This document shows, piece by piece, positions 1 to 64,000 of a stretch of 64,000 bases of DNA. The translations under genes and the position numbers were made by a program. The notes below the pieces were generated by a model. It was given only the letters and a program-made list of their open reading frames with translations, was not told the origin of the DNA and searched no databases. How positions within the stretch are numbered: position 1 is the stretch's first letter; the number at the start of each line of letters is the position of its first letter. The stretch comes from Cytophagales bacterium (GTDB taxonomy: Bacteria; Bacteroidota; Bacteroidia; Cytophagales; Thermoflexibacteraceae), in NCBI GenBank assembly GCA_038209965.1, contig JBBQXF010000003.1, positions 25,420 through 89,419 on the forward strand, written 5' to 3'.

Positions 1-713
1 TATAATACAAGTAACTCCGCTCCTTGAGCAGCCAAAACAGCAGTAGGTTGTAGAGCAACATGCTTCCCATGACACCGAGGATGACCCAATCCTCGATCCT
101 AGCGCGTTCAACCCAACCGTCAACTTGCGCTTTCGCCTGTAACTGGATTTCCAATTTTGCGGATTGGTACGGGCGGGAAATTCTTAGGTAAAAAACCGAC
201 GAGGTGTTCGCTGATAGGGATACAGCCAAAAAATTATATAAAAGTGGTAAACTCGCCTCAGTAATCAATACATCCGCCCCGTTCTTCTGCCCGGGGCCAG
301 TTTCCCCAACCCGATAGATTGCATTGAGCGTGCTTTGATTGACCTGCAAATAGAACCGTTTTTCTTGGGGGCTCAGGTTTAGCAGCTCCAACCGCAGCCA
401 ATAAGCTCGGCAAGAGTCCGCCAACAGCAAACGGCCCGACTGAAAACGACCTGATCTCGCGAGGCTATCCACTTGTGGAACCCCCAGCCCCACTCCTGCA
501 CTTTCGGGCAGCCATTGGCAGTAAGGAACTAGATCAAAATCCTCGTCCGCGACCAACACCTGTTGCCCGGTGGGCAGGGTGATGCGCACCTGTGACCAAC
601 CCGCTTGGCTGATCAGCAGGATAAAACTCAGCAAAAACAACAACTGGCGGGAGGGCAACAGTTGGGCGTATAGAATTTTCCTGTTCAAAAGGACAGTCGG
701 TTTAATTCGCAAA
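1..713 (-). CDS. Partial N-terminal part of a 7TMR-DISM-type sensor. A signal peptide and extracellular domain are followed by the first TM helix of a 7TM region. The gene continues beyond the window start.
   Basis: Minus-strand translation of 1-713 is open. It reads ...LLFLLSFILLISQAGWSQ (signal-like), then a ~200 aa soluble domain, then WVILGVMGSMLLYNLLLFWLLKERSYLYY, typical of the 7TMR-DISM_7TM N-terminal helix. There is no ATG; the start is a possible TTG near 708-713. Confidence 0.45.
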
Positions 714-772
714 GGTATGCGTGTCTGGATAAAGATGAAACAAGCATTTTTTTAAAATAATATTCTTGGAAT

Positions 773-1387
773 TTGATAACACTGTTGTGGGTTTGTGGTA
801 GAATGAACAGTCAATCTATGATCCCAGCCAATAAAAAACAAAACATCCTTGATGCTATGCTGAATTTGATAGTGGCCAACGGCTTTCATGGTACGCCCAT
901 GTCGTTGGTGGCCAAAGAAGCTGAGGTCGCCGCCAGGACTATCTACCATTATTTCGACAGCAAGGAAGCCATCATCAACGAACTTTATGCAATCCTGAAA
1001 CAGCGCATGGGCCAGACTCTCCTAACCAGTAATCCTGTGAATTTGCATTTTAAAACGCGTTTTTTCATGTTTTGGCGCAACCTTTACCGTTATATTGTGT
1101 AAAATTCCAACTAATTCATCTTTCTGGAACTTTATGCCAATTCTCCTTACATCAGTCAATTAGCTAAAACTGAAAACGCCCAGTTTTACCAGCCCGTGAT
1201 TGATTTTTTGGCCCAAGGCGCTCTAGCGGGTGTGCTGCGCGAGATGGACATCCGCTTGATGGTCGCGCTCATCTGTGGGAGTGTGACGGTGGCGGCCAAG
1301 CTACAGTTGTCGGGCGGGATGGCCCTGACGGAGGCTGATGTAGAGCAGGCCATCCAATCGTGCTGGGACGGGATGCGCCTCAATTAA
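773..1387 (+). pseudogene. TetR/AcrR-family transcriptional regulator interrupted by two in-frame TAA codons (1100-1102 and 1112-1114).
   Basis: N-terminal HTH MSLVAKEAEVAARTIYHYFDSKEAIINELY. The same frame reads straight through the two TAA codons into a TetR C-terminal-like region (…FIFLELYANSPYISQLAKTENAQFYQPVIDFLAQGALAGVLREMDIRLMVALICGSV…). ORFs 773..1102 and 1196..1387 are in one frame. Confidence 0.6.
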
Positions 1388-1486
1388 AGACTTTTTCAAT
1401 CTAAATCCAATGTCCATCAGGCCAAAAGTACTTTGTTTTTTGAATGAACATTCAATCATTTAGTTGTCCATTAATTTCGTTTACGC

Positions 1487-2303
1487 ATGAAAACCATTTT
1501 GATTACCGGCACCTCGAGCGGCATTGGCCGAGCTACTGTCAACTATTTTGCGGCCAAAGGCTGGACCGTGGCCGCCACCATGCGCAGCCTCGAAAAAGAG
1601 ACAGAAATGGGCAAAATCCCCCACGTAAAATTGTTCCGGTTCGATGTGCTGGACGAGGCCGGCACATCGAGCCATTGCCGATACCATCCAAACCTTCGGC
1701 CGGCTGGATGCCATCGTCAACAATGCCGGGTATGGGGCCGTGGGGGCCTTTGAAGCCGCCACGCCCGATCAGATAAGACGTCAATTTGACACCAATGTGT
1801 TTGGCGTAATGAATGTAGTGCCCGCAGTACTCCCCCACTTCCGGGCCAAAAAAGCGGGCACGATCATCAACGTGGCCTCCGCGGGTGGGCGCATCGCTTT
1901 TCCGCTCTACAGCCTGTACCACGGCACTAAATGGGCGGTGGAGGGGTTTAGCGAGGCCCTGCAATTTGAGTTGAACCAGTTCAACGTGCGGGTAAAAATC
2001 AACGAGCCGGGGGCCATCAAGACCGACTTTTATGATCGGTCCCAAGAATTGTTCAAAAAGGCGGGCCTGACCGACTACGATGCCTACCAAGCCCTCACCC
2101 TGCCCAATTTGCAACAGGCAGGCGCTGATGCCCCCGGCCCCAAGGTAGTGGCGCAGGCCATTTACCGGGCCGCCACCGACGGCAGCAAAAAGCTCCACTA
2201 TTCGGTGGGCAGCAACGCCCCCTTGCTCCTGTTCCTGCGCCGGTTGTTGGGCGACACTTGGTTCATGCGCATTGTCCGAGGGGTGGTCGAGAAGAAGAAA
2301 TAA
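1487..2303 (+). pseudogene. Short-chain dehydrogenase/reductase (SDR) with a 1-nt frameshift around 1665-1680.
   Basis: TGTSSGIGRA Rossmann motif in frame 2 (1487..1753). The continuation …AIADTIQTFGRLDAIVNNAGYGAVG…YSLYHGTKWAVEGFSEAL (the SDR catalytic YxxxK region) is in another frame (1644..2303). Confidence 0.7.
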
Positions 2304-2420
2304 CCAGCAAGCCCCCAAGTTTTCACCAGCAACCGGGGCAACGGTTGACTTGGGGGCATAGCCAAAACTACCTTTATACCATAGTCATAACGAAAAAAAA
2401 GTGCAAGCTACCTGCTCATT

Positions 2421-2855
2421 TCACGCGGCCAATGACTCGGTGGCTGTCAGCTGGGCTGCCATTAGCCAATTTTTGGCCAAGGTCTCACTGGCAAAGAAAG
2501 CGAACTGGTAGGGCCTTTCAGATATTTGATCAAATGCAGCCTCGATAGCCACCATAGCGAAAAAATCTTCGGGCTGGACGAGGACTATCTTGCGGATGCC
2601 CAACTCCGCCGCCACTGCCGAGATGACCCGATTGTTCCAAACTTGCACTTCAGGGAAAATGACCTAGCGCATCCCGGTGTTGTCGGCCACCGGTTTTTCG
2701 GTCCCATGTTCACGGGCAAACTGAATGTAGTGCTCAATGGTGGATCGATATTGTTCCACGGTCATGTCAACCGTGCCGGGGAGCCAAGCACAGTGAACTA
2801 TTTTTTCAGCTGGCAGGCTGTTCATGTCAATAAAAGCATCTTCGTGGATTTTCAT
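2421..2855 (-). pseudogene. Small hypothetical protein (STAS/DUF4180-like?) with an in-frame amber codon at 2664-2666.
   Basis: ORFs 2664..2855 and 2421..2648 are in the same frame, separated only by TAG. The combined ~144 aa read coherently (…NTGMR*VIFPEVQVWNNRVISAVAAELGIRKIVLVQPEDFF…). Confidence 0.4.
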
Positions 2856-3131
2856 TTGGGGGGATAACTAAAGCTTAATCGGTTGCGGTGGCTTAAGGAC
2901 TCCGCCAAATTAGTCAGGCGTTGGCTAACGGGCCCACTTCGCGATCAATTCATTGGCCGATCACCCGTTGAGGGCTTTTTTGGCAGTGCCCGACCAGTTC
3001 GCGCCAAGCTTTTGCTTAAAGTGGTCATATTGTCCACTTTTCTTCTATCTTTGACCCACAGATCTTTTGCCTTTTTATCAAAGAACTAGTTCTGCACTTA
3101 AAACCAACTGGGGTTCAATAGGCAAGTAAAT

Positions 3132-3866
3132 ATGCAAAAAATAATTGCAATCGTCAACCACAAAGGGGGCGTGGGCAAATCGACCACCACGCATAACCTG
3201 GGCAGGGCATTGGCCATTATGGGCAGAAAAGTGCTCATCATCGACAATGACCCGCAGGCCAACTTGACCACCTCCACGGGTACGACTGCTCCTGCCAAGT
3301 CGATCTACTCCGCCTTGTGTGAAGATGAGCCGTTGCCCATCCATGCAGTGGCCCAAAATCTCGATCTGGTACCTTCCGAACTAGAATACACCAAGGCCGA
3401 GTATAAGTTGCAGTCCGATATCAAGGGGTATTTCAAAATGCGCAAGGCATTGGAGAAATTGACGGGCTATGATTTTGTGCTCATCGACTGCCCGCCGAGC
3501 TTGGGCATCTTAACGCTCAACGCGCTGATTGCGGCCAATTCGGTGCTAGTGGTGGTGCAAAGCTCTTTCCTGTCGGCCAAGGGACTGCAAACCATCCTCG
3601 ATGTGGTCAAAGATATCAAGGACGACCTCAACCCGCGCCTCGAGGTGGAGGGCTTTCTGCTCACCCAAGCCAACAACACGGTCATCCGGCGCGACATTGC
3701 CGAGTGGGTGCGCGAAAACTACCAAGGCAAGGTGTTCCAAACGTTGATCCGTCAGAATGTGGCCCTGGAAGAAGCTACCGCTAGGGGACAAGATATTTTT
3801 CAATACAATGCCCATTCCAACGGGGCCGAAGATTACCGCAATTTGGCCAAGGAAGTGGCCGGTTGA
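3132..3866 (+). CDS. parA: ParA/Soj/MinD-family partition ATPase.
   Basis: Deviant Walker A KGGVGKST; IIDNDPQANLT; Walker B-like VLIDCPPSLG. Overall ParA family signature, 244 aa. Confidence 0.85.
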   Translation: MQKIIAIVNHKGGVGKSTTTHNLGRALAIMGRKVLIIDNDPQANLTTSTGTTAPAKSIYSALCEDEPLPIHAVAQNLDLVPSELEYTKAEYKLQSDIKGYFKMRKALEKLTGYDFVLIDCPPSLGILTLNALIAANSVLVVVQSSFLSAKGLQTILDVVKDIKDDLNPRLEVEGFLLTQANNTVIRRDIAEWVRENYQGKVFQTLIRQNVALEEATARGQDIFQYNAHSNGAEDYRNLAKEVAG

Positions 3867-3908
3867 GGATTGCCGACCAACGAACGAGTACCCTAACTGG
3901 ATCGCCAA

Positions 3909-4439
3909 ATGGACTTCAATAAACTGAGTAACCAACTGGGCGGCAAGCTGCGGGAAGGCGCAGACAAGCTCCAACAAAAAGGGGGAGAGCTGTTGGCCAA
4001 GATCGACCTCCCGAATTTACAAGAGGCGGGCCTAAATGCAGCCAACGAGTTGGTGGCCGAGTTCAACCAATCACTGCCGCTGATCCCCGAGGCGGGCTAC
4101 CGCTTGCGGGAGTTTGAAGTGGAGCTGGGCCTGCCCCCCAAGGCCAAGGCCCATTTTGAACTCATCGAGACCATCAGCCCCGAAGAGCAAGCAGTCATAT
4201 TGGTCAAGGCCAAGGCCCTGGGCCGCATGAGCGATCTGGTCTTTTCGGCCCTGTTCAAGGCCCACCAATTGCAAAACACCATCAAGCTGGGCAATTTAAA
4301 AATGAAGGAAATCGAGATCGAAATCGGCATCATTCCCTCAGTGATCATCAAGTTCCGGCCCTCCATCCAGTTTATACCCTTGCCGCTGGCCTTGGTGGAG
4401 AACCACCCAGGGGAACTCCCGCTCACTTTGGGGCAATGA
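3909..4439 (+). CDS. Hypothetical 176-aa protein directly downstream of parA. It is a possible ParA partner or adaptor and is not ParB-like.
   Basis: ORF lies 43 bp after parA on the same strand. No recognisable ParB/HTH motif. Two beta-strand-like segments with alternating pattern (EFEVELGLPPKAKAHFELIE / EIEIEIGIIPSVIIKFRPS). Confidence 0.45.
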   Translation: MDFNKLSNQLGGKLREGADKLQQKGGELLAKIDLPNLQEAGLNAANELVAEFNQSLPLIPEAGYRLREFEVELGLPPKAKAHFELIETISPEEQAVILVKAKALGRMSDLVFSALFKAHQLQNTIKLGNLKMKEIEIEIGIIPSVIIKFRPSIQFIPLPLALVENHPGELPLTLGQ

Positions 4440-4769
4440 CCGGGCTACGGCCAGCCAACACCAATGAACCGGGTGAATAATTGCGATCTTTCACCAAAAC
4501 AGCCAAGTTTGCCCTTAGATTTTGATTTATTTGGCTTTTGTTGACCAAATAGGCGCAAATATTGGTGTACACGGGTCGTTGTGCTTGGTTTTATTGATCA
4601 AACTCTTTAAAATATTGCTGAACCATGGGCAAAAGCTGGAGTGTCCGCGCTGGTGGCTAGCCGGTGCAATGTCGGCCCTGCGCCCCGCCAACTGATGGGC
4701 CTTGTCCCACTTTTGCTATATTGGGCTTTTCCGCGCAAATTTGCCCCATTACCTTCTAACCCAGCCCCG

Positions 4770-5963
4770 ATGTTCCCGCTCCTGACCCTGTTGCCCAAAA
4801 AAGATCGCGCAGTGCGTTTTCGCCATCCCTGGATCTTTTCGGGGGCCGTCAAAAAACTTCCAGAAGCCGAAAATGGCGACATTGTGGAGGTGAAAGATGC
4901 TGAGGGCAATTCGTTAGCGCACGGTTTTTTTTCGCCACAGAGCCAGATCATTTGCCGTCTATTTGATTTTGGGGGACTGGACAAAGCCTCAGCCGTGCCC
5001 GATTTTGGGCTGGCCTATTGGATCGCCAAGTTTGGCCGCGCCAAAGCCCTGCGCGAGCGGTTCATCAACCCGGCCACTACCAACTGTTACCGTTTGCTCC
5101 ACGCCGAGGGCGATTTCGCGCCCGGCATCATTGCCGATGTGTATGACCACACGGTGGTGCTGCAAATCTTGATCCGGGGCACGGAGCGGCTCTTGCCCGT
5201 GATCGAGGCCGCGCTGCGCACGATGGGCTATGATCACATTTTCGTCAAGCACAAGAGCAGTTCGCAACACTTGGAGGGCTTGGCCCCCGACAGCCAGTGG
5301 CTGGGCGAGCGGCCCTCTTTGCCGCTGACGGTGCGCGAGCATGGATTACAGTTTTTTGTCAACCCGGAAAAAGGCCAAAAAACAGGCTTTTTTATTGACC
5401 AGCGCGAGAACCGGAAACTGTTGGGGAAATTGTCGGCCGGGCTAAAAGTGCTCAATACGTTCAGCTATACGGCCGGGTTCAGCGTCTATGCGCTGGCAGC
5501 TGGCGCGGCCGAAGTTCACTCGGTTGACATCTCCAAGGATGCCATCGCGATGGGCAACGAAAATGTGGCCCTGAACAGTGGGCCAGCGGCTGGTGCCCAC
5601 GTTAGCATTGTGGCCGACTGCTTCGATTACCTGCGCCAGACCACTGCCCAGTACGACGTGATCGTGCTCGATCCGCCGGCTTTTGCCAAAAATGCCAAGT
5701 CAGTCCCCAATGCCGCCCGAGGCTATAAAGACCTCAACCTCTTGGCATTCCGCAAGGTAACCCCAAGCGGTTTGGTGATGACCTATTCGTGTTCCCAAAA
5801 CATTGACAAAAAGCTGTTCCAGCAGATTGTTTTTTCTGCCGCAGCCGACGCTGGCCGCAACGTGCGGATAGTCCGGCACTTGGATCAGCCCTCCGATCAC
5901 CCCATCAATATTTTTCACCCAGAAAGTGAATATTTGAAAGGGATGTTGCTCTGGGTGGAATAA
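4770..5963 (+). CDS. rlmI: Class I SAM-dependent rRNA (cytosine-C5) methyltransferase, RlmI/RlmK-like, with an N-terminal PUA-like domain.
   Basis: RFRHPWIFSGAV… PUA-like start. FFIDQRENRKLLGKL, VLDPPAFAKN (DPPxF methyltransferase motif), YSCSQ. The ORF track starts at 4641, but a likely ATG is at 4770. Confidence 0.75.
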   Translation: MFPLLTLLPKKDRAVRFRHPWIFSGAVKKLPEAENGDIVEVKDAEGNSLAHGFFSPQSQIICRLFDFGGLDKASAVPDFGLAYWIAKFGRAKALRERFINPATTNCYRLLHAEGDFAPGIIADVYDHTVVLQILIRGTERLLPVIEAALRTMGYDHIFVKHKSSSQHLEGLAPDSQWLGERPSLPLTVREHGLQFFVNPEKGQKTGFFIDQRENRKLLGKLSAGLKVLNTFSYTAGFSVYALAAGAAEVHSVDISKDAIAMGNENVALNSGPAAGAHVSIVADCFDYLRQTTAQYDVIVLDPPAFAKNAKSVPNAARGYKDLNLLAFRKVTPSGLVMTYSCSQNIDKKLFQQIVFSAAADAGRNVRIVRHLDQPSDHPINIFHPESEYLKGMLLWVE

Positions 5964-6009
5964 GACAGGCCAGCCCTAACTAAGGGTGGTCCGTTCACCT
6001 CACAGTCAT

Positions 6010-6768
6010 CTATTCATCGATGCCCAGTTCGCGGAGCTTTTGGGCTAGTCGATCAGCCCGCTGCTGTTCGGCATTAGCACGTCGGTATTCGGCATCGGCC
6101 CGCTGCTGTTCGGCATCGGCCCGCTGCTGTTCGGCATCAGCACGCTCTTTGCCGGTGGGGATCGGTTGGCCCTCGGGAGTGCACCAACGCAGCCACTGGG
6201 CGGCCAAACCCTCATATTCACCGTCCCAAAGCATCAACCCAAGGCCCAATGAAATAAAATTGGTTTGGTCAAATGGCAAATATTTGAGGGAATGATTTTC
6301 GTAGATTCGGAGTTCGTGGCTGCCATAATGTTGGGCAGGGTCATACACCACATAGAAAGGCACGCCCATCTTGGCATATTTATCTAATTTTTCCGTCAGT
6401 TCCATGCCTTTTAAGTTAGACACCACCTCGATCACTACCTCTGGCACTTTGCCATATTGCCAAACGAAATAGGATCGGTTGGGCTTTTCCCAAACGTCGG
6501 TGGGTAGGGAAATGTCCATACTGAGCATGGCATCGGGCACGAGGGCGGGTTCGCGCAGGGCATAAAACAGCCCCACATTGGCAAAAACGGCAAAAGCCCG
6601 TTGCTCGGCGGGTTGCCACGAAGCATAAAGGGACTCGGTGAGCAGGCGTTGCTGCTTTTCAGAAAACAGATTGTCCACGGGTGTGTCGTCCTCGGTCACT
6701 ATGTTTGAATAATCAATCTCAATGACCTCTTCCCCGTTAACTACGGTTTCTATGGCTTTATTTTCCAT
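6010..6768 (-). CDS. Uma2-family (DUF820) putative restriction-endonuclease-like protein with a C-terminal ADAEQQR heptad tandem repeat.
   Basis: Typical Uma2 sequence (…TPVDNLFSEKQQRLLTESLY…VVIEVVS…), 252 aa. The C-terminus is encoded by a 21-bp tandem repeat. Confidence 0.8.
   Translation of the reverse strand: MENKAIETVVNGEEVIEIDYSNIVTEDDTPVDNLFSEKQQRLLTESLYASWQPAEQRAFAVFANVGLFYALREPALVPDAMLSMDISLPTDVWEKPNRSYFVWQYGKVPEVVIEVVSNLKGMELTEKLDKYAKMGVPFYVVYDPAQHYGSHELRIYENHSLKYLPFDQTNFISLGLGLMLWDGEYEGLAAQWLRWCTPEGQPIPTGKERADAEQQRADAEQQRADAEYRRANAEQQRADRLAQKLRELGIDE
6040..6144. repeat. 21-bp tandem repeat (GGCATCGGCCCGCTGCTGTTC, about 4-5 units) inside the Uma2 gene 3' end.
   Basis: Direct reading of 6040-6144 shows consecutive near-identical 21-mers. 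Confidence 0.8.
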
Positions 6769-7012
6769 TTGGTCTCATTATTTCCGCTAATCTACGCCAC
6801 ATTGTTGGGATTACCAACGGTGTTTCCCAGAAATTTCCGGTTCTGCTGCAACGCTAACCTTTGCGGCTGCGTCATGGCAGCAAACGTATAATTGCGCGAG
6901 CAAGCAATACTTTCATCGTCAAATTAATTTTCTCCACTTCATCGTATTTATTTATGAATCTTGCCTAAAAAAGTTTGGAGCCTTCATTGCCCAGCTGGTC
7001 ACTGTTGGCTAC

Positions 7013-8059
7013 TTGCTGTCCGCCTGTGAACCGGTGGCCATTGACCCCCAAAACGGGAGCAACTTGGAAATCAAGCCCGGCCCAGGATCTGGGGACATCG
7101 ATTCGGGAAAGCCTTTTCAAACCCAAGCCACTTTGCGCCTAAACCTTTGCGGGGTGGGCCTTTGGGGAGGGCTGGTACTGGAACTGCCCGACGGGACGAT
7201 CGTTCAGCCGTGGTCGGCAGCGGAGCAGCGCATTGCAGATTTTCCGGCGGTGCCCAATAAGGTAGTCAGCATCGACTTTGAGGAAGTGCCGCGTGATAGC
7301 CGCTACGACACCGTCCCCCCGTGCATGGCCTACAGCCCGCGCGAGGCGCAGATCGCCAAAGTGGTGAAAATCAACCGGATCACAACTGAAAATAGCAGTA
7401 TGGACGTTCCGTCGCCCCATATCATTGATCCAAGGATCATCGGCGGCGGCGATACCAAAATTCCCTTGGAGGCCACGGCCACCTTGCGCCAAAACATTTG
7501 CGGTTTGGGCATCTGGGGCAGCTTGGTGCTCGAGCTCGATAACGGGGACGTGCTGCAACCGTGGGAATTGGCTCCTTCGGCGGTTGGATTGGCCAAAATG
7601 CACCTTGAAAATGGCCAAAAAGTGGTAATCAAGTACCACGAAATGATCCGGGATGGTCAGTATGATTCCGCAGTCACTTGCGCAGCGATCGGGCCTTACG
7701 CCGATCAGATCAATGGCGCAATCAAAATTTACGCCCTCAGTGCCGCTGGTCTGAATGAACCACCAACCAGCAGCAATTATACGATTACCGCCGAAGTGGT
7801 GGATTGGGGATGTGCGGCCTTTGGTGTTTGGCAGGGCATCCAGTTCAAAACTGAAAACGGGGCCTACCTGCAGCCGTGGGAGTTGTTGCCCCGCATTGCC
7901 CCTTCGGCCTTTGCCCTCCAAGCAGGCCAAAAGATCGCATTGGTCTATGTAGTGAAGTCACCTGACAACCGATACAAGGACGTGCAGGTATGCCCCACTT
8001 TAGCGCCACCGCCCGCCACCCAGCCGATTCAGGTGATCGGGCTGCGCATACTGCCCTAG
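7013..8059 (+). CDS. Secreted (lipo)protein made of three ~115-aa internal repeats with a conserved Cys-Gly-x-Gly-hW-G motif. The true start is probably upstream at ATG 6954, across a -1 frameshift in an A6 run.
   Basis: Repeats ATLRLNLCGVGLWGGLVLELPDGTIVQPW / ATLRQNICGLGIWGSLVLELDNGDVLQPW / VDWGCAAFGVWQGIQFKTENGAYLQPW. The upstream same-frame sequence KKFGAFIAQLVTVGYLLSAC is a lipoprotein signal with a lipobox. ATG 6954 (MNLA) is one frame off. Confidence 0.6.
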   Translation: MLSACEPVAIDPQNGSNLEIKPGPGSGDIDSGKPFQTQATLRLNLCGVGLWGGLVLELPDGTIVQPWSAAEQRIADFPAVPNKVVSIDFEEVPRDSRYDTVPPCMAYSPREAQIAKVVKINRITTENSSMDVPSPHIIDPRIIGGGDTKIPLEATATLRQNICGLGIWGSLVLELDNGDVLQPWELAPSAVGLAKMHLENGQKVVIKYHEMIRDGQYDSAVTCAAIGPYADQINGAIKIYALSAAGLNEPPTSSNYTITAEVVDWGCAAFGVWQGIQFKTENGAYLQPWELLPRIAPSAFALQAGQKIALVYVVKSPDNRYKDVQVCPTLAPPPATQPIQVIGLRILP

Positions 8060-8121
8060 CCACTTTCAACCAGCTCTGAAAAGCTAGCCCGCCAGATTTT
8101 ATCGAACGGGATCATTAGGTC

Positions 8122-8160
8122 GCCAGCCCGCCAGATCTCGATCTGGCGGGGCTTTTTTTG
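8122..8160 (+). terminator. Rho-independent terminator after the repeat lipoprotein gene.
   Basis: GCCCGCCAGATC-tc-GATCTGGCGGGGC hairpin followed by TTTTTTTG. Confidence 0.55.
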
Positions 8161-8780
8161 TTACCAAACGCGCGAACCCGTGGTAATCAGGGCTTGAGGG
8201 TGGAGAACAATGGGAAACTTTTCAGGCTCATATCCACTGCCCTGAAAATATGATCTGCCATTTGACCGGGCGGTTTGGGAATGGATTAGCCGGAATACTA
8301 AAATTATCTACGGCAGTAACAAACAGATTATGTTGATTGGAAGTAGTAGCAATTCTACGGAGGCATTGCAAGCTAAAAAACAGAAAACCGGTAAATCGAA
8401 ACACTCTTTGGTGCTGGTAATCAACTGGTTTTGATCGGAGCCGCTGTCGTCGTGGCTAAGCCTGCGGTAGAGGATCGTACCCGTTTGACCAATGTAAATA
8501 AAGCAAAATGAACTTGCCATCCATCTAGGTTCCTCTCGGCCAACGAAACAGGGTCAAGTAGTAGGTTGGGCTGGTATATTGTCCGAGAAATAGTCCGAAA
8601 CTGGGGGAACCAACAAGTTTATACCTAACTTGATCCAAATACGATTCTTTCGCTTTGGTCGCCCAATTTTGCTCCAGGAAATCCAATTTTAATTATCGAT
8701 CCTGAAATACCGAACGTTGGAGGTAGATTCGTTCGTTAAATTTGGGTTGCTAGTTCGCTGCTTCTGCCACTTTCCCCCTG

Positions 8781-9536
8781 CTATTTTGCAAAGTCCACGA
8801 AAATGAATTTAAGTCCGGCGGTCAATAACACCAAAAACAAACAATAAGTAATAATTCGGTTGTTAAACTTCGCCGTCCCAAAATGGGAACCAATAAATCC
8901 ACCCAGTAGCACCGCCACCACCCAATAGAAGATATTGCCGTCAATTTTGTTGAGTGAAGAAAAGTGCCCGGCCAAACCAGCTAGTGAATTGCACAATATA
9001 AACAAGGCGGCTATTCCCGAAGCCTTTTTCACTGTTGTCCAGTTTGCCATGATGATGATCGGGGAAAGGAAAATCCCGCCGCCAACACCAATCAGCCCTG
9101 AAACCAGCCCAATGACCGCCCCCAGGCCAAGTCCCCAATACAAGGGCATTGTTCCATTGGCGGCAGTTGGTGCTTTCAGGTATTCTTTGACAATGAGCAA
9201 CATTGCTGAAACAACTAGAAATAAACCCGCCAGAAGTTTGAAATATTGTGGGCCGATCGCGAGATAGCCGCCCAAAAAAGCCATTGGAAACGCGGTGATG
9301 ATAAATGATAGAAATATCTTTCGGTCAAAATAACCGGCTTTGATAAACTTATAGGTTGCAATACTCGCTACTAAAATGTTCAAAACGAGTGAAGTGGGCT
9401 TAATGGCCACTGGCGCAAATGACAACAGGGCCATAATGGCAAGGTAGCCCGAAGCACCCGCGTGGCCAATAGAAGAATAAAGCGCGGCAACGAGAAAAAA
9501 GAGGCTAAAGGTGAGGATCAATAAAGTAATAGTCAT
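8781..9536 (-). CDS. TauE/SafE-family sulfite/anion exporter membrane protein.
   Basis: Multi-TM protein with the TauE-type motifs …SIGHAGASGYLAIMALL… and a repeated GxGGG segment (GLIGVGGGIFLSPII). Likely start MTITLL at 9536. Confidence 0.75.
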   Translation of the reverse strand: MTITLLILTFSLFFLVAALYSSIGHAGASGYLAIMALLSFAPVAIKPTSLVLNILVASIATYKFIKAGYFDRKIFLSFIITAFPMAFLGGYLAIGPQYFKLLAGLFLVVSAMLLIVKEYLKAPTAANGTMPLYWGLGLGAVIGLVSGLIGVGGGIFLSPIIIMANWTTVKKASGIAALFILCNSLAGLAGHFSSLNKIDGNIFYWVVAVLLGGFIGSHFGTAKFNNRIITYCLFLVLLTAGLKFIFVDFAK

Positions 9537-10005
9537 TAAATGGTGTTTGAGGGGCAAAAATAGCAAATAAGGCTCCAATTGTGATTTGCCAACTACAGAC
9601 GGTCATTTCCCTAGTTCTATTTTCGGATCGCACTACCTGATGAACCGAAGTTGAAATGCATACCTAGCCTAAAACGGCTGAGCAAAATTAATCTTCTGTT
9701 CACTGAAAAAAATCATTGAAAATCAATGCGTACAAAGTTTTTGATTGCTCGAATTACTTGCATCTGGTTGTACTACTTCTACCGCTTGATCAACGCGCTG
9801 GTGATTGGTAATGGGCGGGTTGGTGTTACGTGATAGCTAGTGAAAACGATTAGGGCTATTTGGGGAACGGCCAAAGGGCAGTGAATGGACTGCCCTTTGG
9901 CCGAGATGTGCGATTGCGGCCTGTCAAGCCCACTAACCACGGTTACTTTCTTTTTTTAAAAGCACTAATAATTATCGGTTTGAAATGACTGAAAAGCAAC
10001 CGCCT

Positions 10006-10551
10006 TTAACTCTTCTTTTCCTCGGTTACGTCCCCTTTGAGCGTAGTCTCAGTTGCTACTTTGGGTTTACGAACTGGTCTCTTGGCAGCGGGGGCCGCTT
10101 GATTAGTAGACTGGGCAGCCTGGGCAACTACCTTGGGCTTCAATTGCGGCTTTGGGGCAACGGCCGGCGTTTTGACAACTGGGGCTGGGGTGGCTTTTAC
10201 TTCTTCCGGTTGAAAATCAGGCAGTTCAATAGATTCTGGAGCTGATATAGCAACAGCTGTTTTCCCCTTTTTCTTTACCTTAGCCAATTTTGTTTCTGAT
10301 TTTTTTTCTTTCTTGCTGGCCTCTACCGCCTTTTTGTCAGCGTCTTTGGCCACTTTCTCCGACTTTTTATCAGTTTTGGCGAGCTTACTTTCTGCCTCGT
10401 GTTCTTTCTCCAGCCAGTCTTCTACCTTTTTGGCCAACTTCTTGGCTCTCTTCTCCAATAATTTTTCCAGTTTTTCAGATACTGGGACTCCGCTCTCTAC
10501 TATAGCGGCTTGTAAATGTTCGGCAACTTTAACAGCCAACGATGATTTCAT
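10006..10551 (-). CDS. Lys/Ala-rich histone H1-like basic protein (Bacteroidota H1/Hc1-type nucleoid protein).
   Basis: 181 aa, low complexity, KKxxAKK/PKP repeats (…KVKKKGKTAVAIS…AAKRPVRKPKVA…). No catalytic motifs. Confidence 0.5.
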   Translation of the reverse strand: MKSSLAVKVAEHLQAAIVESGVPVSEKLEKLLEKRAKKLAKKVEDWLEKEHEAESKLAKTDKKSEKVAKDADKKAVEASKKEKKSETKLAKVKKKGKTAVAISAPESIELPDFQPEEVKATPAPVVKTPAVAPKPQLKPKVVAQAAQSTNQAAPAAKRPVRKPKVATETTLKGDVTEEKKS

Positions 10552-10807
10552 GATTTTATTTTTTAATATTTTAACCTCTGCAAATTTCGTAAGTTAAATT
10601 ATTGTTAACAAATAATCAGGCAATATTTGCAAAAATTTAATATTGGAATTTTGTACCACCTAAATTGAGGGGAAAAGTCTGACCAAAATATTACCATCCA
10701 TTAATGCACTAGCAACCGTCAGTCATGTATTTTCCCGATTTTAGTTCCCTGAACGATATTGATCGCTGATCGCGATTCTGTTTATTTTATCATCACCGGG
10801 GCACTGG

Positions 10808-12553
10808 CTACCGACACCCAGTTTTATTGAACGCCTCAATGGCGAAATAATAGGGCTGTCCCACGGTCAAGGCCCGCAGTTCGAGCGCATTGGGTTCGTT
10901 ATGCCAAATTTGGTACGTTTGGTACAACTTGTTTGGCGCAATCCCCCACAGAATATTATAGCCCACCACGCCGGGAACTTTGGCCCAAGTGATAAAAGCG
11001 TTGCGTTCATCTTGGTCGCGCTTGACTACCAATTGAGCCGGGGTTTTTGGGATTTTCCCTGATCCAAGGCTAAAGACCCGGAAATCACTGACCGCCAAAT
11101 TTGGTGCAGCCACGTGCAAATGTTCCTATTTGAGATAACGAGTTTTGACTGGTTTGTCCAGTTCCACGTAGGCGCAGGGGCGATCCTGTTTGGGTTGCTG
11201 GGTCAGATCGGTCAGCAGTTCCCACGTTTTGCCATCCAGCGAATGGTACATCTTGAATTGGGTATATACTTTGGCTGGGTCGTTGTCATAAATATTGGAT
11301 TTGTAGTCCACATAATTGATCTGGTAAGCATTTACTTCGCACGGCTTTTCCAGATCCAAAACTAGTGTTTCCCCGGTACGGTTCTGGCCAGCCACCCAAA
11401 AAGTGCGGGGGTTTTCGCCGGTCAATTTTACGGTGTTGAAAGTATCGCGCACCGACGAAGCCACCCCCCGCTTTTGGTAGGCGAGCAGCATCCAGCCGGT
11501 GAACAGTTCATCTTTGTCCTCCCATTTTTTGGTGGGCAACCGATGGGGGAAATCACCAAACCGGGTGTTGGCAAACAGTTGGTTATCTTGGTCAAAGCCG
11601 GTGGGAAACATGGCAATGCGCCGTTCCATTTGCCAGTTTACCGCGATCCAGGGCGTGCCGGTGTTCCAATAATTGCCGTAATTGTCCTGAAATGTGTTGC
11701 CGTGGCCGGCCCCGTTCATGTAACCGCCAGGTTTGTAGGAGATCGGGTTATAGGGGGCATAAGTAAACGGGCCGAGGGGATCGTCGCCCACGTAGGTGCC
11801 ATTGGCATACACGTTGTATTCGGTGCCGGGTGCGCCATATTGCAAAAAATAATTCCCTTGGTGTTTGGTCATCCATGCCCCTTCGGTGAAAGGTTTGATG
11901 GTGTCGCGGTGATTGTGGCCAAACCATTCCCAGCCATATTTTTCGGGCTGGAAACGGTTTGGCCGTAATAATTGTTCTTGGTTTTGTAGGTCAAAATGGC
12001 GGTCTTTGTCCAACTCGGCCCCGTAGAGCGGGAACACATTGGACGATCCTCAGTACATGTACCAGCGGTCGGTGTCGGGGTTATGGAACAGGGCCGGATC
12101 CCACAGGCCCACGAGCGGGGACAGGCGGGGCAGCCAGCGGTTATAAAACTGCAATTTTCCTTTTTCCGGCTCGAGGCTGATAAAAATGGGGCGTTGCTCA
12201 AAAGTGGACTGAAAAAGATAGAGCGTATCACGCACCGACAACGCCGCCGGGGCACACATGTCTTCCATGGGCCATTTATCGGGCACTACATACCGCCAAT
12301 TGATCAGATCTTTCGAGTGCCACCATCCCCCAGAAATGGTGACAAATAAGTAATGTTCCCCTTTGTGGTTGATAATGACCGGATCGGCCCCCGAACGGTA
12401 CGAAATACTGTCATTGAGCTGCTCAAAATTGTATTTATAGTCAACGTCCATTGGGTTACAATAGGTCTTTTGGGCAGACTGCGCGAAGGCATGTTGCGTT
12501 AGGCCAACCAAACAGCAGATAAATAAGTAGTTTTTCATTCTCGATTTGATCAA
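10808..12553 (-). pseudogene. GH43-family glycoside hydrolase with a C-terminal discoidin/FN3-like module, interrupted by an in-frame TGA (12050-12052) and an in-frame TAG (11126-11128).
   Basis: Signal peptide MKNYLFICCLVGLTQHAFAQ. NPMDVDY…ADPVIINHKGEHYLFVT (GH43 propeller start). The three ORFs 12050..12553, 11126..12037 and 10808..11119 are in one frame and read continuously across the stops (…WYMY*GSSNVFP… ; …RYLK*EHLHVA…). Confidence 0.65.
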
Positions 12554-12602
12554 AAACGAAAGTTAGGCCATTCTAGGTGATTATGCCGATAGTCCAATCG
12601 AC

Positions 12603-12650
12603 AAAAAAAGCCGCCCGTGGGTTCGGGCGGCTTTTGGGAAGCACAAAAAA
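12603..12650. terminator. Bidirectional Rho-independent terminator.
   Basis: AAAAAAAGCCGCCCG-tgggtt-CGGGCGGCTTTTGG: a GC hairpin flanked by an A-run and a T-run. Confidence 0.6.
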
Positions 12651-12947
12651 TTACTCAGCGTCTTCGTCGGCAGCTTCTCCGCTAGCTTCCTCATCATCTT
12701 CGTCTGTTTCCTTGTCTTCGTCCTCTGCATTTACTTCTTCGGCATCTTCGGTTTCAGCTTCTTCGGCATCTCCGTCAGAATCAAGGATAGTGGTGGGTTC
12801 GGCCACTTCGTCTTCTTCTTCAGTTTCAGTTTCTTCGGCATCTTCGTCGGAAGCAAAGAGGGTGGTGGGTTGGGTCAACAGGGCTGGGAACAGGGTTTCG
12901 TTGGTGGCCAAGGATCCAGTCGCAATTTTTGATTGGGCTATTTGCAT
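12651..12947 (-). CDS. Highly acidic 98-aa protein (D/E about 45%), a DNA-mimic or anti-restriction-like candidate.
   Basis: MQIAQSKIATGSLATNETLFPALLTQPTTLFASDEDAEETETEEEDEVAEP…DEDDEEASGEAADEDAE. It is followed on its own strand by the terminator above. The opposite-strand Ser-rich ORF (12577..12957) is low complexity and lacks such signals. Confidence 0.5.
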   Translation of the reverse strand: MQIAQSKIATGSLATNETLFPALLTQPTTLFASDEDAEETETEEEDEVAEPTTILDSDGDAEEAETEDAEEVNAEDEDKETDEDDEEASGEAADEDAE

Positions 12948-12959
12948 GATCGTGTGAGT

Positions 12960-13210
12960 TTAAAAACTTGTGGCAATTTACACTTCAACTTGTATTGGGG
13001 TGTGAATTCCAGTTTGTATTATTGTGAACTTATGATTACTATCCGTTCGGCTTGGGTATTACCGATGAGTATATGAGCCAATTTTTTTTAGTTTTTTTAT
13101 TGATTTTTATTCATCAAAAAAGACGCTTTTAGCTATTTATAATTAACTTACTTTAAAATAACTATCTTAGACAATCCATAATACCTTGATTGTTAGATAT
13201 ATAAAAGCGC
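12960..13210. promoter_or_regulatory. AT-rich region (putative DNA-unwinding element) of a plasmid-type origin.
   Basis: Long A/T tracts (ttttttttagtttttttattgatttttattcatcaaaaaag…) immediately preceding the iteron array. Confidence 0.5.
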
Positions 13211-13212
13211 AG

Positions 13213-14071
13213 TTTGCTACAATTTAGTGAATAGAATCCATTTTGGTGCTACCAATTAGTGAATAAACTGGGGCTAGATGCTACTAAAATGTGTATTTTT
13301 TGGGTGAGGTGCTACTTGTTTGTGCATTTAATTTTTCATTCACTTGCCATCCAAGCGTTAGCCAGCATAATTTTTTGGATCACTTTTTTTGAACGTTTTT
13401 CGCTTTGGGTGGCCATTTGGCGCACATAAAAATCTTTTTTGCTCCCAAGATAGCCATTTTCATCCTGCTACTCCTCTCCAACCTTGAAAACGATCTGGCA
13501 ATCTGTGCCAGTTTGGCCAGAAATCAGGATTTTGCCCGCTAGGTCGACTATTCCCCCACCGCAGCTAATGGAAGGGGTTTCATTTATCGATCTGCTACAA
13601 AATAGTGCATTGCTGGGTGGGCCATTCAACGCGGGTCTGCTACAATATTGTGCAGGTTTGGCCACCGGATTAGCTGCTACAAAATAGTGCATTGGGGCGG
13701 ACAGAACCGCCAATCGCGGCAAAGTGCTACAAAATAGTGCATTTTGGGCAACTTTAAACCAGGCTAAATCCCGTGTTAGACTGGGTTAAGTGACTTTTTT
13801 TTGATAATTATCAATAATTTTTTCAACCTGTTGGGTTAACTGCTACAACATTGTGCATTATAGTTCAGTGCAATAGTTCTCATGGGATTTAGAGGGCAAG
13901 GATCGGCTTGCCTTGCAACCCAGCTTCGGTTCCACACTTTTAGCTGCTACAAAAACGTGCATTATTTTTTTGCACAATGAAAACCTTATTTTTGGGCTTG
14001 ATAGCTGCTACAAATTTGTGCATTAAAAAATTATCAAAATACGTGCTACAATTCTTTGGAATTGTAGCACG
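13213..14071. repeat. Iteron array: about 12 direct copies of a ~20-bp motif (consensus GCTGCTACAAAATAGTGCATT) plus one palindromic pair. Putative oriV.
   Basis: Copies at ~13213, 13247, 13278, 13306, 13591, 13637, 13673, 13722, 13838, 13934, 14003, and the inverted pair GTGCTACAATTCTTTGGAATTGTAGCAC at ~14042. Spacing is irregular and the copies are imperfect. The array sits directly upstream of the rep gene. Confidence 0.8.
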
Positions 14072-14159
14072 TTCGTTTTAACTTTCGCCTTCAGTTCAAC
14101 CCACCGGTCAGGTTTAGTTCAAGCACGGCCCGTTTTTGAACGCTAAAACACCAAAGCCC

Positions 14160-15503
14160 ATGATGATGGACATAACCAAGAGCGAGATCGTCAAAGTTGA
14201 AAAAACTGACAAAAAGCGCCATCCAATCCATTACACCGTTTTTCATCCCAATGTGCTCATCGGGGTCAATACCGAGTTGAAACTGGCCGAGCAGCGGCTT
14301 TACATGGAGATCTTGAACTTTAACCACCAAGCCGAGCCAGACCGGCTCGACTATGAGATCCCCTACGAGTTCATCACCCACAGCACCGACCCGAAGGTGA
14401 TCCAAAAGAAAGCCCACCAAGAGTTTACCCGCATTGCCGAGGTACTCCAAAAACGGGTCTTCCGCTTGGACAAAGAGTTTATGCAGACGCACTTCAACGA
14501 AAAGTACGCCGTCACCATCAACCCTTTCCCGGTCATCAAATACAAGGAAAAACATTTTCAAGTCCGGCTGAACGAGTACCTCAAGGCCGTTTTGGTGAAA
14601 CTCGAGATGGGTTTCACCAAGGGGGACATCGAGTTGCTGCGCGCATTCCGCAGCGAATATTCCTACCTGATGTACTGGCTCATCCGCCGCGAGCAATGGA
14701 AGCACAAAGCCGGAGTTTTGGATTTTGCCCTCGATGAGCTAAAAAAAGAACTGGGCTGCACGGATCAGTACGAAGGCCGGTTCAATAATTTCAAGGCCCG
14801 GGTGTTGGATGTGGTCCACGAGGAGTTTCAGGGCACTTGGGTCGAGTTTGACTACGAGATCCTGCGCGGGGGCAAGGGCGGCAAGGCCATTCAGAAAATC
14901 TTGTTCAAGTTTGGCACCGATTTCCAACAAGAACAGAAACTGGCCCTGGCCGAAAACCGCTATGCTTGGGAAGGCGAGCTGCTCCAACTCGGTATTGGGG
15001 AGAAGGAAGTGCTCCGTTTCCGCGACTATGTGGCCAACCAGCAACCGCTCAAGGACGGTCAAGTCTGGGACAGCTTTTATGTGCACACGTGCATGGCCAT
15101 AGCCCGGGAAAACTATCGGAACAAACGGCTCAACGTGCAAGCCAAAAAAATAGCCAATACGGCCAATTACCTTTATTCGGCCTTGGTGCAAGGATGGTGG
15201 GTGAAAGAGGTGGAGTTTCGCCGCCAACTGCCCAGCTCGCCCGCCCGGCCCCCGGCCAGCCTGTTTGCCGAATTGCCGGCCAAAGTAAAGCTGTCCCCCG
15301 AATCTGTCCAGTTGACCGTTGATCCGCCCGTTAAGAGCAGTGTTGGACTGGCCCCGCCACGGACGAAGTTCCGGTTGCCTTACGTCGATTTTATGGAAAC
15401 CTACCGTGCTTATTTGTCCATCAGCAAAGAGCCGATGAGCGAGCCAGATTTTGCGGCCAAACTGGGCTACAAAATCTCCGGTGACTACGTGGAGAAGGTT
15501 TGA
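14160..15503 (+). CDS. rep: Plasmid-type replication initiator, Rep_3 (RepB/RepA iteron-binding) family.
   Basis: …KRHPIHYTVFHPNVLIGVNTELKLAEQRLYMEILNF… matches the Rep_3 'l.l.EqRL….il' core. Located immediately downstream of the iteron array. The ORF track starts at TTG 14136; ATG 14160 is likelier. Confidence 0.75.
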   Translation: MMMDITKSEIVKVEKTDKKRHPIHYTVFHPNVLIGVNTELKLAEQRLYMEILNFNHQAEPDRLDYEIPYEFITHSTDPKVIQKKAHQEFTRIAEVLQKRVFRLDKEFMQTHFNEKYAVTINPFPVIKYKEKHFQVRLNEYLKAVLVKLEMGFTKGDIELLRAFRSEYSYLMYWLIRREQWKHKAGVLDFALDELKKELGCTDQYEGRFNNFKARVLDVVHEEFQGTWVEFDYEILRGGKGGKAIQKILFKFGTDFQQEQKLALAENRYAWEGELLQLGIGEKEVLRFRDYVANQQPLKDGQVWDSFYVHTCMAIARENYRNKRLNVQAKKIANTANYLYSALVQGWWVKEVEFRRQLPSSPARPPASLFAELPAKVKLSPESVQLTVDPPVKSSVGLAPPRTKFRLPYVDFMETYRAYLSISKEPMSEPDFAAKLGYKISGDYVEKV

Positions 15504-15546
15504 CAAAAGTGGACACATTGTCCACTTTTTTTTGATCCGATCAAGC
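15497..15546 (+). terminator. Intrinsic terminator hairpin that is copy 1 of a ~50-bp direct repeat.
   Basis: TGACAAAAGTGGACA-cat-TGTCCACTTTTTTTTGATCCGATCAAGCCAC, a 12-bp stem plus T8. It is nearly identical to 17163-17212. Confidence 0.65.
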
Positions 15547-15833
15547 CACTTTCCCCCAGCGGAATATGAAGTGCGGTGTCCCAAAATTGCTTTTTCAACT
15601 GACTTCTTATGGCTTAGCCGTTTAGAGAAAGGAAAAAATCAAAACTTCTCGTACTTTTTTCAATCCCATTTTTCCGGAAAAGTAGCTTTTGGGGTGAAAT
15701 ATTGCTTCTACACGCTGATTTACCTTGGTTTGGTGGACTGTTGCTCACAAACATTCGCCAGTTAGTTTTTGTATAATAGTGACATTATTTTGCGACAGTA
15801 TCTGGAAGTTCATTCACCAAATCCGCTACTTAT

Positions 15834-17063
15834 ATGTCTGTAATAACTACCGAGAAAGAAACACAGATCAGTTTTGACTATGCGCTGGCGCAGCAGATCG
15901 TCCAACTCAATATTCAGGATGAAGCTTTGGACGGGCGCATGATTACCGTCAATGGCTGCCCCATGATAAACTTTGGCAACTGCTCTTACTTGGGGCTGGA
16001 ACTGCACCCGGCAATTAAAGCCGGAGTTATGTTGATGACGCAGCGATACGGATCCTTGTACGCCAGTTCCCGTTCGTATGTGGGCTTGGGCATTTTTGAA
16101 GAATTAGAAGACTTGATGGAACAAATTTTTGGTGGGCCAACATTGATGGCCACCTGTACGACCATGGGCCACTTGGGGGTCATCCCGGTTTTGGTGGGGC
16201 CCCATGATGTGGTGATCATGGATCAGCAGGTACATGCCTCAGTCCAAATGGCGGTTTCTTGCCTAAAAGGGAGTAATCCGGCTCAACAAGTGGAAAAAAT
16301 CAAGCACAACAACTTGGCTATGCTTGAGAACCGGATACAAAAGCTAAGCGTGGGGAACAACAAAATCTGGTACATGGTTGATGGGGTCTATTCCATGTTT
16401 GGTGATGTAGCCCCGATCCCTGAAATCCTGGAACTGATGGATCGGTATGACAACCTGTATTTGTATTGTGACGATGCGCACGGAATGTCATGGACGGGAC
16501 GCCACGGGGCGGGTTTTTTCCGCAGTCGCTGTGCCTATCACCCTCGGGTAGTATTGTCGACCTCGCTTGGCAAAGGGTTTGGGGCGGCCGGAGGCACATT
16601 TACTTTCCCAAATCAAGAAATGAAACACAAAGTCCGCTCGCTGGGTGGCACTTTCATTTTTGCAGCCCCGTTGTCCCCTCCCTTGTTGGGAGCTTGCCTA
16701 GCTTCGGCCAGAATCCATCTGAGTGACGAGCTTGCTCCCTTGCAAGCGGCCCTGCGAGTCCGGATTGATCATTTTGTGAAAGTGGCCCAGGAACTTAAAT
16801 TGCCCTTGGCCGGATCGGCCGAAACCCCCGTGCAGTTTGTAGTGATTGGCAAAGCCGAAAATGCCGTTGACGTGGTCAAACGCTTGCACCAGCGCGGTTT
16901 TTATGTAAACATGAGTGCTTATCCGATTGTGCCCCAAGGGAAGGGTGGGTTGCGCATTACACTGACCAACCACCTGAGCTTAAATGATTTGAGTAATTTG
17001 GCGAAGGCTGTCCGCGAAGAATTGGATGAGCAGGTAAAGCTTGTCCAGTCGGCAACTCGCTAG
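15834..17063 (+). CDS. Alpha-oxoamine synthase family PLP enzyme (8-amino-7-oxononanoate synthase / serine palmitoyltransferase-like).
   Basis: 409 aa. GSLYASSRSYVG, DDAHGMSWTGRHG, STSLGKGFGAAGG (PLP-lysine region) are typical of the BioF/SPT/KBL family. Confidence 0.8.
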   Translation: MSVITTEKETQISFDYALAQQIVQLNIQDEALDGRMITVNGCPMINFGNCSYLGLELHPAIKAGVMLMTQRYGSLYASSRSYVGLGIFEELEDLMEQIFGGPTLMATCTTMGHLGVIPVLVGPHDVVIMDQQVHASVQMAVSCLKGSNPAQQVEKIKHNNLAMLENRIQKLSVGNNKIWYMVDGVYSMFGDVAPIPEILELMDRYDNLYLYCDDAHGMSWTGRHGAGFFRSRCAYHPRVVLSTSLGKGFGAAGGTFTFPNQEMKHKVRSLGGTFIFAAPLSPPLLGACLASARIHLSDELAPLQAALRVRIDHFVKVAQELKLPLAGSAETPVQFVVIGKAENAVDVVKRLHQRGFYVNMSAYPIVPQGKGGLRITLTNHLSLNDLSNLAKAVREELDEQVKLVQSATR

Positions 17064-17162
17064 GTTTCCCGTGAAGTCAAAACCGAACTATTACTGGCCT
17101 AATGTTAGTCATTTTTTGGGCCAAATTGATTTTTTCCTTACTCCGGTCATTGGTTGACTGGT

Positions 17163-17212
17163 GTACGCCTGACAAAAGTGGACACATTGTCCACTTTTTT
17201 TTGTTCCGATCA
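17163..17212 (+). terminator. Copy 2 of the 50-bp terminator-hairpin repeat.
   Basis: TGACAAAAGTGGACACATTGTCCACTTTTTTTTGTTCCGATCAAGCCAC, 1 mismatch to copy 1. Confidence 0.65.
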
Positions 17213-18757
17213 AGCCACAAAATTCAATACTTCGTGCCAACTGAGCCACTCACTGCGGCGGTCCGGGGTATCATTGAGGCCGCCACCGCCCTTGCGGGAG
17301 TAGAAAGCGGTTCCCCATTTGGTACTACTGATGTCCACTTGGGCAAATATATGGTGGGGCAGGTTAAAAAAGCTGTCACTGATCGTTTGATCGCTGGGGC
17401 TGAGGCGCAGGTTGCCCTCGGGCTGGGTGCGGAACCAACCCACGGTATCCAAGTGGGTTTGTTGCAGGGCATTGTCCAAGGCCAACCAAGCGGGCAAACC
17501 AAAAATCACCTTGCGCGGGTTTTGCTCGGCAATCGGGGCAGTGGTCACATAATCGATCGATACCAAATACCGCTGGGCCGAAGGGACATAAAAAGATCGG
17601 CCCAACAGAAACCCCCCGGATTTGGGGACAAAGCCAGCATGGGAGGCGGAAGTTTGTTGGATGAGGTCGCGGATCTGCCGGGCTGCGTTTTGGTGGATGT
17701 AGAGTGAAAGCACCGAACTGTCGGCCCAAGCCCGGTCGAGCCGCACTTGGGAATATTTGGATTGTTCGCGCCCTTCCGTGATTTCGTAAAAATGGTTGGC
17801 AATGGGATCTTGGGAGGGCTGCAAAATGAAGGTCCGGCTCCGATCGGCGGCCACTGGGGCGGCCTTGTCGGTATTGACCACCTTGATTTCTTGTTGGGGA
17901 TTGGCCTTGGGTTTTTTTGCAGGCTCCGATTTTTGGGCTGGCTTTTTGGGCTCATCGTCCTCGGTTGGCCGTCTTTTGCCACTGCGGAGCCACGCGATCA
18001 AGGCCCCGATGGCCGCAAAAAGCCCAGCTACGCCCCCCGTAATCCAGCCCCACAGCGGAATATTGGGGAGTCCGGGGATGCTCGGGGTGCTCGGGGTTGC
18101 ATTGTTCAATGCCCGGTTGCCCTCGTCTTTTACCTCTTCCTTCACCCGGTTTTCCACCTCGGTCTGGAATTCGCTCTTGCCTTGGTCTGTACCTTTGGTG
18201 TTGTCTTGGACGGGTTCAGTTTTCACCACGTTTTTGTCCGCTTGGCTGCTACTGCTGTTGTTGTCGTTGGCCACCGATCCGGTAGCGGCCAGCAGGGTGT
18301 AATTGATCGCCACCGTTTTGAGCGGGCGACGGGGCGGGGCTTCGCCCAGTTCTTCGGTTGCAAAACCAATCTTGAGCGTTCCTTTGGTAGTGGCCGTGGC
18401 CACGATGTTGTAGGTGATCTCGCAAATAAATTTGTCGCACAGGCAGGAAACGAACGTGAGCCCCGGGGCTTTGGCGGGCACCCATTTGTCGTAGGTCTTC
18501 AGTTCCAGCAGTTCGCGCTGGTCGGCGGCGGCTTCCAACGTGGCATGGATCAGCAATTTGCCATTGGGGCCAATCCGGGCCTCAAAAGCCCCGCCTTGGA
18601 TGCCGGCCAATTGACTGCGATCCCGCCCGTGGGCCAAGATCAGGGGGGCCGTCACTTTTTGTCGGTTAAAGGTGTAGGTAAGGTCTTGGGCGGCTGACTG
18701 GGCCAGTGCCCCAACTGAAAAAATCAAAGTGAAAAATATCTTTTGCCAAGCATTCAT
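17210..18757 (-). CDS. Single-pass membrane protein: signal peptide, ~190-aa extracytoplasmic domain, TM helix, Lys/Pro-rich linker, and a C-terminal JAB/MPN domain with all catalytic residues substituted (MPN-minus).
   Basis: MNAWQKIFFTLIFSVGALAQSAAQ signal; TM WGWITGGVAGLFAAIGALIAWL. The C-terminal …GWFRTQPEGNLRLSPSD aligns to the JAMM motif HxHx7SxxD with H->R and H->Q. The upstream E-motif is replaced (PKSGGFLLG). Confidence 0.55.
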   Translation of the reverse strand: MNAWQKIFFTLIFSVGALAQSAAQDLTYTFNRQKVTAPLILAHGRDRSQLAGIQGGAFEARIGPNGKLLIHATLEAAADQRELLELKTYDKWVPAKAPGLTFVSCLCDKFICEITYNIVATATTKGTLKIGFATEELGEAPPRRPLKTVAINYTLLAATGSVANDNNSSSSQADKNVVKTEPVQDNTKGTDQGKSEFQTEVENRVKEEVKDEGNRALNNATPSTPSIPGLPNIPLWGWITGGVAGLFAAIGALIAWLRSGKRRPTEDDEPKKPAQKSEPAKKPKANPQQEIKVVNTDKAAPVAADRSRTFILQPSQDPIANHFYEITEGREQSKYSQVRLDRAWADSSVLSLYIHQNAARQIRDLIQQTSASHAGFVPKSGGFLLGRSFYVPSAQRYLVSIDYVTTAPIAEQNPRKVIFGLPAWLALDNALQQTHLDTVGWFRTQPEGNLRLSPSDQTISDSFFNLPHHIFAQVDISSTKWGTAFYSRKGGGGLNDTPDRRSEWLSWHEVLNFVA

Positions 18758-18775
18758 GGTATTGTTGGATCTGGG

Positions 18776-19075
18776 TTAACCACCCGTAAGGATGGGGACG
18801 AGTAAGAGAGTGTAGCCTTCGCGCATTCCGTTTTGGAACAAGGTTTCGGTCAGGCCGATTTCGCGCCCAGCTTTTTTGTTGACCAATTGGAAGGTGAACC
18901 GGTTGCCATCGCTGTCGGTAGTCGGGAAACCAAAATTGGCAGCATTTTCGAGCAGTTTTTGCAACAGTTGGCTGCCAGTGGCACTCAACGGCACATCGAT
19001 GTGGAGTTCGGTGCCGTTGGGCAATATCCGCAATATCAAATCTACTTTGGCCGATGGATTACTGCCTGCGCTCAT
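18776..19075 (-). CDS. Beta-grasp ubiquitin-like / MoaD-ThiS-like small protein ending in Gly-Gly.
   Basis: 99 aa. KVDLILRILPNGTELHIDVPLSATGSQLLQKLL…FTFQLVNKKAGREIGLTETLFQNGMREGYTLLLVPILTGG*. The C-terminus resembles ubiquitin (LHLVLRLRGG) and MoaD (PPVTGG) tails. 18 bp upstream of the MPN gene. Confidence 0.55.
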   Translation of the reverse strand: MSAGSNPSAKVDLILRILPNGTELHIDVPLSATGSQLLQKLLENAANFGFPTTDSDGNRFTFQLVNKKAGREIGLTETLFQNGMREGYTLLLVPILTGG

Positions 19076-19137
19076 TTTTGATTGGTTTTGGTGCTAAAAT
19101 ATAGTAAAGTGGGCGATTTGTCAAAAATGGGGGCGAT

Positions 19138-19749
19138 TTAGCCCAACAAATCTCGATCGAGCAACACATACGTGAGCGTGCCCGTCTCGCTCACGTCCAT
19201 GGTAAAAATTTCCTTTCGGTACAATTCTTCCAATTTGGCCTTGGCCTCGTCCACTGGCACTTCAGCCTTGACACACAGGGCCGCCGGGGTGAGTTTGCCG
19301 CCCGATCGGATGGCCAGTTGGATCACCTCGGCATCGGTCAGTTTGCGGGCACTGCCGGGGATCTGGCTGGTGCTTGCGCGCCTACCGACGGAACTTTGGG
19401 GGTAATTCTTACGGATTTTGCCCTGAAGCACATACCTGGACTGCCAAGTGGCCCAGTCGTAACTTTGTTGGATCAGCCCGTTGGCCTGCATCTGCCACAG
19501 CCGGCTTTGGGCTTCGCCAGCCGTGAGCCCGTGCTGGATCAGCAGCGGCAAAGTAACTTCCCCGCCATTTTCCATGGCCAGTTCCACCACGGTGGCATCG
19601 GGCATTTTTTCGGCCAATGCCCGGACACGGCCTTGGTACGAAGTCACGGACCAGTAAAGGCCTCCGCCCAAAAGGCCAGTAACAATAATTCCAAGGAAAA
19701 TAAGCAGGAGAGCAAGCATGATAGGGCAATAATAAGCCAAATTGATCAA
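19138..19749 (-). CDS. N-terminally membrane-anchored protein with two tandem ~45-aa winged-HTH-like repeats. First gene of the Ubl/MPN operon.
   Basis: TM IMLALLLIFLGIIVTGLLGGGLYW. Repeats PDATVVELAMENGGEVTLPLLIQHGLTAGEAQSRLWQMQANGLIQ / TDAEVIQLAIRSGGKLTPAALCVKAEVPVDEAKAKLEELYRKEIF. Confidence 0.5.
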   Translation of the reverse strand: MINLAYYCPIMLALLLIFLGIIVTGLLGGGLYWSVTSYQGRVRALAEKMPDATVVELAMENGGEVTLPLLIQHGLTAGEAQSRLWQMQANGLIQQSYDWATWQSRYVLQGKIRKNYPQSSVGRRASTSQIPGSARKLTDAEVIQLAIRSGGKLTPAALCVKAEVPVDEAKAKLEELYRKEIFTMDVSETGTLTYVLLDRDLLG

Positions 19750-20191
19750 AAATGATCACGGGCTAAGCGGGTTCAAGTTCTTTCAACTTGGCCTGGAGCG
19801 AAACACGAGCACCTTTCCCTACCGGCGCTCATGGGCTTTTACCGGAACCCTGTCCTTTGACTACAGCCGGACGTTTAGCCGCCAGACGAATAACCACCAT
19901 CTGGACTTTGGCCTCTGTTTTTATCAGGTGAACGGCAAAACGTTGGTCGGCTCACGGGGTTCCTTCTCGGTGAGTAGCATAATCGTGGCTTTTAGAGAAG
20001 AGGTGTCTTGGGTTGATCAAAACTACCAACTACTGGCCCCCCGGATCGGCTATCGCTACCAGCGGCCGCAGGGCGGGTTCACTTGGCGGGCGGGGATCCA
20101 CCCGTTTTTCTACAGTCCTAGATCAAGAGCAGCCGGTGGGGGCGCGGTTTTTTTCCCGACCCCGCACGTGGGCTTGGGCTGGAACTTCTGA
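19742..20191 (+). pseudogene. Possible C-terminal remnant of an outer-membrane beta-barrel protein.
   Basis: ORF ends …FFPTPHVGLGWNF*, a classic OMP beta-signal (GxGWxF-COOH), with alternating aromatic/hydrophobic strands upstream. There is no signal peptide or full N-terminus. It sits in an otherwise gene-free ~700-bp stretch. Confidence 0.3.
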
Positions 20192-20520
20192 GGTGTTGGA
20201 TTATTAATTTGACAATTGCGAGTTTTGTAGCATTTAACGCCAATAATGGTTTAATAATTGATGTTTTTTGCTGCGATTAGGTCGCGGATTTTTGGCTAAC
20301 GAAAGTTTTTAAAAACTTTTGTTAGTTGCGTGTCATAAATGGTCTGGCAACGGACATTGTATGATTGAAAATTAGAAAAAGGTGAACCTTATTTTTCACT
20401 AAACTATTAATCCGCGAATCTGTATTTTGTTAGTCAATGATGCTTTCCCCGTCGTGAGTTGCTCGCAACCAGACGGGGTTTAGTATTTCTACCAGTCCTG
20501 CTTTTTTCGGGACGGCACCC

Positions 20521-20560
20521 CAAAAAAGCCCCAGCGATTTTAAAAATCGCTGGGGCTTTG
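20521..20560 (-). terminator. Rho-independent terminator downstream of the PhoX-like gene.
   Basis: GCCCCAGCGATTTTTAAAATCGCTGGGGC hairpin followed by TTTTTT on the minus strand. Confidence 0.55.
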
Positions 20561-20578
20561 GCTGATCTTGGTTTCAGG

Positions 20579-21976
20579 CTAAGCCGTTTTCCAAGGCCCG
20601 GTAATGGCAATGGTCACATTGGCTTCTTGGATATTGACAAAGAAGGTCTGGCCGGAGGGAGAAAATACCCCGCCTGCCATCTCGGACTGGAAGCCCACGT
20701 TTTCGGCCAAGTGATAGAGTTCGCCCTTGGGGGTGATGCCCACCAAGAACGAGTGCGGCGTATCTTCGCACAGCACCACATCACCCCACGGGGCCACGGT
20801 CAAGTTGTCACAGCTTTTCATCAAGTCGCTGTTGTTGGGTTCGGCAAAAATTTCGACCGTGCCCGGCCGTTCCGATTCGCGCGGTGTGCCCTCGTGGGCA
20901 CTGGGGCGGTAGCGGAACACTTGGCCTTTTTCTTTCAGGCCGCCGTTGGTGCAAGCAAAATATACCTCTTTGTTACCAAACCACATGCCCTCGCCCCGGG
21001 CAAAGCGGGCCGCGCCCAGTTCAAAACCCCGGAGGCGGAGGTCGTCTTTGGGGGATTCCACGTCGGCCATGTCCAGCCATTCCACCGCATATTTTTGGCC
21101 AATGGGCAGTTTGGGGGTGCTGAGGCGCTCCCAATTGCGGGTGTCGCAGCTTTTTTGTTCCTTGATGACCAAGGCTTGGAGCTTGCCACCCTTGAGCAGT
21201 TGCCCGCCCTTGTTGGGCAAAAAGCGGTAGATCAAGCCATCGGGGCGGTCTTCGGTCTGATAGACGATGTTGGTGCTGGGATCCACGCACACCGCTTCGT
21301 GGTTGAACCTGCCCATGGCCCGCAGCGGCAGCGGATCGGCCATGTAGGGCTTTTCGGAGGCTTTTACCTCAAAATTATAGCCGTGATCCTGTTCGGTCTT
21401 GCCTTCGTTGCCCCCGGCGCGCTCGGTGTTTTCCTCGCAGGTGATCCAAGTGCCCCAGGGGGTCATCCCGCCCGCGCAATTGCGGGCAGTGCCGGCCAAG
21501 CTGAGGTACTGCGTTTCGACCACCCCGGTTTTTTCGTTGTAAACCAACGTAGTGGTGCCGCCCAGTTGCGGGGCAATGCCCTTGCCGTAGTCGTAAAACT
21601 TGGCTTTATCGACGAGGCCCAGCAGTTCGTTTTGTTTGCCAAACGCGCTGTGATCCAAGTTGGTGCCGTTCTCGTGGTTGCGGATCAGGATCACGCGGCC
21701 ACCCCTGCCCCGGAACGTGGCCATGCCGTCGGGCCGGGCCGGAACCAGCAGGCCATCGCTCATTTTGTCGCCCTGCCGCGAAATAATCTGGTAGGTGAAT
21801 CCTTTGGGCAAGTTGAGGATGCCTTTGGGATCTTTGACCAATTCGCCGTAGCCAATGCTCCGATCGGGGGCGGCCAGCAGTGGGTGGTTAACAAACTGGT
21901 ACAGCCCCAAGAAGCCGAGGCTGGCCACGCCCGAAGTTTTGAGGAAGCTCCGACGGGAAGAAGATGAATCTAACAT
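20579..21976 (-). CDS. Tat-secreted PhoX/DUF839-family phosphatase-like protein.
   Basis: Twin-arginine signal SRRSFLKTSGVASLGFLGL, ~465 aa. The RVILIRNHEN… core is consistent with DUF839/PhoX. Start chosen at MLDSSSS (21976). Confidence 0.55.
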   Translation of the reverse strand: MLDSSSSRRSFLKTSGVASLGFLGLYQFVNHPLLAAPDRSIGYGELVKDPKGILNLPKGFTYQIISRQGDKMSDGLLVPARPDGMATFRGRGGRVILIRNHENGTNLDHSAFGKQNELLGLVDKAKFYDYGKGIAPQLGGTTTLVYNEKTGVVETQYLSLAGTARNCAGGMTPWGTWITCEENTERAGGNEGKTEQDHGYNFEVKASEKPYMADPLPLRAMGRFNHEAVCVDPSTNIVYQTEDRPDGLIYRFLPNKGGQLLKGGKLQALVIKEQKSCDTRNWERLSTPKLPIGQKYAVEWLDMADVESPKDDLRLRGFELGAARFARGEGMWFGNKEVYFACTNGGLKEKGQVFRYRPSAHEGTPRESERPGTVEIFAEPNNSDLMKSCDNLTVAPWGDVVLCEDTPHSFLVGITPKGELYHLAENVGFQSEMAGGVFSPSGQTFFVNIQEANVTIAITGPWKTA

Positions 21977-22345
21977 AATTGCGTTATTGTTTGCCAAAGG
22001 TAACCCGGTGTCAGCAAAAAAGGTTGGGTGCAAGAGGTACATTGGGTTAAATTTAGCTCAAAATGAACCCAGTTTTCAGGATTTTATCAAGTTGGCGATC
22101 GGGATTATTGAGGGTTAATCCTGCTTTGCCCGCCCCAAGTCAAGTTGAACAAAATAGGCCAGCTGCCAATTAAAAACCCAGTAGGATGGGTTGGCCCGAC
22201 GAGGTGGGGGCAATCCACGGAACTGGACTGGGCCAAAGACGGACCGATGCACTGCCCAATATTGCCCATTCAGACGGGGACCGGTTTACTTCTCAGGGGT
22301 TTGTTGCTATCTTGCCAAAACTTGTTCCATTCACTTTGTCGCCTT

Positions 22346-22936
22346 ATGAAAAATTATTTACCAATGTTTCTGCTCGTGTTGGGCGGGCTGGCCTCCTGCA
22401 AAACCGCCTTGCATCCCCAAGTGGTGTTCAAAACCGAAGCGGGCAACATCACAGTGGAATTGTACCCGGACAAAGTTCCCGTGACGACCACTAACTTTTT
22501 GCGCTATGTCGATGCCAAGAGTTATGACGGGGCCGCATTTTACCGGGTGGTCCGGCTGGACAACCAGCCCAACAGCCCAGTGAAGATCGAGGTGATCCAG
22601 GGCGGGCTTGACTCCACGCACAAGGAGCGCCGGCTGCCCGTGATTGCTCACGAGACCAATAACAAAACGGGGGTCAAACACTTGGATGGCACAATTTCCA
22701 TGGCCCGTTCCACCCCAGGGAGTGCTTCGTCGGAGTTTTTCTTTTGCATCAATCCCCAGCCCGAACTGGACTTTGGCGGAAAGCGCAACCCGGACGGCCA
22801 AGGATTTGCCGCTTTTGGCAAAGTGGTAAAAGGAATGGCGGTGGTTCGCAAAATCCAGCAGGGCGAAACTGGGCCTGATGAACGCCGCCAAGCCCTCAAA
22901 AAAATCGTTCGGGTAACCGAGATCCGGCGGCGGTAG
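22346..22936 (+). CDS. Cyclophilin-type peptidyl-prolyl cis-trans isomerase (lipoprotein).
   Basis: Signal plus lipobox LGGLASC. VVFKTEAGNITVELYPDKVPVTTTNFLRYV…FYRVV… …FFFCI… cyclophilin motifs. Confidence 0.8.
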   Translation: MKNYLPMFLLVLGGLASCKTALHPQVVFKTEAGNITVELYPDKVPVTTTNFLRYVDAKSYDGAAFYRVVRLDNQPNSPVKIEVIQGGLDSTHKERRLPVIAHETNNKTGVKHLDGTISMARSTPGSASSEFFFCINPQPELDFGGKRNPDGQGFAAFGKVVKGMAVVRKIQQGETGPDERRQALKKIVRVTEIRRR

Positions 22937-23403
22937 GCAGCAACTATCACATAAGTTTAGGTGCATGACGGGAAATTTAAAGAAGAAGGCAGTCGTGCCT
23001 GTTTTTGTTGTGCCCAAATGACCAAAGCAAGACGTGGCAACTCGGGGAATTTACGGCGCGGGCTGTCCCGCGGTTCTCGGTGAGATGCAGCGTCAGGGGA
23101 TTTCCAAAAAAGAAAAAGGATTCGGTGTTTGAAAAAGGGGCTGAATTTTCCGGCTGTACATTGTGCCCACGAGCCACCAAAAAATGATGGTTGAAGTCAA
23201 GCGATGGGTGGTGAAAAGGAGGATTGGATGAACATCCTTCGCCGAAACACCGAAGACGACGAAAGGATCGCCGGGCCGTCCCAAGTCGGCTACTTTTAAC
23301 AAACTAAATAATTATATCACGGTGAATTTAGACATAACGCCAAGCCAAATTATCCATTTAGCTCCAAATAAAATTGCAGTAATTTTTGTTGTTCAACGGC
23401 GAT

Positions 23404-24168
23404 TTACAAATTTTCGCCTTGCAAGATAGCAAGAAGATCAGTTTTTTTCCGGCGAGAAACCTCGAGTGATTTTCCGTCGGCCATAACAACCATTCCCCCA
23501 TCATTTTTGATATATTTGCGCACATGGTTGAGGTTTACTATGTGAGATTTATGTATCCTGAAAAAAAGATTGCGCGGCAGCATTTCTTCGATCTGGGAAA
23601 GCGTTTTGGAAACACAGATAGACTGTTTGTTGCTCGAGTGCACAAAGGTATAGTTGGATTCGGCAATACAGTACAATAGGTCGGAAACCTGCAGCACATC
23701 AAAACCTTCCAAAGTGGGTAAGCACACCTTGACATCCCTTGGGCTGGTCAGGGATAAGTTATGAAACAATGTCTGATACATTTTTGCAGCATGTTGGACG
23801 CTAAACACGTGACGTACTTGCTCCAAAGCGCTTAAAAATAGATTTTCTTCTATGGGTTTGAGCACATACGACACCGCCGAATATTGAAATGCCTGTAAAG
23901 CATAATCATGGTGGGCAGTCACGAAAATAATCAGAAAATCAATGCGTTGCAAATTTTTGAGCATCTCAAAGGCATTGGAAGGAGGCAAGGAAATATCCAG
24001 AAATACCAAGTCTGGTTTGAATTGCTCAATCATCTGTTGGGCACTTTGGGCAGTATCAGCTTCTCCTATCACAACAATGTCCGGGCTGTATTTGCCCAGT
24101 AGATGTCGCAAAATAGACCTGTTTTCTTTCTCATCATCCACAATCAAACTTCTTATAGTGGGGGTCAT
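23404..24168 (-). CDS. LytTR-family two-component response regulator.
   Basis: Receiver domain LIVDDE…DLVFLDISLP. C-terminal LytTR DNA-binding domain (…FFRIHKSHIVNLNHV…). Confidence 0.85.
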   Translation of the reverse strand: MTPTIRSLIVDDEKENRSILRHLLGKYSPDIVVIGEADTAQSAQQMIEQFKPDLVFLDISLPPSNAFEMLKNLQRIDFLIIFVTAHHDYALQAFQYSAVSYVLKPIEENLFLSALEQVRHVFSVQHAAKMYQTLFHNLSLTSPRDVKVCLPTLEGFDVLQVSDLLYCIAESNYTFVHSSNKQSICVSKTLSQIEEMLPRNLFFRIHKSHIVNLNHVRKYIKNDGGMVVMADGKSLEVSRRKKTDLLAILQGENL

Positions 24169-24201
24169 ATAGGTTTTTGGGAATAAAGTAAAATTAGTGC
24201 A

Positions 24202-26259
24202 TCAAATAGGTATTTCTATGTGGATGCTGGTTCCTGTGTGGCGGTTACTACTTACGGAAAAGCTCGCTTTTTCTGTTTTTCCACTATTCCATAAGTCAAA
24301 ATAATTTTTGATAATCGCCATGCCTTTGGATTGGTGCGCCGAAGGATTACTGTTTTCTTGGAAACCGTTCCCATTGTCAATGATTTCGCAATGTAAAAAA
24401 AACTCAGATTCTATAAATCTAATGAGTAGCTTTTTCTCTCTTTTAATGGGAACCAAGCCGTGAATAATGGCGTTTTCCACAAATGGCTGGATAAGCATCG
24501 GGGGGACTTCGAGCAGTTCGGGGGCTTCTTCGCCTTCGTAGTCAATACTAAACTGAAAATCTTCACCAAAACGCAGTCTCTCGAGCTCAATGTACATACG
24601 CAGATACGCAATGTTTTGTTGGAGGCTAACGCGCAAGTGAGCTGAATTTTCGAGGGTTGTGCGCATCAGGCTGGCAAATTTACTGAGATAAATGGAGGCT
24701 TGCTCATTTTTCTCCGCAAGTACCAATGACTTGATGGTATTGAGGCAATTGAACAAGAAGTGCGGATTAAGCCGTGTTTGAAGAGCATACAATTGCATTT
24801 CTTGCAGCTGTTGCTGGAATTGTATCCGGGTTTTCTCTTCTTTTGTTGCTTGCAGTACGTAGGTTTGGGCGACAATTTCGGTGGTTTTGGCCGCTACTTC
24901 CTGTTCCAATCGCAGGTTCAGGCTGGCCATAAACGTTTTCTTTTCTTCCAGTTGCGCAATGATGACTTTTTGAAAGCGATTTTTTTCTTCGCTATCCAAT
25001 AAAAGTTTTCTTCCCAAAGCCAAAGCAAAAAATAAAATTTCTATGAGCGTTCCGATTTGCATAAAATTATTTGGAAAAAACGGTTCACTGAAAGAACTGA
25101 AATTTCCAAAAAGTATACCCAAGATATTACCTAGATAGAAACTAAATGACCCCCAAAAGAGGTATTTGGAAAATGGAATATTGCGAAGTGTCCACAATTG
25201 CCAGAACAAGAACAGATAAAATACAAATAGGCCATAAAAGAACACACTGTTGATGATGATAAACCCGAACAACACCTGAACATCAAATCCGAACAGTAAA
25301 GCCCCCATATTAGCTGACCAAAGCAAAGCGCACACGATGTTGATAAAATATAAAATTTTGTACAGCAAGGGCTTGTTGTTCTTTATCGTCAAAAACTGCA
25401 TCAGGAAAAGATGATACCCGATCAGATAGACGTAGGCAACAATTTCTTTGGCATAAATCCAGCGCTCGGGGAACTCCCAAATATACCAAGCATTGAAATG
25501 TAAGGGAAAGACATCTAATACCCCAAATAAAAGGACTCCGATCAGATACCATGCATAATACCCAAAATCAGGCAACTTATTTTGAATATAAATGGCCAGA
25601 AAAAAGCATATCATTATCAGCAGTGCCCCTACATAAAGGTTACTAATAAAACCGCTATTTCTTTTGCTAATCTCTTGCTTTTGTAATAAATTCATGTAGC
25701 CTGTCCCATTAAAAGCCGTAATATGAGTATCGGCTTTACGGTTGGGTAAGTCATAGAAATGCAAAGTAACGTTTTGCTGCTGGTTGGCGGGTATAGTATA
25801 ACTGAGGGTTTGCAGATTTTGCGAAGATTGACGGTAGCGTACGGGTACCAAAAAACCATTATAAGCCACTTGGTTATTGGTTTCCGATACTATCAAACCA
25901 TTGATCCCCCTTCTACTGCGTACCATATCTATCGAACTTTGTTTGAATAAATCTTGGCTGCCTACGTAGATAAAAAAAGTAGAGGCTTGTGGTTGGTCAT
26001 TGTACAAACAAAACGACAGACTGGTTTTGTACACCCAGAAATCCAGGAATCCAGTCTTGGGGGTGGTAGCTGGTTTCGGCACGGGCGAAGGTTGATTGCC
26101 GATGTTGATGGGACTTTTTTCCGCCAATATTGATGCTCGCAGGGTGTCTTGGGCCCGTAAAGCGCCCACCGAGGATAGCGATAATACAATAAAAATGTAT
26201 AAAAATAGATTTTTTGAAATATTTGAAACAATACTGATCATAAATTCTTGAAAAACCAT
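24202..26259 (-). CDS. 7TMR-DISM sensor histidine kinase of the LytS/His_kinase (PF06580) type.
   Basis: N-terminal extracellular domain, 7 TM helices, coiled coil, LNPHFLFNCLNTIKSLV H-box, HATPase_c end. Adjacent to the LytTR regulator. Confidence 0.85.
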   Translation of the reverse strand: MVFQEFMISIVSNISKNLFLYIFIVLSLSSVGALRAQDTLRASILAEKSPINIGNQPSPVPKPATTPKTGFLDFWVYKTSLSFCLYNDQPQASTFFIYVGSQDLFKQSSIDMVRSRRGINGLIVSETNNQVAYNGFLVPVRYRQSSQNLQTLSYTIPANQQQNVTLHFYDLPNRKADTHITAFNGTGYMNLLQKQEISKRNSGFISNLYVGALLIMICFFLAIYIQNKLPDFGYYAWYLIGVLLFGVLDVFPLHFNAWYIWEFPERWIYAKEIVAYVYLIGYHLFLMQFLTIKNNKPLLYKILYFINIVCALLWSANMGALLFGFDVQVLFGFIIINSVFFYGLFVFYLFLFWQLWTLRNIPFSKYLFWGSFSFYLGNILGILFGNFSSFSEPFFPNNFMQIGTLIEILFFALALGRKLLLDSEEKNRFQKVIIAQLEEKKTFMASLNLRLEQEVAAKTTEIVAQTYVLQATKEEKTRIQFQQQLQEMQLYALQTRLNPHFLFNCLNTIKSLVLAEKNEQASIYLSKFASLMRTTLENSAHLRVSLQQNIAYLRMYIELERLRFGEDFQFSIDYEGEEAPELLEVPPMLIQPFVENAIIHGLVPIKREKKLLIRFIESEFFLHCEIIDNGNGFQENSNPSAHQSKGMAIIKNYFDLWNSGKTEKASFSVSSNRHTGTSIHIEIPI

Positions 26260-26386
26260 TCAATAAATAGATAATACCATTCCCCCTTTAAACCCTACCG
26301 TTCACTCACTTGTTCAGTTTTTCTTGTTTAGTTCGCATACCTTTGAAAGGTCAAATATTGGGTTTAACGCTAAAATATACGTAACG

Positions 26387-27784
26387 ATGAAAAAACGCAC
26401 TTATTTTATACTTATCGGTGGTTGTTTGTTTGCTCATTTGTCTTTTGGTCAGATCATAGACCCTAAGCAAACCGCCAAACAGAAAAGTACCGACCGTGTC
26501 AATTCCCGCATCGATCAAGGCATAGACAAGGGCTTGGACAAAGTAGAAGGTCTGTTTAAGAAGAAAGAAAAGAAGCCTAAAAATGGTAAGAAAGACGAAA
26601 ATTCGGATGAAAACACCAATGAAGACAACTCCAACGGGAACAACTCCAACGGGAACAACTCCAACGGTAACAATTCCAACGGTAACAATTCTAACGGCAA
26701 AAACAGCGGAAACGGTAACTCGTCTGCGGGTAACCAAACACCAAGTTTTAAAACCTATTCCAAATTTGATTTTGTACCCGGCGAAAAAGTCATTGCTTTT
26801 GATGATTTTGCCACCACAAGCGTTGGAGATTTTCCTTTGGGCTGGAACACCAACTCCACGGCAGAAATTGTAACCATTGACGGCGACTCCAAAAAGTGGC
26901 TTTTTATGTCCAGAGATGGATTCTTTCAGCCTGAATATGTAAAAGATATGCCCGAAAATTTTACGCTGGAGTTTGATGTTCTCACTCGCTATGCATCTAA
27001 TAACATTTTAAAATATTCCTTTTATTTATCTGCTGTTGAGAATCCTAGAAAAGATTTATCCAATGCATACATCAAAAATGGAATTTACTTTGGCTGGCGA
27101 CCTTGTGCGGGCGAAAGTGGCTATATTGTATATGCAAACAGTGAAGAAGTTAGTCAAAATGCGGGTTTGAGTATCGCACAATTCGAATCTCAAACTTGTA
27201 GTGTACCTATTGTGGCGAAAGTGTCTATCTGGCGACAAAAAACACGCTTGCGTATGTATGTCAATGAAACCAAAGTATTGGATATTCCGCAAGCCTTTGA
27301 TGCAAAACTCAAATACAACGCCTTTAAATTTGGCAGTGCTCAGATGAACTTCTCTAACGGCAGACAAAACGATGATGAGTTTATGGTATCTAACATTCGC
27401 TATGCCGTGGGTGCTCCAGATATGCGTTCCAAACTTATCACCGATGGCAAACTCGTTACCAGAGGGATTACTTTTGATGTGGGTTCGGATAAAATAAAGC
27501 CCGAAAGTTTCGGGGTACTCAAAGAAATAGCTCAGGTGCTTTCCGAAAATCCTACGGTAAAAGTAAAAATCATTGGCCATACCGACTCTGACGGCAACGC
27601 CGCCAGCAACTTAGAACTTTCTAAAAAACGAGCTGCTGCCGTTAGCAAAGCCCTTACTTCGGATTTTAAAATTGATGCCTTACGCATGCAAACCGATGGC
27701 AAGGGGGCAGCCGAACCCTCCGAACCCAACGCCACGCCACAGGGCAAAGCGAATAACCGGCGGGTGGAGTTTGTTAAATTGTAA
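26387..27784 (+). CDS. OmpA-family protein with an NSNGN low-complexity repeat linker and a C-terminal OmpA/peptidoglycan-binding domain.
   Basis: Signal MKKRTYFILIGGCLFAHLSFGQ. C-terminal …TFDVGSDKIKPESF…GHTDSDGNAASNLELSKKRA…NRRVEF (OmpA_C). Confidence 0.8.
   Translation: MKKRTYFILIGGCLFAHLSFGQIIDPKQTAKQKSTDRVNSRIDQGIDKGLDKVEGLFKKKEKKPKNGKKDENSDENTNEDNSNGNNSNGNNSNGNNSNGNNSNGKNSGNGNSSAGNQTPSFKTYSKFDFVPGEKVIAFDDFATTSVGDFPLGWNTNSTAEIVTIDGDSKKWLFMSRDGFFQPEYVKDMPENFTLEFDVLTRYASNNILKYSFYLSAVENPRKDLSNAYIKNGIYFGWRPCAGESGYIVYANSEEVSQNAGLSIAQFESQTCSVPIVAKVSIWRQKTRLRMYVNETKVLDIPQAFDAKLKYNAFKFGSAQMNFSNGRQNDDEFMVSNIRYAVGAPDMRSKLITDGKLVTRGITFDVGSDKIKPESFGVLKEIAQVLSENPTVKVKIIGHTDSDGNAASNLELSKKRAAAVSKALTSDFKIDALRMQTDGKGAAEPSEPNATPQGKANNRRVEFVKL
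26623..26700. repeat. 15-bp tandem repeat (AACAACTCCAACGGG, about 5 units) encoding the NSNGN repeats.
   Basis: Direct reading of 26620-26700. Confidence 0.8.
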
Positions 27785-27880
27785 ACGACTACCCAAGAAA
27801 TCTACAAGGCTTTCAAAAGCCTTGTAGATTTTTAAAATAAAACCTAAAACTTTCAATTTAATCACAAAGTATAAATTTCT

Positions 27881-28660
27881 ATGATAAGGACAATCGGTAT
27901 TTTAATATGTATGTGCCTGCTTTCTGCTTGTGATAAAAAAGGGCAAGAGAAAGACAAAAATGATTTGAATAAAATAATCTCCGAGACAATCCCCGATGGA
28001 GGAGAGGCAAATACAACCATTGGTAAATGCCTCATGGAAAAGGATATGAGAGAAATACTTACGCCAGATTTGGTACAAGAGTTTTTGGGTGTACCAGTTA
28101 GTAAAGCCAAAGAAGAGGAGATTGAGAAAACATCATTTGTCAATAAGCTCGAATATACAGATGAAGATAATCCTAGAGGCACAAAAAAAGTTGAATTAAT
28201 GAAAGGCTTAATTCAGGATTTTCCCGTTGAAAATGTAATAGGTATTAGTTATATCAGAACTACCGACTTACCCACTTTCAAAAACTTTTACCGTAATGCT
28301 ACCGATGAAGATTTGGCGAAAATGGAAAAAGCAATGAACAGCCCTGAGACCAAGAAAAAACAGCAAGAAATGCTTGACAAACAGAACCTATCACCCGAAA
28401 TGCGTAAAGTAGTCGAAGAATCTCTCAATGCTGGCAAAGACAAAGACATAGCTCGTGGACTTTCTACAGGAGCGAAAGAAAGGTTTGAAGAAGCTTCGGG
28501 TGTAGGCGAATACTGTATCTGGAACAAGCAAGAACAAATGCTGCTTGTCTACACCTCTAATGTTCAAATAGGGGTAAGCGTAAATACGTCGGATGATAAA
28601 GCTTCTAATAAAGCAAAGGCTACCGAACTTGCCAAAAAGATATTAGCTAAATGCCAGTAA
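27881..28660 (+). CDS. Hypothetical lipoprotein (low-GC island), paralog of the next gene.
   Basis: Signal plus lipobox LLSAC. 259 aa, Lys/Glu-rich. C-terminal …LAKKILAKCQ resembles …AKEVLKKCK of the downstream gene. Confidence 0.6.
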   Translation: MIRTIGILICMCLLSACDKKGQEKDKNDLNKIISETIPDGGEANTTIGKCLMEKDMREILTPDLVQEFLGVPVSKAKEEEIEKTSFVNKLEYTDEDNPRGTKKVELMKGLIQDFPVENVIGISYIRTTDLPTFKNFYRNATDEDLAKMEKAMNSPETKKKQQEMLDKQNLSPEMRKVVEESLNAGKDKDIARGLSTGAKERFEEASGVGEYCIWNKQEQMLLVYTSNVQIGVSVNTSDDKASNKAKATELAKKILAKCQ

Positions 28661-28719
28661 ATCCTAATCTTAGAAATATTAAAATCTACTTGTTAAGAAT
28701 GTTCCAAACGTAAAATCTT

Positions 28720-29505
28720 ATGAAAAAAATAACATTATTGCTTTTAGGCATTGCGTTTGCTTTATCAGCTTGCAACAAAACTGACCAAAAAAAAGCAGGT
28801 ATCAGCGAAAGTGATGCTAAGGATGTTGAAAAAATCTTGAGCGAGAACGGTGGTGAAGGCTGCTTTATTCCTTATCAAGCCAAAGTCTGCGAACTTATAG
28901 ACAAGGAAACTATCGCCCAAATACTTGGTGTTGATGCGGGTAAAATGACAGTAATGGATGTGTTTAAAACTTTGCACGAGAGTGGTAAAAATAAAGATAA
29001 GCCCTACAAAGGATCTCAATCTGCCATTTGTGATTATGAATGGGAAGATGAGACTAAAAAAATAAAGGAATATATACCAGGATTAGGCAAAGAAGTTGAC
29101 CTGCCTATGTATGCAAAGGTTCAAATAACTGGTTTGGCACTTCAAAAAAACGTAGCAAGTTTTAAGCAAACTCACCGTAGTGTGAGTAAAGACGAAATGG
29201 AGGAGGCTGGTAAAAACGCAAGCGAGCGAATAGATAAAAGTGGTAAACACACCAAACAAGAAGTAAACACCGCCACAGATATGCTCAACGCATTGTCAGA
29301 AGCGCAGGTGGTAACCTATCTGAATGATTTGGGTGAAGTCGCCGCCAGCACTCGCTCCAAACTTAGTGGTGAGCAAGCCGAACTCGCTGTATATTATCGT
29401 GGCAATCAGTTTCAGGTATATGTAAATATGGGAGGCAAAACACACGCCCAAAACTTAGAACTTAGTGTGCAAATTGCCAAAGAAGTACTTAAAAAATGCA
29501 AGTAA
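28720..29505 (+). CDS. Hypothetical lipoprotein (low-GC island).
   Basis: Signal plus lipobox ALSAC. 261 aa. Shared C-terminal motif with 27881..28660. Confidence 0.6.
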   Translation: MKKITLLLLGIAFALSACNKTDQKKAGISESDAKDVEKILSENGGEGCFIPYQAKVCELIDKETIAQILGVDAGKMTVMDVFKTLHESGKNKDKPYKGSQSAICDYEWEDETKKIKEYIPGLGKEVDLPMYAKVQITGLALQKNVASFKQTHRSVSKDEMEEAGKNASERIDKSGKHTKQEVNTATDMLNALSEAQVVTYLNDLGEVAASTRSKLSGEQAELAVYYRGNQFQVYVNMGGKTHAQNLELSVQIAKEVLKKCK

Positions 29506-29530
29506 ACCACAATTTTAACCCAAAATAAAC

Positions 29531-30229
29531 ATGAAAAAGACAAGTTTAATTATTGTATTTCTGTTGGTGTTGTCTGTTGGCTATGCCCAAACCAACGACT
29601 GTAACGGCTATTTTGCCTACAAACAAGGTACTAAGTTTGAGCTGACTTGTTACGACAAAAAAGACAAAGTCACAACTCTGCTCAAGTATGAGGTTAAGAA
29701 AAATGTATCTTCAGCAAGCAAGACAGAGTTTTTCTTTTACAACGAAACCATGGACGACAAAGGCAAACTGCTTGTCAAAGGCGACTACAGCGTAGAATGT
29801 AAGGATGGGCAAGTGTTTGCCGACGTGCGCAACATCAGTTCGTTTGCAGCCCCCAAAACGGCGGATGTGGAAATGAGTTTTACCGGTGATAAAATTACCT
29901 ACCCCCACAACCTAAGTCAGGGGCAAAAGCTTGCCGATGCCAATATGCAAGTCAAGGGGGGGATGGCAAATGTGGGTTTGAACCTTATCAATATAAACAT
30001 GTCTTTTACCAATCGCAAGGTAGAGGGCTTTATGCCGATAACTACACCGGCGGGTACGTTTGAGTGTGTCAAAATATCTTATGACAGTGACGTAAAAAGT
30101 GGTTTGTTCAAATTTAACGGCAAGACTACCGAATACCTTGCCAAAGGCATTGGGATAGTAAAATCAGAATCTTTTGACAAAAAAGGCGTAAAATCGTCCT
30201 CCATCATATTGACCAAATTAGAAAAATAA
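29531..30229 (+). CDS. Hypothetical secreted protein.
   Basis: Signal MKKTSLIIVFLLVLSVGYAQ. 232 aa. Low GC. Confidence 0.55.
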   Translation: MKKTSLIIVFLLVLSVGYAQTNDCNGYFAYKQGTKFELTCYDKKDKVTTLLKYEVKKNVSSASKTEFFFYNETMDDKGKLLVKGDYSVECKDGQVFADVRNISSFAAPKTADVEMSFTGDKITYPHNLSQGQKLADANMQVKGGMANVGLNLININMSFTNRKVEGFMPITTPAGTFECVKISYDSDVKSGLFKFNGKTTEYLAKGIGIVKSESFDKKGVKSSSIILTKLEK

Positions 30230-31236
30230 TGAAAAAGATCATCATCATTTTATGTTTGTGTGGGATTGGGTTTGGGCAAATAGCTGCCCAAACCTATACT
30301 TTCAACGCCAAGGCAACTTTTAAAATTCAAACAGATGAAGGGTCGTTTAGCTCTTACTTTTACCTCAATACCAAAAATGGTAATGCAGGACATGATGCTC
30401 AAGCCTTTCAAATGATGACTAAGGAAAATGTTGACGGGTACATTTTTTCGCTGGTTGAATATGGAAAAAAAATGTCGCAATACATGAATGTCGAAGGCAG
30501 AAAATATGTGGTAGAGCAGCCTCTATCCAGAGAAAATTATACTGCAGACATGTTTTGGAAAGAATTCAAAAAAACCGGAAAACGCCAAACTTTCGGGAAA
30601 TATGCGGCCCAAGAATATACAGGGACAAGCGAAGACAGAAAAATAGCCATCTGGCTAGGCGAAAAAACCTACAACTTGGATGGTAAGCTACAAGGCGATA
30701 TTGTAGGGCATTATGGTGTTGGTTATTTGTTCAAACCTTCTGAAAATGCCTATTACCTGATTGTTCACTTCAAAGATGAAGATGCCCAAGTAACACTTTT
30801 GGATATAATACCTTTCTCCAAATCTGTTGCGTTGAATGGCTATGAGAAAATGAAAGTGCCAGTAATGCCAGATACCATGCTCCAAGGCAACGGCAATCCC
30901 AATCAAAACGAAGAGCCACCCAACAATAAAGGGCAGGGATATGGAATGGAAAATTTGAAATGCTCAAGCACGTACGGAGCGGCCATTTCAGCTTTGGAGC
31001 AGTCCCTATCAAGTTACAAAAATTTGCTCAATAATCCTCAGGTTGGTGCAGAACAGAAGGCGGAATTTCGTAAAATGCTTACTTGCCTTGAAGGCAAACT
31101 GCCTTTGATGAAGCTTGCCAAGGAGGAAGCTCTGCGAGCCGAGCAGCGCTATTCCAATAATCAGGAAAAATTGATGGAGGAATGCCAAAAGATTGAAGAG
31201 AAATTAGAAAAAAATACGGCTCATCTATGTCCCTAG
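30229..31236 (+). CDS. Hypothetical secreted protein with a C-terminal coiled coil.
   Basis: Signal MKKIIIILCLCGIGFGQIAAQ. 335 aa. The start overlaps the previous stop (ATGA). Confidence 0.55.
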   Translation: MKKIIIILCLCGIGFGQIAAQTYTFNAKATFKIQTDEGSFSSYFYLNTKNGNAGHDAQAFQMMTKENVDGYIFSLVEYGKKMSQYMNVEGRKYVVEQPLSRENYTADMFWKEFKKTGKRQTFGKYAAQEYTGTSEDRKIAIWLGEKTYNLDGKLQGDIVGHYGVGYLFKPSENAYYLIVHFKDEDAQVTLLDIIPFSKSVALNGYEKMKVPVMPDTMLQGNGNPNQNEEPPNNKGQGYGMENLKCSSTYGAAISALEQSLSSYKNLLNNPQVGAEQKAEFRKMLTCLEGKLPLMKLAKEEALRAEQRYSNNQEKLMEECQKIEEKLEKNTAHLCP

Positions 31237-31505
31237 AGAAATAAACCTAGTTTTTGGTTGGGCAGGGTGAATGGGGCAATGCGCTGGATGTATGATAACA
31301 GTATTTTTGCTGATTGAAAATAAACGAGTTACTTGTTTCTACAATTCGTCGGCTTGGTGTAGGATCATTTATTGGGTGTTGTCATTTCTCGCCGAATAAG
31401 TAGAAAATAAACCTCTCAGTGGCTTCTCGACGACAAAATAAATTTGACCAATTGATTACCAAAGCTTAAAATATTAGTTTTTTTGCACCCAAGGCCACCT
31501 TCATT

Positions 31506-32474
31506 TTATCGGCCAGTGGTAGCTTTTACCTCTTCACCGTCCACTATTTTCTTGTCCACAATGAAAAAGGGCCGTTGCTTGGCCTGAAAAAATATCCGCA
31601 GCACGTATTCACCGATTACGCCGAGCGAAATGAGTTGTACCCCGCTGAACAACGAGACCACGATGAGCAAAGTGGTGTAGCCCTCGGGCACAGTATCAAA
31701 GAAATACTTGACCGTCAAGGTATAAATAATGAGGATCAGGGAAAGCAACATAATGAACCAACCCATGCCCGTGATCAGCTTGATGGGCACTTCACTAAAG
31801 TTGAAAATCCCGTTGTAGGCCAGTTTGAGCAGCATTTTAAACGAGTATTTGGGTTGGCCGGCCTGCCGTTTGGCGCGCTCATAGGCCAGCCCCACTTGTT
31901 TAAACCCGATCCACGTGCGCATCCCCCGGATGTAGCGGCTCTCCTCGGGCATTTGGTTGAGGATGTCCACCACCCGGCGGCTCATCAGGCAAAAGTCGCC
32001 ACTATCCAAGGGGATGTCGATATAGGAGATCGATTTGAGGATCCGATAAAACAAGTAATAACCGATTTTTTTTGGCCAGCTTTCCTTCCGTTTTTGCCGC
32101 ACGGCGTACACCACGTCATAACCTTCCCCCAGTTTGGCGTAAAAATCGGGGAGCAGTTCGGGGGGATCTTGCAGGTCACCATCCAGCACCATGATGGCCT
32201 CCGTGCCCCGGGCCGAGGCCAACCCGGCGGTCAGGGCCAACTGGTGGCCGTGGTTGCGCGACAAGAAAACACAGTGGTAGCGGGCATCGCTCAGGGCCAG
32301 GGCCGCCATGAGCTGGGCGGTGTTGTCCCGGCTGCCGTCGTTGACCAGCACGACCTCGATCCGTTTGGTCGATTGCGCCATGACCAGACTTAGGCGCGCG
32401 ATGAGCAGGGAAAACATTTGGCTTTCGTTGTAGAGTGGAATGACAAATGAGATTTCGGGCAGTGGCTGGGGCAT
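31506..32474 (-). CDS. GT2-family polyprenyl-phosphate glycosyltransferase (ArnC/GtrB/DPM1-like) with C-terminal TM helices.
   Basis: ISFVIPLYNE…VNDGSRDNT…DGDLQDPPE (DxD). C-terminal TM segments. Confidence 0.85.
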   Translation of the reverse strand: MPQPLPEISFVIPLYNESQMFSLLIARLSLVMAQSTKRIEVVLVNDGSRDNTAQLMAALALSDARYHCVFLSRNHGHQLALTAGLASARGTEAIMVLDGDLQDPPELLPDFYAKLGEGYDVVYAVRQKRKESWPKKIGYYLFYRILKSISYIDIPLDSGDFCLMSRRVVDILNQMPEESRYIRGMRTWIGFKQVGLAYERAKRQAGQPKYSFKMLLKLAYNGIFNFSEVPIKLITGMGWFIMLLSLILIIYTLTVKYFFDTVPEGYTTLLIVVSLFSGVQLISLGVIGEYVLRIFFQAKQRPFFIVDKKIVDGEEVKATTGR

Positions 32475-32586
32475 CTTCAACGGATTGGCGTGCACAAATA
32501 ACCGAAAAAAGTGGGACTTTTGTCAACGTAAACCCTTGGTCATTGTGGAAATAGTCGTTTATCATTTTTTATTACTTGGCGGACTC

Positions 32587-34575
32587 ATGATCGCTTGTAT
32601 GGGCGTGGGCCATGCCCTGCGAGCCATAGCCCTCCGGCAATTCCCAGTTTTGGGCTACGACCAGTGGCTTTTTAGCGGTTTAGTGGGGGCCGTAGCCTTG
32701 GCCGCTGCCACAGCACTCTGGCACACGCACGGGGTTACTATTTTCGGCCTTACGTTACCCATGGCGGCTTTTTTTTGGTACGAACTCAGGTGCTCGACTC
32801 AGGTGCTTCCGGCGGGAGAGGAGCTTTCTCCACCTCTCCCGCCGCCAATTCGGGGGCGGGTGGTTGCGCTATGGCCGGGCTTAGTGGGGGGCGTGTTCGT
32901 GTATGCGTTTTGCGCGTGGGGCTTTGTGCGCCCGGGGGCCTATGTACCCTATAATATCCCCGATCCTCAGGCCACTTTCCACCACGACCACGTGTATAGT
33001 TCCCGTATCGCCTATTTTAGCCAGCTATCTGGTCAGGAAAGCGATGTCTTTCTGCTAAATCTCCTAGATCCTGCCTACCGAGGCACCAAGCCCTACCACT
33101 ACCTTGAACTCTGGCTTACTAATACTGTGGCTGGGGTCACGGGGCATCGCCAAGTGGCTATCCTTTATCTGGTGGTTTATCCCTTTTTCTATTGGCTTGG
33201 TTTGGTGGGGATTTTGGCTGTATGGTCGGCTGGACGCACGCTGGCGCCTGGCTGGCTGCTGGTGGGCAGCATCGCATTTTTGTTTGTGGGTGGGTTTACC
33301 TTTGAATTTTATAAATCGGTGCGTTTCTTATCGCTTCTTTCGGTGTACAAGCACCCTCTCATTAGTGGCCTACCTAAACTGGGGCAAGTGTACGTCTTTT
33401 TGCTAGCAGGGCTGTTACTTGTCTGGCGCGGTCGCTGGATCGAAGGCCTACTCACACTGCTCATGCTCGGCACCACCTATTTAGTAGTGTTTCCGGGGGT
33501 GGCATTGGCTGCTGGCGCGGCTACCGTCGGGGCTTGGCTTTTTCGTATAGTGCCCCGTCCCCAAGCCATTCGCGGTATGATTTACGCTAGTTTTTTTGGC
33601 TTGAGCGTAGCCGCGTTTTATCATTTTTTCGACGTCTCTACGGTGGGGCGAGAGGGTGCCAGCACCCGCGAAATCGCTGGCTTGCTCCAAGGGGTGGTGG
33701 ATCCTGAAACCCTCCGTCTTCGGTTTAATATCATCGTAGGCGGCCTGCTTCAGGTCGGCATTGTGTATGCTCCATACCTCTTGCTCATTGTCGTTTTCTG
33801 GCCCCAATGGTGGGTGCAGGTAGGATTACCGTCCCGCGTCAGCCTCATTTTCGCTTTTATCTTACTCTCGGCTGGTACGGTCGCTTGGGCCGTGTTCTAC
33901 AAACAGCTAAATTCTTTGCAACTTTTTTATAACCTTGGCATTCCACTGGCCAATGTTCTGCTCATTGCCCTAGCCGGCTGGCTCATCCGGCAGCCTATTA
34001 CTTGGCGGAGCTGGTTTGCCGGCTTGATATTTAGCCTCTCGTCGCTGCTGCTTTTTTGGGATAGTCTATACGTTTACCCACTAAAATTTTATCCTCCGGT
34101 CTATTCCGATGCCTATCTTGAGCGAATAGATACCTACCTCCACACCCAGCTTGGCACTTGGCTGGCTGGGGCCTCTCTCCGAGCCGAAACGGCCTTCCCT
34201 AATATCTTCGAAAAATACGTGACCATTTATACCAACGGCAGCTACTTGCCCTATCTCGGTAATGGCGGCGCGGTAGCCATCAGCCTCAACGATGGCGAGA
34301 TTCCCCTGAGCACCGATCCGCTCGTGCGGGAGCGCGAAAAGCAGGCCATTGGCATGGGCTTGTTCTATCGTTGGCTGGCCCGCGAAAAGGCGGTGGGCAC
34401 TTATCGCGATTTGCCGACGAGCCAATTGGCCTTTATCCAGCATTTCAAGCTCCGGTTCCTGATCCTTTCGGCGGGGGTGGCAGTGCCCCCCAATCTCCAG
34501 CCCTTATTGGAAAGTCGATTTGTGGATCCGCTATCGGGCGAACAGTTTGTCATTTTTAGACCTGTAAAACAATGA
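32587..34575 (+). CDS. Large polytopic membrane protein (probable GT-C-like glycosyltransferase partner of the GT2) with a soluble C-terminal domain.
   Basis: >12 predicted TM helices, divergent from the GT2 gene. About 660 aa. The start is uncertain (ATG 32587 chosen). Confidence 0.55.
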   Translation: MIACMGVGHALRAIALRQFPVLGYDQWLFSGLVGAVALAAATALWHTHGVTIFGLTLPMAAFFWYELRCSTQVLPAGEELSPPLPPPIRGRVVALWPGLVGGVFVYAFCAWGFVRPGAYVPYNIPDPQATFHHDHVYSSRIAYFSQLSGQESDVFLLNLLDPAYRGTKPYHYLELWLTNTVAGVTGHRQVAILYLVVYPFFYWLGLVGILAVWSAGRTLAPGWLLVGSIAFLFVGGFTFEFYKSVRFLSLLSVYKHPLISGLPKLGQVYVFLLAGLLLVWRGRWIEGLLTLLMLGTTYLVVFPGVALAAGAATVGAWLFRIVPRPQAIRGMIYASFFGLSVAAFYHFFDVSTVGREGASTREIAGLLQGVVDPETLRLRFNIIVGGLLQVGIVYAPYLLLIVVFWPQWWVQVGLPSRVSLIFAFILLSAGTVAWAVFYKQLNSLQLFYNLGIPLANVLLIALAGWLIRQPITWRSWFAGLIFSLSSLLLFWDSLYVYPLKFYPPVYSDAYLERIDTYLHTQLGTWLAGASLRAETAFPNIFEKYVTIYTNGSYLPYLGNGGAVAISLNDGEIPLSTDPLVREREKQAIGMGLFYRWLAREKAVGTYRDLPTSQLAFIQHFKLRFLILSAGVAVPPNLQPLLESRFVDPLSGEQFVIFRPVKQ

Positions 34576-34578
34576 ACA

Positions 34579-36621
34579 ATGGGCGTTGCCACGTATTATT
34601 TTTTGTTGCTGCTGGGATTGATCACTGCCAGCGGCATCATTGGCCACGGCCTGAGGCGCATGGTGTGGGGGCGGCCAATGCCCCGCAACTACACCCAACT
34701 GCTGTTTGATGGCCTGACCGGGGCTTTGGGGCTGGCCACCGTTGCGGCACTTTGGTGGACCCAATCGATAACCGTCCACTTGACCGTTCTGCTCATTGCA
34801 GCTTTTTTTCTGGTGGAGGTTTGGTCGATAAAGGGTGCGTCCCGCCGGGCCGAACCTGCCCCGGAGTCCTTGCCCTGGCGATCCGCTTGGCCCGTCTTGG
34901 TGGGGGCACTCTTGATTTTTGGCTTCTGTGCGTGGGGGTTTGTGCGCCCCGGGGCGATTGTCCAGTTCAACATCCCCGATGCCCAGGCCACGGTCAACCA
35001 CGATCATATTTACAGTGCGCGGATTGCTTACTTTAGCCAACTTTCCGGCCAAGAGTCCGATGTATTTTTGCTCAACCTGCTCGATCCGGCCTACGGCGGA
35101 GTCAAGCCCTACCATTACCTCGAGTTGTGGCTCACCAATGCCGTGGCCGGGATCACGGGCACCAATCAAGTCGTGGTGCTGTACTTGGTCATTTATCCAT
35201 TTTTCTATTGGCTGGCTTTGGTCGGCATCCTCGCCCTGTGGGAGGGTGCTGGCAGTCGGCCCTCAGGTTGGCGGTGGCCAATCGCTCTGCTGTTGCTTTT
35301 TGTGGGCGGTTTCACGTTTGAATTGTACAAAGAGATTGGCTTTTTGGCCCTGCTCAGCACCTACAAACACGCGGTCATGAGTGGGCTGGCCAAATTGGCG
35401 ACCATTTACGTCTTTTTGCTGGCCTTTTTGCGCTTGGTGCAGCAACGCCAGATCCTGTTTGCCTTGTTGACTTTGCTGTTGTTGGGCACGGCTTCATCGG
35501 TGGTTTTCCCCGCCATCGCTTTGGCCACTTGCGCCGCCGCCTTGGGGGCCGTTGGGTTTGGGTGGCTTCCCCGATCGGTGGCTTGGCGGGCGCTTGGCTA
35601 TGCCCTGACTTTTGGCCTGGCCGTGGCAGCATTCTATCATTTTTTTGATACGTCAACCGTGGGCCGGGAGGGAGCCAGTGCCAAAAGTGTGGGTAGTTTA
35701 ATCATGAACTTGGTTGATTATAGCACCCTGCGCACCCGTTTCAACATCATTGTGGGGACAATGATCCAGTTGGCGATTGTCTACGCCCCGTTTCTGTTGG
35801 TAGTCCTCCTGTTTTGGTCGGATTGGTGGCGCGAAGTGGCCAAACCGTACTTGGGCCTACTGCTTTTTGTCCTGCTCCTCTTGCTTTCGGGCACGGTGGC
35901 TTGGACGGTATTTTACAAGCAGCTCAACTCGTCCCAATTGTTCTATAACTTGGCCGTTCCACTGTGCAATGTACTGGTTTTTGCTCTGGCGGTTTGGGTG
36001 ATCCAGCGGCGCACCACTTGGCGGAGTTGGGTGGCCGGCGGGGTGTTTGTAGCCTCGGCCGTCCTGCTTTTCTGGGAAAGCCTATCCGAATACCCCCTCA
36101 AGAACACTCCGGTCAATTATTCCGATGCTTACTTGCAGCAAGTGGAAACCTACCTTGGCACGCAGCCCGGCGGCTGGCTGGCCGGGGCTTCGCTGAAAGC
36201 TGGGTCGGCCTACTACGACGTGTTCCAAAAATACGTGACCATTTATACTAACGGCAGCTACTTGCCCTATCTCGGTAATGGCGGCGCGGTGGCCATCAGC
36301 CTCAACGATGGCGAGATTCCCCTGAGCACCGATCCGCTCGTGCGGGAGCGCGAAAAGCAGGCCATTGGCATGGGCTTGTTCTATCGTTGGCTGGCCCGCG
36401 AAAAGGCGGCGGGCACTTATCGCGATTTGCCGACGAGCCAATTGGCCTTTATCCAGCATTTCAAGCTCCGGTTCCTGATCCTTTCGGCGGGGGTGGCAGT
36501 GCCAACGCCCATTCTGCCGCTGGTCAAGGCCCAGTTTGCCGATTCGATTTCGGGTGAGCAGTTCCTGATCCTCGATCTGGTCAAGCCAGCGGGTTCCAAC
36601 ACAGTCGGCCCACCAAAATAA
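34579..36621 (+). CDS. Tandem paralog of the preceding membrane protein.
   Basis: Alignable throughout (…FVRPGA(Y/I)V…NIPD(P/A)QAT…HDH(V/I)YS(S/A)RIAYFSQLSGQESDVFLLNLLDPAY…). The last ~110 codons are nearly identical at the nucleotide level to 34200-34500. Confidence 0.6.
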   Translation: MGVATYYFLLLLGLITASGIIGHGLRRMVWGRPMPRNYTQLLFDGLTGALGLATVAALWWTQSITVHLTVLLIAAFFLVEVWSIKGASRRAEPAPESLPWRSAWPVLVGALLIFGFCAWGFVRPGAIVQFNIPDAQATVNHDHIYSARIAYFSQLSGQESDVFLLNLLDPAYGGVKPYHYLELWLTNAVAGITGTNQVVVLYLVIYPFFYWLALVGILALWEGAGSRPSGWRWPIALLLLFVGGFTFELYKEIGFLALLSTYKHAVMSGLAKLATIYVFLLAFLRLVQQRQILFALLTLLLLGTASSVVFPAIALATCAAALGAVGFGWLPRSVAWRALGYALTFGLAVAAFYHFFDTSTVGREGASAKSVGSLIMNLVDYSTLRTRFNIIVGTMIQLAIVYAPFLLVVLLFWSDWWREVAKPYLGLLLFVLLLLLSGTVAWTVFYKQLNSSQLFYNLAVPLCNVLVFALAVWVIQRRTTWRSWVAGGVFVASAVLLFWESLSEYPLKNTPVNYSDAYLQQVETYLGTQPGGWLAGASLKAGSAYYDVFQKYVTIYTNGSYLPYLGNGGAVAISLNDGEIPLSTDPLVREREKQAIGMGLFYRWLAREKAAGTYRDLPTSQLAFIQHFKLRFLILSAGVAVPTPILPLVKAQFADSISGEQFLILDLVKPAGSNTVGPPK

Positions 36622-36879
36622 TCGACTGTCGTTTCCCCGTCTCGATAAGTGGCTTTGCGGCTGGCCACAAACCGTTCCCCAACTGGTCTGCCCGGCCTAA
36701 TTCTTTTTTGCGGCCAAGTCGGGCAACTTGCCGCTTGATGCTGTTGGCCGCTTTGGTCGATCCGCAATCAAAAATTGAGTGGAAGTCAAGATCGAGGGTA
36801 AAATATTGAAAATCAGGTCATCTGCCGTTGTCATTTTGGCTTGGCGCGATTTGTTACAAGTACGTTGGGCTTGCCAAAT

Positions 36880-37075
36880 AAAGGGTAGCCCCACTTGTTT
36901 AAACCCGATCCATGTGCGCATCCCCCGGATGTAGCGGCTCGCCTCGGGCATTTGGTTGAGAATGTCCACCACCCGGCGGCTCATCAGGCAAAAGTCGCCA
37001 CTATCCAAGGGAATGTCTATATAGGAGATCGATTTGAGGATCCGATAAAACAAGTAATAACCGATTTTTTTCCGC
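36880..37075 (-). pseudogene. ~200-bp fragment duplicating an internal part of the GT2 gene (matches 31880-32080).
   Basis: Near-identical DNA (…cccacttgtttaaacccgatcca(c/t)gtgcgcatcccccggatgtagcggct…ccgataaaacaagtaataaccgattttttt). ORF 36697..37053 begins with a GT2 peptide (…YRILKSISYIDIPLDSGDFCLMSRRVVDILNQMPE…). Confidence 0.75.
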
Positions 37076-37111
37076 GACGGGACTCAGCCCAAAACCGGGA
37101 CTTCAAACAAC

Positions 37112-39297
37112 TTGGGCGAACTCAACATTGGGCGAAAAGTGAACATGCCCGGCCCCATGTTTTTCTCGCTCTGGCCCGGCCAGATTGCCAAAATCATCCC
37201 CGGCCACCACTTGCGCTCAAACCAGTACCTGCTCGTGCGCGTGTATGACGAAACCGAAGCCAAGAAGAACTGGGCCAAAGCGGTGGTCAAGACCAAAAAT
37301 ATCGGCGATGGTGGCGACGAAGAAATAATCACCGCCGAAACCCCCGATCTGATCACGGGCCGCCAATTGATCATCAAGGGAACCACCGTTTCGTTTTACA
37401 TCCCGCCCACGGGCGTGGAAATTGTCCGCGATGAAAACGGCAACTACGTGCGCGAAGCGGTTACTTTGGAACGACTGGAATACTGTATTTTGTTGAACGA
37501 AAACGGCAACAAACGGTATTTGCAGGGGCCAGCGGTCGTTTTTCCCGAGCCAACCGAAGAGTTTATCACCCGCAACGGCAACCGAAAATTCCGGGCCATT
37601 GAGCTCAATGAGATCAGTGGGCTGTACATCAAGGTCATTGCGCCCTACGTCGAGAATGGCCAGCACTACGAAGAAGGCGAAGAACTGTTCATCACTGGCA
37701 AAGATCACAAAATTTACTTTCCCCGCGCGGAACACGCCATTATCAAATATGGTGAACAAGAAGTGTACTACGCGGTGGCCATTCCGGCGGGCGAGGGCCG
37801 CTATGTGCTCAACCGCAAAACTGGCGAAGTAACGCTGAAAAAAGGCCCGGCCATGTTTTTGCCCGATCCCCGGGAGGCAGTCATCGTCCGGCGGCTGCTC
37901 GATGCCCGCCAAGTTGAGCTGTGGTTTCCTGGCAACCGGGAAGCCTTGGACTACAATTTGCGGCTCAAAGAACTGTTCCATCTAAGCCAAAAAGATGAAT
38001 TTATTTTGGCCAAAGACGTAGATGAAGCCCTCCAAAGCGAAAAAGTAAAGGAAAACTCGCGCAAACGGTCGATGACCTCGGTGCCCAGTGGGTTCACCGG
38101 CGATGAATTTAACCGCGCCGAACAGCAGGCCCCGCCCCGCACGGTCACGCTGTACACAAATACGAAGGGGCGGTCACCATCAATTTATGGACGGGTTACG
38201 CGATTTTGGTGGTGAGCAAATCGGGCAATCGCAAGGTTATCGTGGGGCCGCAAACGTACTTGGCCGATTACGATGAGAATTTGCAGATGACCGAACTATC
38301 GACCGGCACGCCCAAAACTGAAGCGAACCTATTGCGGACGGTTTATCTCAAGGTATTGCACAACAAGATTTCCGACATAGTAAAAGCTGAATCGGCCGAT
38401 TTTTGTCAAGTAAACATTCATGTGTCCTACCGGGTCAATTTTGAGGGTGAGCCAGAAAAATGGTTCAATGTGGAAAATTATGTCAAGTTCTTGACCGATC
38501 ACTTGCGATCGGTAATCCGCAATGCCGTCAAGCGGTACAAGATCATGGATTTTTATGCCAATGGAATCGGGATCATCCGCGATACCGTCTTGGGCATTGC
38601 CGTGGACAAGAGCAAGCGCGGCGGGCGGCGGTTTGAAGAAAACGGGATGCACATTTATGACGTGGAGGTGTTTGACATCAAGCTGGGCGATAACGGAATT
38701 GAAAATATGCTGATCAGTGCCGAACAGGACGTGATCCGACAGACGCTGGCCATTGCGGGCGAACGGCGCAAACTGGAACTGACCGAAGAGATCGAGCACG
38801 TGGCCCGCAAGGTGAGCGAGGCCAAGTCGCAGACCAAACAACAGGCACTGGAGTTGCAAAAAACCGAAATTGGAAAAACGCTGGAGAGCCAACTGGCTGC
38901 GCTGGAAGCCGAAATCTTGACCCGCCAGCGCGATCTGGAAGCCAAACTTTCCGGGCAGGAACAGATCGCCAAGATCAGCACCGCCGAACTGGGGATGGAG
39001 AAAGAACGGCGGGCCTTTGCCTTGGAGGTGGAACAGCAGCAGATGAGCCAATATTTGGCCCGGGCTCAAGCCGAGGTAAATGGGGTAGTGGCCAAGGCCG
39101 GGGCCATTTCACCCGACCTGATCGCCGCGCTGCAAGCCTTTAGCGATCGGGCACTGGCCGAGCGCGTGGCCACTTCGATGGCTCCGTTGTCCATTTTGGG
39201 GGGTGGCAGCGTCGCCGAAGTATTTGCCCAGATGCTCAAGGGCACGGTGCTGGGCAACGTGCTGAACGGTGGCATCGAGGATGTGCAGGTAGAATAA
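37112..39297 (+). pseudogene. Major vault protein (MVP) homolog with a single-base frameshift (A-run) near 38155-38165. It would encode ~730 aa if read through.
   Basis: N-terminal vault repeats (…IPAGEGRYVLNRKTGEVTLKKGP… ; …KVIVGPQTYLADYDENLQMTELSTGTPK…). Shoulder/SPFH-like region (…FEGEPEKWFNVENYVKFLTDHLRSVIRNAV…). Long cap-helix coiled coil with ISTAELGMEKERRAFALEVEQQQ… and C-terminal …MAPLSILGGG. These parallel human MVP segment by segment. Confidence 0.7.
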
Positions 39298-39379
39298 CTG
39301 CCGCACTGGAAAAGCCTAAAAAACCTGCTGGCCGCGCGCCCAGCAGGTTTTTTTAGGCTGCCTTCCAAGTTCGTCCGCC

Positions 39380-42300
39380 TTACTCTTTCACAAAGCGGTA
39401 CACGAGTTTTTCGGTGCCCAAGTCCACTGTCAATACATATACACCTTGGTTCAATGGGCCAATGTCCAGCCCTTTTTCCCAAAACTGTCCCCCTTTTTCT
39501 TGGCTGGACTGCCGGATGATTTTGCCGAACACATCAGTAATCTGGATTGAGATTTGGCCAGTAAAAGGATGGTTCAGCATCAGATTCAGCACCGATTTTG
39601 CCGGGTTGGGGAACCCGTGCAGGTAGCCAATTGGGGCTTGGGCCGATCCACCGCGCCGGAAATGCAGCACAAAACGGTTGGCTTCAAGGCCCCGGTTGGC
39701 TTGGAAAGGGTATTCGGCGGTGGTCAGATTGTGGAAAGCCCCGGTGGTTTTGTCCTCCAAATAAATGGCGGTGCCAGCGGCAAAAAACTTCATTTCGGCA
39801 ATGCGGAAGTACTGCTGGCCACTTCGCACCGCTTTGAAATAAACCGGCAAGCTAGTATTTTCAGTCAGCGGGGGCAGGGCGTTGTAGGCGGTGGGCCGTT
39901 CGCCGACCCGGGTGAGCAGGTCTGGGGCATCGGCCGAGTTATAAAACGGACGCAGGATGTCTTCCCGTTCGTCCCAACCATTGGTGGCCCGGGGCATAAA
40001 ATAGACCACTGTTTGATCGACGGTGCTGTTTCCCGCCTCGAATTTGACAATGCCCGAGCAACCAAGGTTTTCGGCTTCTTCGGGCCGGTAGAATTGGGGC
40101 TTCTGATAGGCAGTGGGCCGCACCGAGTTGTCAAAGCTTAGGTTGCCGCTGCTGCCCGGGGTGCGTGCCCGGACCAAAAAGCCTTGGCCCTGGGCCAGAT
40201 CTTTGCCGCCGTTGATGCCGATGCCCCCGGGGATATTGGCCGGGAAGTAGGCCCAAGCCCCCGAGAAGCGGCCCGTGGCGATCCGCCGCAGAATGGTCCG
40301 ATCCACGACCGTACTGTTGCTGCCCAAGTTATACACCGCGTCCCAATCGATGGGCGAGGGATACGGGTTGCCGATCAGGTTCCAGCCCGACTGGGGAGCG
40401 TTGCCCCGGGTGATTGGGCCCACGGAAAGGTTGCCGTTGGTCAGTATGCCTACTGATCGGAAGGTAAAACCCCCAGGAATGTTTACGCAATAACCCCGGC
40501 CCGTGACGTAGGGCTCGCCAGAGGTTATTCCCCGCCAACCCGCTTGGCCCGACGCGGGAGCGCCGCCCTCAAATACTTGGTTTTCTCCCTCTACATATCT
40601 AAAGGCATTGGGAAAATTGGCGATGGTGTAGCTGGGGTTTTGCCAAAAATAGGGGTCACCGGGATTATCGAAAATAATGCCTCCGCCCAAGACATCAGCC
40701 CCGATAGTCCCGCCCAAAACAGGCCGGGAAACATAGGTGTAGCCTTGTCCGGCAATCCTTTCGGGATAAGCCTCCACAAACCGCTGGACCAGCACTTGGC
40801 CATCAACCACATTGGTATTGCGGTTGATCACCATTGCAGTAAAATTTTGGGTAGAAAGCAGGGTAAGGTTGTCTTGGGTGATGAAATTGTTCTGTTCCAG
40901 ATCAAGCAAACGGCGAACCCGGATGTTGAAAGAGGTGGCGGCCACCAATGGATTGCCGGGATTCTGAACCAGCAAATAGTTGAAAGTCAACTGATTGTCC
41001 AAGAACTCGTGGTTGATATAATTCGATACGGACGGGGGAATGCCCACTGTGCAGTCATTCCGGGGGACAAACGTCACAGTAGCGGTGCCGTTGCCGGGGT
41101 CGAATTGGGTCGATTGGCCAGTGACGGCAAAATCCCGTCCCACCGTCAAGCGGCTATCGTTGCCCATGGTAAACCGGCAATTGTTCAGGTAGATGTTACA
41201 GGCCACTGCCGTGGTCAAACTGGCGGGCAAGGTGGCGGTCACCCGGTCGATCAAGATGTTTTGCGGAGTAGTGGGCACCGAAAAAGACAGCACCCCACCG
41301 CCGCTGCGCGACTGGGGTGTCCAACCGTTGGGGTCGTTCCAGGTGCCACCTTGGCGCAGCATCCGGCGCATTTCCACCGCCCCAATGTCGGGCACACAGG
41401 TGCGGTGAGCAACCAGATAATCCTGTTCATAGTCGTTAAAAGGGATCGGGTTGACCCCAAAGTCGCTGGGTAAACCGCCCCGATCCACGAGCGGGCTGTC
41501 CGGCAGGGGGACGTAGGGAGTGTCCTCGAGCGTGCCAATGGGGCTGTAGGGCGAGGCTGGGCCCAGCAACTGGGGGTCTTGGTTGAAAAGGCACCCGGCA
41601 TTGCAAACGGTGCCCGGTGGGCAGGCAGCGTCCTCGATCAAATTATGGTATAATTGGGCCCCCGATCCGACCAGTTGATAGCTGTTGAGCACGGCATTGG
41701 CCCGGTTGCCCCAAAACAAGGTGTTGATGGTTTGCAAACTGGTGTTGGACAGGTACAGCCCCCCGCCGGCACTGGCACCGGGTGCAGTGTTGTCCAAGAT
41801 CGAGCAATGGCGAAGTTCCAGCACGCCCAACTGGAAAGCGGAGCTGTTTAGGTAAGCCACTCCTCCACCAAACTGCGCGGTATTGTTGCTGAATATGGTG
41901 TTGATCAGGGAGACCTTCTTAGTACTGTTGGTGCCGGTTATGGCCATGCCACCGCCGTTGCGAATGGCGTGGTTGCCCTCGAACAGGCTAAAACCGAAGG
42001 GCGTTTCCCGGTCTTGGATGAACACGCCGCCACCGTCGCGCTGGGCGGTATTGTTCCGGTAAATGGCTCCAAAAAATATTGACATCTGCTCGATCAGGCC
42101 GTTGCTCACGTACATTCCGCCGCCATCTTCACTGGCTTGGTTATTTTCTACCAGCAGCCGGTTCAATCCCAACCCGGTGGCTGGCCCGGGAGTGGGCAGT
42201 GGCACCCTGCCCGTGGACAGGCGCGAGCCGGCATCATAATACACTCCGCCTCCCAAGCGGGCCCGGTTGCCCCGGATCACGCCATTGACCAACCCGATGG

Positions 42301-43042
42301 TGGAGAAGGTCTGGTAGATGGCCCCGCCCAAGCCGCCTTCGTTGCCCATCGGACCACCGCCAATCGCTTGGTTGTTCAAAAAGGTGCAATTGATCAAATT
42401 GACTTGGGGGCAACTTTGGGCAAAAAACCCGCCGCCGCCCGAAGTGGCCACGCAATTGGCAATGGTACAGTTGACCATGTCAAAGCTGGCATTGACGGCA
42501 AAGACGCCGCCTCCCCAGTAAAGATTGAAAATGGGCAAGATGGGATCGGGCCCCGGAACCCGGTTTTCATTGCCATCCCTGACTTCCACTTGATCCAACA
42601 GGGTGGTGGTAATCCCGTTATTGAGGGTGTTGCGAATATCGATCACCGTATAATTGTTGTCGCTGTTGTTGCCGGGGATGCCCAAATCCCCGCTGAGAAT
42701 AGTGGGCCCCAAAGCACCGCTCCGCTGGAACAGGTAGTTTTCGGTACCGCCAAAGCCCCCATAGATCATGGTTCCGTTGACGATAAAAAATGACAGGCTG
42801 CGGTTATTGGAGGTTCGGTAAGTCCCACCGGCCATGAATAGGCTGTCACCAACTTGGGCATTGCCAAGGGCAACCTCCAAGCTGTTATAAGCACCAGCCC
42901 AAGTAGCTCCGCCGCCGCCGACTGGCGCAGCGGCATTGACAAAAACGGTGCGCTGGGCAAGGCTCACCGACAGCCCAAAAACCAATAAAAAACAGCAAAA
43001 GAGAAAAACCTTTGCCAGTACGTGAGATAAAGTAAATATCAT
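39380..43042 (-). CDS. Giant (1220 aa) secreted right-handed beta-helix (pectate-lyase-fold) repeat protein with a T9SS C-terminal sorting domain.
   Basis: Signal MIFTLSHVLAKVFLFCCFLLVFGLSVSLAQ. Many NxxG/beta-helix repeats (…GGGMAITG…IFSNNTAQFGGGV…). C-terminal …GVYVLTVDLGTEKLVYRFVKE, typical of Por/T9SS CTD. Confidence 0.8.
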   Translation of the reverse strand: MIFTLSHVLAKVFLFCCFLLVFGLSVSLAQRTVFVNAAAPVGGGGATWAGAYNSLEVALGNAQVGDSLFMAGGTYRTSNNRSLSFFIVNGTMIYGGFGGTENYLFQRSGALGPTILSGDLGIPGNNSDNNYTVIDIRNTLNNGITTTLLDQVEVRDGNENRVPGPDPILPIFNLYWGGGVFAVNASFDMVNCTIANCVATSGGGGFFAQSCPQVNLINCTFLNNQAIGGGPMGNEGGLGGAIYQTFSTIGLVNGVIRGNRARLGGGVYYDAGSRLSTGRVPLPTPGPATGLGLNRLLVENNQASEDGGGMYVSNGLIEQMSIFFGAIYRNNTAQRDGGGVFIQDRETPFGFSLFEGNHAIRNGGGMAITGTNSTKKVSLINTIFSNNTAQFGGGVAYLNSSAFQLGVLELRHCSILDNTAPGASAGGGLYLSNTSLQTINTLFWGNRANAVLNSYQLVGSGAQLYHNLIEDAACPPGTVCNAGCLFNQDPQLLGPASPYSPIGTLEDTPYVPLPDSPLVDRGGLPSDFGVNPIPFNDYEQDYLVAHRTCVPDIGAVEMRRMLRQGGTWNDPNGWTPQSRSGGGVLSFSVPTTPQNILIDRVTATLPASLTTAVACNIYLNNCRFTMGNDSRLTVGRDFAVTGQSTQFDPGNGTATVTFVPRNDCTVGIPPSVSNYINHEFLDNQLTFNYLLVQNPGNPLVAATSFNIRVRRLLDLEQNNFITQDNLTLLSTQNFTAMVINRNTNVVDGQVLVQRFVEAYPERIAGQGYTYVSRPVLGGTIGADVLGGGIIFDNPGDPYFWQNPSYTIANFPNAFRYVEGENQVFEGGAPASGQAGWRGITSGEPYVTGRGYCVNIPGGFTFRSVGILTNGNLSVGPITRGNAPQSGWNLIGNPYPSPIDWDAVYNLGSNSTVVDRTILRRIATGRFSGAWAYFPANIPGGIGINGGKDLAQGQGFLVRARTPGSSGNLSFDNSVRPTAYQKPQFYRPEEAENLGCSGIVKFEAGNSTVDQTVVYFMPRATNGWDEREDILRPFYNSADAPDLLTRVGERPTAYNALPPLTENTSLPVYFKAVRSGQQYFRIAEMKFFAAGTAIYLEDKTTGAFHNLTTAEYPFQANRGLEANRFVLHFRRGGSAQAPIGYLHGFPNPAKSVLNLMLNHPFTGQISIQITDVFGKIIRQSSQEKGGQFWEKGLDIGPLNQGVYVLTVDLGTEKLVYRFVKE

Positions 43043-43227
43043 CTTTTAATGAGGTTAGTGATCAATGTATGCGTAGTATTTCAAGTGCAGTAATTGATTA
43101 AGCCTGAATTGTTTACAAAGCATCCTTAAATTTGGGCCAAACAAAGATAAGCACAAAGTGAGCAATCGGAAAACTTGAGAAAAATTTTCCGATTACTCGT
43201 TTTTGTGTCCTTGTGAGTAGTGATATT

Positions 43228-45666
43228 TTATTCGCTTTTCAACACCAGCTTGCCCTTTTTGGATTGCTCGATCTCGGCCCGATCGGTCAGTTCGGGGCGG
43301 GCCACTCCTTGGGCAAAAGCTTGGCCCTGATCACCGTAGTGGGGCGAGCGGAAATAGCCCGATTGCCCAGTGGGGTTGATGCTGGTGGCTTTTTCGGGTT
43401 GGCCAAAATCGATGATCCGCCGCAGGGCCGGGCCATAGGTAACGCCGTAATACCCAGTGGAATCCAGCTTGAAATCGAGGTTGTTGAGGGTTTCGCGGCC
43501 CCCGGGCACGGCAAACGGGCCCACGTTGAAGAATTGGCCCACCAAAGGCAAAGTGCCCAGTGGGTGCTTATGGGTGAGGGTGTGGACCCGCTGCCACTGC
43601 CATTGTGCCTGATCTTGGCCCAACTGAGCGCCCAAATCGGCCACGGCTTGGTCAAATGCCCGGGCCAAAATAACAGTGCGCGTTTCTTTTTCCGGGGTTT
43701 TTTGGTTGTCCCACCACGGCGAAGCCTCATTGCGCAGCAGTGTGTTCAGGTTGCGCTTGAGTGAGTGGTTGCTGGTAAAAGACTGAAAACCAGCTATCCC
43801 CAGTTCATCGCTCATCAGGCTTTGGCAAGTCCGGTACAAAAACTTGTAGTAAATCGTTGGCGCAGTATCGGTCAGTCCGTGCGATCCGTCCCACTGTTGC
43901 AAAGTGGCCAAGGCGGCTTGGTTGCTTGTCCCCTTGCCAATGGTCGGGGCCAAGATCGGGAGCAGATCGCGCAGCAAATCCCGGGTATTGGTATTGGTTT
44001 GGTCGTTGATCACTTGGCCCATTTTGGCGGCGGTCCAGTCGGTGCGATCGTTGTAGAGCAACTCCACAATGCGTTTGGCCCGATCACCGGGCACGTAGTA
44101 GCCGGGCACCAGGCCGCCCGCCCGTTTGTCGGGTTGGTTGTTGGCCGAGTAAATCACCCCGTTCGCGGGGTTCAGGATCTGGGGATTGTCGCGGAAATCA
44201 TGCCAGCCCAGCACTTCGTCCAGCCCCGAAGCCCCATCCAATAGCAGGGACGGATCCACGTGCGGGGGACGTTTGGGCAGTTTGGCAGCGGCCCACCAGG
44301 CGATGTTGCCCGCCGTGTCCGCCCACATGATGTTGAGGCCGGGCGCGTGGAGCAAACTCACCGCCTTGGCCGCTTCTGCCGCGTTGCGGGCGTGGGCCAG
44401 ATCGTAAAATACTTGACCGGAGCGGCTCGGGAACTGGAACAAAGTCCACCACAAGGCCACGGGCGCGTTGAACGGTTTCATCCCTTTGCCCACGTCTTCC
44501 AGCAGCACCCCGTGGCGCGATTTGCGCACCACCAATTTCACATCTGGGGCATCCTTTACCTTGATCACTTCCGCCCGCAGTTGCAGATCTTCCCAGTGGT
44601 CTTGGTACCAGACTTGGTTGGGGTTTTGCGGGTTAAGTTTTTCGCGGTAAAAATCCACATCATCGTTCTCAAACATGGTCAGGCCCCAGCCCCCGTGTGC
44701 ATTGTGGCCCAACACCGCGACCGGAACCCCGCCAATAAAATTGCCATAGAAGCTAAAGCCGGGACATACCAAGTGAGCTTCGTAAAATACCGACGGTTGG
44801 CTAAAGGCAATGTGGGTGTCATTGCTCAAGATCGGCTTGCCCGACGCGGTTTTGCGCCCGCTGATCACCCAGCCATTGGAGCCGTGAAAGGGCTTGACCG
44901 GGAAGAGCGATTGCTCCCAAGTGCGCAGTTGGTTGCCGAGGGCCAGCAGGTTTTCGGCGGCCACGTCCGGTTTGTGGTGGGCCAGCCCGGGCGGTAGACT
45001 GTCCACCGGGATCTTGGGTTGGCCCGCTGGCCAGTTGGCCCCCAAGTCTTTGAGATAAGCAGCCCCATATTTTTCCTTGATCAAAGTGAGCACTGGCTCG
45101 GCGTTAAAGGCTTCGGCAAAACTGAATGCCATGTAGCCCGAGATCATTTCGGCATCTTCCACCGTGTATTCAGTGGGGGCAATGCCCAAAATGTCGAATT
45201 CTACGGGCAGTTTTCCCGCGTTGATGTAGGCATTCACGCCCTTGACATAAGCGTACATGGCCCGCGCATGAGGGGCATCGGGTGTTTTGGCATACACGGA
45301 GTCGATCGTGAGGCGGGCATATTGCCGAAAGCCCAAGGTGCGAAAAAACTTGTCCACCTCCAAGGTGCGGTCACCAAACACTTCCGAGAGCCGGCCATCG
45401 GCCAAACGGCGGGCCGCTTCCATCTGGAACAGCCGATCTTGGGCGTGGACATAGCCTAGGGCGTAGTAAACGTCCGGCTCATTTTGGCCATAAATGTGGG
45501 GGATGCCATATTGATCATACAGCACCTCCACCTCGGCCCGCAAACCTGGCAATTTGACCTCGGCAGTGTAGTCCACTTGTTTGGATTCCAAGAAAAAGTA
45601 ACCACCAACAACCGCCAACAATATCAGCAGTATTAAGGCATAAAAAAATACTTTCAGAAAGCGCAT
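43228..45666 (-). CDS. Penicillin acylase / N-acyl-homoserine-lactone acylase family (Ntn hydrolase).
   Basis: …YDQYGIPHIYGQNEPDVYYALGYVHAQDRLFQME…; …GSNGWVISGRKTASGKPILSNDTHI… (nucleophile Ser after GSNxW). Start taken at MRFLKVFF. Confidence 0.85.
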   Translation of the reverse strand: MRFLKVFFYALILLILLAVVGGYFFLESKQVDYTAEVKLPGLRAEVEVLYDQYGIPHIYGQNEPDVYYALGYVHAQDRLFQMEAARRLADGRLSEVFGDRTLEVDKFFRTLGFRQYARLTIDSVYAKTPDAPHARAMYAYVKGVNAYINAGKLPVEFDILGIAPTEYTVEDAEMISGYMAFSFAEAFNAEPVLTLIKEKYGAAYLKDLGANWPAGQPKIPVDSLPPGLAHHKPDVAAENLLALGNQLRTWEQSLFPVKPFHGSNGWVISGRKTASGKPILSNDTHIAFSQPSVFYEAHLVCPGFSFYGNFIGGVPVAVLGHNAHGGWGLTMFENDDVDFYREKLNPQNPNQVWYQDHWEDLQLRAEVIKVKDAPDVKLVVRKSRHGVLLEDVGKGMKPFNAPVALWWTLFQFPSRSGQVFYDLAHARNAAEAAKAVSLLHAPGLNIMWADTAGNIAWWAAAKLPKRPPHVDPSLLLDGASGLDEVLGWHDFRDNPQILNPANGVIYSANNQPDKRAGGLVPGYYVPGDRAKRIVELLYNDRTDWTAAKMGQVINDQTNTNTRDLLRDLLPILAPTIGKGTSNQAALATLQQWDGSHGLTDTAPTIYYKFLYRTCQSLMSDELGIAGFQSFTSNHSLKRNLNTLLRNEASPWWDNQKTPEKETRTVILARAFDQAVADLGAQLGQDQAQWQWQRVHTLTHKHPLGTLPLVGQFFNVGPFAVPGGRETLNNLDFKLDSTGYYGVTYGPALRRIIDFGQPEKATSINPTGQSGYFRSPHYGDQGQAFAQGVARPELTDRAEIEQSKKGKLVLKSE

Positions 45667-46236
45667 AAGATTGAAGCAGGTGTTGCGTAGAAAAGTGGCC
45701 AAAAATAGTGTAGAATGGGGAACTATCACCGCTGGGCACTGAAAACGGGTGAGGGCGAGGATTGGTCGGAAAAACGGGCGCAGTTGGCAGTAAGCCGCCA
45801 AACTGGGATTGAGGCGGTGGCCAGTTGCTTGGCCCCACAAATAGCGATCGGTAGCAGAGCTTACACAAACCATTTAAAATCCCGGGGTGAATTACTATCG
45901 TTGATCATGGCAGTTAAGTGCCGGTACATCAAACGGCTATTTTTAGTTGTCCACCTGTTTTGGCCACAACCAAAAGCTCGAGGGAATGCGATGATGATGG
46001 ACAAATAGCCAATTCCAGCGCCAAACCCGGAAAGGACGGCATCCAATCGGCATTTTTTTGGTATCGCGACTACCTTATTGGCTATCATGGTGATGGCCGT
46101 CCAGACTTTTTTGGGTGACCCAAGCGATGACCACAAATATTGGCCAAGGCTCAATCCAGCGCATTATTTTTGGCTTTTTTCTTACCTTTAGGGGCAAACT
46201 CGCATCTCATCGGGTAATGCCCTTAATCATAAAGCC

Positions 46237-48414
46237 ATGAACCAGTTACCACGTCGCGATTTTCTCAAAATTTCGGGCCTCACCGGGGCCGCTCTGGCCC
46301 TTGGGATCTATCCGCACGCCAAGGCGGAGGTGGTCAAACTGGCCGGTTTGACCGAAGCGGCCAGTTTTGAAATTGGGCCGTTCATCATCATCGAAAAAAC
46401 GGGTAAAATCACGCTGGTGAACCCCCGGCCCGATATGGGGCAGGGTACGCGGCAATCGATCCCCATGCTGGTGGCCGAGGAGCTGGAAGTTGGGATGGAC
46501 ATGGTCGAGGTGATTGCCTCCAATGGTGATGCCCGCTTCGGCCAGCAGCTCGCGGGCGGGAGTGGCTCGGTGAGTGCCTCGTGGGTGCCCATGCGCAAGG
46601 CTGGCGCAGCCGCGCGCGAGATGCTGATCCAGGCCGCTGCCAACCAGTGGAAGGTGCTGCCCGCAGATTGCTACGCCGAAAATGGCCGGGTCCACAACCG
46701 GAAAAACCAGGCCGCCCTTGGCTACGGCGAACTGGTGGAAGCTGCCACCAAACTGGAAGTGCCCAAAGAACCCAAACTAAAAGACAGCCAAACCTATAAA
46801 CTGATCGGGAAAAGCATCCCGCGCCAAGACATATTGCGCAAGGTTGACGGCAGCGAACAGTTTGGGATGGATGCCAAAGTGCCGGGCATGGTGTATGCCA
46901 CCGTGGCCATGAACCCCGCGATCTGGGGCAAAGTGGCCACAATCGACGACCGCCGCACCAAGGCCGTGGCCGGTGTGAAACAAGTGGTGAAAGTGGCCCG
47001 GCCCGTGTTCAACCAGACGGCCGAAGGGGTGGCCGTGGTGGCTGATTCTTACTACGCCGCTACCCTGGGCCGCAAAGCCCTCCGGGTCACTTGGGAAAAG
47101 ACCGATCACGAGCAGTTCAACAACACCGAATATTTCAAGCGGATGCACGAACTGGCCAAAAATGAAGGCCCCACTTTCGAGGTGCACGGCGATGCCCCGT
47201 CAGCGCTCAAAACAGCCGCCAAAACCTTGACCGCCGCCTACGAAACACCGTATGCCGCCCATGCCGCCATGGAACCCGAAACGGCGATTGCCCACGTGAA
47301 AGACGATGGCACTTGCGAAATTTGGGCCCCGGTCCAAAGTCCCGACGCTGGCTGGGGCGGCGCACGCGGCGAAGTGGCCAAAGCCCTCGGCATCGCTGCC
47401 GACAAAGTAAAAGTCCACGTGCTCATGATGGGCGGCGCCTTTGGCCGGAAAGCTTTTTACGATTTTGTGATCCAGGCCGCCCTGATTTCCCGCGAGGTAA
47501 AAGCCCCGGTCAAACTGATCTGGACCCGGGAGGACGATGTGACCCAAGGCCCGTTCCGCCCGGCCATGCTCAATGTGCTGCGCGGCGGGCTGGACAAAAA
47601 CAACAAGCCCGTGGCCTTTTACCACACCATTGTTGGCGGCTCCATCCAGCACCAATGGGGCGGCTTGAAGGCCAACACCGCCGACGATTGGTCGGGCGAA
47701 GCGGTGGAGCGGGGAAGCAGCCCCTACGACATCCCCAACTTCCGGCTGGATTATCACCACGCCGAAACCACCGTGCCACTGCTGTGGTGGCGGGCGGTCT
47801 ATTCGTCCACCAATGCGTTTGGGCACGAGAGTTTTATCGATGAAATGGCCCACGCCGCCGGCAAGGATCCGCTGGATTTCCGGCGGGAGCTGTTGGCCAC
47901 GGCCAAGGGCGAAGTGGCTGATCGGTTCCGCGAAGTGCTCAAAACAGTGGCCGAAAAAACCAACTGGGCCGAAAAGTTGCCCGCTGGCAAAGCCAAGGGA
48001 ATGGCGATCATCCGCAGTTTTAACACCATCTGCGCCCAAGTGGTGTATGTGGCCAAGCAAGCCGACAATAGCATAAAAATCGAGAAAGTGGTGAGCGTGA
48101 TCGACTGTGGCATCGCGATCAACCCGGACAATGTGCGCGCCCAAACCGAGGGCAACATCGTTTACGGGTTGTCGGCGGCAGTCAAAGATCCGATCACCTT
48201 TGTGAATGGCCAAACCCAGCAGAGCAATTTCAACAATTACCGGGTGCTGCGCATCCAGGAGTCGCCGGTGATGGAAGTCCACGTGATGGTCAACAACCAC
48301 GCGCCCTCGGGGGTGGGCGAACCGGGCCTACCACCCGTGGCCCCGGCGCTGGCCAATGCCATTTTTGCCCTCAACGGCCAGCGGCTGAGGACGTTGCCGC
48401 TGTCACTGGGGTAA
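46237..48414 (+). CDS. Xanthine dehydrogenase/aldehyde oxidase-family molybdopterin-binding large subunit (IorB-like), Tat-exported.
   Basis: Tat signal MNQLPRRDFLKISGLTGAALALG. MoCo-binding dehydrogenase motifs throughout. No adjacent 2Fe-2S small-subunit gene. Confidence 0.85.
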   Translation: MNQLPRRDFLKISGLTGAALALGIYPHAKAEVVKLAGLTEAASFEIGPFIIIEKTGKITLVNPRPDMGQGTRQSIPMLVAEELEVGMDMVEVIASNGDARFGQQLAGGSGSVSASWVPMRKAGAAAREMLIQAAANQWKVLPADCYAENGRVHNRKNQAALGYGELVEAATKLEVPKEPKLKDSQTYKLIGKSIPRQDILRKVDGSEQFGMDAKVPGMVYATVAMNPAIWGKVATIDDRRTKAVAGVKQVVKVARPVFNQTAEGVAVVADSYYAATLGRKALRVTWEKTDHEQFNNTEYFKRMHELAKNEGPTFEVHGDAPSALKTAAKTLTAAYETPYAAHAAMEPETAIAHVKDDGTCEIWAPVQSPDAGWGGARGEVAKALGIAADKVKVHVLMMGGAFGRKAFYDFVIQAALISREVKAPVKLIWTREDDVTQGPFRPAMLNVLRGGLDKNNKPVAFYHTIVGGSIQHQWGGLKANTADDWSGEAVERGSSPYDIPNFRLDYHHAETTVPLLWWRAVYSSTNAFGHESFIDEMAHAAGKDPLDFRRELLATAKGEVADRFREVLKTVAEKTNWAEKLPAGKAKGMAIIRSFNTICAQVVYVAKQADNSIKIEKVVSVIDCGIAINPDNVRAQTEGNIVYGLSAAVKDPITFVNGQTQQSNFNNYRVLRIQESPVMEVHVMVNNHAPSGVGEPGLPPVAPALANAIFALNGQRLRTLPLSLG

Positions 48415-48689
48415 AGCGGATTAGGTAAAAACTGCTTATTCCGTGGCGGGGCAGCCGCACCCGCCAACGTGTAAGTTGGTCTGCGCGAACCGAAGCTGAA
48501 CGGTCCGCCGTCGCAATGGCATGGCGTGGATTGGCCGATTTAGCAGAAAAGTAGATGCACAAAGGAACGCCTTGTCTAGGTGGCAAGTAAGCGCAAGACG
48601 CGCTCTTACGAAGACCAGGAAGGCAATACGCGCCATGTTACAGAAGTGGTGGCGGATGGTGTAGTGCTATTGGATAAAAAAGAAAATAT

Positions 48690-49176
48690 TTGAAAAAATA
48701 TTCGTTTTTGTTTATTTTTTCAAAATTAACTGTTAAGTTCGCAAAGTCAAAACGAAATAAAATTGGGTATGCAAATTTTTCCGTTATTTTACAAGGAAGA
48801 AGGCAAGAAAATAGGCGTGTAATGCTTTCACAAGTGCTTTTAGACACATTGAGAGATTATTACAGGGCCTATAAACCCAAAGATTGGCTGTTTGAAGGAC
48901 AAAGTTACGATTGTTGTAGCACAAGGAGTGGGCAGAAAATATTTCAGGTTGCCAAAGAAAAAACAGGCATTTTGAAAGAGGTAAGCTTCCATGCACTGCG
49001 ACACAGTTTCGCGACGCACCTGCACGAGGCAGGGACTGACGTCCGGATCATTCAAGAACTTTTTTGGGCATAACAGTTCTAAAACTACCGAACGATACAC
49101 GCACGTGAGCAATAGAACTATCCAAAGGGTGCAAAGCCCCTTGGATAGTCTGCTGAACCCGAAAAATGCGAACTAA
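48690..49176 (+). pseudogene. Tyrosine recombinase/integrase remnant: C-terminal catalytic domain only, with a frameshift near 49060.
   Basis: …FHALRHSFATHLHEAGTDVRIIQELF in frame 0, then HNSSKTTERYTHVSN in another frame (the canonical HxxR…LLGHxxxxTTxxYTHV box). There is no N-terminal domain. Confidence 0.65.
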
Positions 49177-49284
49177 AGTTCGGGTAAGTAATGGTGATGG
49201 GCTATTTTATCAGACCATATAGAACTCAAAAAAGTGAGCTTACAATTAATGTAAATCGACAAAAATATATACCTTCGCTGACAA

Positions 49285-50667
49285 ATGAATTTATCTAAAA
49301 TATCAATACAAAACTTTAAGTGTTTCCAAAACAAAATTGACATTGATTTTGGAAGACTTACACTATTAACAGGTGCTAATAGTAGTGGGAAAAGTTCAAT
49401 TATTTATAGTGTGCTTGGCTCACTGCAATCAGGGGAATTTCCATTTCAATTTTCAACTAATGGCAAATATGTTAATATGGGCGATTTTAAAGAAATTGTT
49501 CACGACCACAATCGAAAAGAAAAAATAAAACTTGGATTTACTTTTAAAAATGGTTCTATACATTCAATTGAAACTGTTTGGGAAGAGGATTTAACCAATA
49601 ATTTACCCCAATTATTAGAGTTAAAAGCACAATCTGATTATTTCTTTGTTTCAGTATTGAAAAAGGAAAAAAAATATTCAGTAGATTATACATATGACGC
49701 AGTTAAGGATCCTCAATTTGAAATGATGTCCAATGAAATATTTAAAAAGCTTTTCGCAAACATCAGTGAAGTAATGGAAACGGTTAAAGAGCAAAAAAAC
49801 ACAAAGGGTATTAAGGGAGCCGAACCTAAAAATAATCTTTCCAAATATTTAGAGGACATAAATACATCTCAAGATATTAAAGGTCTACTTCTAGATGAAG
49901 TCCCATTATTTAGAAAGAAAATAGATGAAAAAGGCACTTTTAAATTGAAGCAGATTTTTGATGTTATTACTAAAGTGTTCAGCGAATATGATGAGAAAAT
50001 AAACTTTATTAGTTCGTTCCGTTTGCGTCCAGAAAGAACATATCTTGAACAAACCAAATCTAAAATAAAAGTTAATAATTTCGGGGACGGTTATTTAGAC
50101 CAAATAATTATTTGGGAAACAAAGAATAAACCCAAATTTAATCAGCTAATTAAAATTCTTAAAGAATTAAAACTGTTAGAAACGATAAAATCAAAAAGAC
50201 TTGAAGGAGGACGTTATGAAATTTCTGTTCAAATTAAAAAGGGCGGAATTGACACCTCGCTTAATGATGTTGGTTTTGGTATTTCTCAGTTTTTACCAAT
50301 TATTGTTGCAGACCTTCAACTTCCGAAAAATTCTACGCTATATATAGCTCAACCTGAAATTCACCTTCATCCAAGTGTTCAATCTCTGTTTGGAGGTTAC
50401 TTAACTAATCAAATTAAAATAAGCTCTAAAAATTATGTAATTGAAACTCACAGCGAGTATTTACTTAATAGAATTAGACTTGCAATTGTTAAAGGAGAAA
50501 TAAACTCTGAAGATGTAAATATTATTTTTGTTGATAATCAATCCAAAGACAATATAATACATAAAATTTCTTTCAGTAAAAAAGGGCAAATTCTAAACGC
50601 ACCAGACAATTTCTTTAAGACATATATGATGGATGTAATGGACATTGCAATTAATGCAGCAGAATAA
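49285..50667 (+). CDS. AAA_21/AAA_15-type ABC-like ATPase (OLD/PARIS/Septu-class defence ATPase family), low-GC island.
   Basis: SIQNFKCFQNKIDIDFGRLTLLTGANSSGKSSII (Walker A) … LYIAQPEIHLHPSVQ (D-loop/Walker B type), 460 aa. About 30% GC. Confidence 0.8.
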   Translation: MNLSKISIQNFKCFQNKIDIDFGRLTLLTGANSSGKSSIIYSVLGSLQSGEFPFQFSTNGKYVNMGDFKEIVHDHNRKEKIKLGFTFKNGSIHSIETVWEEDLTNNLPQLLELKAQSDYFFVSVLKKEKKYSVDYTYDAVKDPQFEMMSNEIFKKLFANISEVMETVKEQKNTKGIKGAEPKNNLSKYLEDINTSQDIKGLLLDEVPLFRKKIDEKGTFKLKQIFDVITKVFSEYDEKINFISSFRLRPERTYLEQTKSKIKVNNFGDGYLDQIIIWETKNKPKFNQLIKILKELKLLETIKSKRLEGGRYEISVQIKKGGIDTSLNDVGFGISQFLPIIVADLQLPKNSTLYIAQPEIHLHPSVQSLFGGYLTNQIKISSKNYVIETHSEYLLNRIRLAIVKGEINSEDVNIIFVDNQSKDNIIHKISFSKKGQILNAPDNFFKTYMMDVMDIAINAAE

Positions 50668-50669
50668 GT

Positions 50670-51002
50670 ATGAGAAAGGACATATTTATTGATAATAATA
50701 TAGCGAGTAAATTCTCCAATCCACAAGACAAGGAATATATTAAACTAACAGAATGGTTAATGTTTTATGACCAAAACGATTCTCTAAATAAAGATAATTA
50801 TGCACATTTAGTTGTTTCAAAAAAGCTATTGGTTGAATATTCTCGTTCTTCACTAAATGCTATAAGTGACACATCAATCCCATCAATAGTTGATAAATTA
50901 TTAAGAGAAGACCGTTTAATAATTGTTAGTAATCAGCAAATAAAAGACTTTCAGCCTATCAGACGGCTTCCTATTTTACCAACCTTTTCAGCAAGGCAGT
51001 AA
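50670..51002 (+). CDS. Small protein translationally coupled to the ATPase. It is possibly longer (to ~51139) through a frameshift near 50935-50990.
   Basis: Starts 3 nt after the ATPase stop. A second frame continues a protein-like read …KAVKEAKEINRQNGLPNDFVINGKRFYELPNGETVTENPLANDSTKG*. Confidence 0.4.
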   Translation: MRKDIFIDNNIASKFSNPQDKEYIKLTEWLMFYDQNDSLNKDNYAHLVVSKKLLVEYSRSSLNAISDTSIPSIVDKLLREDRLIIVSNQQIKDFQPIRRLPILPTFSARQ

Positions 51003-51346
51003 AAGAGGCAAAAGAAATTAACCGACAAAACGGTTTACCTAACGACTTTGTAATCAATGGTAAGCGATTTTATGAATTGCCAAACGGTGAAACCGTAACA
51101 GAAAACCCGTTGGCAAACGACAGTACGAAAGGATAATACCGCCCACAATATTATATTTGCGAAAAGTCGGGCTAATGTGCATAATTTAGGCTTTGTGTTT
51201 TTTATAAACATTGTGCACAGGGGCAAGGAAAGTGCTATTAAACCCGCCCTTCGCAAATATTTTTCCGTTACCGGTCAGGCTAAAAGACGATACCGAACAA
51301 ATGACAAGTATAAAAATGGACACTGAAAAAATATTAAATACCTTTA

Positions 51347-51862
51347 ATGGACTTAAAAATGGAAATAAAAGTTAGAGTTTCAACGACCTATGACTCCTCA
51401 TTGGAACGAGCATTTAAAACGCCACTACTTTGTGACGTTTCAAAAGTTCATACAGGTTACGGACTAATGCCCAAAGTGACACGTTGCACAGATGACGAAA
51501 ATTGGGGACAAGTTGGTTCAAGCAAAAAGGTCTATGCTGCAAAATCATTGACACAAAAAGGCGGTTTTGCTTCGGTTGACAAAATTCTTGAGCGGACAGA
51601 AAATAGGTATTGGAAATTTCAGGTTGACAACTTTCAATCTTGGATGTTAGGTTTTCACAAATTTGTTGGTGAATGGCAGACGACAGAAATTAAACCGAAC
51701 AAAATATTAGTTGAATATACTTACACTTTACATTCTGATACTGCATTACTTTACCCATTAAATTGGCTATTCGCAAAAACATTTTGGACAACCTATATGA
51801 AACGAGTGCTAGAAAACGTTAGAAAGTTGGCCTATAATAATGAACCCTACAAGTATGAATAA
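51347..51862 (+). CDS. SRPBCC/Bet v1-like (polyketide-cyclase fold) hypothetical protein.
   Basis: 171 aa with a pattern of alternating beta strands and a long C-terminal helix (…NWLFAKTFWTTYMKRVLENVRKLA…). Confidence 0.4.
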   Translation: MDLKMEIKVRVSTTYDSSLERAFKTPLLCDVSKVHTGYGLMPKVTRCTDDENWGQVGSSKKVYAAKSLTQKGGFASVDKILERTENRYWKFQVDNFQSWMLGFHKFVGEWQTTEIKPNKILVEYTYTLHSDTALLYPLNWLFAKTFWTTYMKRVLENVRKLAYNNEPYKYE

Positions 51863-52078
51863 AGAAGCCCGAATCGTTAACACTAGTTTGGTAAAAGTGG
51901 CGGTTCACTGCTCCGCATCAATATTTGTGGTGAAAATCGCTATCTTCGCCAAGCCGATAACCGTTGCCAGCATTTATTTGGCGGCACAACGACTTCCAAT
52001 GAACTGCAAGAAATTGACAGGATAATGGTGCAAAATTTGACACATAAACATTAACACTTAAACAAGCGACACTTTTAA

Positions 52079-52543
52079 ATGGACGAAATTCTTAAAACGA
52101 CTTTACTTGAATATGAGAGGAGTGCTTTTGTTATTGACTTGGTTAAGCACGGTAGCGGAAAACAATACATCCAAATTTTGCAGACAATCCGAGAAGAAGA
52201 ATCTGACCACAAGCGAGCGATTAAAATTAATCCATCACTCTTGAGTGACATTATTAATGTTCTGAACTCTTATCTCGAAATGTTTCCTGATAGCAAGGAC
52301 AAACCTAAATTTATAGAAAACGAGACGACAGCAAAGTTGCGACCAAGGGGTTTAACAGAATCACAAAAGACCGCAATGCAAAATCGGTACTTAAAAGGTG
52401 TTTCAATTTCTGACTTGACAATTCAATTTGACTGCAAAGCAGAATTAATAGAGCAAATCCTAAACAATAATGGAATTGCAATCGTGAACAACAAACTTCC
52501 AGTGACAAGCAATTACAAGCGGTTCAGAAGGCGAAAGCATTGA
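52079..52543 (+). CDS. Hypothetical 154-aa protein, possible PUR-alpha-like/HTH nucleic-acid-binding protein.
   Basis: …RSAFVIDLVKHGSGKQYIQILQ… resembles Bacteroidota DUF3276/PUR-like repeats. Basic C-terminus. Confidence 0.35.
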   Translation: MDEILKTTLLEYERSAFVIDLVKHGSGKQYIQILQTIREEESDHKRAIKINPSLLSDIINVLNSYLEMFPDSKDKPKFIENETTAKLRPRGLTESQKTAMQNRYLKGVSISDLTIQFDCKAELIEQILNNNGIAIVNNKLPVTSNYKRFRRRKH

Positions 52544-52559
52544 ACAAACTTTTATGCTA

Positions 52560-53290
52560 ACTTTGTGTTAGGTGCGAAATAACAATCAAAGTGGGCCGTC
52601 CCCATTGTCACAGCCCAAAAGTTATCAAAAATGGTGGTAAGGTGGGTAGGCCCCAGAACTTTTTGTGCAAATCCTGCGATAAGCAGTTCATCAGCACCTA
52701 CCGCAACAAGGGGGCAGATCTCCGTGTTAAACACTTGATAACAAGTATGTTGCCAAGGAACTGTGGCATACGGGACATAGCGAGAATCTTGCGGGCCGGC
52801 TGTAAAACGGTCCTATGCGTACTGCCCCGCCAGGGAAGTTTGTGCCAGATCACCCCAAAAAAGGCCATTACCAATCAGTCCGAGTGGATGGGTGGGTCTG
52901 TATGGGGCACAAGAAAAAGGGGAAACGCTGGTTGATCCACGCTTATGCCCCCGAAACGGGCGGGGTGCTGGCCTATGTGATTGGCAAAAGGGACACCGCA
53001 ACGGTCAATAAACTGTATCAACTGCTCAAAAACATCAAGATTGATGAGTTTTGCACGGATCAATGGAAAGCATTTGCCCATGTTTTCAAGAAAGAAAACC
53101 ACCGGGTGGGAAAAGATCTGACAAGGCACATTGAAGGGGGTGAACAACGGTTTGAGGACCGGGAACAGGCGTTTTGTGAGGAAGACCACCTATTTTTCCA
53201 AGAAGGATGAAAACCACGAAGCTGCCATCAAAATCATGTTTCAGCAACGAAATTATGCGTACCATACTTTTTAAAACACAACTAGGTTTT
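52560..53290 (+). mobile_element. IS1-family insertion sequence (InsA/InsB with a -1 frameshift window) carrying an additional disabling frameshift near 53165.
   Basis: InsA-like Zn-finger ORF (CHSPKVIKNGG…CKSCDKQF). InsB-like …WLIHAYAPETGGVLAYVIGKRDTATVNKLYQLLK…TDQWKAF…. The C-terminal LVRKTTYFSKKDENH… is found in a third frame. Confidence 0.65.
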
Positions 53291-53464
53291 CAAATCCAAA
53301 CTGACTTTTTATGTGATGATCTTGAGGAAGCATCGGAAGATGCTGAAAGACTTTACCAGATTAACACCATTAAATGGATACTAATAAATTAATTGCAACA
53401 GGTCTCTTGCAACATTACAAAGAACCTTAAATGCCACTTTCTCTGAAACTAGGGCAGCAGTGCA

Positions 53465-54124
53465 TTAATATTGGTCTAGCATTATATCTTTAAATGAAAT
53501 CTTCATTTTCGTACCACCATGTATCTGTAATCCTATTTTGCCAAAATCGGGATAACTGTTTTCTGGTTCGGTATAATCAACAGTTTGGAATCCGTTCAAT
53601 ATAATAACAATTCGTCGGCCAATGCATCGTATTTCATAGTCGTTCCAATCGTTTTTGCGCAACGATTTTTCCACAATACTGGAATCTGCTTTTGCCAAAA
53701 TGACATCACGCCTTGTTTCATCATACAAGCTGCCGGTATAGCCTGGCCCTATATCAGCCTGAAACCCTACCATCTCGTTCAAGGGGGCCGTCCTATTTCG
53801 TTGTGAATTTACCTGAACACCTGCGTTGACAAAACCGGGCCCTCCTTCCAATTTAAATTTCAGTTTAAGTGTGAAATTCTTGTAATCTTTTTTTGTAGCC
53901 AGAAAATCGTTTTGCAAATGCGTAATACTGGTATCGCCGGCAGTAATAGCCCCATTTTCTATATACCAGACGTTCATATCCCCTTGCCAGCACTTCAGAT
54001 TTTTACCATTAAACAAGATGATTTGTTTTGGTTGCTTTCCTTGCCCAAAAGCCTCAGTTTGCTGCGCAAACACCGGAGATAGACAGCAATAATAAATACA
54101 ACAGGCAACGATTTTTCCTTTCAT
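53465..54124 (-). CDS. DUF1080 (3-keto-disaccharide hydrolase / LamG-like) secreted protein.
   Basis: Signal peptide. …WYIENGAITAG… …GFQADIG… …GLQIHGG…, typical DUF1080/PF06439. Confidence 0.75.
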   Translation of the reverse strand: MKGKIVACCIYYCCLSPVFAQQTEAFGQGKQPKQIILFNGKNLKCWQGDMNVWYIENGAITAGDTSITHLQNDFLATKKDYKNFTLKLKFKLEGGPGFVNAGVQVNSQRNRTAPLNEMVGFQADIGPGYTGSLYDETRRDVILAKADSSIVEKSLRKNDWNDYEIRCIGRRIVIILNGFQTVDYTEPENSYPDFGKIGLQIHGGTKMKISFKDIMLDQY

Positions 54125-54606
54125 AAAAGTAAATTGAAATTAAGTAAATCTAAGAATATGTTTTGAAATTGGTGGTTAGTGAATCAGCGATTTAATAAAA
54201 TTGAGCCTTTGACATAGTCTGTGGTTTATCACATCATAAATCAAGGTAAACCGCTAAACTCGATTTTAAGGTTCAGCAATTTACCGACCCCACGGTACTC
54301 AATGAGCAATAATACAGAAATATATTGACACCGGTCATAAGATCAAAAAGACTGGCGGATGATTGTATTTGTATTTCAAAAGTTGCCGGCACGGGAAGCC
54401 AGTGACGTATCACTAACGAGAAATAATATGCTTTGCAAAGTATCTATCACCACTTCAGCAAATGGACAAAACCGGTATTTTTGATAGTATTATTGCGTAT
54501 TTATTTGAAAATGAATGGATCTGGCAGGTGGTCTGTCAAGCCAATGTCCACGGTTGTTACGTTGGGTGTAAAACTCGGTGGTTTTGCTACTTTCATGCTT
54601 CAATCC

Positions 54607-57600
54607 CTACCGTTTGGTCACCACTTCGTCCAAGTTGAACAGCGTGCTGATCACCATTGTGAGGGCGGCGTGCTCGGCCGCAGGCAGTTTTGGGTCGCGG
54701 GGGTGATCGCCGGTGGCTAGCAAGAGTGCCGCATCTTTGGGTTTCCGGCGGAAATTGGCCAGTTCCTGCTGATAAAGCTCTAGCAGAACGGTCAGCTCGG
54801 CCGGCTTGATGGATCGGAGCACTACTTGGTTGAACGCTTGGGCAATTTGCTTTTCCACATTCTTGGCCGTCCAAACCACTCCGTTGGTTGGGCTGGTTTT
54901 GGCCATTCGTTCGGCCAAAAACCGCGAGGCTTCGATCAGTTGGGGGTCGTTCATCAGCACCAATGCTTGTAACGGGGTGCTGGTATTTTGGCGTTTCACC
55001 ACGCACTGGCTGCGGGTGGCGGCATCGAAAGTGATCATGGCTGGGGGGGGCACGGTGCGCTTCCAGTAGGTGTACAGGCTGCGCCGATACAATCCTTCGC
55101 CTTGGTCGTGCTGGTATTTGACCAGTCCACGCCCCGAAGTGGTGGCTTCCCAGATGCCGTCGGGCTGATAGGGGAACACGCTCGGCCCGCCAATTTTTTC
55201 GGCCAACAAGCCACTCGTTAACAACGCTTGATCGCGGAGCATCTCGGCAGCTAGACGGACTTGGGGACCTCGGGCCAGTAGGCTGTTGTCCGGGTCGCGC
55301 TCCCGCAAGGCGGCGGGTGTGCGCGAAGACTGCCGATAAGTGGCCGACATTACCATCGTTTTGATCATTTGCTTGGTATCCCACTTGTTTTCGCGGTAAG
55401 TGACCGCCAGCCAGTCGAGCAGTTCGGGATGGGTGGGCAGGGTTCCTTGGTTGCCAAAATCCTCGACCGTGCCCACGATCCCCCGGCCAAACAGCATTTG
55501 CCAATAGCGGTTGACCGTGACGCGGGCCACTAAAGGATTGGCCGGGGCAAACAACCATTTGGCCAGCCCAAGGCGGTTGGTGGGCAATTGATCCTCAAAT
55601 TTCAGCACGCTCTCGGGGGTGCCCGGGGTCACGCGCTCGCGATGGGCATCATACGCCCCGCGATCCAAAATGAAACTGGGTCGCACCGAATCGCGCTCGG
55701 CCATCACCAACACTTCAATCAAGGGGTGGCGGAGATCGCACTCTTGCTTGCGAAGGGCAGTCAGTTCGGCCTTCAACTGCTGGTAATCAGGGTTGTTGAG
55801 CAAGGCATGGGCTTCCCGGATCGATGCTGGGGCTGGGCTGGTTTGAGCTGGATTTCCCAGCAAGAACATCTCCCAGCCGGAGAGCTGGCGCGCATACACC
55901 TTGGCGTCATCTATTTGCCCAATCAGGCCCGAATGGAACAGACGTTGGCCCAATTGCAGCTTGTTGTTGTACCCATTCCGGTTGACAGCCCGGATACTGC
56001 GGTACAGTTTGTCAAAAACAGCGGTTTGGGCGGTGGCTTGCCCGTTGACATACAATTGGATGCCGGTGGCCCGGCTCGATCCGTCATAGCTGAACCCGAT
56101 TTGGGTCCATGCCTTGACCGAGATGGGCACTTTGGCCTTCACCATGATCGTATTGTACGGCCACACATTGGTTAGCCGGACATAGACGGTATCGTAGTGG
56201 ATCGAGAGTTCCCAGCCAGCCTTGCCATCATTGTCCTCACAGACCTTGCTGATGATCCCGACTTGGTTTTCCCGTTTTTCCAAATACACCCAAGCACTGG
56301 CTGAAAAGGATTGGTAGCGTTCAAAATTACCAACCGCCGAGTCCTGAACCACCAATTTATTGTCACTTTTGAACCGAAATGCTTTACCCAGCCGGCCGGG
56401 CACAGCTTGGGGAATGGTGTCGCCCTCGGCCGTTACTTCGCGGTTGGCCGTTTTGGTCTTGAAATAATTTTGGTCGTAAGTCTTTTTCTTGTCCCAGTTG
56501 GCGGGTACTTTCCGCTTGGCCACCAGTTCCTCCCCCGTGATGTGCAACACTAGATCTTTGGTCAGATCAGGGCTGGTTGGCCCATTTCGTGCTGATTTGA
56601 AGGGCGAAGCGGCGCGGTTGACCAAAGCGGCCAGCGCTTTTTCTTTGTCCCCAATCAATTTTTTGAGTTGGGCCAACTGAGTGCGCTGGGCCTCGGTGGT
56701 CACTTCCAGCGCCGGGCCGGGCGTTTCGCGGTAGGGAATCCAACCATCTTCGGGCACATTGTTGAAAAAAGCATACAGTTTATAATATTCTTTTTGTAAC
56801 AGCGGATCGTATTTATGATCGTGGCACCGCGCACACTCAAAAGTAAGGCCCAAAAAAGTGGCGGAAAATGTATTGGTGCGGTCGGCCACGTATTCTACCC
56901 GGTATTCTTCATCAATGATTCCGCCTTCTTGGCTAATGGCGTGGTTGCGGTTGAAGCCAGTCGCGAGTTTCTGCTCGTAGGTAGCGTTGGGCAACAGATC
57001 GCCGGCCAATTGCCAGGTCACAAACTGGTCAAACGGCAGGTTTTGGTTGTAGGCTTTGATCACCCATTCGCGCCACGGGTACTGGGTGCGGGGCATATCA
57101 TCTTGGTATCCGTGGGTGTCGGCATAGCGGGCCACGTCGAGCCAAACGGTCGCCATCCGCTCACCGAAGCGGGGAGAAGCCAGCAACCGATCCACCACTT
57201 TGGCAAATGCGTTCGTACTTTGGTCACTCACAAAATCAGCCACTTCTTGAGGAGTGGGCGGGAGCCCGGTCAGGTCGAAAGTGACCCGGCGGAGGAGCGT
57301 ATGTTTTTGGGCTTCTGGTTGGGGCGATAAATTTTCGCGCTCCAATCGGGCCAGCACATAATTATCGATGGGGTTTCGGGGCCAATTGGCTGCTTTTACC
57401 GTTGGCACTTGGGCGATTTGGGGTGGGATAAACGACCAGTGCGGCTTCCATTTCGCCCCTTGCTCGATCCATTTGCCAATCACCGCTTTCTCGTATTCGG
57501 ACAGTTTGAGGTTGGATTCGGGCGGGGGCATTACTTCGTCCGGGTCGCTATGGATGATCCGTTTCCAGACTTCGCTCCCGTGCAGATCGCCCGCCAGGAT

Positions 57601-57885
57601 GGCCACTTGACCGCTTTCGGCCAAGGCTTTCATGGCGCCGGCTTCGTTGTCCAGCCGGAGGTTCGCTTTGCGGCCCGTGCTGGAGGGCCCGTGGCAGGCA
57701 TAGCACCGATCCGACATTATGGGCCGGACGTGGAAGTTGAAATCCACTACTTCGGGCAAGCCCGCCACTTGATCAAATTCGGAGGTAGTAGTGCAGCTTT
57801 TCAAGGTGAGCGAAGCCGCCACTGCACCCGCAAAGACCAGCAAAGAGGAAGGAAATAACCAACGGGAAATGTTGTGTGTTTTCAT
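54607..57885 (-). CDS. PSD1/DUF1549/DUF1553 protein with an N-terminal planctomycete-type cytochrome c (PSCyt) domain.
   Basis: CYACHGPSSTGRKANLRLD heme-binding motif. 1092 aa with the characteristic DUF1549 / DUF1553 architecture. Confidence 0.85.
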   Translation of the reverse strand: MKTHNISRWLFPSSLLVFAGAVAASLTLKSCTTTSEFDQVAGLPEVVDFNFHVRPIMSDRCYACHGPSSTGRKANLRLDNEAGAMKALAESGQVAILAGDLHGSEVWKRIIHSDPDEVMPPPESNLKLSEYEKAVIGKWIEQGAKWKPHWSFIPPQIAQVPTVKAANWPRNPIDNYVLARLERENLSPQPEAQKHTLLRRVTFDLTGLPPTPQEVADFVSDQSTNAFAKVVDRLLASPRFGERMATVWLDVARYADTHGYQDDMPRTQYPWREWVIKAYNQNLPFDQFVTWQLAGDLLPNATYEQKLATGFNRNHAISQEGGIIDEEYRVEYVADRTNTFSATFLGLTFECARCHDHKYDPLLQKEYYKLYAFFNNVPEDGWIPYRETPGPALEVTTEAQRTQLAQLKKLIGDKEKALAALVNRAASPFKSARNGPTSPDLTKDLVLHITGEELVAKRKVPANWDKKKTYDQNYFKTKTANREVTAEGDTIPQAVPGRLGKAFRFKSDNKLVVQDSAVGNFERYQSFSASAWVYLEKRENQVGIISKVCEDNDGKAGWELSIHYDTVYVRLTNVWPYNTIMVKAKVPISVKAWTQIGFSYDGSSRATGIQLYVNGQATAQTAVFDKLYRSIRAVNRNGYNNKLQLGQRLFHSGLIGQIDDAKVYARQLSGWEMFLLGNPAQTSPAPASIREAHALLNNPDYQQLKAELTALRKQECDLRHPLIEVLVMAERDSVRPSFILDRGAYDAHRERVTPGTPESVLKFEDQLPTNRLGLAKWLFAPANPLVARVTVNRYWQMLFGRGIVGTVEDFGNQGTLPTHPELLDWLAVTYRENKWDTKQMIKTMVMSATYRQSSRTPAALRERDPDNSLLARGPQVRLAAEMLRDQALLTSGLLAEKIGGPSVFPYQPDGIWEATTSGRGLVKYQHDQGEGLYRRSLYTYWKRTVPPPAMITFDAATRSQCVVKRQNTSTPLQALVLMNDPQLIEASRFLAERMAKTSPTNGVVWTAKNVEKQIAQAFNQVVLRSIKPAELTVLLELYQQELANFRRKPKDAALLLATGDHPRDPKLPAAEHAALTMVISTLFNLDEVVTKR

Positions 57886-58317
57886 GACTGGGCCGATTCG
57901 GTTAATTGGCCAGCTAATTTAGCGATTGTCCACCAAAATACGCTCATCCACGAAAACAATCGGCCATAGACGGGCAAGAAGTCCGGCTTCTGCCCCCATC
58001 CAAAATTGATTTACTACTTGTTGGGGAAAAATAATTGATTGCAATAACGTGTATTGGTTGCTAAAATCACTTTGGGGAGCTTATAACTTTAGGATTCGTT
58101 GTTTTTCGAAAATCAATAAGTTATAAGATTTTACAAGCTCTAGGATTCGGAAATGAGCACCTTTATTCGTAGGGAAGGTGCTCATTTCTTACCAAATAAG
58201 TAGAAAATGAACTTATCGGAGACGTTGATTGGCAAAAGGCAATTTTTAGCCGATCGATTACCGAAGCATATAAACGCATTTATTTGATAGGACTGGGCCA
58301 ATGAAAGAATCCAGCCG

Positions 58318-59229
58318 CTAGTCCAACAGACTGGCCAACTCGTCCAGCATCGTTTTCACTTTAGCCAACAGTTTTTGATCGCGTTTTTCAACGGCTTTTT
58401 CAATCGTTTTGACAATCTCCACTTTGAGGGCCAGCATTTGCTCGTCGGGGGTGATCACCAGTTCGGGGGCAACCACCCGAAATGCGGTACGGGCAGTGCC
58501 CAAAGCTTTCATGAATGGTGCTCCTTCCACTATCAGTTCACCCACCCGGCGGAGGATGCGCTCATCTTCGTTCTCGAGGCTCAACAGTTCCATTTTGGGC
58601 AACCGGACCGTGCGGTTCAGGATGTCTTTGCGGAGCTGGTCGTTCCCGCCGGTGATCTTCTCCAACACTTCAACGAATTTTTCATCCCGCCGAATCGTCT
58701 TGTCCGATACCTTGTGCAGCTCGGCCAAGCGTTCGGAAGTTTTTAGGCCATCGCCCGTTTTTTCCGTTCCGTCTTTTTTGGGGCGGCCCTGTTGTTGTTT
58801 CTCGGCGCGATATTGAATGCCGCGCAGGTAACTTTTCCATTCCTCGGTCAGGTTGCGCTTGCCCAACTGATTGTTGATCATCCAGTCTTTGGCGGCTTCC
58901 TCATCGGCAAACTCCCGAAAAATATACTTGAAATCGTAGCCAAATTTAATGATCAGTTCCTCGCGGTGTTCACTGCAAATCCGAAACCGGTTGTGCCCAT
59001 CCACCAACACCACCTGGTCGCCCTGCTGCCAGACCACCAGCGGATCGCGGCACCCCTCGGCGCGGATATTGGCGGTCAATTGGCCATATTCTTCGTTGGT
59101 AAGCGCTGGGATCAGGTTTTCCAGCCCCGGCCATTTGACGATGGCCGCCTTCACTGCCCCGTCGTCATCCCGCATTTGCTCGCGGGCGCGCTCGGTAATT
59201 TCCCCAAAAGTAAATTTCTTCTTGCTCAT
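58318..59229 (-). CDS. ParB/Sulfiredoxin-domain protein (plasmid ParB/KorB-like nuclease-domain protein).
   Basis: …PLVVWQQGDQVVLVDGHNRFRIC… ParB N-terminal domain motif. Basic helical C-terminus. Confidence 0.7.
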   Translation of the reverse strand: MSKKKFTFGEITERAREQMRDDDGAVKAAIVKWPGLENLIPALTNEEYGQLTANIRAEGCRDPLVVWQQGDQVVLVDGHNRFRICSEHREELIIKFGYDFKYIFREFADEEAAKDWMINNQLGKRNLTEEWKSYLRGIQYRAEKQQQGRPKKDGTEKTGDGLKTSERLAELHKVSDKTIRRDEKFVEVLEKITGGNDQLRKDILNRTVRLPKMELLSLENEDERILRRVGELIVEGAPFMKALGTARTAFRVVAPELVITPDEQMLALKVEIVKTIEKAVEKRDQKLLAKVKTMLDELASLLD

Positions 59230-59620
59230 ATCGGTGGACTCAGGGCCGGGGCTTTCGGTAAATTGCCCGGCCAGTCGGCTTTGCTCTAGTGGCCAAAGTT
59301 AGGGAAAAAAATAACTGGGTATTGCTAATTTTGCCCCGGTAATGGGTGGCAAACCAAAAAACAGCGAGGGTTTTTGTCTTTCTCATTCTTCAATCCGTGT
59401 TAATGATGAAATAATTAGTCAAACTAGCTTTATTGGTTGCTGTCATTTTGGGCTGGTCAAGCTGGGCCTCCCACCAACCAACCTGCGCAGATCAACGGAC
59501 TGGGCAGGCGCGAACTGGGCAGAGTGGTTGGTTCGGGATGATTGACCAAGAAAAAATACCGGGATCGTTGAACCGGGGCTTAATCCAATCGGTCGTGGTT
59601 GGGCCATCCCGGTCGTCAAG

Positions 59621-60391
59621 TTATTCATACAACTCATCATTGGGCGTGGCTTCCAGTTCCACCAAAAAGTCGGCTATTTCGCGACAACAATCGGTCAAGT
59701 ATTTAGCTGCTTTTTCGGCAGTTGCTTGGGCCGGGTTGCCCACACCAGTATCGGCAGTCACTTGGGTCCAGGCTCGCTGGGCCGTTACCCAACCGTCGCG
59801 GAGGCCCTTGATCCGGAATTTTTTGGCATACCCATCGCCCCATTCGCTTTTGGGCAATACCAGATCCGGGGCAATGTGCAAGATCGCGCTGGTTTCCATC
59901 TCGCCAGCGTGGTCGCCCGGTTCGTCGAAGTAGTGGTTCCAATTGACCGCCCGGAACCAATTGACCGCCGAGACAAACACGTCAGGAAAGGAAACCGATA
60001 GTTCCCGGATCATTTGTTTAAATTCATTGCCACCGTGCCCATTTAAAATCACCAATTTGTGGATCTGTTGGCGGTTAAGCACATCGATCAAGTCTTTGAG
60101 CAGGGCAAGCTGGGTGGAGGGGTTCATGTTGAGGCAGAGCTTTACATCGAGCTGGCCAGTGTTGACCCCAAAGGGCACAGTGGGCAACACTATCACCTTG
60201 GCCCCAGCCTCCCACGCCAATCGGGCAGCCTCGGCGGCAACATAATCGCACTGGATGGTGTCCACGGCGTAGGGCAAGTGGTAGTTGTGGGCTTCGGTGG
60301 CCCCCCAAGGGAGGATCGCCACTTTGTAGTCAGTTTCTTTGACCGTTTTCCAATTGGTTTCGGCGAGCAAATAGGGTCTAGGTTCGGGCAT
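59621..60391 (-). CDS. Creatininase-family amidohydrolase.
   Basis: …AILPWGATEAHNYHLPYAVDTI… …LNGHGGN…, the creatinine amidohydrolase fold. Confidence 0.8.
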   Translation of the reverse strand: MPEPRPYLLAETNWKTVKETDYKVAILPWGATEAHNYHLPYAVDTIQCDYVAAEAARLAWEAGAKVIVLPTVPFGVNTGQLDVKLCLNMNPSTQLALLKDLIDVLNRQQIHKLVILNGHGGNEFKQMIRELSVSFPDVFVSAVNWFRAVNWNHYFDEPGDHAGEMETSAILHIAPDLVLPKSEWGDGYAKKFRIKGLRDGWVTAQRAWTQVTADTGVGNPAQATAEKAAKYLTDCCREIADFLVELEATPNDELYE

Positions 60392-60429
60392 TGCTTTTTT
60401 GCGCTAAATTTACACAAAAAACGGGTTTG

Positions 60430-61026
60430 AACATTGGAACCATTTTATTGGCCGCTGGGGCCTCGCGTCGCTTGGGGCAGCCCAAACAGCTCCTCGCCAT
60501 CGCCGGCCAGTCGCTTTTGCGCCGGAGTGCGGAGGTCGCTTTGGGAATTGGCCCGGGGGCAGCCGTGGTGGTGCTGGGTTCCCACCATGACCTGATCGCG
60601 CCCGAGCTGGCTAGGCTGCCGTTGCAAACGGTGGTCAATCCCGAGTGGGCCACTGGCATGGCCTCCTCGCTCCAGGTGGGATTGGCGGCGGTGCTGGCGC
60701 AGCAACCGAGTACCGAAGCTGTTTTGGTCCTGCTGTGTGACCAGCCCTTCCTTGGCGCCGAGGTTTTGCGGAACTTGGTGGCTACATTTGGCCAAACTGG
60801 CAGTCCCATCGTTGCCTCGCGCTACGCCAACGGTGTTTTGGGGGTTCCCATCCTATTCTCCCAACAATTGTTCCCCGAGTTGCGCTTGCTCACCGGCGAT
60901 GCGGGGGCCCGCAAGCTGCTCGCCCAATGGCCCGATCTGGTTCAGACGATCGATTTCCCCGAAGGCCTGCTGGATGTGGATACCCCCGAAGATTGGGCCC
61001 AGATCCAAGCGCAATTGAACCGTTAA
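60430..61026 (+). CDS. MobA/MocA-like nucleotidyltransferase (molybdenum cofactor cytidylyl/guanylyltransferase family).
   Basis: ILLAAGASRRLGQPKQLL… LLCDQPFL… motifs. The start is uncertain (ORF track 60391; a non-ATG start near 60430 is plausible). Confidence 0.65.
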   Translation, partial: NIGTILLAAGASRRLGQPKQLLAIAGQSLLRRSAEVALGIGPGAAVVVLGSHHDLIAPELARLPLQTVVNPEWATGMASSLQVGLAAVLAQQPSTEAVLVLLCDQPFLGAEVLRNLVATFGQTGSPIVASRYANGVLGVPILFSQQLFPELRLLTGDAGARKLLAQWPDLVQTIDFPEGLLDVDTPEDWAQIQAQLNR

Positions 61027-61068
61027 CAACCTATATTTGCAACATTGTTGCATTAACTAACCTCACTC

Positions 61069-61524
61069 ATGGGACTCAGAATCCTTTTATTGCTCGGTTT
61101 CACTGGTATTTGCGCGTTTGTTCACCCACTCAAAACTCAGGGCCAGGGCCAAAAACTGGGTTGGGAAGTGCTGGCCAACCTTGGCTGGGAGAAAAAATAC
61201 AACCAAGAGTATAAGCAAGAATTTACCTATCCCAAGTTTCCGCCGTCGATCAAAAGTTGGCAGGGCAAAGAAGTGATTGTCAAAGGCTATTTATTGCCCG
61301 TGGATGTGGGCGGTAAATATGTGGTGCTCTCACGGTTTCCTTTCGAGAGCTGCTTCTTTTGTGGGGGGGCGGGGCCCGAATCAGTGATGCAAGTTTATAT
61401 GAAAAACCCATTCAAGATCCGCCGCAAAATGGTGACCTTCAAGGGCAAACTGCGGCTCAACGACACCAATGTGGACGATCTGATCTATATTTTGGAAGCG
61501 GCCGAGATGATGCCCGATTTGTAG
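61069..61524 (+). CDS. DUF3299-family secreted protein.
   Basis: Signal peptide. …VKGYLLPVD… …FPFESCFFCGG… characteristic of DUF3299. Confidence 0.6.
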   Translation: MGLRILLLLGFTGICAFVHPLKTQGQGQKLGWEVLANLGWEKKYNQEYKQEFTYPKFPPSIKSWQGKEVIVKGYLLPVDVGGKYVVLSRFPFESCFFCGGAGPESVMQVYMKNPFKIRRKMVTFKGKLRLNDTNVDDLIYILEAAEMMPDL

Positions 61525-61746
61525 TGAAGCCCAGTGTTTTGGGAATTGGCGGGGCAAGAAAAGAAAGATGAAATATATTGGTCATCTGTGCAGCACTTCT
61601 CGGCGGGCCAAACCTACTGCAACTTGATTTTTGATTATTTGTATCGGGATCAGTAAATAATCATTTCCAATTAAGTACAAATAAAGTACTACAGTCCATA
61701 CGATTCCGACCCTAAGCAGCCTACGTGATTTTTAAAAATTTTACGA

Positions 61747-62742
61747 TCAGCGGGCATAAATGATCAAGGCAATTCCGGCAACATAGAGCAGCAGCATACT
61801 ATTTAAAAGGGTGGCGGTGCCTGGGGGGGCATCCTTAAATTCTTTCCAGATAAAGATTCCCCATACCGCAGCCACCACTGTTGCCCCCTGGCCTAGGCCG
61901 TAAGATATGGCAGCTCCGGCCTTGCCCGAAGCTATAATGCTGAACGACATACCAATGCACCAGATGACACCGCCCAAAACCCCGGTAAGGTGATTGCGCA
62001 CTCCCCCTTCAAAATATTGGTTGAAATTTACCGGTTCGCCCACAAATGGTTTCTTCATGATGTAAGGGTTGAAAATGAAATTGCTGAGCAAAATACCGAC
62101 CGCAAAAAATACGATGGCGGTATATGGGCTGAGCTTACCGGGCTCGGGAACGGCAAAATCACTAAACATCGCCTTGGCCACGAAACGGTAAAAGAAACCC
62201 ATCAGTAAACCAGCAGCAACCGACAAGATCAACCCTTTGGTGGACGGTGAAGCATTACGGGTTGACATTTTCTTGTACGCCATTGCGTTCAAAATAATCG
62301 CCAATGCAATTAAAGCCACCCCGCCAAACAATAGCGCGGCATTGCCCTGTGGCGCATCAAAATAATTGACCAGCACTCCCAATACCAACGCTATGCCAAT
62401 CCCTACCGGAAATGCCACTGACATGCCGGCAATGGAAATGGCCGCCACCAGTAAAATATTGGCCGCATTGAATATGATACCCCCCAGGACAGCCGAAAAC
62501 AAATGGTCGCTGCTGGCCTGTGCCACATCCGCAATGAAGCCCCGGCCGGCGTTGCCATTGCTGCCCAGGGTAAAGGCAAAGATTAATGTTAGCAGTAAAA
62601 TACCAATGACATAATCCCAATAAAACAATTCAAATCGCCAAGTGCCGGCAGCCAGCTTTTGGGTATTGGCCCAAGAGCCCCAGCAGAGCATGGTGATGAT
62701 GCAGAAGACAACCGCAGTGGAATAGTTTTCTAGTATGAACAT
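61747..62742 (-). CDS. GRP/RhaT-like sugar transporter family membrane protein (10 TM).
   Basis: …MLCWGSWANTQKLAAGTWRFELFY… N-terminal motif typical of GlcU/RbsU-type sugar uptake permeases. 331 aa. Confidence 0.5.
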   Translation of the reverse strand: MFILENYSTAVVFCIITMLCWGSWANTQKLAAGTWRFELFYWDYVIGILLLTLIFAFTLGSNGNAGRGFIADVAQASSDHLFSAVLGGIIFNAANILLVAAISIAGMSVAFPVGIGIALVLGVLVNYFDAPQGNAALLFGGVALIALAIILNAMAYKKMSTRNASPSTKGLILSVAAGLLMGFFYRFVAKAMFSDFAVPEPGKLSPYTAIVFFAVGILLSNFIFNPYIMKKPFVGEPVNFNQYFEGGVRNHLTGVLGGVIWCIGMSFSIIASGKAGAAISYGLGQGATVVAAVWGIFIWKEFKDAPPGTATLLNSMLLLYVAGIALIIYAR

Positions 62743-62826
62743 ATTATGTCGTTTTTTTCTTGTGTTTGGTGCTTCCTGCTGTTTTTTGCGTTGGAACCTT
62801 TGCCTATTACCGGGAATGCGCTGATC

Positions 62827-63624
62827 TTAATCCGGTTTGGGGCCTTTTGAAATAATCAGTCTCGCCAACCCGGGAAACCAGCGCTGCAACCATACCAGCA
62901 CCCTACCGTGGGTAGTAAAAACATAAATTCTCTGCCGTTTCAGTACCGCATTTACCATTACTTTGGCGGCTTTATTGGTAGGCCAAATCAAGTTTTCGGG
63001 ACGTGGATCTAGTCGTTTGGGATGCCACATTCCGTCATTATCAACCCTGGTAATCTCCGAGGCCACAAATCCCGGATGCAATGTAGTGCAACTCACCCCG
63101 CTACCCATCAGCTCAACCTGCAAAGTCAAACCGATGGAGTGTACCGCAGCCTTAGACGCTCCATAAGCTCCAAGACCAGGGTTGGGGAGGTAGGCTCCTA
63201 CACTGCCAACCAAACCTATCCGACCTCTGTTTTGCTTTAAATGTGGCAAGGCATATTTAACCGTTAAGGCCAGCCCAGTGACATTGCCTTGTAGTTGCCT
63301 ATTCCAGTCTTTGGCAGTCAAGCTGTCGATACTTCCAAAAACACCAAAGCCGGCATTTGCCACTGCAACATCTATACGCCCCCAAGTGGTTATGATGTGT
63401 TGAACAGCATTTTCTATTGATGTTTCTTCCATAATATCAACTGGAACTACCAATGCTTCACCACCCGAGTTTTTAATCTCGCAAGCAATCTCTTCTAAAA
63501 GTTCATTACGTCTGGCTGAAAGCACAACTTTATATCCTAGTCTTGCCCATTCAAAGGCCAAAGCTTTGCCAATTCCAGACGAAGCACCAGTGATCCAAAC
63601 TACGTTTTCTTTTATAGTTGTCAT
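62827..63624 (-). CDS. SDR-family oxidoreductase.
   Basis: TGASSGIGKALA, NAG, YGASKAAV motifs. Confidence 0.85.
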   Translation of the reverse strand: MTTIKENVVWITGASSGIGKALAFEWARLGYKVVLSARRNELLEEIACEIKNSGGEALVVPVDIMEETSIENAVQHIITTWGRIDVAVANAGFGVFGSIDSLTAKDWNRQLQGNVTGLALTVKYALPHLKQNRGRIGLVGSVGAYLPNPGLGAYGASKAAVHSIGLTLQVELMGSGVSCTTLHPGFVASEITRVDNDGMWHPKRLDPRPENLIWPTNKAAKVMVNAVLKRQRIYVFTTHGRVLVWLQRWFPGLARLIISKGPKPD

Positions 63625-63766
63625 TTTACGTTTTTTTTAACCGAGTTGATTTTCTTGTTGACGAAACCTAGCTTTCAGACTTCGACGTCACCACCGCAAG
63701 CTTGGAAAAAAGTCTACAATTATCCGCGCAATTTTCATCACTTGTCTGTGGCGTACCAAGTCGAGG

Positions 63767-64000
63767 CTACCAGCGTTCCAGGCCGAGCAGCTTTTCACCA
63801 AGCTCCGACAGCTCAGCGGCTTCATAGCGGGTTTGCTCCCAGTTGCGAGGGTCGCCGGGGAAAGCGTAGCCCGAGGGAGCGATTCGGTTTTTCCAGGAAT
63901 TGATCCGCCAATTGCGTAGTTCCTCGTTATCTTCCTCCGCCGGCATCATGGAGATGTACTGCGCAATGCGTACGTTATTCTTGGAATGGTTCGGGCGTAT
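63767..64000 (-). CDS. Partial hypothetical protein.
   Basis: ORF 63767..63949 with start codon. No recognisable motifs. Confidence 0.25.
   Translation of the reverse strand: MRPNHSKNNVRIAQYISMMPAEEDNEELRNWRINSWKNRIAPSGYAFPGDPRNWEQTRYEAAELSELGEKLLGLERW

Follow-up and report, generated by a model that had tools for sequence, protein, structure and literature searches.

Does the DNA around position 14 kb of a Cytophagales contig hold the origin of an iteron plasmid, and if so, to what kind of replicon does the sequence around it belong? The window considered here, i.e. the whole stretch of 64,000 nucleotides that was analysed, comes from an uncultured member of the Cytophagales with affinity to Bernardetiaceae and Rhodoflexus. 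The evidence set out below makes it very probable that its segment 13050-15537 serves as the replication module of a plasmid-type replicon that is large (at least ~85 kb) and probably low in copy number. This is an ordinary plasmid-type replication module of a known kind, and current understanding is not overturned by it. The initial annotation had recognised the canonical architecture of an iteron plasmid, with an AT-rich stretch, about 12 imperfect direct repeats and one inverted pair placed immediately upstream of a Rep_3-family initiator gene, and this architecture is supported by the following elements, in the order in which they occur.

13050..13210, + strand: AT-rich block, candidate DNA-unwinding element, delimited by A+T content and conserved columns
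13215..13328, + strand: iteron cluster A, four 19-nt iterons starting at 13215, 13247, 13279 and 13310, abutting the AT-rich block
13329..13592, no strand: spacer between the iteron clusters, non-conserved and lineage-specific, of average A+T (48-65%)
13593..14024, + strand: iteron cluster B, seven iterons starting at 13593, 13638, 13675, 13725, 13841, 13945 and 14006
14041..14072, no strand: perfect inverted repeat ACGTGCTACAATTC-TTTG-GAATTGTAGCACGT, whose arms carry the TGCTACAA half of the iteron
14055..14086, + strand: candidate Bacteroidota-type rep promoter, with -33 TTTG at 14055-14058, 20 nt, and -7 TAACTTTC at 14079-14086
14160..15503, + strand: rep, encoding a 447-aa Rep_3 initiator, with an alternative TTG start at 14136
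15505..15537, + strand: terminator-like hairpin AAAAGTGGACAcatTGTCCACTTTT followed by a T run, directly 3' of the rep stop codon

The gene directly downstream of the repeats does encode a Rep_3-family initiator, both domains of which exceed the Pfam gathering cut-offs used for the calls: Rep3_N (PF01051, WH1) scores 49.8 bits against a cut-off of 22.4 and covers ORF residues 35-183 (profile positions 2-140 of 141), and Rep3_C (PF21205, WH2) scores 34.4 bits against 21.1 over ORF residues 199-259. In ATG-start numbering the two winged helices span residues ~27-175 and ~191-251, and the C-terminal part comprises a helical domain (~269-356), a disordered linker (360-400) and a small alpha/beta domain (405-446). 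The AF2 model of Rep (pLDDT 74.8) shows a predicted fold like that of RepE and pi, with two winged-helix domains; its top Foldseek match in the PDB is the pi-iteron complex (2nra_C, E = 2.5e-7, target TM-score 0.56), other matches include the RepE dimer-operator (2z9o), RepE54-iteron (1rep) and Rep-DUE complexes (8ac8/8aan), and all 46 PDB chains found at E <= 1e-3 are Rep proteins. Identity to the solved structures is only 13-19% and, since a phmmer search of Rep against PDB sequences gave no match, the link to RepE and pi comes from the fold comparison only. The only unusual feature of the protein is its long C-terminal extension of ~190 aa, to which nothing in Pfam or the PDB was found to be related. 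Of the curated NCBIfam models repM_Acin comes closest (49.5 bits, E = 3.7e-13), and because this score lies far below the model cut-off of 250 bits, an identification of the protein as a RepM was rejected.

Iteron origins are recognised by several direct repeats of 17-22 nt adjoining rep, an AT-rich element flanking them, inverted partial iterons at the rep promoter, and DnaA boxes. The repeats are unambiguous: the motif TGCTACNNNNNNGTG (TGCTAC-N6-GTG) occurs 11 times in the 64-kb window against 0.29 copies expected, a number reached in 0 of 100 shuffles, and all copies lie on the + strand, which is the strand of rep, between 13215 and 14024, i.e. 154-945 nt upstream of the rep start codon. 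No TGCTAC-N6-GTG repeat was found in the window outside these 810 nt upstream of rep. A longer 19-mer, TGCTACAAAATAGTGCATT, is present in three exact copies and three with two mismatches (0.01 expected). The estimate of about 12 repeats thus comes down to 11 full copies and reaches 12 only when the inverted pair contributes its left arm as a half copy. The repeats form two clusters, four copies in A and seven in B, that are presumed to be functionally distinct. In cluster A the spacing is 32/32/31 nt, equal to three helical turns, and these copies are presumably the origin iterons; in cluster B it is irregular (37-116 nt, consensus (C)TGCTACAAAATAGTGCATT), and these copies are presumed to serve copy control by titration or handcuffing.

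The AT-rich stretch ahead of the repeats is confirmed by an A+T content of 73-83% at 13050-13170, against a mean of 50.4% for the whole window. Its core at 13118-13205 (AAAAAAGACGCTTTTAGCTATTTA..AACTTACTTT..ACTATCTTAGA) has been conserved among relatives whose Rep is 65-75% identical, with many invariant alignment columns, and the AT-rich element flanking the iterons has a putative role in unwinding. The inverted pair is equally clear, with arms of 14 nt (14041-14054 and 14059-14072) that are 100% complementary around a 4-nt loop, and it contains the sole inverted half-site of the region; it is presumed to be the operator at which a Rep dimer exerts autorepression. These inverted partial iterons would overlap the candidate rep promoter. 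The Bacteroidota promoter consensus is TTTG/TANNTTTG (PMC6847099), and here the -33 TTTG coincides with the loop of the inverted repeat and the promoter columns TA..TT are invariant in the alignment of relatives. Because the -7 element TAACTTTC is imperfect, its last base being C and not G, the rep promoter is put forward as a candidate. A scan for sigma-70 promoters gave ambiguous matches, since every iteron contains TACAA(T/A), and was dropped in favour of the Bacteroidota -33/-7 consensus. No DnaA box (TTATCCACA with at most one mismatch) was found at 12900-14200, and matches elsewhere in the window (12) are about as frequent as expected by chance (13.5).

Could the repeats be operators of an unrelated transcription factor, as the initial annotation had allowed, or could the Rep-like protein be only a repressor, with no origin present? 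The lack of a DnaA box would fit such a reading, and the inverted repeat, taken alone, would suit an ordinary operator. What speaks against it is the behaviour of the repeats in relatives. The same motif is found upstream of rep, on its strand, in all five relatives with at least 65% Rep identity (L004 at 97%, L005 and L008 at 75%, L006 and L007 at 65%), in 7-10 copies each. The layout is kept, from the AT-rich block through the four phased iterons, the variable cluster and the last iteron to the inverted half-site pair: all five aligned sequences have the four-copy cluster with its phasing of 31-33 nt, the iteron number of cluster B varies, and the spacer at 13329..13592 gives no alignment between the window and the 75% relatives and is absent from the 65% relatives. 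Most clade members, and also a relative with 50% Rep identity, have a single equivalent inverted half-site at a distance of 44-100 nt upstream of rep. In this 50% relative the repeats read GCCTTAC-N6-AAGGC, at the same position and in a similar two-block format, and more distant relatives carry, again at the same position, GACTTG-N6-AAGAC (42%), GTGTAC-N6-ACTAG (34%) and ACCCTAGT..ATGRC (32%); three of these four relatives reside on complete circular plasmids of 93-98 kb. Five specificity groups can thus be told apart in which the repeat sequence changes with Rep, position and strand are constant, and the two-block format is constant in the four closest. Because the motif is kept at 65% identity and above and replaced at 50% and below, the repeats are assigned to Rep, and the comparison supports their being cognate to this initiator and not to an unrelated regulator.

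Conservation within the intergenic region points the same way, the iteron and inverted-repeat columns being 95% identical between the window and its 97% relative, against 71% for the rest of the region. Moreover, four phased copies beside a conserved AT-rich block have no obvious transcriptional role, and no replication function other than the homologous module is annotated on a complete plasmid of 92.9 kb. An operator function with no origin is therefore hardly credible, and the reading of the repeats as iterons of this Rep is retained. It had also been allowed that the rep gene might be inactive; its dN/dS of 0.04 at a dS of 0.38 (range 0.04-0.11) argues against decay and indicates that rep is under strong purifying selection.

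As to partition genes, the initial annotation had pointed to an orphan parA and a ParB/KorB-like gene in the window. The loci concerned are as follows.

3132..3866, + strand: parA, Walker-type partition ATPase of 244 aa (Pfam, NCBIfam)
3909..4439, + strand: conserved 176-aa ORF of an unmatched family, directly downstream of parA
58318..59229, - strand: divergent ParB-N-like protein of 303 aa, ~55 kb from parA and on the opposite strand

Of these, parA is well founded, its product matching AAA_31 (170 bits) and CbiA (87 bits) in Pfam and, below the model cut-off, ParA_partition in NCBIfam (E = 3.6e-33); it is 60% identical to the ParA encoded beside rep in the 65% relative L006, a Rhodoflexus contig, and 65% identical to the ParA of a Chondrinema plasmid. 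The gene is not strictly an orphan, because the 176-aa ORF directly follows it. This ORF has no Pfam or NCBIfam match, is kept beside parA in four metagenome contigs and may encode a ParA partner; its identification as a truncated copy of the ParB-like gene was rejected (BLASTP E = 1.1). For the 58318 gene the ParB part of the earlier label survives in the form of a divergent ParB-N-like protein, recognised by its homologs, and nothing specifically KorB-like was found. Its ParB_N score is below threshold (13.7 bits against a cut-off of 26.3), its match to TIGR04285 (Noc) has an E-value of 2e-4, and phmmer against PDB sequences gave no match. Yet the protein is 43% identical to one encoded beside parA and rep in L006, and its homologs are found on 84 Cytophagales plasmids, usually adjacent to parA, many of those listed being annotated as 'ParB N-terminal domain-containing protein'. 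Of the components of a ParABS system, then, the Walker-type ParA ATPase is present, and the ORF beside parA, where a ParB with a ParB_N domain would be looked for, matches no family. A palindrome, GTGGWCA-N3-TGTCCAC, lies ~90 nt upstream of parA and recurs after rep and at 17175. It is the only parS candidate seen, and is equally terminator-like; the hairpin at 15505..15537 belongs to a 48-nt repeated element.

The earlier label 'plasmid, chromid or integrated plasmid' holds as far as a plasmid-type module is concerned. Compared with plasmid proteins, Rep has homologs on 33 complete plasmids of 6.6-378 kb from Cytophagales and a few other groups, all 33 records being plasmids in a plasmid-only collection. 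A megablast search of PLSDB found no match for the 2.5-kb region, so that it has no close relative among complete plasmids. Overlapping metagenome contigs extend the sequence to ~85 kb; no closure into a circle was found, the extensions to the left (L014) and to the right (L020) not overlapping each other, and a hedge on replicon type is therefore still needed. Look-ups of the exact Rep returned short metagenome contigs only, and for two other window proteins no exact record was found. Samples in which the replicon is present are ENA ERZ27246954, JGI 3300007517, SRR21228674 and SRR26988077.

Plasmid-type iterons and Rep can also drive a chromid or secondary chromosome, as RctB does for Vibrio chromosome 2, and several observations would suit such an origin: the replicon is large, at ~85 kb or more with the overlapping contigs joined, relatives occur on contigs as long as 241 kb and on plasmids as long as 378 kb, the G+C content is 52-57% over most of the window with two low-GC islands only, the 97% relative is binned into a Cytophagales MAG, and RctB domains 2-3 (5ubf) are among the structural matches. 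Against this stands the gene content. No core or essential gene, tRNA or rRNA was found in ~76 kb, i.e. the 64-kb window, with ~42 ORFs assessed by Pfam, and ~12 kb of extension that were read; the Pfam scans of the 42 ORFs returned accessory functions only, and scanning the full window against Rfam and for tRNAs gave no hit at all. An RlmI-like methyltransferase scores far below its equivalog cut-off (268 against 712 bits). The gene neighbourhoods flanking rep differ in every relative and are entirely unlike one another, as is expected for accessory plasmids. A chromid is accordingly unlikely.

The other reading to be weighed is an integrated plasmid, or what remains of one, within the chromosome, with an origin that no longer fires. 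It could draw on the separation of parA from the parB-like gene by rearrangement, on a neighbouring GH43 gene that looks disrupted, and on the cumulative GC-skew minimum, which lies at 9141, ~4 kb from the origin, although the skew does change sign near the origin within the window. The skew does not establish origin firing, because in a control, the complete Pontibacter plasmid, it is monotonic and has no turning point at the iteron/rep module. The selection on rep and the conservation of the iterons well above that of the spacers run counter to an inert remnant, all origin elements are intact and syntenic with those of relatives, and the identical 447-aa Rep with the same repeat array recurs in three independent metagenomes. 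In the window and the extensions that were read, no integrase, transposase, attachment-site-like boundary or chromosomal core gene was seen. Integration is thus quite improbable, and an extrachromosomal plasmid-type replicon is the likely state.

By analogy with well-studied initiators we infer a canonical RepE/pi-type mechanism for this replicon. Rep monomers would bind the bipartite 19-nt iterons with one domain on TGCTACAA and the other on GTGCAT; in pPS10, according to literature quoted in a preprint, WH2 is the main specificity determinant on one iteron end (bioRxiv 10.1101/2024.09.03.610885). The four iterons at three-turn phasing would assemble a complex that opens the AT-rich block and recruits the host helicase, while the seven irregular iterons between the origin and rep would titrate or handcuff Rep and so limit copy number. 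Rep dimers on the inverted TGCTACAA half-sites would repress rep, because the inverted pair straddles the probable -33 TTTG element, and parA together with the ParB-N-like gene, displaced by ~55 kb, would supply partition. It is conceivable, if rather doubtful, that the Rep clade (~400-490 aa, on large Cytophagales plasmids) represents a distinct sub-type of iteron replicon, defined by a conserved two-part C-terminal module that has no Pfam or PDB relative, the lack of DnaA boxes, three-turn phasing, and the placing of all control iterons between the unwinding element and rep. The C-terminal module would then perhaps be a new interface for recruitment of the host helicase or primase, or for Rep-Rep handcuffing, and the absence of DnaA boxes would suggest DnaA-independent opening.

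The window is best regarded as part of a plasmid-type replicon of at least ~85 kb that carries accessory metabolism genes in an uncultured Cytophagales lineage, and its other genes are therefore to be read as mobile or accessory, not core. As a compact replicon of ~2.6 kb (12.95-15.55 kb) with a defined iteron specificity, the module is a potential vector backbone for the genetically difficult Cytophagales. The five pairs of iteron and Rep specificity provide a natural series in which to follow the co-evolution of initiators and their sites and the origins of incompatibility groups in Bacteroidota, a phylum for whose plasmid initiators current typing schemes offer poor coverage (bioRxiv 10.1101/2024.09.03.610885).

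Among known systems the module resembles mini-F ori2/RepE and R6K gamma-ori/pi, with which it shares a two-winged-helix initiator, direct 19-nt iterons, an AT-rich block bordering the origin iterons on their outer side, and an inverted repeat that contains only one iteron half (8 nt) and lies over the rep promoter, here a candidate. Extra iterons outside the minimal origin, plausibly for copy control, are a further likeness; in F, incC consists of such extra copy-control iterons. There are also differences. Owing to its ~190-aa C-terminal extension Rep is 447 aa long here, against ~250-305 aa; the origin iterons are phased by 31-33 nt (three turns) and not by ~22 nt; the extra iterons all lie between the origin and rep and not downstream of rep; and the candidate promoter is of the Bacteroidota -33/-7 type. 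Whereas F, P1, pPS10, pSC101 and RK2 have DnaA boxes, none with one mismatch or fewer is present in this origin.

Also comparable are Rep_3 plasmids of Cytophagales whose origins are known from automatic annotation only, no study of them having been found in the literature searched, for instance Pontibacter sp. G13 unnamed2 (NZ_CP134698.1, 92.9 kb, circular), with a Rep that is 42% identical and aligned over 96% of its length including the C-terminal extension, Chondrinema litorale unnamed22 (NZ_CP111064.1; Rep 34% identical) and Tunicatimonas pelagia unnamed1 (NZ_CP120684.1; Rep 32% identical). Each has at least 9-11 dispersed repeats in the ~900 nt that precede rep, on the strand of rep and for the most part consisting of two blocks with an A-rich centre between them, but each has its own iteron sequence, and an exact-match search upstream of rep found no inverted half-site in the Pontibacter and Tunicatimonas plasmids. 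In Pontibacter and Chondrinema parA lies a few kb from rep; on the Pontibacter plasmid, where it is 6 kb upstream, the Rep homolog is the only annotated initiator. All three are large plasmids with accessory metabolism genes and have been typed as non-mobilizable. The Acinetobacter Rep_3 plasmids differ in having about four tandem 22-bp iterons in place of the 11 dispersed copies found here on a replicon of at least ~85 kb, and in two listed records (6.6 and 10.1 kb) the alignment with Rep ends at about residue 260. What these RepM/r3-type plasmids have in common with the present module is the position of the iterons directly upstream of rep (PMC9927589).

The 64-kb window contains 11 copies of the motif TGCTAC-N6-GTG, where chance predicts 0.29; none of 100 shuffles matched that count, and all 11 copies lie on the + strand between 13215 and 14020. 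The 19-mer quoted in the initial annotation is present in three exact copies and three with two mismatches (0.01 expected). The array of iterons that it placed upstream of a Rep_3 gene, with an inverted pair and a preceding AT-rich stretch, is indeed there and resolves into two clusters:

13050-13170, AT-rich block adjoining cluster A on its left, 73-83% A+T against 50.4% window-wide
starts 13215, 13247, 13279, 13310, + strand, iteron cluster A, four copies spaced 32, 32 and 31 nt
starts 13593, 13638, 13675, 13725, 13841, 13945, 14006, + strand, iteron cluster B, seven copies, irregular spacing
14041-14054 and 14059-14072, inverted repeat downstream of cluster B, perfect 14-nt arms, 4-nt loop
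14160 (ATG)-15503, + strand, rep, 447 aa (455 aa if the start is the TTG at 14136)

The arms of the inverted repeat contain TGCTACAA, the first half of the iteron. A second AT-rich patch (13770-13830, 70-72% A+T), with the perfect 14-nt palindrome TTGATAATTATCAA at 13801-13814, is an insertion in cluster B confined to the lineage of the window. Directly left of the origin lies an ORF of 98 aa (12651-12947, - strand), extremely acidic (D/E-rich) and of low complexity, within which 72 nt are duplicated in tandem; a strong terminator hairpin (12606-12635) comes after it, and the same gene is called in three metagenome contigs.

The assignment of the product to the Rep_3 family stands, with scores of 49.8 bits against Rep3_N (cut-off 22.4) and 34.4 bits against Rep3_C (cut-off 21.1). 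In the PDB, an AlphaFold2 model built from 38 homologs (mean pLDDT 74.8) comes closest to the pi-iteron complex 2nra (E = 2.5e-7), to the RepE dimer on its operator (2z9o), to RepE54-iteron 1rep and to the Rep-DUE complexes 8ac8 and 8aan; RctB domains 2-3 match more weakly, and all 46 PDB chains at E <= 1e-3 are Rep proteins. Judged from this predicted structure, the initiator status holds in fold as well as in profile. Rep is a distant member of the family, since a plain sequence search of PDB chains returned no match and the closest curated NCBIfam model, Acinetobacter RepM, scores far under its cut-off. The alignment of Acinetobacter and Geobacillus Reps ends at about residue 260; the helical part of the C-terminal extension can be aligned to plasmid Reps of Hymenobacter, Chondrinema and Tunicatimonas up to about residue 350, and the last domain only within the closer clade, Pontibacter included.

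Rep homologs were gathered from complete plasmids as well as from MAGs and metagenomes. At 65% Rep identity or more, all relatives carry 7-10 copies of TGCTAC-N6-GTG, confined to the region upstream of rep and to the rep strand; they are a Cytophagales MAG (97%), two sequences at 75% (a Bernardetiaceae MAG, a JGI contig) and two at 65% (a Rhodoflexus MAG, an ENA contig). Further out the repeats read as follows:

Repeats in relatives of lower Rep identity
50% identity: GCCTTAC-N6-AAGGC, at least 11 copies
42%, complete circular 92.9-kb plasmid of Pontibacter sp. G13: GACTTG-N6-AAGAC, at least 9 copies
34%, complete Chondrinema plasmid: GTGTAC-N6-ACTAG, at least 11 copies
32%, complete Tunicatimonas plasmid: ACCCTAGT..ATGRC, about 10 copies

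In all except the most distant group the repeats keep a layout in which two short conserved blocks flank an A/T-rich centre. Because position and strand stay constant across the identity groups while the repeat sequence shifts with the protein, the repeats behave as would be expected for a cognate initiator and its binding sites; the possibility that they serve an unrelated regulator, which would have counted against the initial annotation, gives way to comparative data that tie them to Rep instead. Between the window and the 97% relative, at a synonymous divergence of dS = 0.38, iteron and inverted-repeat columns are 95% identical and the remaining intergenic columns 71%, and dN/dS of rep is 0.04 (0.11 against the 75% relatives). 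These low ratios and the difference in column identity indicate that rep and repeats are both under purifying selection, and by the same alignments rep is not a decaying relic.

An alignment of five control regions of the clade reads, from left to right:

window ~13118-13205, conserved AT-rich block with many invariant columns
four iterons, phased at 31-33 nt
non-conserved spacer, missing in the 65% relatives
further iterons, variable in number
last iteron, A-run and inverted half-iteron pair
invariant TA..TT, 20 nt 3' of the TTTG that forms the inverted-repeat loop

The Bacteroidota promoter consensus combines TTTG (-33) with TANNTTTG (-7) (PMC6847099). The window has TTTG(14055-14058)-N20-TAACTTTC(14079-14086), an imperfect match that is a plausible candidate for the rep promoter and whose -33 element falls within the inverted repeat. 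Most members of the clade, as well as the 50% relative, have a single inverted half-site, which lies 44-100 nt before the start codon; the exception is L007, a 65% relative, where the pair lies just inside the annotated ORF because the annotated start appears to be too far upstream. A terminator-like hairpin (15505-15537) follows the rep stop codon. A 48-nt element with hairpin AAAGTGGACAcatTGTCCACTTTT and a T run occurs after rep (15499-15548), after the next gene (17168-17217) and, partially, about 90 nt upstream of parA (3018-3041, two mismatches). The first two copies flank a segment (15550-17170, a BioF/Kbl-like aminotransferase gene) that the 97% relative lacks, and so mark the limits of an insertion or deletion. 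A shared terminator and a centromere-like site are both conceivable roles for the element.

The replicon is probably a plasmid. The gene content of the window consists of Bacteroidota accessory functions (T9SS sorting tail, PSCyt/PSD1, GH43, PhoX, penicillin amidase, molybdopterin oxidoreductase, LytTR two-component genes), and no tRNA, rRNA or core genes were found in it. Contig L014, left of position 1, encodes MacB/FtsX, GtrA, an ECF sigma factor, a 7TMR-DISM kinase and TetR, and contig L020 (1-5247, past position 64000) a PRiA4_ORF3-domain protein and part of a 3131-aa giant protein; no core genes were seen in the sequence read beyond either end. A chromid is an unlikely reading, and an integrated or silent element a still less likely one. 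Rep homologs in a plasmid collection lie on plasmids of 6.6-378 kb in 33 of 33 records, mainly from Hymenobacter, Spirosoma and other Cytophagales, a tally that is no measure of chromosomal frequency because the collection holds plasmids only. The proposed check of circularity lengthened the sequence, joined metagenome contigs reaching ~85 kb, and did not close the circle. Identical Rep, ParA and ParB-like proteins recur on short contigs of several metagenomes, and the rep neighbourhoods of the relatives have nothing in common save, in two cases, parA, a parB-like gene and a third gene. The cumulative GC skew of the window has its minimum at 9141 and rises steadily to ~62 kb (left arm -0.013, right arm +0.029; block permutation p = 0.002), the right arm being positive for genes of both strands. 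The skew carries little weight, because in the complete Pontibacter plasmid (NZ_CP134698.1), where the Rep homolog is the sole annotated initiator, the curve falls monotonically (total -3585) and does not turn at the iteron/rep module, perhaps because replication is unidirectional or because composition is biased along the whole strand.

Two low-GC islands are likely recent acquisitions (52-58% GC elsewhere): ~23000-31500 (39-43%), with a LytTR response regulator, a 7TMR-DISM histidine kinase, an OmpA-family and a DUF3108-like protein, and 48500-54000 (31-42%), with an AAA_15/DUF3696 ATPase that may be defence-related. The GH43 + F5/8-type-C glycoside hydrolase gene (10808-12553, - strand) apparently consists of three consecutive ORFs (12553-12050, 12037-11126, 11119-10808), probably a pseudogene or frameshift errors. 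An ORF at 38206-39297 (+ strand) strongly matches the shoulder domain of the eukaryotic Major Vault Protein (PF11978, 106 bits) and weakly matches Vault_3 and SPFH; the ORF before it (37112-38215) matches no family.

Of the partition genes, parA is confirmed at 3132-3866 (+ strand), and the Pontibacter plasmid has a similar arrangement with parA 6 kb upstream of the Rep homolog. The 176-aa ORF after parA, adjacent to it in four contigs, matches no family and is unrelated to the ParB-like protein. The latter (58318-59229, - strand) scores under the ParB_N threshold. It is 43% identical to a protein encoded between parA and the third gene by rep in the Rhodoflexus contig, and 84 Cytophagales plasmids carry homologs of it, in most cases next to parA. 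In the Chondrinema plasmid (NZ_CP111047.1) and in Rhodoflexus (L006) the two genes are adjacent and co-oriented, whereas in the window they lie 55 kb apart on opposite strands, a geometry that would fit one large inversion that included the origin and had a breakpoint between the two genes.

Beyond the architecture and family membership established here, RepE, pi and pPS10 RepA serve as the analogy from which we infer the mechanism. Each iteron would be bound by a Rep monomer, with one winged-helix domain on either conserved block, and TGCTACAA, common to iteron and inverted repeat, is the likely WH2 target. The opening complex would assemble on the four phased iterons by the AT-rich block; the seven dispersed ones, whose number differs among relatives, would keep copy number down by titrating or handcuffing Rep, and Rep dimers on the inverted repeat would act as repressors of rep. 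The module is useful for classifying the window and is possibly a tool for Cytophagales genetics. The iteron origin of the initial annotation was correctly found and its interpretation is supported. Compared with textbook iteron origins, this one is without a DnaA box (none with at most one mismatch in the origin region), its iterons are three helical turns apart, and its extra iterons all lie between origin and rep. These departures stay within the range of a well-understood kind of system, of which the module is a new and unsurprising member from an uncultured lineage, in the iteron/Rep_3 replicon class.

Follow-up and report, generated by a model that had tools for sequence, protein, structure and literature searches.

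A ubiquitin-like protein and a membrane-anchored, catalytically degenerate JAB/MPN protein in a three-gene cassette of a Cytophagales bacterium

Introduction

Protein conjugation by the bacterial ubiquitin-like (Ubl) pathways CBASS Cap2/Cap3, Bil and Bub has been demonstrated only recently, and to our knowledge all characterised bacterial Ubl pathways are soluble and enzymatically complete. In eukaryotes, the MPN-minus proteins Rpn8, CSN6, Abraxas/ABRO1 and the Jab1/MPN domain of Prp8 have lost the metal ligands of the fold, are strongly conserved and serve as scaffolds or ubiquitin binders. Rpn8 partners with Rpn11 and CSN6 with CSN5, and in both pairs an MPN-minus protein is the non-catalytic partner or regulator of an active JAB protein.

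Among bacterial systems, Bil (bacterial ISG15-like), which is class 6d in the scheme of Iyer et al. 2006, consists of the Ubl BilA, the E2 BilB, the JAB protein BilC and the E1 BilD, and the pairs CysO-Mec+ and QbsE-QbsD are further cases of a Ubl that co-occurs with a JAB protein (Iyer et al. 2006, PMC1779556). Here we describe a locus of a Cytophagales bacterium in which a Ubl gene adjoins the gene of a degenerate, membrane-anchored JAB protein; it lies in the window, the whole 64-kb stretch of DNA that was analysed.

Results

Organization of the cassette

Three co-directional minus-strand genes are located inside positions 17210-19749 of the window and, according to the ORF list, are separated by spacers of 62 and 18 bp, so that the tight gene arrangement proposed in the initial annotation was found again with the same coordinates and gaps. 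The cassette comprises the following features:

19138..19719, minus strand: gene 1, membrane-anchored tandem-repeat protein (ORF, homologue starts, hydrophobic segment, internal repeat)
19096..19124, minus strand: TTGACA-17-TATTTT, a promoter-like element of the 62-bp spacer that precedes the Ubl gene (consensus scan)
18776..19075, minus strand: gene 2, 99-aa YukD-type ubiquitin-like beta-grasp protein ending in ...LTGG-COOH
17210..18757, minus strand: gene 3, 515-aa type-I membrane protein with a pseudo-JAB/MPN domain (ORF, homologues, model, hydrophobicity)
17174..17198, no strand assigned: palindromic hairpin with an 11-bp stem, 12 bp past the gene 3 stop and within a 60-nt repeat

The promoter-like element agrees with the consensus at 10 of 12 positions and is a pattern only, Bacteroidota promoters being different from sigma-70 promoters. 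The hairpin is a probable bidirectional terminator. None of the three cassette proteins matches a PADLOC 2023 defence model at E<=1 or any NCBIfam model, those for proteins of PRTRC (ParB-related, ThiF-related cassette), which plasmids and ICEs carry, included.

The 64-kb window contains no E1, E2 or ThiF-like ORF. An E1 HMM (--max, E<=1) gave zero matches among the ORFs of the window, of the related trio loci and of the loci of solo pseudo-JAB homologues described below, and an E2 HMM had no significant match either in the trio loci or in the window, where its best E was 0.59. The pseudo-JAB loci searched for both enzymes included 17-20 kb stretches of long contigs. TM550 and VWA-FHA homologues are likewise missing from the window and from every pseudo-JAB locus. 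The lack of E1 and E2 pointed out initially is therefore borne out across the window.

The ubiquitin-like protein

Gene 2 encodes 99 residues with the C-terminus ...LLLVPILTGG directly followed by the stop codon. The protein matches the YukD/UBL models, which places it among the beta-grasp proteins of the YukD family (PF08817), and it has no ThiS or MoaD match in Pfam. The Gly-Gly is located directly before the stop in six orthologues, and 16 members of the Ubl family, some of which carry cleavable extensions, all have the terminal Gly; the Gly-Gly end is therefore genuine and not an artefact of a misplaced start or stop, a doubt that the initial annotation had raised about its own assignment of a beta-grasp Ubl with a Gly-Gly tail. 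Gene 2 thus has the exposed C-terminal Gly that characterises conjugatable Ubls of the ubiquitin, Bil and SAMP type.

The pseudo-JAB membrane protein

The following elements are distinguished in gene 3:

18278..18688, minus strand: Ig-like beta-sandwich domain outside the cytoplasm, aa 24-160; Cys105, Cys107 and Cys112 are conserved
17987..18052, minus strand: transmembrane (TM) helix, aa 236-257, followed by RSGKRR (Kyte-Doolittle 1.98; model helix 236-258)
17213..17767, minus strand: pseudo-JAB/MPN domain, aa 331-515 (profile search, Pfam JAB, PDB profile, dN/dS)
17621..17623, minus strand: Lys379 at the position of the catalytic Glu (alignment)
17390..17440, minus strand: degenerate JAMM motif GWFRTQPEGNLRLSPSD, aa 440-456 (alignments, hmmalign census)

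The protein begins with a signal-like sequence, presumed to be a signal peptide, and continues with an Ig-like ectodomain, an acidic/Ser-rich stalk, the TM helix, a Lys/Pro/Glu-rich linker and a cytoplasmic pseudo-JAB/MPN domain, an architecture whose signal peptide, extracytoplasmic domain, TM helix, Lys-rich linker and JAB/MPN domain had been proposed before and which is upheld by hydrophobicity, by the AF2 model of the ectodomain and TM helix, and by profile homology. The ectodomain is confidently predicted by AF2 over aa 24-156 as an Ig-like beta sandwich, for which a fold search returned generic Ig-like matches only, and aa 236-257 constitute the single strong hydrophobic segment of the protein. 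Over aa 280-515 the AF2 model, built from a four-sequence alignment, has a pLDDT of about 30 and is unreliable; the order of secondary-structure elements in this low-confidence part fits an MPN fold.

The direct Pfam JAB match of gene 3 is below threshold (12.5 bits against a cut-off of 22.5), as it is in 4/4 close homologues (best E 0.0013), and the top PDB profile match is the MPN protein 2kcq at E 0.067. Word-indexed homology searches returned 2-6 close relatives for each cassette protein, and the wider family of gene 3 emerged only in an exhaustive profile search, which yielded 456 clusters at E<=1e-3 and 242 at <=1e-10, aligned to profile positions ~333-512. Matched proteins pass the Pfam JAB gathering score in the same region with 27-33.7 bits, and the gene 3 domain matches proteins that pass the Pfam JAB threshold at E about 1e-30. 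This transitive homology is strong sequence support for membership of the domain in the JAB/MPN superfamily (PF01398 / PF14464).

Within the domain, the stretch ...PKSGGFLLG...GWFRTQPEGNLRLSPSD matches, position by position, ...PEIGGFLLG...GWFHTHPGHGLFLSKPD in active relatives. The two His residues of the JAMM motif are replaced by Arg443 and Gln445, respectively, and Ser453 and Asp456 are kept. In an hmmalign census, E-H-H-S-D is present in 145 of the 151 aligned relatives, K-R-Q-S-D in the window and in P0002, and K-H-Q-T-D in the solo homologues. Gene 3 accordingly lacks the active motif E...HxH...S..D, and the reading of an MPN-minus domain with exact motif spacing, in which the Glu and both His are substituted, proved correct.

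The tandem-repeat protein

The ORF of gene 1 extends over 19138..19749 and would encode 203 aa from a TTG codon, whereas homologues begin at the equivalent of Met11, that is, the ATG at 19719, which gives 193 aa. The N-terminal TM/hydrophobic segment is followed by two homologous repeats of about 65 aa (internal duplication with 33% identity over 43 aa, E 4e-7), which are predicted to be cytoplasmic from the positive residues after the TM segment. The whole protein has no significant match in Pfam, NCBIfam or the PDB and belongs to no PADLOC family. A 12-sequence profile of the repeat gave 13 matches, all of them sub-significant, among them Lrp/AsnC (E 0.11-1.3), HlyU (1.5) and eS25 (0.87), and HTH_45 matches one repeat, also sub-significantly (E 0.14). 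The repeats may be winged-helix domains on this sequence evidence. Of the original description of gene 1, the TM helix and the tandem repeats therefore stand, and all matches behind the winged-HTH label are sub-significant.

A parent operon in Bacteroidota

The active relatives of gene 3 are encoded in a conserved operon (loci L014-L050) together with a ThiF-type E1, a Ubl, an E2 with an HPN...Cys signature, a membrane protein of ~550 aa and a VWA/FHA protein, and a second small JAB protein often accompanies the TM-JAB. Both the Ubl and the E2 are present in 22 of the 23 active loci, and the E1 in 18. The Ubl of the trio is homologous to that of the operon (HMM E down to 2.5e-17). Both TM-JAB proteins share a signal peptide, ectodomain, TM helix, charged linker and C-terminal JAB domain (E about 1e-30), both Ubls have the invariant terminal Gly, and both gene sets occur in the phylum Bacteroidota. 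The trio, however, lacks the E1, the E2, the ~550-aa membrane protein, the second JAB and the VWA/FHA protein; its JAB has K-R-Q-S-D and its Ubl ends in GG, whereas the parent JAB has E-H-H-S-D and the parent Ubl ends in AG or in AG with a short extension, for example ...KLVAG-ITTQLS. Only 18 bp separate the Ubl and pseudo-JAB genes of the trio, while the E2 and membrane-protein genes lie between their counterparts in the parent operon, and none of the canonical parent loci contains a gene 1-type tandem-repeat protein.

PADLOC gave only generic E1 and JAB matches for the parent operon, and its E1 scored 42 bits with the NCBIfam model PRTRC_ThiF (cut-off 145); neither of these curated libraries names a system for it. 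The literature search turned up the classes of Iyer et al. 2006, Bil, Bub and the vWA-ternary Ubl systems and no description of the TM-JAB / VWA-FHA operon of Bacteroidota, the literature covered being incomplete and an earlier description possible. The operon thus appears to be widespread in Bacteroidota and undescribed. That it encodes the components of a presumed membrane-associated ubiquitin-like conjugation system, and that the trio descends from it, is well supported by the sequence comparisons. Since the active relatives occur in an E1/E2 operon and the window and its close relatives lack both enzymes, the trio is a reduced, catalytically dead offshoot. The idea of a free-standing module consequently gives way to that of a degenerate derivative of a family with E1, E2 and active JAB; the initial annotation had proposed checking whether an E1 ever co-occurs, and E1 turns out to be the rule in the family and the exception in the trio.

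Conservation of the trio

The trio is kept in at least six distinct related contigs (L004, L005, L007-L013); all three genes have stayed intact in at least six, where synonymous sites are saturated (dS 1-1.9). The dN/dS ratios are 0.06-0.09 for the Ubl, 0.04-0.07 for the MPN domain and 0.17-0.25 for the gene 1 protein; the genes are real and, judging from these values (0.04-0.25), under purifying selection. No part of the gene 3 protein is more constrained than the MPN domain, whose motif region is invariant. The Ubl is 83-98% identical among relatives, compared with 67-72% for either neighbour gene.

As a unit, the trio is limited to a narrow clade with 69-94% identity. Pseudo-JAB homologues of ~40% identity in Bernardetiaceae are solo, with neither a Ubl nor a gene 1 homologue nearby. 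The claim that the trio is conserved as a unit accordingly holds within the narrow clade and fails for these solo homologues, so the outcome named beforehand as speaking against the module is partly realised. An NJ tree rooted at its midpoint shows the pseudo-JABs as a monophyletic group that branches from within the active members. Arg443 and Arg450 are restricted to the Ubl-linked subclade, the solo homologues having His at both positions.

Plasmid setting

The location of the cassette on a Rep3/iteron plasmid of the Cytophagales bacterium is well supported. In every contig that is long enough (the window, L005, L007/8, L011-13) the cassette and a Rep3 initiator gene run towards each other, iteron arrays lie beyond that gene, and the upstream flank is variable. 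Cytophagales plasmids of 90-380 kb have homologues of this Rep3 as their initiators. Between the cassette and rep lies an aminotransferase gene in the window, and a cNMP-binding and a 119-aa gene in L011-13. The 515-aa protein has no homologue among PLSDB plasmids, and the cassette is missing from the closest annotated plasmid with the same Rep type (Pontibacter), which excludes it as a general feature of Rep3 plasmids. A seventh iteron copy suspected in the spacer between gene 1 and the Ubl gene (19087-19110, 71%) is ascribed to chance, as the iterons of relatives adjoin Rep3 and none is present in their spacers.

Discussion

Judged from sequence, the most plausible reading of the trio is, we infer, that it serves non-covalent Ubl binding or signalling at the membrane. 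The best explanation, to which we would give an even chance, is a reduced cassette of the parent operon whose pseudo-JAB captures the Ubl non-covalently at the inner membrane. In the trio lineage the E1, E2 and other partners have been lost, the JAB is stripped of its Glu and both zinc-binding His, and the former place of the E1 gene is taken by a new membrane-anchored tandem-repeat protein. The Ubl, the pseudo-JAB domain and the repeats are predicted from topology to be cytoplasmic, and the three products may thus meet at the cytoplasmic face of the inner membrane. If the pseudo-JAB retains the ancestral groove for the Ubl tail and has lost the ability to cut, it would hold free Ubl non-covalently via the Gly-Gly carboxylate, for which Lys379, Arg443 and Arg450, in or next to the former metal site, are candidate ligands. 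The ectodomain could couple the cytoplasmic complex to an outside cue, with the repeat protein as a third subunit or output, and the Ubl would act as an adaptor or ligand, like YukD/EsaB in type VII secretion, and not as a conjugated tag. A retained binding site is argued for by the fact that the dead MPN domain is the most conserved part and its motif region invariant; the higher conservation of the Ubl than of its neighbours, the 18-bp distance between the Ubl and pseudo-JAB genes, and the confinement of Arg443 and Arg450 to the Ubl-linked subclade also speak for this explanation. Against it stand the solo homologues, which show that a membrane protein of the gene 3 type need not have a Ubl gene beside it to work, and the strict retention of Gly-Gly over dS > 1.5, which is also what conjugation needs. 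A bolder version, in which the cassette is a bacterial pseudo-deubiquitinase receptor, its dead JAB reading the free Ubl tail together with a winged-helix partner and stemming from an undescribed parent pathway, is tentative.

The Gly-Gly retention bears directly on the possibility that conjugation proceeds in trans, the E1 and E2 being encoded elsewhere, for instance in a chromosomal parent operon, the plasmid Ubl being an extra paralogue and the MPN-minus protein a non-catalytic partner or regulator of an active JAB. The terminal Gly is invariant with Gly-Gly-stop in all orthologues, the frequent side-by-side JAB proteins of the parent operons suggest that JAB-JAB pairing may be native to the system, and as only 64 kb of the genome were seen, the enzymes could lie outside the window. 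On the other hand, encoding in cis is the rule, given how regularly the E2 and E1 accompany the Ubl in active loci, neither enzyme was found in any pseudo-JAB locus, the 17-20 kb stretches of long contigs included, and the tail has changed from AG to GG, with no precursor extension in the trio clade; on balance this is somewhat unlikely. A role in plasmid maintenance, with the cassette, for instance, anchoring the plasmid to the membrane or controlling its replication there via a DNA-binding winged-helix protein, has in its favour the constant convergence with Rep3, the iterons beyond it, the variable upstream flank and the kinship of Rep3 to initiators of large plasmids. It is nevertheless improbable, considering that other genes are inserted between the cassette and rep, that the closest same-Rep plasmid lacks the cassette and PLSDB lacks the 515-aa homologue, that the cassette spacers of relatives have no iteron copies, that DNA binding by the repeat protein would have to build on sub-significant matches, and that the Rep3 linkage may reflect shared ancestry in one genus-level clade.

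The loss of E1, E2 and catalytic residues might also suggest a non-functional remnant of a decayed conjugation operon, yet the genes are intact across the related contigs at saturated dS and the dead domain is the most conserved; pseudogene decay is ruled out by dN/dS, and a remnant of any sort is very improbable. Even less credit can be given to a ThiS/MoaD-type sulfur carrier with its JAB processing enzyme. The GG C-terminus and the pairing of Ubl and JAB in CysO-Mec+ and QbsE-QbsD are in its favour, but the Ubl matches YukD/UBL and not ThiS or MoaD models, neither the cassette nor the window has an adenylyltransferase, ThiF-like ORF or sulfur-transfer enzyme, the JAB is inactive and membrane-anchored, and the E2 of the parent operon is of the HPN type with Cys, so this reading was rejected.

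The trio can be viewed as an experiment of nature: E1, E2 and the catalytic site were lost, and strong selection has since kept the Ubl and its JAB partner, whose retention points to a non-enzymatic, binding-based use of Ubls in bacteria. If the non-covalent capture is true, a conjugation system would have given rise, in this cassette, to a device for Ubl signalling, in parallel to the eukaryotic MPN-minus subunits, and the parent would be a membrane-embedded, ubiquitination-like E1/E2(HPN)/JAB pathway widespread in Bacteroidota. The trio also leads to a large membrane-anchored JAB family (456 clusters at 50% identity), whose Bacteroidota operon combines a ThiF-type E1, a eukaryote-like HPN-Cys E2, a YukD-type Ubl with signatures of a processed tail and VWA/FHA. 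This parent system may be the more important lead, with the dead version as a probe for the binding partner of the JAB domain.

Compared with known systems, the trio resembles Bil in having a Ubl with a C-terminal Gly beside a JAB-family protein, and the parent family shares the E1/E2/JAB/Ubl toolkit. Bil, however, is soluble, enzymatically complete and anti-phage, whereas the trio has no E1 or E2, a dead JAB, a membrane anchor and no PADLOC match, and the match of the parent E1 to BilD is weak and generic. CysO-Mec+ and QbsE-QbsD likewise have a small GG-ending beta-grasp protein beside a JAB protein, but their Ubl is of another family, their JAB is active and soluble, and the obligatory E1-like adenylyltransferase and the sulfur enzymes are absent from the trio. 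The YukD/EsaB proteins and the Ubl domain of EccD belong to type VII secretion; YukD has no terminal Gly-Gly and is unlinked to JAB, E1 or E2, and no T7SS component is adjacent to the trio. The eukaryotic MPN-minus proteins would resemble gene 3 in being conserved JAB/MPN proteins devoid of metal ligands, although the loss in gene 3 is independent, and the protein is bacterial, membrane-anchored and encoded in a locus without an active MPN+ partner.

The three-gene cassette

The cassette is a degenerate module of a ubiquitin-like protein (Ubl) and a JAB protein, encoded by three open reading frames whose coordinates and intergenic gaps of 62 and 18 bp in the initial annotation match both the ORF list and the raw sequence:

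19138..19749, minus strand, repeat protein, 203 aa from a TTG start
18776..19075, minus strand, Ubl, 99 aa, C-terminus LLLVPILTGG followed by TAA
17210..18757, minus strand, membrane protein, 515 aa

The repeat protein would comprise 193 aa if begun at the ATG at 19719, the start used by its database homologues. The N-terminal anchor and two tandem repeats first described for it are evident as a hydrophobic segment followed by positive residues and as two ~65-aa stretches that a pairwise search shows to be homologous (33% identity, E 4e-7). The 515-aa protein has a signal-like N-terminus, a stalk rich in Ser, Asn, Asp and Lys, a single strong transmembrane (TM) segment at residues 236-257 followed by RSGKRR, a linker rich in Lys, Pro and Glu, and a C-terminal domain of ~185 aa. 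The Ubl, pseudo-JAB and repeat domains are all predicted to lie on the cytoplasmic side.

The proposed beta-grasp fold of the 99-aa protein is supported by Pfam matches below threshold, UBL_UBAC1 at E 0.002 and YukD at E 0.005, and by PDB entry 1v86, the Ubl domain of UBFD1, in a profile search (E 0.053). An HMM built from six orthologues finds homologues in ~30 loci of the wider family at E 2.5e-17 to 1e-4, and one of these exceeds the Pfam YukD cut-off (30.2 versus 27 bits), so that profile matches class the protein as a YukD-family Ubl of beta-grasp type. The C-terminal Gly is identical in 16 of 16 aligned members; a misplaced stop is not the source of the GG end, because GG followed by a stop occurs in all six orthologues.

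Loss of the JAB catalytic site

Direct evidence for JAB/MPN homology of the 515-aa protein is weak, yet consistent. The protein itself matches Pfam JAB at E 0.14 and all four close homologues match it as well (best E 0.0013); one homologue carries the JGI label 'proteasome lid subunit RPN8/RPN11'. A PDB profile search is headed by the MPN protein 2kcq (E 0.067), with an archaeal Rpn11-like protein also among its five matches. An AF2 model of the domain, from an alignment of only four sequences, reached a pLDDT of ~30. The exhaustive profile search was decisive: it returned 456 clusters (50% identity) at E <= 1e-3 and 242 at <= 1e-10, nearly all matches covering positions ~333-512 at the extreme C-terminus of proteins of 200-1080 aa, and members of the matched set exceed the Pfam JAB gathering score over the same region (27-33.7 bits). 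By these profile matches the C-terminal domain is identified as a JAB/MPN domain with its catalytic site gone.

Among 151 family members aligned to the domain model, 145 carry the complete JAMM signature E-H-H-S-D, whereas the window protein and a 71%-identity homologue have K-R-Q-S-D, in agreement with the initial annotation that Glu and both His are substituted, and two homologues of ~40% identity have K-H-Q-T-D. Column by column, PEIGGFLLG of the active proteins is replaced by PKSGGFLLG, and GWFHTHPGHGLFLSKPD by GWFRTQPEGNLRLSPSD. In a midpoint-rooted NJ tree the four pseudo-JABs form one clade inside the active JABs; where their long branch attaches is uncertain. In P0158, a 253-aa family member from a Logan assembly, the catalytic positions read S-Q-R-S-D, apparently a second, independent case of degeneration.

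Conservation and selection

The trio is also present in the related metagenome and MAG contigs L004, L005 and L007-L013, the MAGs bearing the names Cytophagales and Bernardetiaceae. Relative to their counterparts in the window, the membrane proteins are 69-94% identical, the Ubls 83-98% and the repeat proteins 67-88%.

dN/dS by the Nei-Gojobori method, with synonymous divergence near saturation (dS 1-1.9)
Ubl: 0.06-0.09
515-aa protein, whole: 0.09-0.13
C-terminal domain of the 515-aa protein alone: 0.04-0.07
Repeat protein: 0.17-0.25

With values of 0.04-0.25 across it at this dS, the cassette is therefore not a remnant in decay; the dead JAB domain and the Ubl, including its terminal Gly, are under strong constraint. 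Conservation as a unit holds for the contigs with the trio and fails for L001-L003 and L006 (Bernardetiaceae), where the pseudo-JAB gene is solo and neither Ubl nor repeat protein could be detected over as much as 17 kb. The solo genes (K-H-Q-T-D) adjoin a GtrA-like gene and a 7TMR-DISM histidine kinase; in L003 the neighbour is an N6_N4 methylase/RAMA gene.

Genomic setting

A Rep3_N/Rep3_C initiator gene (14136..15503) is convergent with the cassette and directly preceded by six 24-nt iterons at 13588-14024 (consensus ~GCTGCTACAAAATAGTGCATT), which together have the sequence features of a plasmid-type origin. The convergent arrangement recurs in L005, L007/8 and L011-13, and iteron arrays of equivalent type in L005 and L007. 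Homologues of the Rep protein are annotated as initiators in plasmids of 90-380 kb from Pontibacter, Hymenobacter, Spirosoma and others, and the window also contains a ParA-type ATPase gene (3132..3866); it therefore most likely belongs to a large Cytophagales plasmid. History rather than function probably explains why cassette and replicon are associated: insertions of other genes separate them, the nearest annotated plasmid is without the cassette, PLSDB holds no homologue of the 515-aa protein, and the cassette spacers of relatives contain no iteron. A weak 71% iteron match in the Ubl upstream spacer (19087-19110) is attributed to chance, relatives being without an iteron there.

A 60-nt direct repeat of 90% identity (15490-15549 and 17159-17218), containing a perfect hairpin (AAAAGTGGACACATTGTCCACTTTT) and the final codons of the 515-aa gene, flanks a class I/II aminotransferase gene (15834..17063). 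Rep3 and cassette are directly convergent in relatives, and the aminotransferase gene therefore looks like an insertion that duplicated a shared terminator. Relatives of ~70% identity carry, directly upstream of the cassette and on its strand, an XRE-type HTH_3 gene encoding 109 aa (L007:9621-9950, L011:2959-3288, L012:460-789, L013:239-568), its place in the window being taken by a divergent OMP-beta-barrel-like ORF (19742..20191). G+C falls to 0.34-0.43 at 24001-32000 and 48001-54000, versus 0.50-0.59 elsewhere, which suggests a mosaic replicon with acquired islands.

The parent operon and its probable reduction

Scanning metagenome contigs with the JAB domain alignment gave 64 loci, and those with an active JAB show a recurrent, fixed gene order on a single strand, spanning L014-L050 (for example L024:556-10837, L029:219-11153 and L025:262-11329).

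Genes of the parent operon, in order
1. ThiF-type E1, ~400 aa (Pfam ThiF E 6e-50)
2. Ubl, ~90 aa
3. E2, 180-290 aa, above the Pfam UQ_con cut-off (32.6 versus 27 bits), motif WHPNI...G...G..C.N invariant
4. Signal-peptide/TM protein, ~500-590 aa, no family assigned
5. TM-JAB protein of type-I membrane topology, its active JAB cytoplasmic
6. A further JAB, 200 aa and soluble, often present
7. FHA-domain protein, ~800 aa, that also matches VWA weakly
8. Often a SprB/CHU_C type-IX secretion (T9SS) substrate

Among the 23 distinct loci with an active JAB and 4 kb or more of sequence upstream, Ubl and E2 are each found in 22 and E1 in 18, the E1 being the most upstream gene and off the contig end in several loci; E1 does therefore co-occur with relatives of the pseudo-JAB. 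The parent Ubls end in PKLVAG-COOH or in AG with 2-7 extra residues, and the extended tails (AGITTQLS, AGGRLK, AGYLSK, AGKYCQC, PGIQ) have the sequence signature of a peptidase-trimmed precursor. In PADLOC and NCBIfam these proteins gave generic ThiF, E1 and JAB matches alone, none above a curated cut-off and none with a curated library name, and no description of the operon was found in the literature searched, although an earlier one is possible. A separate, soluble operon type (L054:2838-9433, L057:2075-9370) encodes an E2-like protein, a Ubl ending in PEITAG with or without extension, E1, JAB and a number of small proteins bearing a zinc-ribbon or treble-clef motif of the GKTCPYCQTPIKPG type, and resembles the E1/E2/RING-like/JAB systems of Caldiarchaeum and some bacteria.

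As initially noted, E1 and E2 are absent near the trio: HMMs for E1, E2, the ~550-aa membrane protein and the VWA/FHA protein match no ORF of the 64-kb window or of any trio or solo locus. The simplest history is a stepwise reduction of the parent operon, in which catalysis would have been lost from a complete operon, leaving the K and Q common to all four pseudo-JABs, after which one subclade would have retained repeat protein, Ubl and pseudo-JAB and the other a lone pseudo-JAB gene.

Possible function

The dead JAB, the Ubl and the absence of E1/E2 in cis bear out part of the initial interpretation, and the non-covalent role proposed with them is what we infer. The pseudo-JAB may retain the tail-binding groove and hold free Ubl non-covalently, with Lys379, Arg443 and Arg450 as candidate contacts of the terminal carboxylate, since Arg443 and Arg450 are restricted to the Ubl-linked subclade and are His in the solo homologues. 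An external cue may be coupled to this complex through the ectodomain, and the repeat protein could be a third subunit or the output. Taken jointly, this reading has in our judgement about an even chance of being correct. The main rival, that E1/E2 encoded elsewhere in the genome conjugate the Ubl and the pseudo-JAB serves as non-catalytic partner of an active JAB, gains credibility from the pairing of JABs in the parent operon, and the genome was seen over 64 kb, beyond which such enzymes could lie; we regard it as possible but rather unlikely.

Comparison with known systems

The cassette offers a clear natural instance of a bacterial pseudo-deubiquitinase kept together with its Ubl, and it reveals a large, membrane-associated, ubiquitination-like operon family in Bacteroidota that is apparently uncharacterised and may outrank the cassette itself as a lead. 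That parent operon is the closest relative of the cassette, which is without any of the enzymes of Bil, Bub and CBASS. The cassette has its Ubl family and the suggested non-covalent role in a membrane complex in common with YukD/EsaB, but differs by its GG tail and its JAB-derived partner. Compared with the eukaryotic MPN-minus proteins, the cassette represents an independent, membrane-anchored instance of the same evolutionary move.

Follow-up and report, generated by a model that had tools for sequence, protein, structure and literature searches.

Members of a bacterial family related to the major vault protein (MVP) have been described by Daly et al. 2013 (PMC3762200) and Sokolskyi 2019 (10.1101/872010), with a literature going back to 2012-2013; among them are Microscilla marina A1ZGE7, Saprospira grandis H6L4P8 and Flexibacter litoralis I4AHY9, and such proteins are known from Cytophagales, Saprospirales, Myxococcota and others. 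Assembly of the bacterial homologues into a vault cage has been the subject of docking predictions only (Daly 2013, PMC3762200), and no experimental report of cage formation by any bacterial MVP was found in the literature. The JGI annotation labels the family 'major vault protein'. At least 455 species-representative genomes and 639 clusters at 50% identity carry it; a first-pass annotation of the locus described below, made from the DNA alone, had called such homologues rare and patchily distributed in bacteria, which is right as to patchiness and an overstatement as to rarity. Between phyla the proteins are 57-60% identical, and the sequences suggest that the genes may have been transferred across phyla.

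The eukaryotic MVP (rat, human and rabbit; PDB 4V60, 4HL8, 9BW5 and 9Z4W) has the same order of modules as the bacterial protein, i.e., small beta repeats, a shoulder and a long cap helix, and builds a 78-mer cage of 39-fold half-shells, whereas the bacterial likeness considered here is one of sequence and predicted fold. The two share just ~17-18% identity, and the bacterial protein differs in having no recognisable Pfam Vault repeat (PF01505), in a helical insert and disordered linker at residues 360-445 and in a shorter C-terminal tail. In the shoulder of the human vault, a pocket for ADP-ribose and nucleotides has recently been seen (PDB 9MXJ and 9MXV). A further parallel may be struck with the SPFH/Band-7 proteins (HflK/C, flotillin, prohibitin, stomatin and QmcA), in whose complexes a long helix after the SPFH domain builds the wall of a dome. 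The bacterial shoulder shares the SPFH fold (Foldseek E 1e-6 to 1e-4) and also precedes a long helix, but the bacterial MVP-like protein lacks a membrane anchor and stays under the Pfam cut-off for Band_7 (20.8 vs 23.6 bits), whereas the SPFH/Band-7 proteins lack its ~500-residue N-terminal repeat array.

The locus presented here, in a 64-kb stretch of DNA analysed as a whole (the window), is very probably a recently inactivated copy, i.e., a pseudogene, of such an MVP-like gene from Cytophagales-type Bacteroidota. Its features, and those of its surroundings, are as follows:

31506-32495, minus strand: intact GT2 glycosyltransferase gene, 5 kb upstream (Pfam Glycos_transf_2, 96 bits)
31888-32072, no strand assigned: source copy of a 185-bp repeat, inside the GT2 gene (self-BLAST)
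36622-36886, no strand assigned: upstream part, still present, of the intergenic DNA that ancestrally separated a membrane-protein gene from the MVP gene (collinear with 340-606 of the orthologous contig L001, 98.7%)
36887-37071, antisense to the MVP reading direction: 185-bp patch in place of the ancestral promoter region and codons 1-82, a direct duplicate of the GT2 interior
37072-38155, plus strand: upstream remnant of the MVP-like pseudogene, ancestral codons 83-443 (tblastn 98% against P0001)
37112-38215, plus strand, frame 2: ORF1 (started at ATG 37145 in the NCBI record)
38153-38161, plus strand: frameshift site, where TAC AAC AAA of the intact alleles reads TAC-ACAAA (one A lost adjoining 38156)
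38156-39297, plus strand: downstream remnant of the pseudogene, ancestral codons 444-823 and stop (tblastn 99%)
38206-39297, plus strand, frame 1: ORF2 (started at GTG 38212 in the NCBI record, 361 aa)
39313-39359, no strand assigned: palindrome with T/A runs, in the gap where the MVP remnant and the T9SS-tailed gene converge (inverted self-match)
39380-43042, minus strand: T9SS-tailed gene, convergent with the MVP remnant

Taken together, ORF1 and ORF2 line up in order with residues 83-823 of P0001, an intact orthologue of 823 aa, at 99% identity; in tblastn its residues 83-448 fall on 37073-38170 (98%) and residues 444-823 on 38155-39294 (99%). Going by these alignments, the two ORFs are the halves of one ancestral gene, and the proposal of the first-pass annotation that they form a single MVP-like gene holds at the coordinates that it gave for them. 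Intact 823-aa alleles with 99% identity to the window copy come from two metagenomes (P0001 and P0281, the latter encoded on contig L087); the allele of L001 is intact, and the window DNA, starting at 37072, matches L001 with 98.9% identity. The ancestral gene is an orthologue of the described bacterial family: with the Microscilla marina protein (P0056) it shares 61% identity along 99% of its length, and with that of Thermoflexibacter ruber, its best match among GTDB species representatives, 82%, and it has the length (~825 aa) and the Pfam architecture (Vault_3 followed by MVP_shoulder) of that family. Its product was a soluble 823-aa protein, still intact in the 99%-identical strains, in which some eight or nine vault repeats, each a small beta-sandwich, are followed by the SPFH-like shoulder, a cap helix of ~137 residues and a short C-terminal tail. 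Against this background the window copy is broken by a 5' truncation and a frameshift, whereas all 80 of the loci inspected in other species hold one full-length ORF each (median 831 aa).

The larger lesion, which is missing from the first-pass annotation, lies at the 5' end. MVP homology begins only at 37072/37073, i.e., at codon 83, and a tblastn search with P0001 found codons 1-82 nowhere in the 64-kb window. In their place stands the patch, 97.3% identical to 31888-32072, where L001 has a stretch of 367 bp (607-973) made up of 122 bp of intergenic DNA and codons 1-82. Both this stretch and the matching one of L087 are unrelated to the patch; it is here that the 5' part of the gene and the intergenic DNA ahead of it lie. 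The left junction of the patch shows 3 nt of microhomology (AGC), and on both flanks there is unique sequence collinear with L001. Since codons 1-82 are lost, the array of N-terminal vault repeats that the first-pass annotation had read here is incomplete: profile and structure comparisons bear out the array on P0001, but the window copy lacks the whole of repeat 1 and roughly half of repeat 2, and its upstream remnant runs from mid-repeat 2 onward through the helical insert and linker. Illegitimate recombination or templated repair would have swapped the 367 bp for a 185-bp copy of the GT2 interior, and for an uncultured lineage of Bacteroidota the patch may be seen as a clean case of illegitimate recombination associated with microhomology.

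The second lesion is a deletion of 1 nt next to 38156, in codon 444, by which TAC AAC AAA became TACACAAA; the frame changes between ORF1 and ORF2 because of this missing base. Pairwise alignment with L001 has a single gap here (L001 2058, window 38155-38156), which is the sole coding indel across the 11.8 kb aligned with that contig. The first-pass annotation was thus right that one A is lost, but took it from an AAA run: in the intact alleles CTG TAC AAC AAA TAC GAA stands against CTGTACACAAATACGAA in the window, the missing A belonging to the AAC codon, and the un-deleted form of the site is TACAACAAATAC. Its placement of the deletion was off by 3 nt, and the peptide across the site, given there as ...TLYT-K-YEG..., is ...TLYNKYEGAV... 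once repaired. Five Logan assemblies, made from different SRA runs (L082-L086; SRR21228674, SRR26988077, SRR19962010, SRR26988067 and SRR26988069), carry exactly this deletion, which occurs on two haplotypes distinguished by positions 38163, 38349 and 39291. A deletion shared by five independent assemblies and two haplotypes is therefore inherited and no sequencing error. It shifts the frame; the order of the two lesions, like their mechanism, is our reconstruction. With both in place no full-length product is possible; an uninterrupted frame with a start codon and an upstream region, as in the orthologues, is absent from the window copy, and the ORFs as called by gene callers are remnants, probably without expression.

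The patterns of substitution might be read differently, viz., as those of a gene whose remnants are still in use, with ORF2 (GTG 38212, 361 aa) expressed by itself, from a start inside the gene, as a ring-forming SPFH-like protein, so that the split would be a shedding of domains and not the death of the gene. ORF2 does keep the shoulder and the cap helix whole, and in SPFH proteins these two are the module that oligomerises. Between the window and L001 the MVP codons show 12 synonymous to 5 nonsynonymous differences, a ratio resembling those of the functional neighbours (23:14 and 20:9), so that these counts give no clear signal of relaxed selection. Of the changes on the branch to the frameshifted clade, 8 are synonymous and 5 nonsynonymous, which are small numbers; the latter, with D224N at a position where at least 90% of sequences agree, lean towards inactivation. 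After the frameshift, the alleles that carry it vary at three sites, all of them synonymous when read in the original frame and none nonsynonymous, again small numbers; hence, either the inactivation is very recent or some constraint persists. Three sites are, however, too few to carry the latter (chance ~0.05), and 38163, one of the three, comes before any start that ORF2 could use. Moreover, the promoter region is deleted, the patch that replaced it is antisense coding DNA, and a scan for sigma-70 promoters and terminators, with a model ill-suited to Bacteroidota, found sites in the patch and around the locus no higher than the shuffled expectation. The short form occurs in 0 of the 80 homologous loci. 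Continued use of the remnants is thus unlikely. A broader version, in which ORF2 (38212-39297) would be expressed under purifying selection as an SPFH-like ring, and the intact and broken alleles, coexisting in nearly identical strains, would constitute a selected on/off polymorphism of a vault-like cage, e.g., under phage or predation pressure, also appears improbable.

That the gene is intact in the organism, with the frameshift and/or the 5' truncation being errors of sequencing or assembly, is less plausible still and has been largely refuted. Indels of one base are the textbook form of sequencing error, the 89-kb contig that holds the window is probably part of a metagenome-assembled genome, and an assembler could in principle be led astray by a repeat of 185 bp. 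Yet the deletion, besides recurring in different SRA runs and on both haplotypes, sits at an AA dinucleotide with no homopolymer run, and the 11.8 kb aligned are otherwise free of coding indels. As for the truncation, repeat collapse cannot give unique L001-collinear sequence on both sides of the patch, and the junction of GT2 with MVP recurs in L083, while the L082 contig ends inside the repeat. Of the two options left by the first-pass annotation, sequencing error or recent inactivation, the former thus falls away and a recent pseudogene stands.

The identity of the gene as a homologue of MVP, with repeats, shoulder and cap helix, is supported by several lines of comparison, for which the following features of the window copy are relevant:

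38224-38349, plus strand: last vault repeat, Vault_3 (PF17795), 30.7 bits against a cut-off of 28.8
38359-38691, plus strand: MVP shoulder domain (PF11978) with SPFH-like fold, 105-106 bits against a cut-off of 25, covering 2-118 of the 118 profile positions
38692-39102, plus strand: equivalent of the cap helix, one continuous helix of ~137 residues (P0001 623-759; DSSP on the AF2 model)

The Vault_3 match corresponds to residues 372-413 of the repaired protein, and of the Pfam repeat models PF01505, PF17794, PF17795 and PF17796 it is the only one to pass there, narrowly. PF01505 and Vault_2 were not detected by Pfam in the repaired protein and appear below threshold in a few distant family members (23.8 vs 27 bits); ORF1 by itself has no Pfam match, and an NCBIfam scan of the repaired protein found no family. 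Thus, of the two Pfam models that the first-pass annotation had pointed to, MVP_shoulder is found and Vault is not, Vault_3 appearing instead. The profile HMM alignment reaches through the cap helix of MVP to about residue 813. Matches in the PDB are to MVP chains only, with E-values falling from 1.6e-11 for the single sequence to 4e-25 for a 40-sequence profile and 2e-41 for a 127-sequence profile. An AF2 model of the intact P0001, built on the 127-sequence alignment, has a mean pLDDT of 83.8; it supersedes an earlier model from 40 close homologues, in which the N-terminal half was unusable (pLDDT 55). In Foldseek it matches the rabbit, human and rat vault chains at E 2e-34 to 1e-27 over ~900 columns. 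The MVP homology with shoulder and cap helix read by the first-pass annotation is borne out by these results. Because the full-length architecture matches that of eukaryotic MVP, copies of the intact protein would be expected to assemble side by side into a large dome or cage.

Such matches might in principle also be produced, via shoulder and coil alone, by a generic protein of the SPFH/Band-7 family or a TolA-like coiled-coil protein: the Pfam Vault model fails, Band_7 gives a weak match (20.8-21.5 bits vs a cut-off of 23.6), and coiled coils draw spurious similarity, as in the TolA claims of the preprint 10.1101/872010. Set against this, the N-terminal half alone matches structures of MVP repeats R1-R7, which have neither shoulder nor coil, both by the 127-sequence profile (PDB entry 3gf5, holding R1-R7 only, E 3.7e-4) and by fold (3GNF and 3GF5, Foldseek E 5e-15, TM 0.54). 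In the same Foldseek comparison flotillin, prohibitin and HflK/C reach E about 1e-6; the E-values of MVP chains are better than those of SPFH proteins by 25-28 orders of magnitude, and no transmembrane segment or signal peptide is predicted (maximum 19-residue Kyte-Doolittle mean 1.31). A generic protein of this kind is accordingly a very remote prospect. Programmed -1 ribosomal frameshifting or transcriptional slippage fusing ORF1 and ORF2 is scarcely credible, for although the ORFs overlap by 10 nt and a -1 shift would restore the ancestral reading, the intact alleles and 80/80 homologues need no frameshift, there is no X XXY YYZ slippery heptamer within 38155-38215, and codons 1-82 are missing anyway, together with the start codon and the promoter.

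Bacterial MVP homologues bear on the origin and function of vaults. The window copy is a recent pseudogene in an already described, experimentally uncharacterised family, and as a dead copy of a family annotated 'major vault protein' it adds little on either question. Its interest lies rather in being a natural knockout: among strains that are ~99% identical, some have the gene intact and others have it disrupted twice over, and the protein thus seems to be dispensable in this lineage. If the organisms or communities are accessible, near-isogenic natural contrasts are on offer.

All-against-all clustering of ORFs at 80 bacterial loci found no conserved operon partner, the top neighbour family being common to at most 7 of the 80, and synteny around the gene is not kept in Thermoflexibacter ruber. 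In the 64-kb window Rfam detected no family, vault RNA included, and ARAGORN no tRNA. In eukaryotes, vault RNA, vPARP/PARP4 and TEP1 are dispensable for cage formation. Membership of a defence system is not claimed, the PADLOC library having given just a match at the level of coiled coils (E 1e-3). A 73-bp tandem repeat at 12733-12877, considered as a tRNA pair, was rejected as acidic coding sequence. In L083 the GT2 gene is joined directly to MVP, with 32073-36886 absent, either by loop-out deletion between the 185-bp repeats or by assembly collapse. On the other side of the gene, the palindrome at 39313-39359 looks like a bidirectional terminator.

The locus is a recent, population-verified pseudogene of the already described major vault protein (MVP) family, and its two remnants are halves of one ancestral gene. 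Both ORFs claimed by the first-pass annotation are present, and a single base inserted near 38156 fuses them into one 728-aa reading frame. The features concerned are:

37112-38215, frame 2: ORF1, 367 aa (in the NCBI record called from an ATG at 37145, 356 aa)
38206-39297, frame 1: ORF2, 363 aa (in the NCBI record called from a GTG at 38212, 361 aa)
31506-32495, minus strand: intact GT2 glycosyltransferase gene (Glycos_transf_2, 96 bits)

As a database query the fused protein gave at least 6,895 significant matches, the best 120 of which show 58–99% identity across nearly its whole length; nearly all of these 120 are 815–850 aa long, and many are named 'major vault protein' by JGI. The top match, the intact orthologue P0001 (823 aa, 99% identical), exceeds the repaired protein of the window by about 95 residues. 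When searched against the whole window by tblastn, it matched two stretches only, residues 83-448 at 37073-38170 and residues 444-823 at 38155-39294, with no match anywhere in the 64 kb for its first 82 codons.

The 12.8-kb ENA metagenome contig that carries this orthologue (L001) was used as the intact reference. Its positions 1-606 align with window 36283-36889 and positions 974-12800 with 37072-48899 (98.9% identity), while the 367 bp between these blocks, made up of 122 bp at the end of the intergenic region and 245 bp at the start of the gene, give way in the window to a 185-bp stretch (36887-37071) with 97.3% identity to 31888-32072 in the interior of the GT2 gene. This larger lesion had been overlooked in the first-pass annotation. 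At the left junction of the patch 3 nt (AGC) are shared, along with patchy similarity, whereas the right one is blunt. In a second intact allele (P0281, on JGI contig L087) the 5′ region is undisrupted and arranged as in L001. The patch could have arisen in cis, by templated repair or a template switch that copied the GT2 gene at a distance of 5 kb, or by homology-facilitated illegitimate recombination with DNA from a donor resembling the Logan contig L083. Because the two 185-bp copies diverge by 2.7%, more than the 1.1% between the window and L001, a foreign donor would be mildly favoured. The smaller lesion is the third of three indels in the 11.8-kb alignment with L001, the other two being intergenic: the intact CTG TAC AAC AAA TAC has become CTGTACACAAATAC, with one A of the AAC codon lost beside 38156. 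Its earlier placement was thus slightly off, as the loss lies outside the AAA run and the restored peptide reads LYNKYEG.

An exact-sequence look-up placed both remnants on an 89,419-bp NCBI contig and the 361-aa product also on five Logan contigs from five separate runs (SRR21228674, SRR26988077, SRR19962010, SRR26988067 and SRR26988069), each of which has the same 1-nt deletion. The Logan contigs form two haplotypes, with differences at 38163, 38349, 39291 and more sites downstream; therefore, the shared deletion is older than their split within the lineage. The deletion is inherited, and the 5′ junction is likewise reproducible. One of them, L082, terminates within the 185-bp repeat at 37042, as is expected of short-read assembly reaching a repeat. 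In another, L083 (SRR26988077), window 30028-32072 is fused directly to 37072-39302 with the same GT2-MVP junction, and 32073-36886 is missing, i.e., the 5-kb segment between the repeats with the 5′ half of the GT2 gene and both membrane-protein genes. The repeat in L083 combines sequence from both window copies, as a crossover within the 50 bp common to them could produce; the contig represents either a real loop-out deletion between the repeats or an assembly collapse.

Between the window and L001, 12 codons of the remnant differ synonymously and 5 nonsynonymously, which is similar to its intact neighbours (23:14, 20:9 and 6:0). With changes polarised by the two intact alleles, the branch leading to the frameshifted clade has 8 synonymous and 5 nonsynonymous changes, the latter including D224N in a column that shows at least 90% conservation among 40 homologues; within the clade there are 3 synonymous and 0 nonsynonymous changes. 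All of these counts are too small to indicate relaxed or retained constraint. The three haplotype sites named are the sole variable remnant sites among frameshift-bearing alleles, all third-position and synonymous in the original frame, in numbers too small to interpret. Of the two options offered by the first-pass annotation, recent inactivation holds, by an inherited deletion together with the 5′ loss. A residual function of ORF2 has one weak hint in its favour and is unlikely; nothing functional is expected of the window copy, which has lost its promoter, its start codon and the stretch from repeat 1 to the middle of repeat 2, and whose frame is disrupted. Sequencing error, the other option, is contradicted by the recurrence across runs and haplotypes, and a sequencing or assembly artefact is essentially excluded. 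Programmed frameshifting was rejected.

The claimed homology to MVP is borne out by Pfam, PDB profile searches and Foldseek. MVP_shoulder was detected at 105 bits (cut-off 25), Vault_3 at 30.7 bits (cut-off 28.8) in the last repeat and Band_7 slightly under threshold, with zero Pfam matches for ORF1 by itself. The other family named for checking by the first-pass annotation, Vault (PF01505), was not detected in the window protein or close relatives and reaches 19.7–23.8 bits, below its cut-off of 27, in a few distant members. Searches of PDB sequences returned MVP chains exclusively (E = 1.6e-11 for the sequence alone, falling to 4e-25 and 2e-41 for profiles of 40 and 127 sequences, respectively), and the larger profile also matched 3gf5, which comprises repeats R1-R7 only (E = 3.7e-4). 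The AlphaFold2 model of the intact orthologue, built on the 127-sequence alignment, has a mean pLDDT of 83.8, with values above 90 across nearly all of the N-terminal half; Foldseek aligns it with rabbit, human and rat vault chains over about 900 columns (E = 2e-34 to 7e-27) and with R1-R7 crystal structures (E = 5e-15, TM 0.54), whereas SPFH proteins (flotillin, prohibitin, HflK/C and stomatin) are lower-ranked matches at only 1e-6. On this evidence, the ancestral protein had the full MVP layout of repeat array, SPFH-like shoulder and cap helix (about 137 residues). The alternative reading, a generic protein of SPFH or coiled-coil type, was rejected because of the repeats. The protein lacks a signal peptide, and no hydrophobic segment in it is strong enough to span a membrane. 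Judging by architecture alone, the intact protein would most likely assemble, like MVP, into a soluble oligomeric dome or cage by means of lateral contacts between repeats and a barrel of cap helices.

When one genome per species was scanned, MVP-like relatives turned up in at least 455 genomes, a lower bound given that only two peptide patterns were used. Their hosts include Bacteroidota, Riflebacteria, Sericytochromatia, Desulfobacterota, Myxococcota, Chloroflexota, Planctomycetota, Vulcanimicrobiota and others (57–68% identity), the nearest named relative being Thermoflexibacter ruber (82%). This relative and the Por_Secre_tail domain encoded downstream of the remnant assign the organism to Cytophagales-like Bacteroidota. 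When 1.84 billion 50%-identity representatives were searched exhaustively with HMMER, 1,274 clusters matched at E ≤ 1e-3 and 639 of them still did at E ≤ 1e-30. The family is patchy, as previously stated, but not very rare. All 80 best loci have a single full-length ORF (median 831 aa), and no neighbour gene family recurs in more than 7 of them; the MVP-like gene is a stand-alone gene, to which the disrupted window copy is the exception. Because the proteins of these loci are 57–60% identical between very distant phyla, their sequences suggest horizontal transfer. Daly et al. listed bacterial MVP-like sequences from Microscilla marina (A1ZGE7), Saprospira grandis (H6L4P8), Flexibacter litoralis, Plesiocystis and Corallococcus, and predicted MVP-like folding and docking for them (PMC3595041, PMC3762200); the Microscilla protein is 61% identical to that of the window. 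A 2019 preprint analysed the same bacterial groups and remarked on gliding hosts (10.1101/872010). In the present set, filamentous or gliding bacteria account for many of the hosts. The literature search found no experimental study of a bacterial family member, and experiments are warranted for the family, on an intact member rather than the window copy.

The surroundings of the remnant comprise:

27881-31236, plus strand: four consecutive genes (232-335 aa) with lipoprotein-like N-termini
32440-34575 and 34579-36621, plus strand: upstream tandem paralogues for polytopic membrane proteins of about 700 aa, divergent from the adjoining GT2 gene
39313-39359: near-perfect palindrome with flanking A and T runs, between the convergent MVP remnant and T9SS-tailed gene
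downstream of the remnant, convergent: T9SS-tailed 1,220-aa protein with a Por_Secre_tail domain, and beyond it penicillin amidase and a molybdopterin oxidoreductase subunit

The membrane proteins have zero Pfam matches and may be GT-C-like glycosyltransferases acting with the GT2 enzyme. Their genes are 82% identical in DNA at the 3′ ends (33860-34487 and 35879-36503) and only 69% in the middle regions, which suggests gene conversion or differential constraint. The palindrome at 39313-39359, not reported by a consensus terminator scan, is probably a bidirectional intrinsic terminator. Among the four genes at 27881-31236, some encode a signal peptide followed by Cys, the first two resemble paralogues and one has a weak sub-threshold SpvB match. 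No Rfam family reached its gathering score in window 1-64000, and the 64 kb contain no tRNA genes; a 73-bp tandem duplication (12733-12877, minus strand, 81% identity) was ruled out as a tRNA gene pair, being Asp/Glu-rich coding sequence. Further repeats are a 49-bp direct repeat whose copies, 15501-15549 and 17170-17218, lie 1.7 kb from each other (98% identity), and palindromes at 20525-20559 and 27798-27831, each about 35 bp long.

Follow-up and report, generated by a model that had tools for sequence, protein, structure and literature searches.

A truncated copy of a DUF3696 ATPase-PIN cassette, related to HEC-03 and Menshen, in a mosaic low-GC island of a Cytophagales bacterium

Introduction

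The three-gene system Menshen is composed of NsnA, NsnB, and NsnC (Millman et al. 2022; Li et al., NAR 2025, PMC12065111), and in an AF3 model of it two DUF3696 tails clamp the PIN-like domain of NsnC (PMC12065111). HEC-03 (Hma-embedded candidate 3) is a pair of genes from Pseudomonas cichorii, encoding WP_025259138.1 and WP_025259137.1, which defended Escherichia coli only when both genes were present and was toxic when induced (Payne et al., bioRxiv 10.1101/2024.01.29.577857). The window analyzed here, which is the whole stretch of 64,000 nucleotides from a Cytophagales bacterium (contig JBBQXF010000003.1), carries a low-GC island that had been interpreted from sequence alone as a possibly novel two-gene defense module. 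The layout of a DUF3696 ABC ATPase followed by a PIN protein is, however, already that of HEC-03 (bioRxiv 10.1101/2024.01.29.577857) and also that of the NsnB-NsnC core of Menshen (PMC12065111), which takes away the proposed novelty.

Results

The first gene of the pair is intact:

49285..50667, + strand: ABC-type ATPase, 460 aa, full length, with an AAA_15/AAA_21 head and a C-terminal DUF3696 tail

The protein had been described as a 460-aa AAA_21/AAA_15 ATPase with the motifs GANSSGKSS and QPEIHLHP, and this description is correct. It matches AAA_15 (1e-23) and AAA_21 (1e-10) in Pfam, has GANSSGKS as Walker A and AQPEIHLHP as the Walker-B region, carries the DUF3696 tail at residues 406-453 (3e-6, Pfam), and keeps all of the invariant motifs of its family. 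The best match in the PADLOC defense library is NsnB of Menshen (9e-56, 188 bits); the HEC-03 ATPase model PDLC04148 gives 8e-48 (162 bits, profile positions 2-443 of 458), PDC-M55A gives 3.5e-45, and AriA gives 6e-28. PDC-M55 was rejected as a candidate system, as it is a three-gene candidate whose other components do not match the partner of the ATPase. The alignment with the HEC-03 ATPase WP_025259138.1 runs end to end at 24% identity (E 1e-26) and that with bona fide NsnB is at 26% identity (E 8e-24), and the window ATPase is equally distant from the two. It has in common with the HEC-03 ATPase the motif ...QPEIHLHPSVQS, and with NsnB, which is also an AAA_15 ABC ATPase with a DUF3696 tail, a similar C terminus (NAPxxFFKTYMMDVMDIA in the window versus NWPxGFFDQQEIDLANIF in NsnB). 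However, a true NsnB reaches 356 bits on the NsnB model, where the window ATPase reaches only 188 bits, and the Walker-B region has AQ instead of the EN of NsnB. The scores of the window ATPase on the models of PARIS, Septu, Gabija, and OLD are far below those on NsnB and HEC-03, and these systems lack the DUF3696 tail, unlike the window ATPase.

The models of RecF and Rad50 matched only residues ~1-46, around Walker A, with E values of 1e-3 to 1e-4, and these matches fall far short of the family cut-offs. The ATPase thus groups with defense ATPases and not with housekeeping proteins, as had been supposed. A fold search did not separate defense ATPases from SMC and Rad50; the best structural match of NsnB is likewise SMC, so the fold does not discriminate between defense and SMC-type proteins. 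A coiled-coil insert is absent from the window ATPase. ATP hydrolysis in the family is perhaps weak or absent, because the Walker-B region reads AQPE rather than DE. Compared with the intact copy nearest to it, the window ATPase gives a dN/dS of 0.8, from 16 non-synonymous and 5 synonymous changes; distant pairs give 0.04-0.08. Relaxed selection on the window ATPase was rejected as an explanation: an outgroup alignment splits the changes about evenly between both lineages, and the ratio is therefore no evidence of decay in the window lineage.

A small gene had been read directly downstream of the ATPase, and the partner ORF does start there: only two bases separate the stop codon of the ATPase from its first base at 50670. 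We found 171 homologues, nearly all of 159-160 aa; at 50% identity, the family has 202 clusters among 1.84 billion representatives. Members among the matches listed are of 54-211 aa, the short entries being contig-end fragments and the full-length ones of ~140-175 aa, so that none of these is long enough for an extra effector domain. The predicted fold is that of a PIN domain with a five-stranded, parallel beta-sheet core flanked by helices, and the structural neighbors of the model are mostly VapC toxins. Across 96 members, down to 28% identity, the acids D8 and D113 never vary, while E56 and D132 are conserved in at least 90%; R125 is also invariant in the family. The four acids sit at the canonical PIN positions relative to the secondary structure, which suggests that they would cluster into one D-E-D-D metal site, and the partner is predicted to be a stand-alone PIN-fold nuclease of ~159 aa. 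The sequence-only reading had considered the small gene to be unlike any known type of partner, which the predicted structure contradicts. Within the same claim, the statement that it is not an HNH or TOPRIM/DUF4435 protein is upheld, as neither the 110-aa ORF of the window nor its full-length orthologues gave a match in Pfam, PADLOC, NCBIfam, or PHROGs. Sequence profiles link the partner to no Pfam PIN family. Its profiles gave only chance-level matches to PDB sequences, hhalign of the family found no relation to NsnC (probability 0.2), the HEC-03 PIN (0.4), or the bona fide VapC family PF01850, and global pairwise alignment with the HEC-03 PIN gave a z of 0.5.

The partner resembles the known effectors to different degrees. 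In HEC-03, a DUF3696 ABC ATPase of ~460 aa is followed at once by a PIN protein of ~157 aa, and the family agrees with this by predicted fold and gene order, although the window gene is truncated after codon 94. The two kinds of PIN partner have no detectable sequence similarity, however, and the PADLOC HEC-03 PIN model gave no match at E values up to 10, so PADLOC would not call the ATPase-PIN family HEC-03. The hosts of the family also differ, being mainly Bacteroidota and other non-proteobacterial phyla. NsnC is composed of an inactive PIN and a C-terminal nuclease, whereas the family partner is a single-domain PIN with the D-E-D-D pattern, and PADLOC gave no NsnC match for it. The VapC toxins of the type II VapBC systems are its structural neighbors, but there is no VapB antitoxin gene, the gene upstream encodes a 460-aa ATPase, and by sequence profile the partner matches neither Pfam PIN nor a bona fide VapC family. 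The effector is a predicted PIN and not Toprim/DUF4435 or HNH, in contrast to PARIS (AriA-AriB), Septu (PtuA-PtuB), Gabija (GajA), and OLD. From these comparisons of sequence and gene order, the intact family appears to be a divergent, uncharacterized relative of HEC-03.

In the window, the partner gene is broken, as the following features show:

49201..50953, + strand: cassette homology block, GC ~0.29, the surviving part of the ATPase-PIN cassette
50670..50953, + strand: PIN gene remnant, the first 94 codons and two bases of codon 95
50670..51002, + strand: chimeric 110-aa ORF, PIN residues 1-95 followed by 15 out-of-frame codons of a 70-aa gene and a stop
50948..50953, no strand: recombination junction CTTTCA, a 6-bp microhomology common to the PIN gene and the 70-aa gene
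50948-51136, + strand: 3' part of the 70-aa gene, fused to the PIN stump

The cassette block has 98.5-99.0% nucleotide identity to five metagenome contigs (L022-L026) with the intact pair, and for every one of the close relatives (L009, L019-L027) the alignment stops exactly at 50953. From 50945 onward, the window is homologous to a different locus. The junction was mapped by a three-way comparison of the window with L022 and L029. The stump keeps D8 and E56 and lacks D113, R125, D132, and the strands beta4-beta5, and its first 94 codons have two synonymous and no non-synonymous differences from the intact relative. It had been proposed that the small gene is frameshifted and continues to ~51139, but homology to the intact 159-aa orthologues ends at 50953. 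The +2-frame continuation to 51136 is unlike the C-terminal 64 residues of the intact partners and instead has 96% DNA identity to the 70-aa gene, so the frameshift was rejected. Because the same junction, with an identical 110-aa product, is found on 9 contigs from several sequencing runs, an assembly artifact is unlikely. The truncated form is the sole allele seen at the locus.

The full-length form of the partner was linked to the ATPase in every locus examined, and a lack of conserved association, which would have refuted the earlier reading, does not apply. All 18 non-redundant loci that carry this ATPase subfamily have the PIN gene directly after the ATPase; among them are loci from Bacteroidota, Anaerolineales, Sedimentisphaerales, UASB14, and the isolate Pedobacter nanyangensis (GCA_003313505.1). 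The gene upstream of the PIN is always the ATPase, of 437-466 aa (rarely 373-393 aa), at a gap of 0-25 nt or with a short overlap. No other neighboring gene is conserved across 12 related loci and six further contexts. NsnA (ParB-DUF262 plus ParBDB), which was recovered at 1e-112 in the positive-control loci L011 and L012, is absent from the window and the 18 related loci; in the window, an integrase stump lies upstream instead. The phyla are covered only in patches, and the genomic surroundings differ from case to case; most of the intact copies examined are solo cassettes amid housekeeping genes, outside defense islands. One copy adjoins ParDE, and another has as its neighbors a DNA methylase and a PIN gene of the VapC type. 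A tblastn search of the partner against plasmid and phage collections gave no match.

The remainder of the island consists of mobile-element debris and a second foreign block:

48690..49176, + strand: tyrosine-recombinase (integrase) remnant in two frames, 48690-49073 and 48991-49176
50945..52565, + strand: second mosaic block, GC ~0.37, 96.3-96.5% identity to contigs L028/L029
51347-51862, + strand: SRPBCC gene, Polyketide_cyc2 4e-8
51840-52025, + strand: disrupted 86-aa ORF, with a 37-bp deletion near 51910
52079-52543, + strand: 154-aa ORF without a Pfam match
52591..53210, + strand: degenerate IS1-like element, InsA-like and partial DDE_Tnp_IS1 ORFs (Pfam)

The GC content falls from ~0.60 to 0.26-0.32 across 49200-50999, is 0.355-0.39 across 51000-52600, and is 0.56-0.62 in the flanks. 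The sharp drop described earlier is therefore real, but the value of ~30% applies only to the ATPase-PIN block, and the low-GC zone extends beyond the IS1 remnant to ~54.5 kb, not to 53.3 kb. The two flanking elements had been recognized correctly. The integrase remnant comprises only the C-terminal catalytic region with a frame change (Phage_integrase 7e-16, profile positions 58-153 of 172), and no N-terminal domain was found upstream. The IS1 remnant, which adjoins the second block where the latter ends at 52565, has weak InsA matches at 52591-52935 and a DDE_Tnp_IS1 match at 52815-53210 (3e-15, only positions 10-92 of 131). Neither a tRNA gene nor meaningful direct repeats in the flanks were found that would point to an integration site. 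The second block is unrelated to the ATPase-PIN cassette; on L028/L029, the 70-aa gene is whole and is preceded by zeta-toxin-like kinase fragments. The Polyketide_cyc2 match bears out the SRPBCC-fold gene of the earlier annotation, while the label of PUR-like/HTH for the 154-aa ORF has no Pfam match behind it; both genes are part of the separate second block and lie outside the ATPase-PIN module. The island is a mosaic of fragments, in which the cassette lies among the stumps of an integrase and an IS1 element and a second foreign block that has itself suffered a deletion.

Discussion

We consider it probable that the window holds the decayed form of a cassette that is self-contained and consists of two genes, for an ATPase and a PIN protein. 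For the intact copies, HEC-03, Menshen, Septu, and PARIS suggest a mode of action by analogy. Oligomers of the ATPase would grip the PIN with their DUF3696 tails and hold it inactive until the variable insert of the ATPase senses a phage cue; the ATP-bound state would then change, the PIN would be freed or activated and would cut RNA with its D-E-D-D metal site, and the resulting growth arrest would abort the infection. In the window lineage, illegitimate recombination at the 6-bp microhomology removed the last 65 PIN codons, and with them two core strands and two of the four predicted catalytic acids, and joined the stump to an unrelated 70-aa gene while leaving the ATPase ORF whole. As the effector is lost although the ATPase ORF is whole, the window cassette is most likely inactive, a dead remnant, and the working module assumed in the sequence-only reading is very unlikely here.

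Three other interpretations were weighed. The intact cassette might be mainly an addiction module of the toxin-antitoxin kind, in which a VapC-like PIN toxin is sequestered by the ATPase as a protein antitoxin and the window shows the usual fate, loss of the toxin. The VapC-like structural neighbors, the toxicity of induced HEC-03 in E. coli, and the two copies with ParDE or with a methylase and a VapC-type PIN gene as neighbors are consistent with it, and a horizontally scattered, solo two-gene unit amid housekeeping genes fits a selfish module of this kind as well as it fits defense. However, the nearest characterized relatives of the ATPase (NsnB, HEC-03, AriA, and PtuA) are all anti-phage, and a 460-aa ATPase with a variable insert far exceeds what is needed to neutralize a toxin, so we regard a mainly addictive role as unlikely. 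Abortive-infection systems often act like toxin-antitoxin pairs, and the two interpretations are compatible.

That the module of the window still works, with the ATPase and the 110-aa chimera as a functional pair, is very improbable in our view. The ATPase ORF is full length with its invariant motifs, no allele other than the truncated one was seen at the locus, and the 94 remaining PIN codons have no non-synonymous difference from the intact relative; but the stump lacks the invariant D113 and R125, the near-invariant D132, and beta4 and beta5 of the five-stranded core, its tail comes from reading another gene out of frame, the 202 family clusters suggest no naturally short functional form among the matches listed, and the neighboring genes of the island are broken too. 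We give the least credence to the view that the ATPase is an SMC/Rad50/RecF-like housekeeping protein for DNA repair or chromosome maintenance with an incidental neighbor. The matches to such proteins are confined to residues 1-46, there is no coiled-coil insert, and the structural resemblance to SMC is common to NsnB; the family is moreover patchy across phyla in varying contexts with strict PIN linkage, and the window gene lies inside a low-GC foreign island.

Returning to the decayed cassette, we can offer a more speculative proposal, which we think rather doubtful: that the intact family forms an anti-phage system of its own, a "mini-Menshen" without a sensor, whose DUF3696 ATPase directly controls a stand-alone PIN with catalytic activity. 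It would be an evolutionary link between the two-gene systems of the HEC-03 type and the three-gene Menshen, and the inactive PIN adaptor of NsnC would descend from a PIN effector that was still active but already in the clamp of the DUF3696 tails. In the window itself, the intact ATPase ORF may have some residual role, and the stump of PIN residues 1-95 might persist as a decoy that binds the ATPase.

What had been taken for a possibly novel, working two-gene defense module is thus a broken copy amid a decaying patchwork of mobile elements. It has nevertheless served to define a small, tightly linked ATPase-PIN cassette, which is missed by the current defense-finder models because its PIN has no PADLOC, Pfam, PHROG, or NCBIfam match, and which the DUF3696 tail ties to HEC-03 and Menshen. 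Pedobacter nanyangensis is a cultured carrier of the cassette. If the family defends, the theme of an ABC ATPase plus a nuclease would extend to Bacteroidota, and the cassette would help to explain the origin of the PIN-like adaptor of Menshen.

An ATPase of the defence type and its small partner

49285-50667: ATPase gene, 460 aa, with Pfam matches to AAA_15 (1e-23) and AAA_21 (1e-10)

The ATPase was previously read as a 460-aa AAA_21/AAA_15 protein, and both Pfam matches and the motifs on which that reading was based were found to be present. In addition, its C-terminus is a DUF3696 domain (3e-6, residues 406-453), which the sequence-only reading did not include; close homologues are publicly annotated as 'DUF3696 domain-containing protein'. 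In the PADLOC library, the top model for the window ATPase was NsnB of the three-gene Menshen system (9e-56, 188 bits), followed by the ATPase model of the two-gene system HEC-03 (8e-48, profile positions 2-443 of 458), PDC-M55A (3.5e-45) and AriA (6e-28), with weaker matches to GajA, PtuA and Old. The best models therefore agree with the proposed defence-type family. Clustering with housekeeping proteins is not borne out, as the NCBIfam matches to RecF, Rad50 and SbcC are confined to residues 1-46 and lie far under the cut-offs.

Across 65 ATPase homologues there is no variation in the Walker A lysine (K36), the D-V-G-F-G signature region, PEIHLHP or the ETHSEY H-loop, and at least 90% of these proteins carry Ala-Gln in place of the classical ABC Walker-B Asp-Glu. 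The most variable part of the alignment is an insert at residues ~90-240, which is largely deleted in some orthologues and may be a variable sensing part. The orthologous ATPases of two relative loci, L007 (4295-5476, 393 aa) and L008 (2880-4001, 373 aa), are without most of this insert (window residues ~120-230) and keep the PIN partner, so the insert is dispensable for pairing.

The partner was recognised by none of the sequence libraries searched and had been regarded as unlike any known partner; its predicted fold, however, is that of a PIN protein. D4, D8, W29, D113 and R125 are invariant in 96 members of the partner family, down to 28% identity, and E56 and D132 are conserved in at least 90% of these members. 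The acidic residues are located as follows:

D8: end of strand beta1
E56: in the helix following beta2
D113: start of the helical segment ahead of beta4
D132: after beta4

This placement would correspond to the D-E-D-D pattern that is canonical for PINs of the VapC type, and the single-domain PIN of the family appears to be catalytically competent. A profile search of 1.84 billion representatives found only 202 partner clusters, the full-length ones being ~140-175 aa, and among the members listed none is long enough for another domain.

Linkage and distribution of the pair

With the ATPase as the query, a species-level genome collection yielded 12 loci. The partner lies directly downstream in all 10 loci with an ATPase identity of 42% or more, and is missing downstream in two distant loci (ATPase 26-34% identical). 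Both of the latter, L011 (Kaistella haifensis) and L012, are genuine Menshen systems with all three genes (NsnA 1e-112, NsnB 6e-107, NsnC 2e-99) and were used as a positive control for the appearance of that system. Searches that began with either gene led to further contexts with the same pair (L019, L027, L031, L032, L034, L036 and L038), where the two genes overlap or are separated by 0-25 nt and the neighbours are unrelated and mostly housekeeping. When both family HMMs were applied to all fetched loci, co-occurrence was 100% across 18 non-redundant contexts, which upholds the conserved association of the ATPase with the small gene. All-against-all comparison of the neighbouring ORFs gave no third conserved gene. 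Carriers in Bacteroidota include Saprospiraceae, Cytophagales, Chitinophagales, Bacteroidales, Flavobacterium and Pedobacter, and those outside it Anaerolineales, Sedimentisphaerales and UASB14; no copy of the pair was found in plasmid and phage collections. In Pedobacter nanyangensis (GCA_003313505.1), the intact pair is located on contig QMHO01000002.1 at ~501.4-503.3 kb. The two genes behave as a cassette that is self-contained and moves horizontally.

Genes of the defence or toxin-antitoxin type neighbour two of the intact cassettes: in L038 (7125-8859), a DNA methylase gene and a VapC-type PIN gene (PF01850) preceded by a 90-aa gene, and in L031 (9712-10244), a ParD/ParE pair. The remaining contexts consist of housekeeping genes. 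In L009, another 460-aa ORF and a 301-aa ORF (8569-10846) lie just 3' of the intact cassette, and a 418-aa and 301-aa pair lies 5' of it; the ATPase family HMM gave no match to this second 460-aa ORF.

The island and the truncated partner in the window

The GC content is 0.56-0.62 up to ~48.4 kb, 0.26-0.32 across 49.2-51.0 kb and then 0.355-0.39 to 52.6 kb, and the sharp drop noticed earlier is borne out by these values. The IS1-like stretch has a GC content of ~0.50, and beyond it values of 0.35-0.43 continue to ~54.4 kb, followed by host-like values. The low-GC island therefore stands but its former right-hand limit does not, since low GC runs past the IS1 remnant to ~54.4-54.5 kb and the foreign zone is thus larger than proposed. 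The probable end of the foreign region is near 54.5 kb, immediately ahead of a convergent 1092-aa gene at 54607-57885. The flanking elements are the following:

48690-49073 and 48991-49176: tyrosine-recombinase stump made up of two ORFs, each in its own frame (Pfam Phage_integrase, 7e-16)
52591-52935 and 52815-53210: degenerate IS1, with weak InsA matches in the former and a DDE_Tnp_IS1 match in the latter (Pfam)

Both had been named as flanks, and their remnant state is evident from the profiles: the two recombinase ORFs jointly span only positions 58-153 of 172 of Phage_integrase, and the DDE_Tnp_IS1 match is limited to positions 10-92 of 131. A search detected no tRNA gene and no convincing repeats bordering the island. 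Within the low-GC stretch at 53300-54500, an intact 219-aa gene of the 3-keto-disaccharide hydrolase family (PF06439, 5e-35) lies at 53465-54124 on the reverse strand.

Position 50670 is the start of the small ORF and lies two bases past the TAA stop of the ATPase gene; the tight coupling described earlier holds. A search with the 110-aa product of this ORF gave 171 homologues (E up to 0.01), nearly all of 159-160 aa, to which the product aligns across only 86-89% of its own length. It is 98% identical to P0002, a full-length 159-aa homologue, through ...IKDFQ (residue 95), and unrelated beyond. In nucleotide sequence, window 49201-50953 matches the metagenome contigs L022-L026, all of them carriers of the intact pair, with 98.5-99.0% identity, and the alignment ends at exactly 50953 in every close relative. 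Window 50945-52565 is 96.3-96.5% identical to another locus (L028/L029), and a three-way comparison sited the crossover in the common CTTTCA at 50948-50953. From this switch of homology and the crossover, the 110-aa ORF is a chimera of PIN residues 1-95 and 15 out-of-frame codons. The frame to 51136, formerly taken as a frameshifted extension of the small ORF to ~51139, is the last 62 codons of an unrelated 70-aa gene. Nine contigs, drawn from several sequencing runs (SRR26988067 and related ones), carry the identical chimera; this excludes assembly error as its source and identifies it as a real allele. The window copy retains D8 and E56, is without D113, R125, D132 and strands beta4-beta5, and scores 102 bits with the family HMM versus 170-211 bits for intact copies.

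The L028/L029 locus contains zeta-toxin-like kinase fragments and 70-aa, SRPBCC, 86-aa and 154-aa proteins. Compared with L029, the window has lost 37 bp between two CTCCGCATCAA repeats near 51910; the loss cuts the 86-aa ORF (51840-52025) down to 61 aa and is a second, independent decay event of the island. The zeta-toxin/AAA_33-like kinase gene that precedes the 70-aa gene (L028 762-1524, L029 588-1350) is itself broken into two pieces, of 96 and 76 aa. The kinase gene and the 70-aa gene may be a decayed toxin-antitoxin pair, of which the window retains nothing but the 3' end of the latter gene. The 154-aa ORF at 52079-52543 had been labelled 'PUR-like/HTH', for which Pfam finds no match; its C-terminal 40 residues weakly match PADLOC PDC-M24B (E 0.0033) and phrog_5059 (E 0.05), and it is kept together with the SRPBCC gene in L028-L030.

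Between the window ATPase and the nearest intact-cassette copy (L022) there are 16 non-synonymous and 5 synonymous differences (dN/dS ~0.8), and the dN/dS of distant intact ATPase pairs is 0.04-0.08. Because the changes fall in both lineages, the value of 0.8 is not decisive. They include H248R and D371G in the window copy, at positions where most aligned orthologues have H and D.

Comparison with HEC-03 and Menshen

HEC-03 from Pseudomonas cichorii consists of an ABC ATPase and a VapC-like PIN protein; its defence in E. coli needed both genes, and its induction was toxic (Payne et al., bioRxiv 10.1101/2024.01.29.577857). Its ATPase is a 'DUF3696 domain-containing protein' encoded by 1,386 nt (461 codons), and its PIN protein has 157 aa and is encoded by a gene overlapping that of the ATPase (sequences in Table S2 of bioRxiv 10.1101/2024.01.29.577857). 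The window family has the HEC-03 architecture, so that there is a tested precedent for what had been suggested to be a possibly novel two-gene arrangement. The window and HEC-03 ATPases share 24% identity (E 1e-26) and the ...QPEIHLHPSVQS motif; the HEC-03 PIN has no detectable sequence similarity to that of the window family. Because the PIN does not match, membership of the HEC-03 sequence family is not demonstrable.

In Menshen, NsnB is composed of AAA_15 and DUF3696, and the N-terminus of NsnC is an inactive PIN-like domain, which in AF3 models with an NsnB tetramer sits between two of the DUF3696 tails (Li et al., PMC12065111). The window ATPase is 26% identical to NsnB (E 8e-24), about as distant as from HEC-03, and the ATPase tail of its family is Menshen-like. 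The Walker-B site is Glu-Asn in NsnB (L011, L012) and Ala-Gln in at least 90% of the window family. Considering that the family has no NsnA and that its partner is a single-domain PIN instead of the two-domain NsnC, we place it outside Menshen. The survey of Li et al. began from the ParB-DUF262 domain of NsnA (PMC12065111), and NsnA-less cassettes would therefore not have been collected.

Proposed function and state of the cassette

By analogy with HEC-03, Menshen, Septu and PARIS, ATPase oligomers would hold the PIN by their DUF3696 tails, and a phage-derived cue would act on the ATPase. The PIN might then be freed or activated on ATP binding, or on slow hydrolysis given the Ala-Gln Walker-B region, and its cleavage of RNA would halt growth. 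The main alternative is a toxin-antitoxin-like addiction role, which is compatible with defence.

A working two-gene module had been proposed for the window, but its partner copy is a truncated remnant; with the effector destroyed, the cassette there is most likely dead. Loss of the toxic effector with retention of the harmless partner is a common decay route. Overall, the observation of the sequence-only reading is largely confirmed and its interpretation partly supported. The family itself is a strictly linked ATPase-nuclease pair of the defence type, and we file it as a new, divergent DUF3696-ATPase and PIN pair that is HEC-03-like and Menshen-related.
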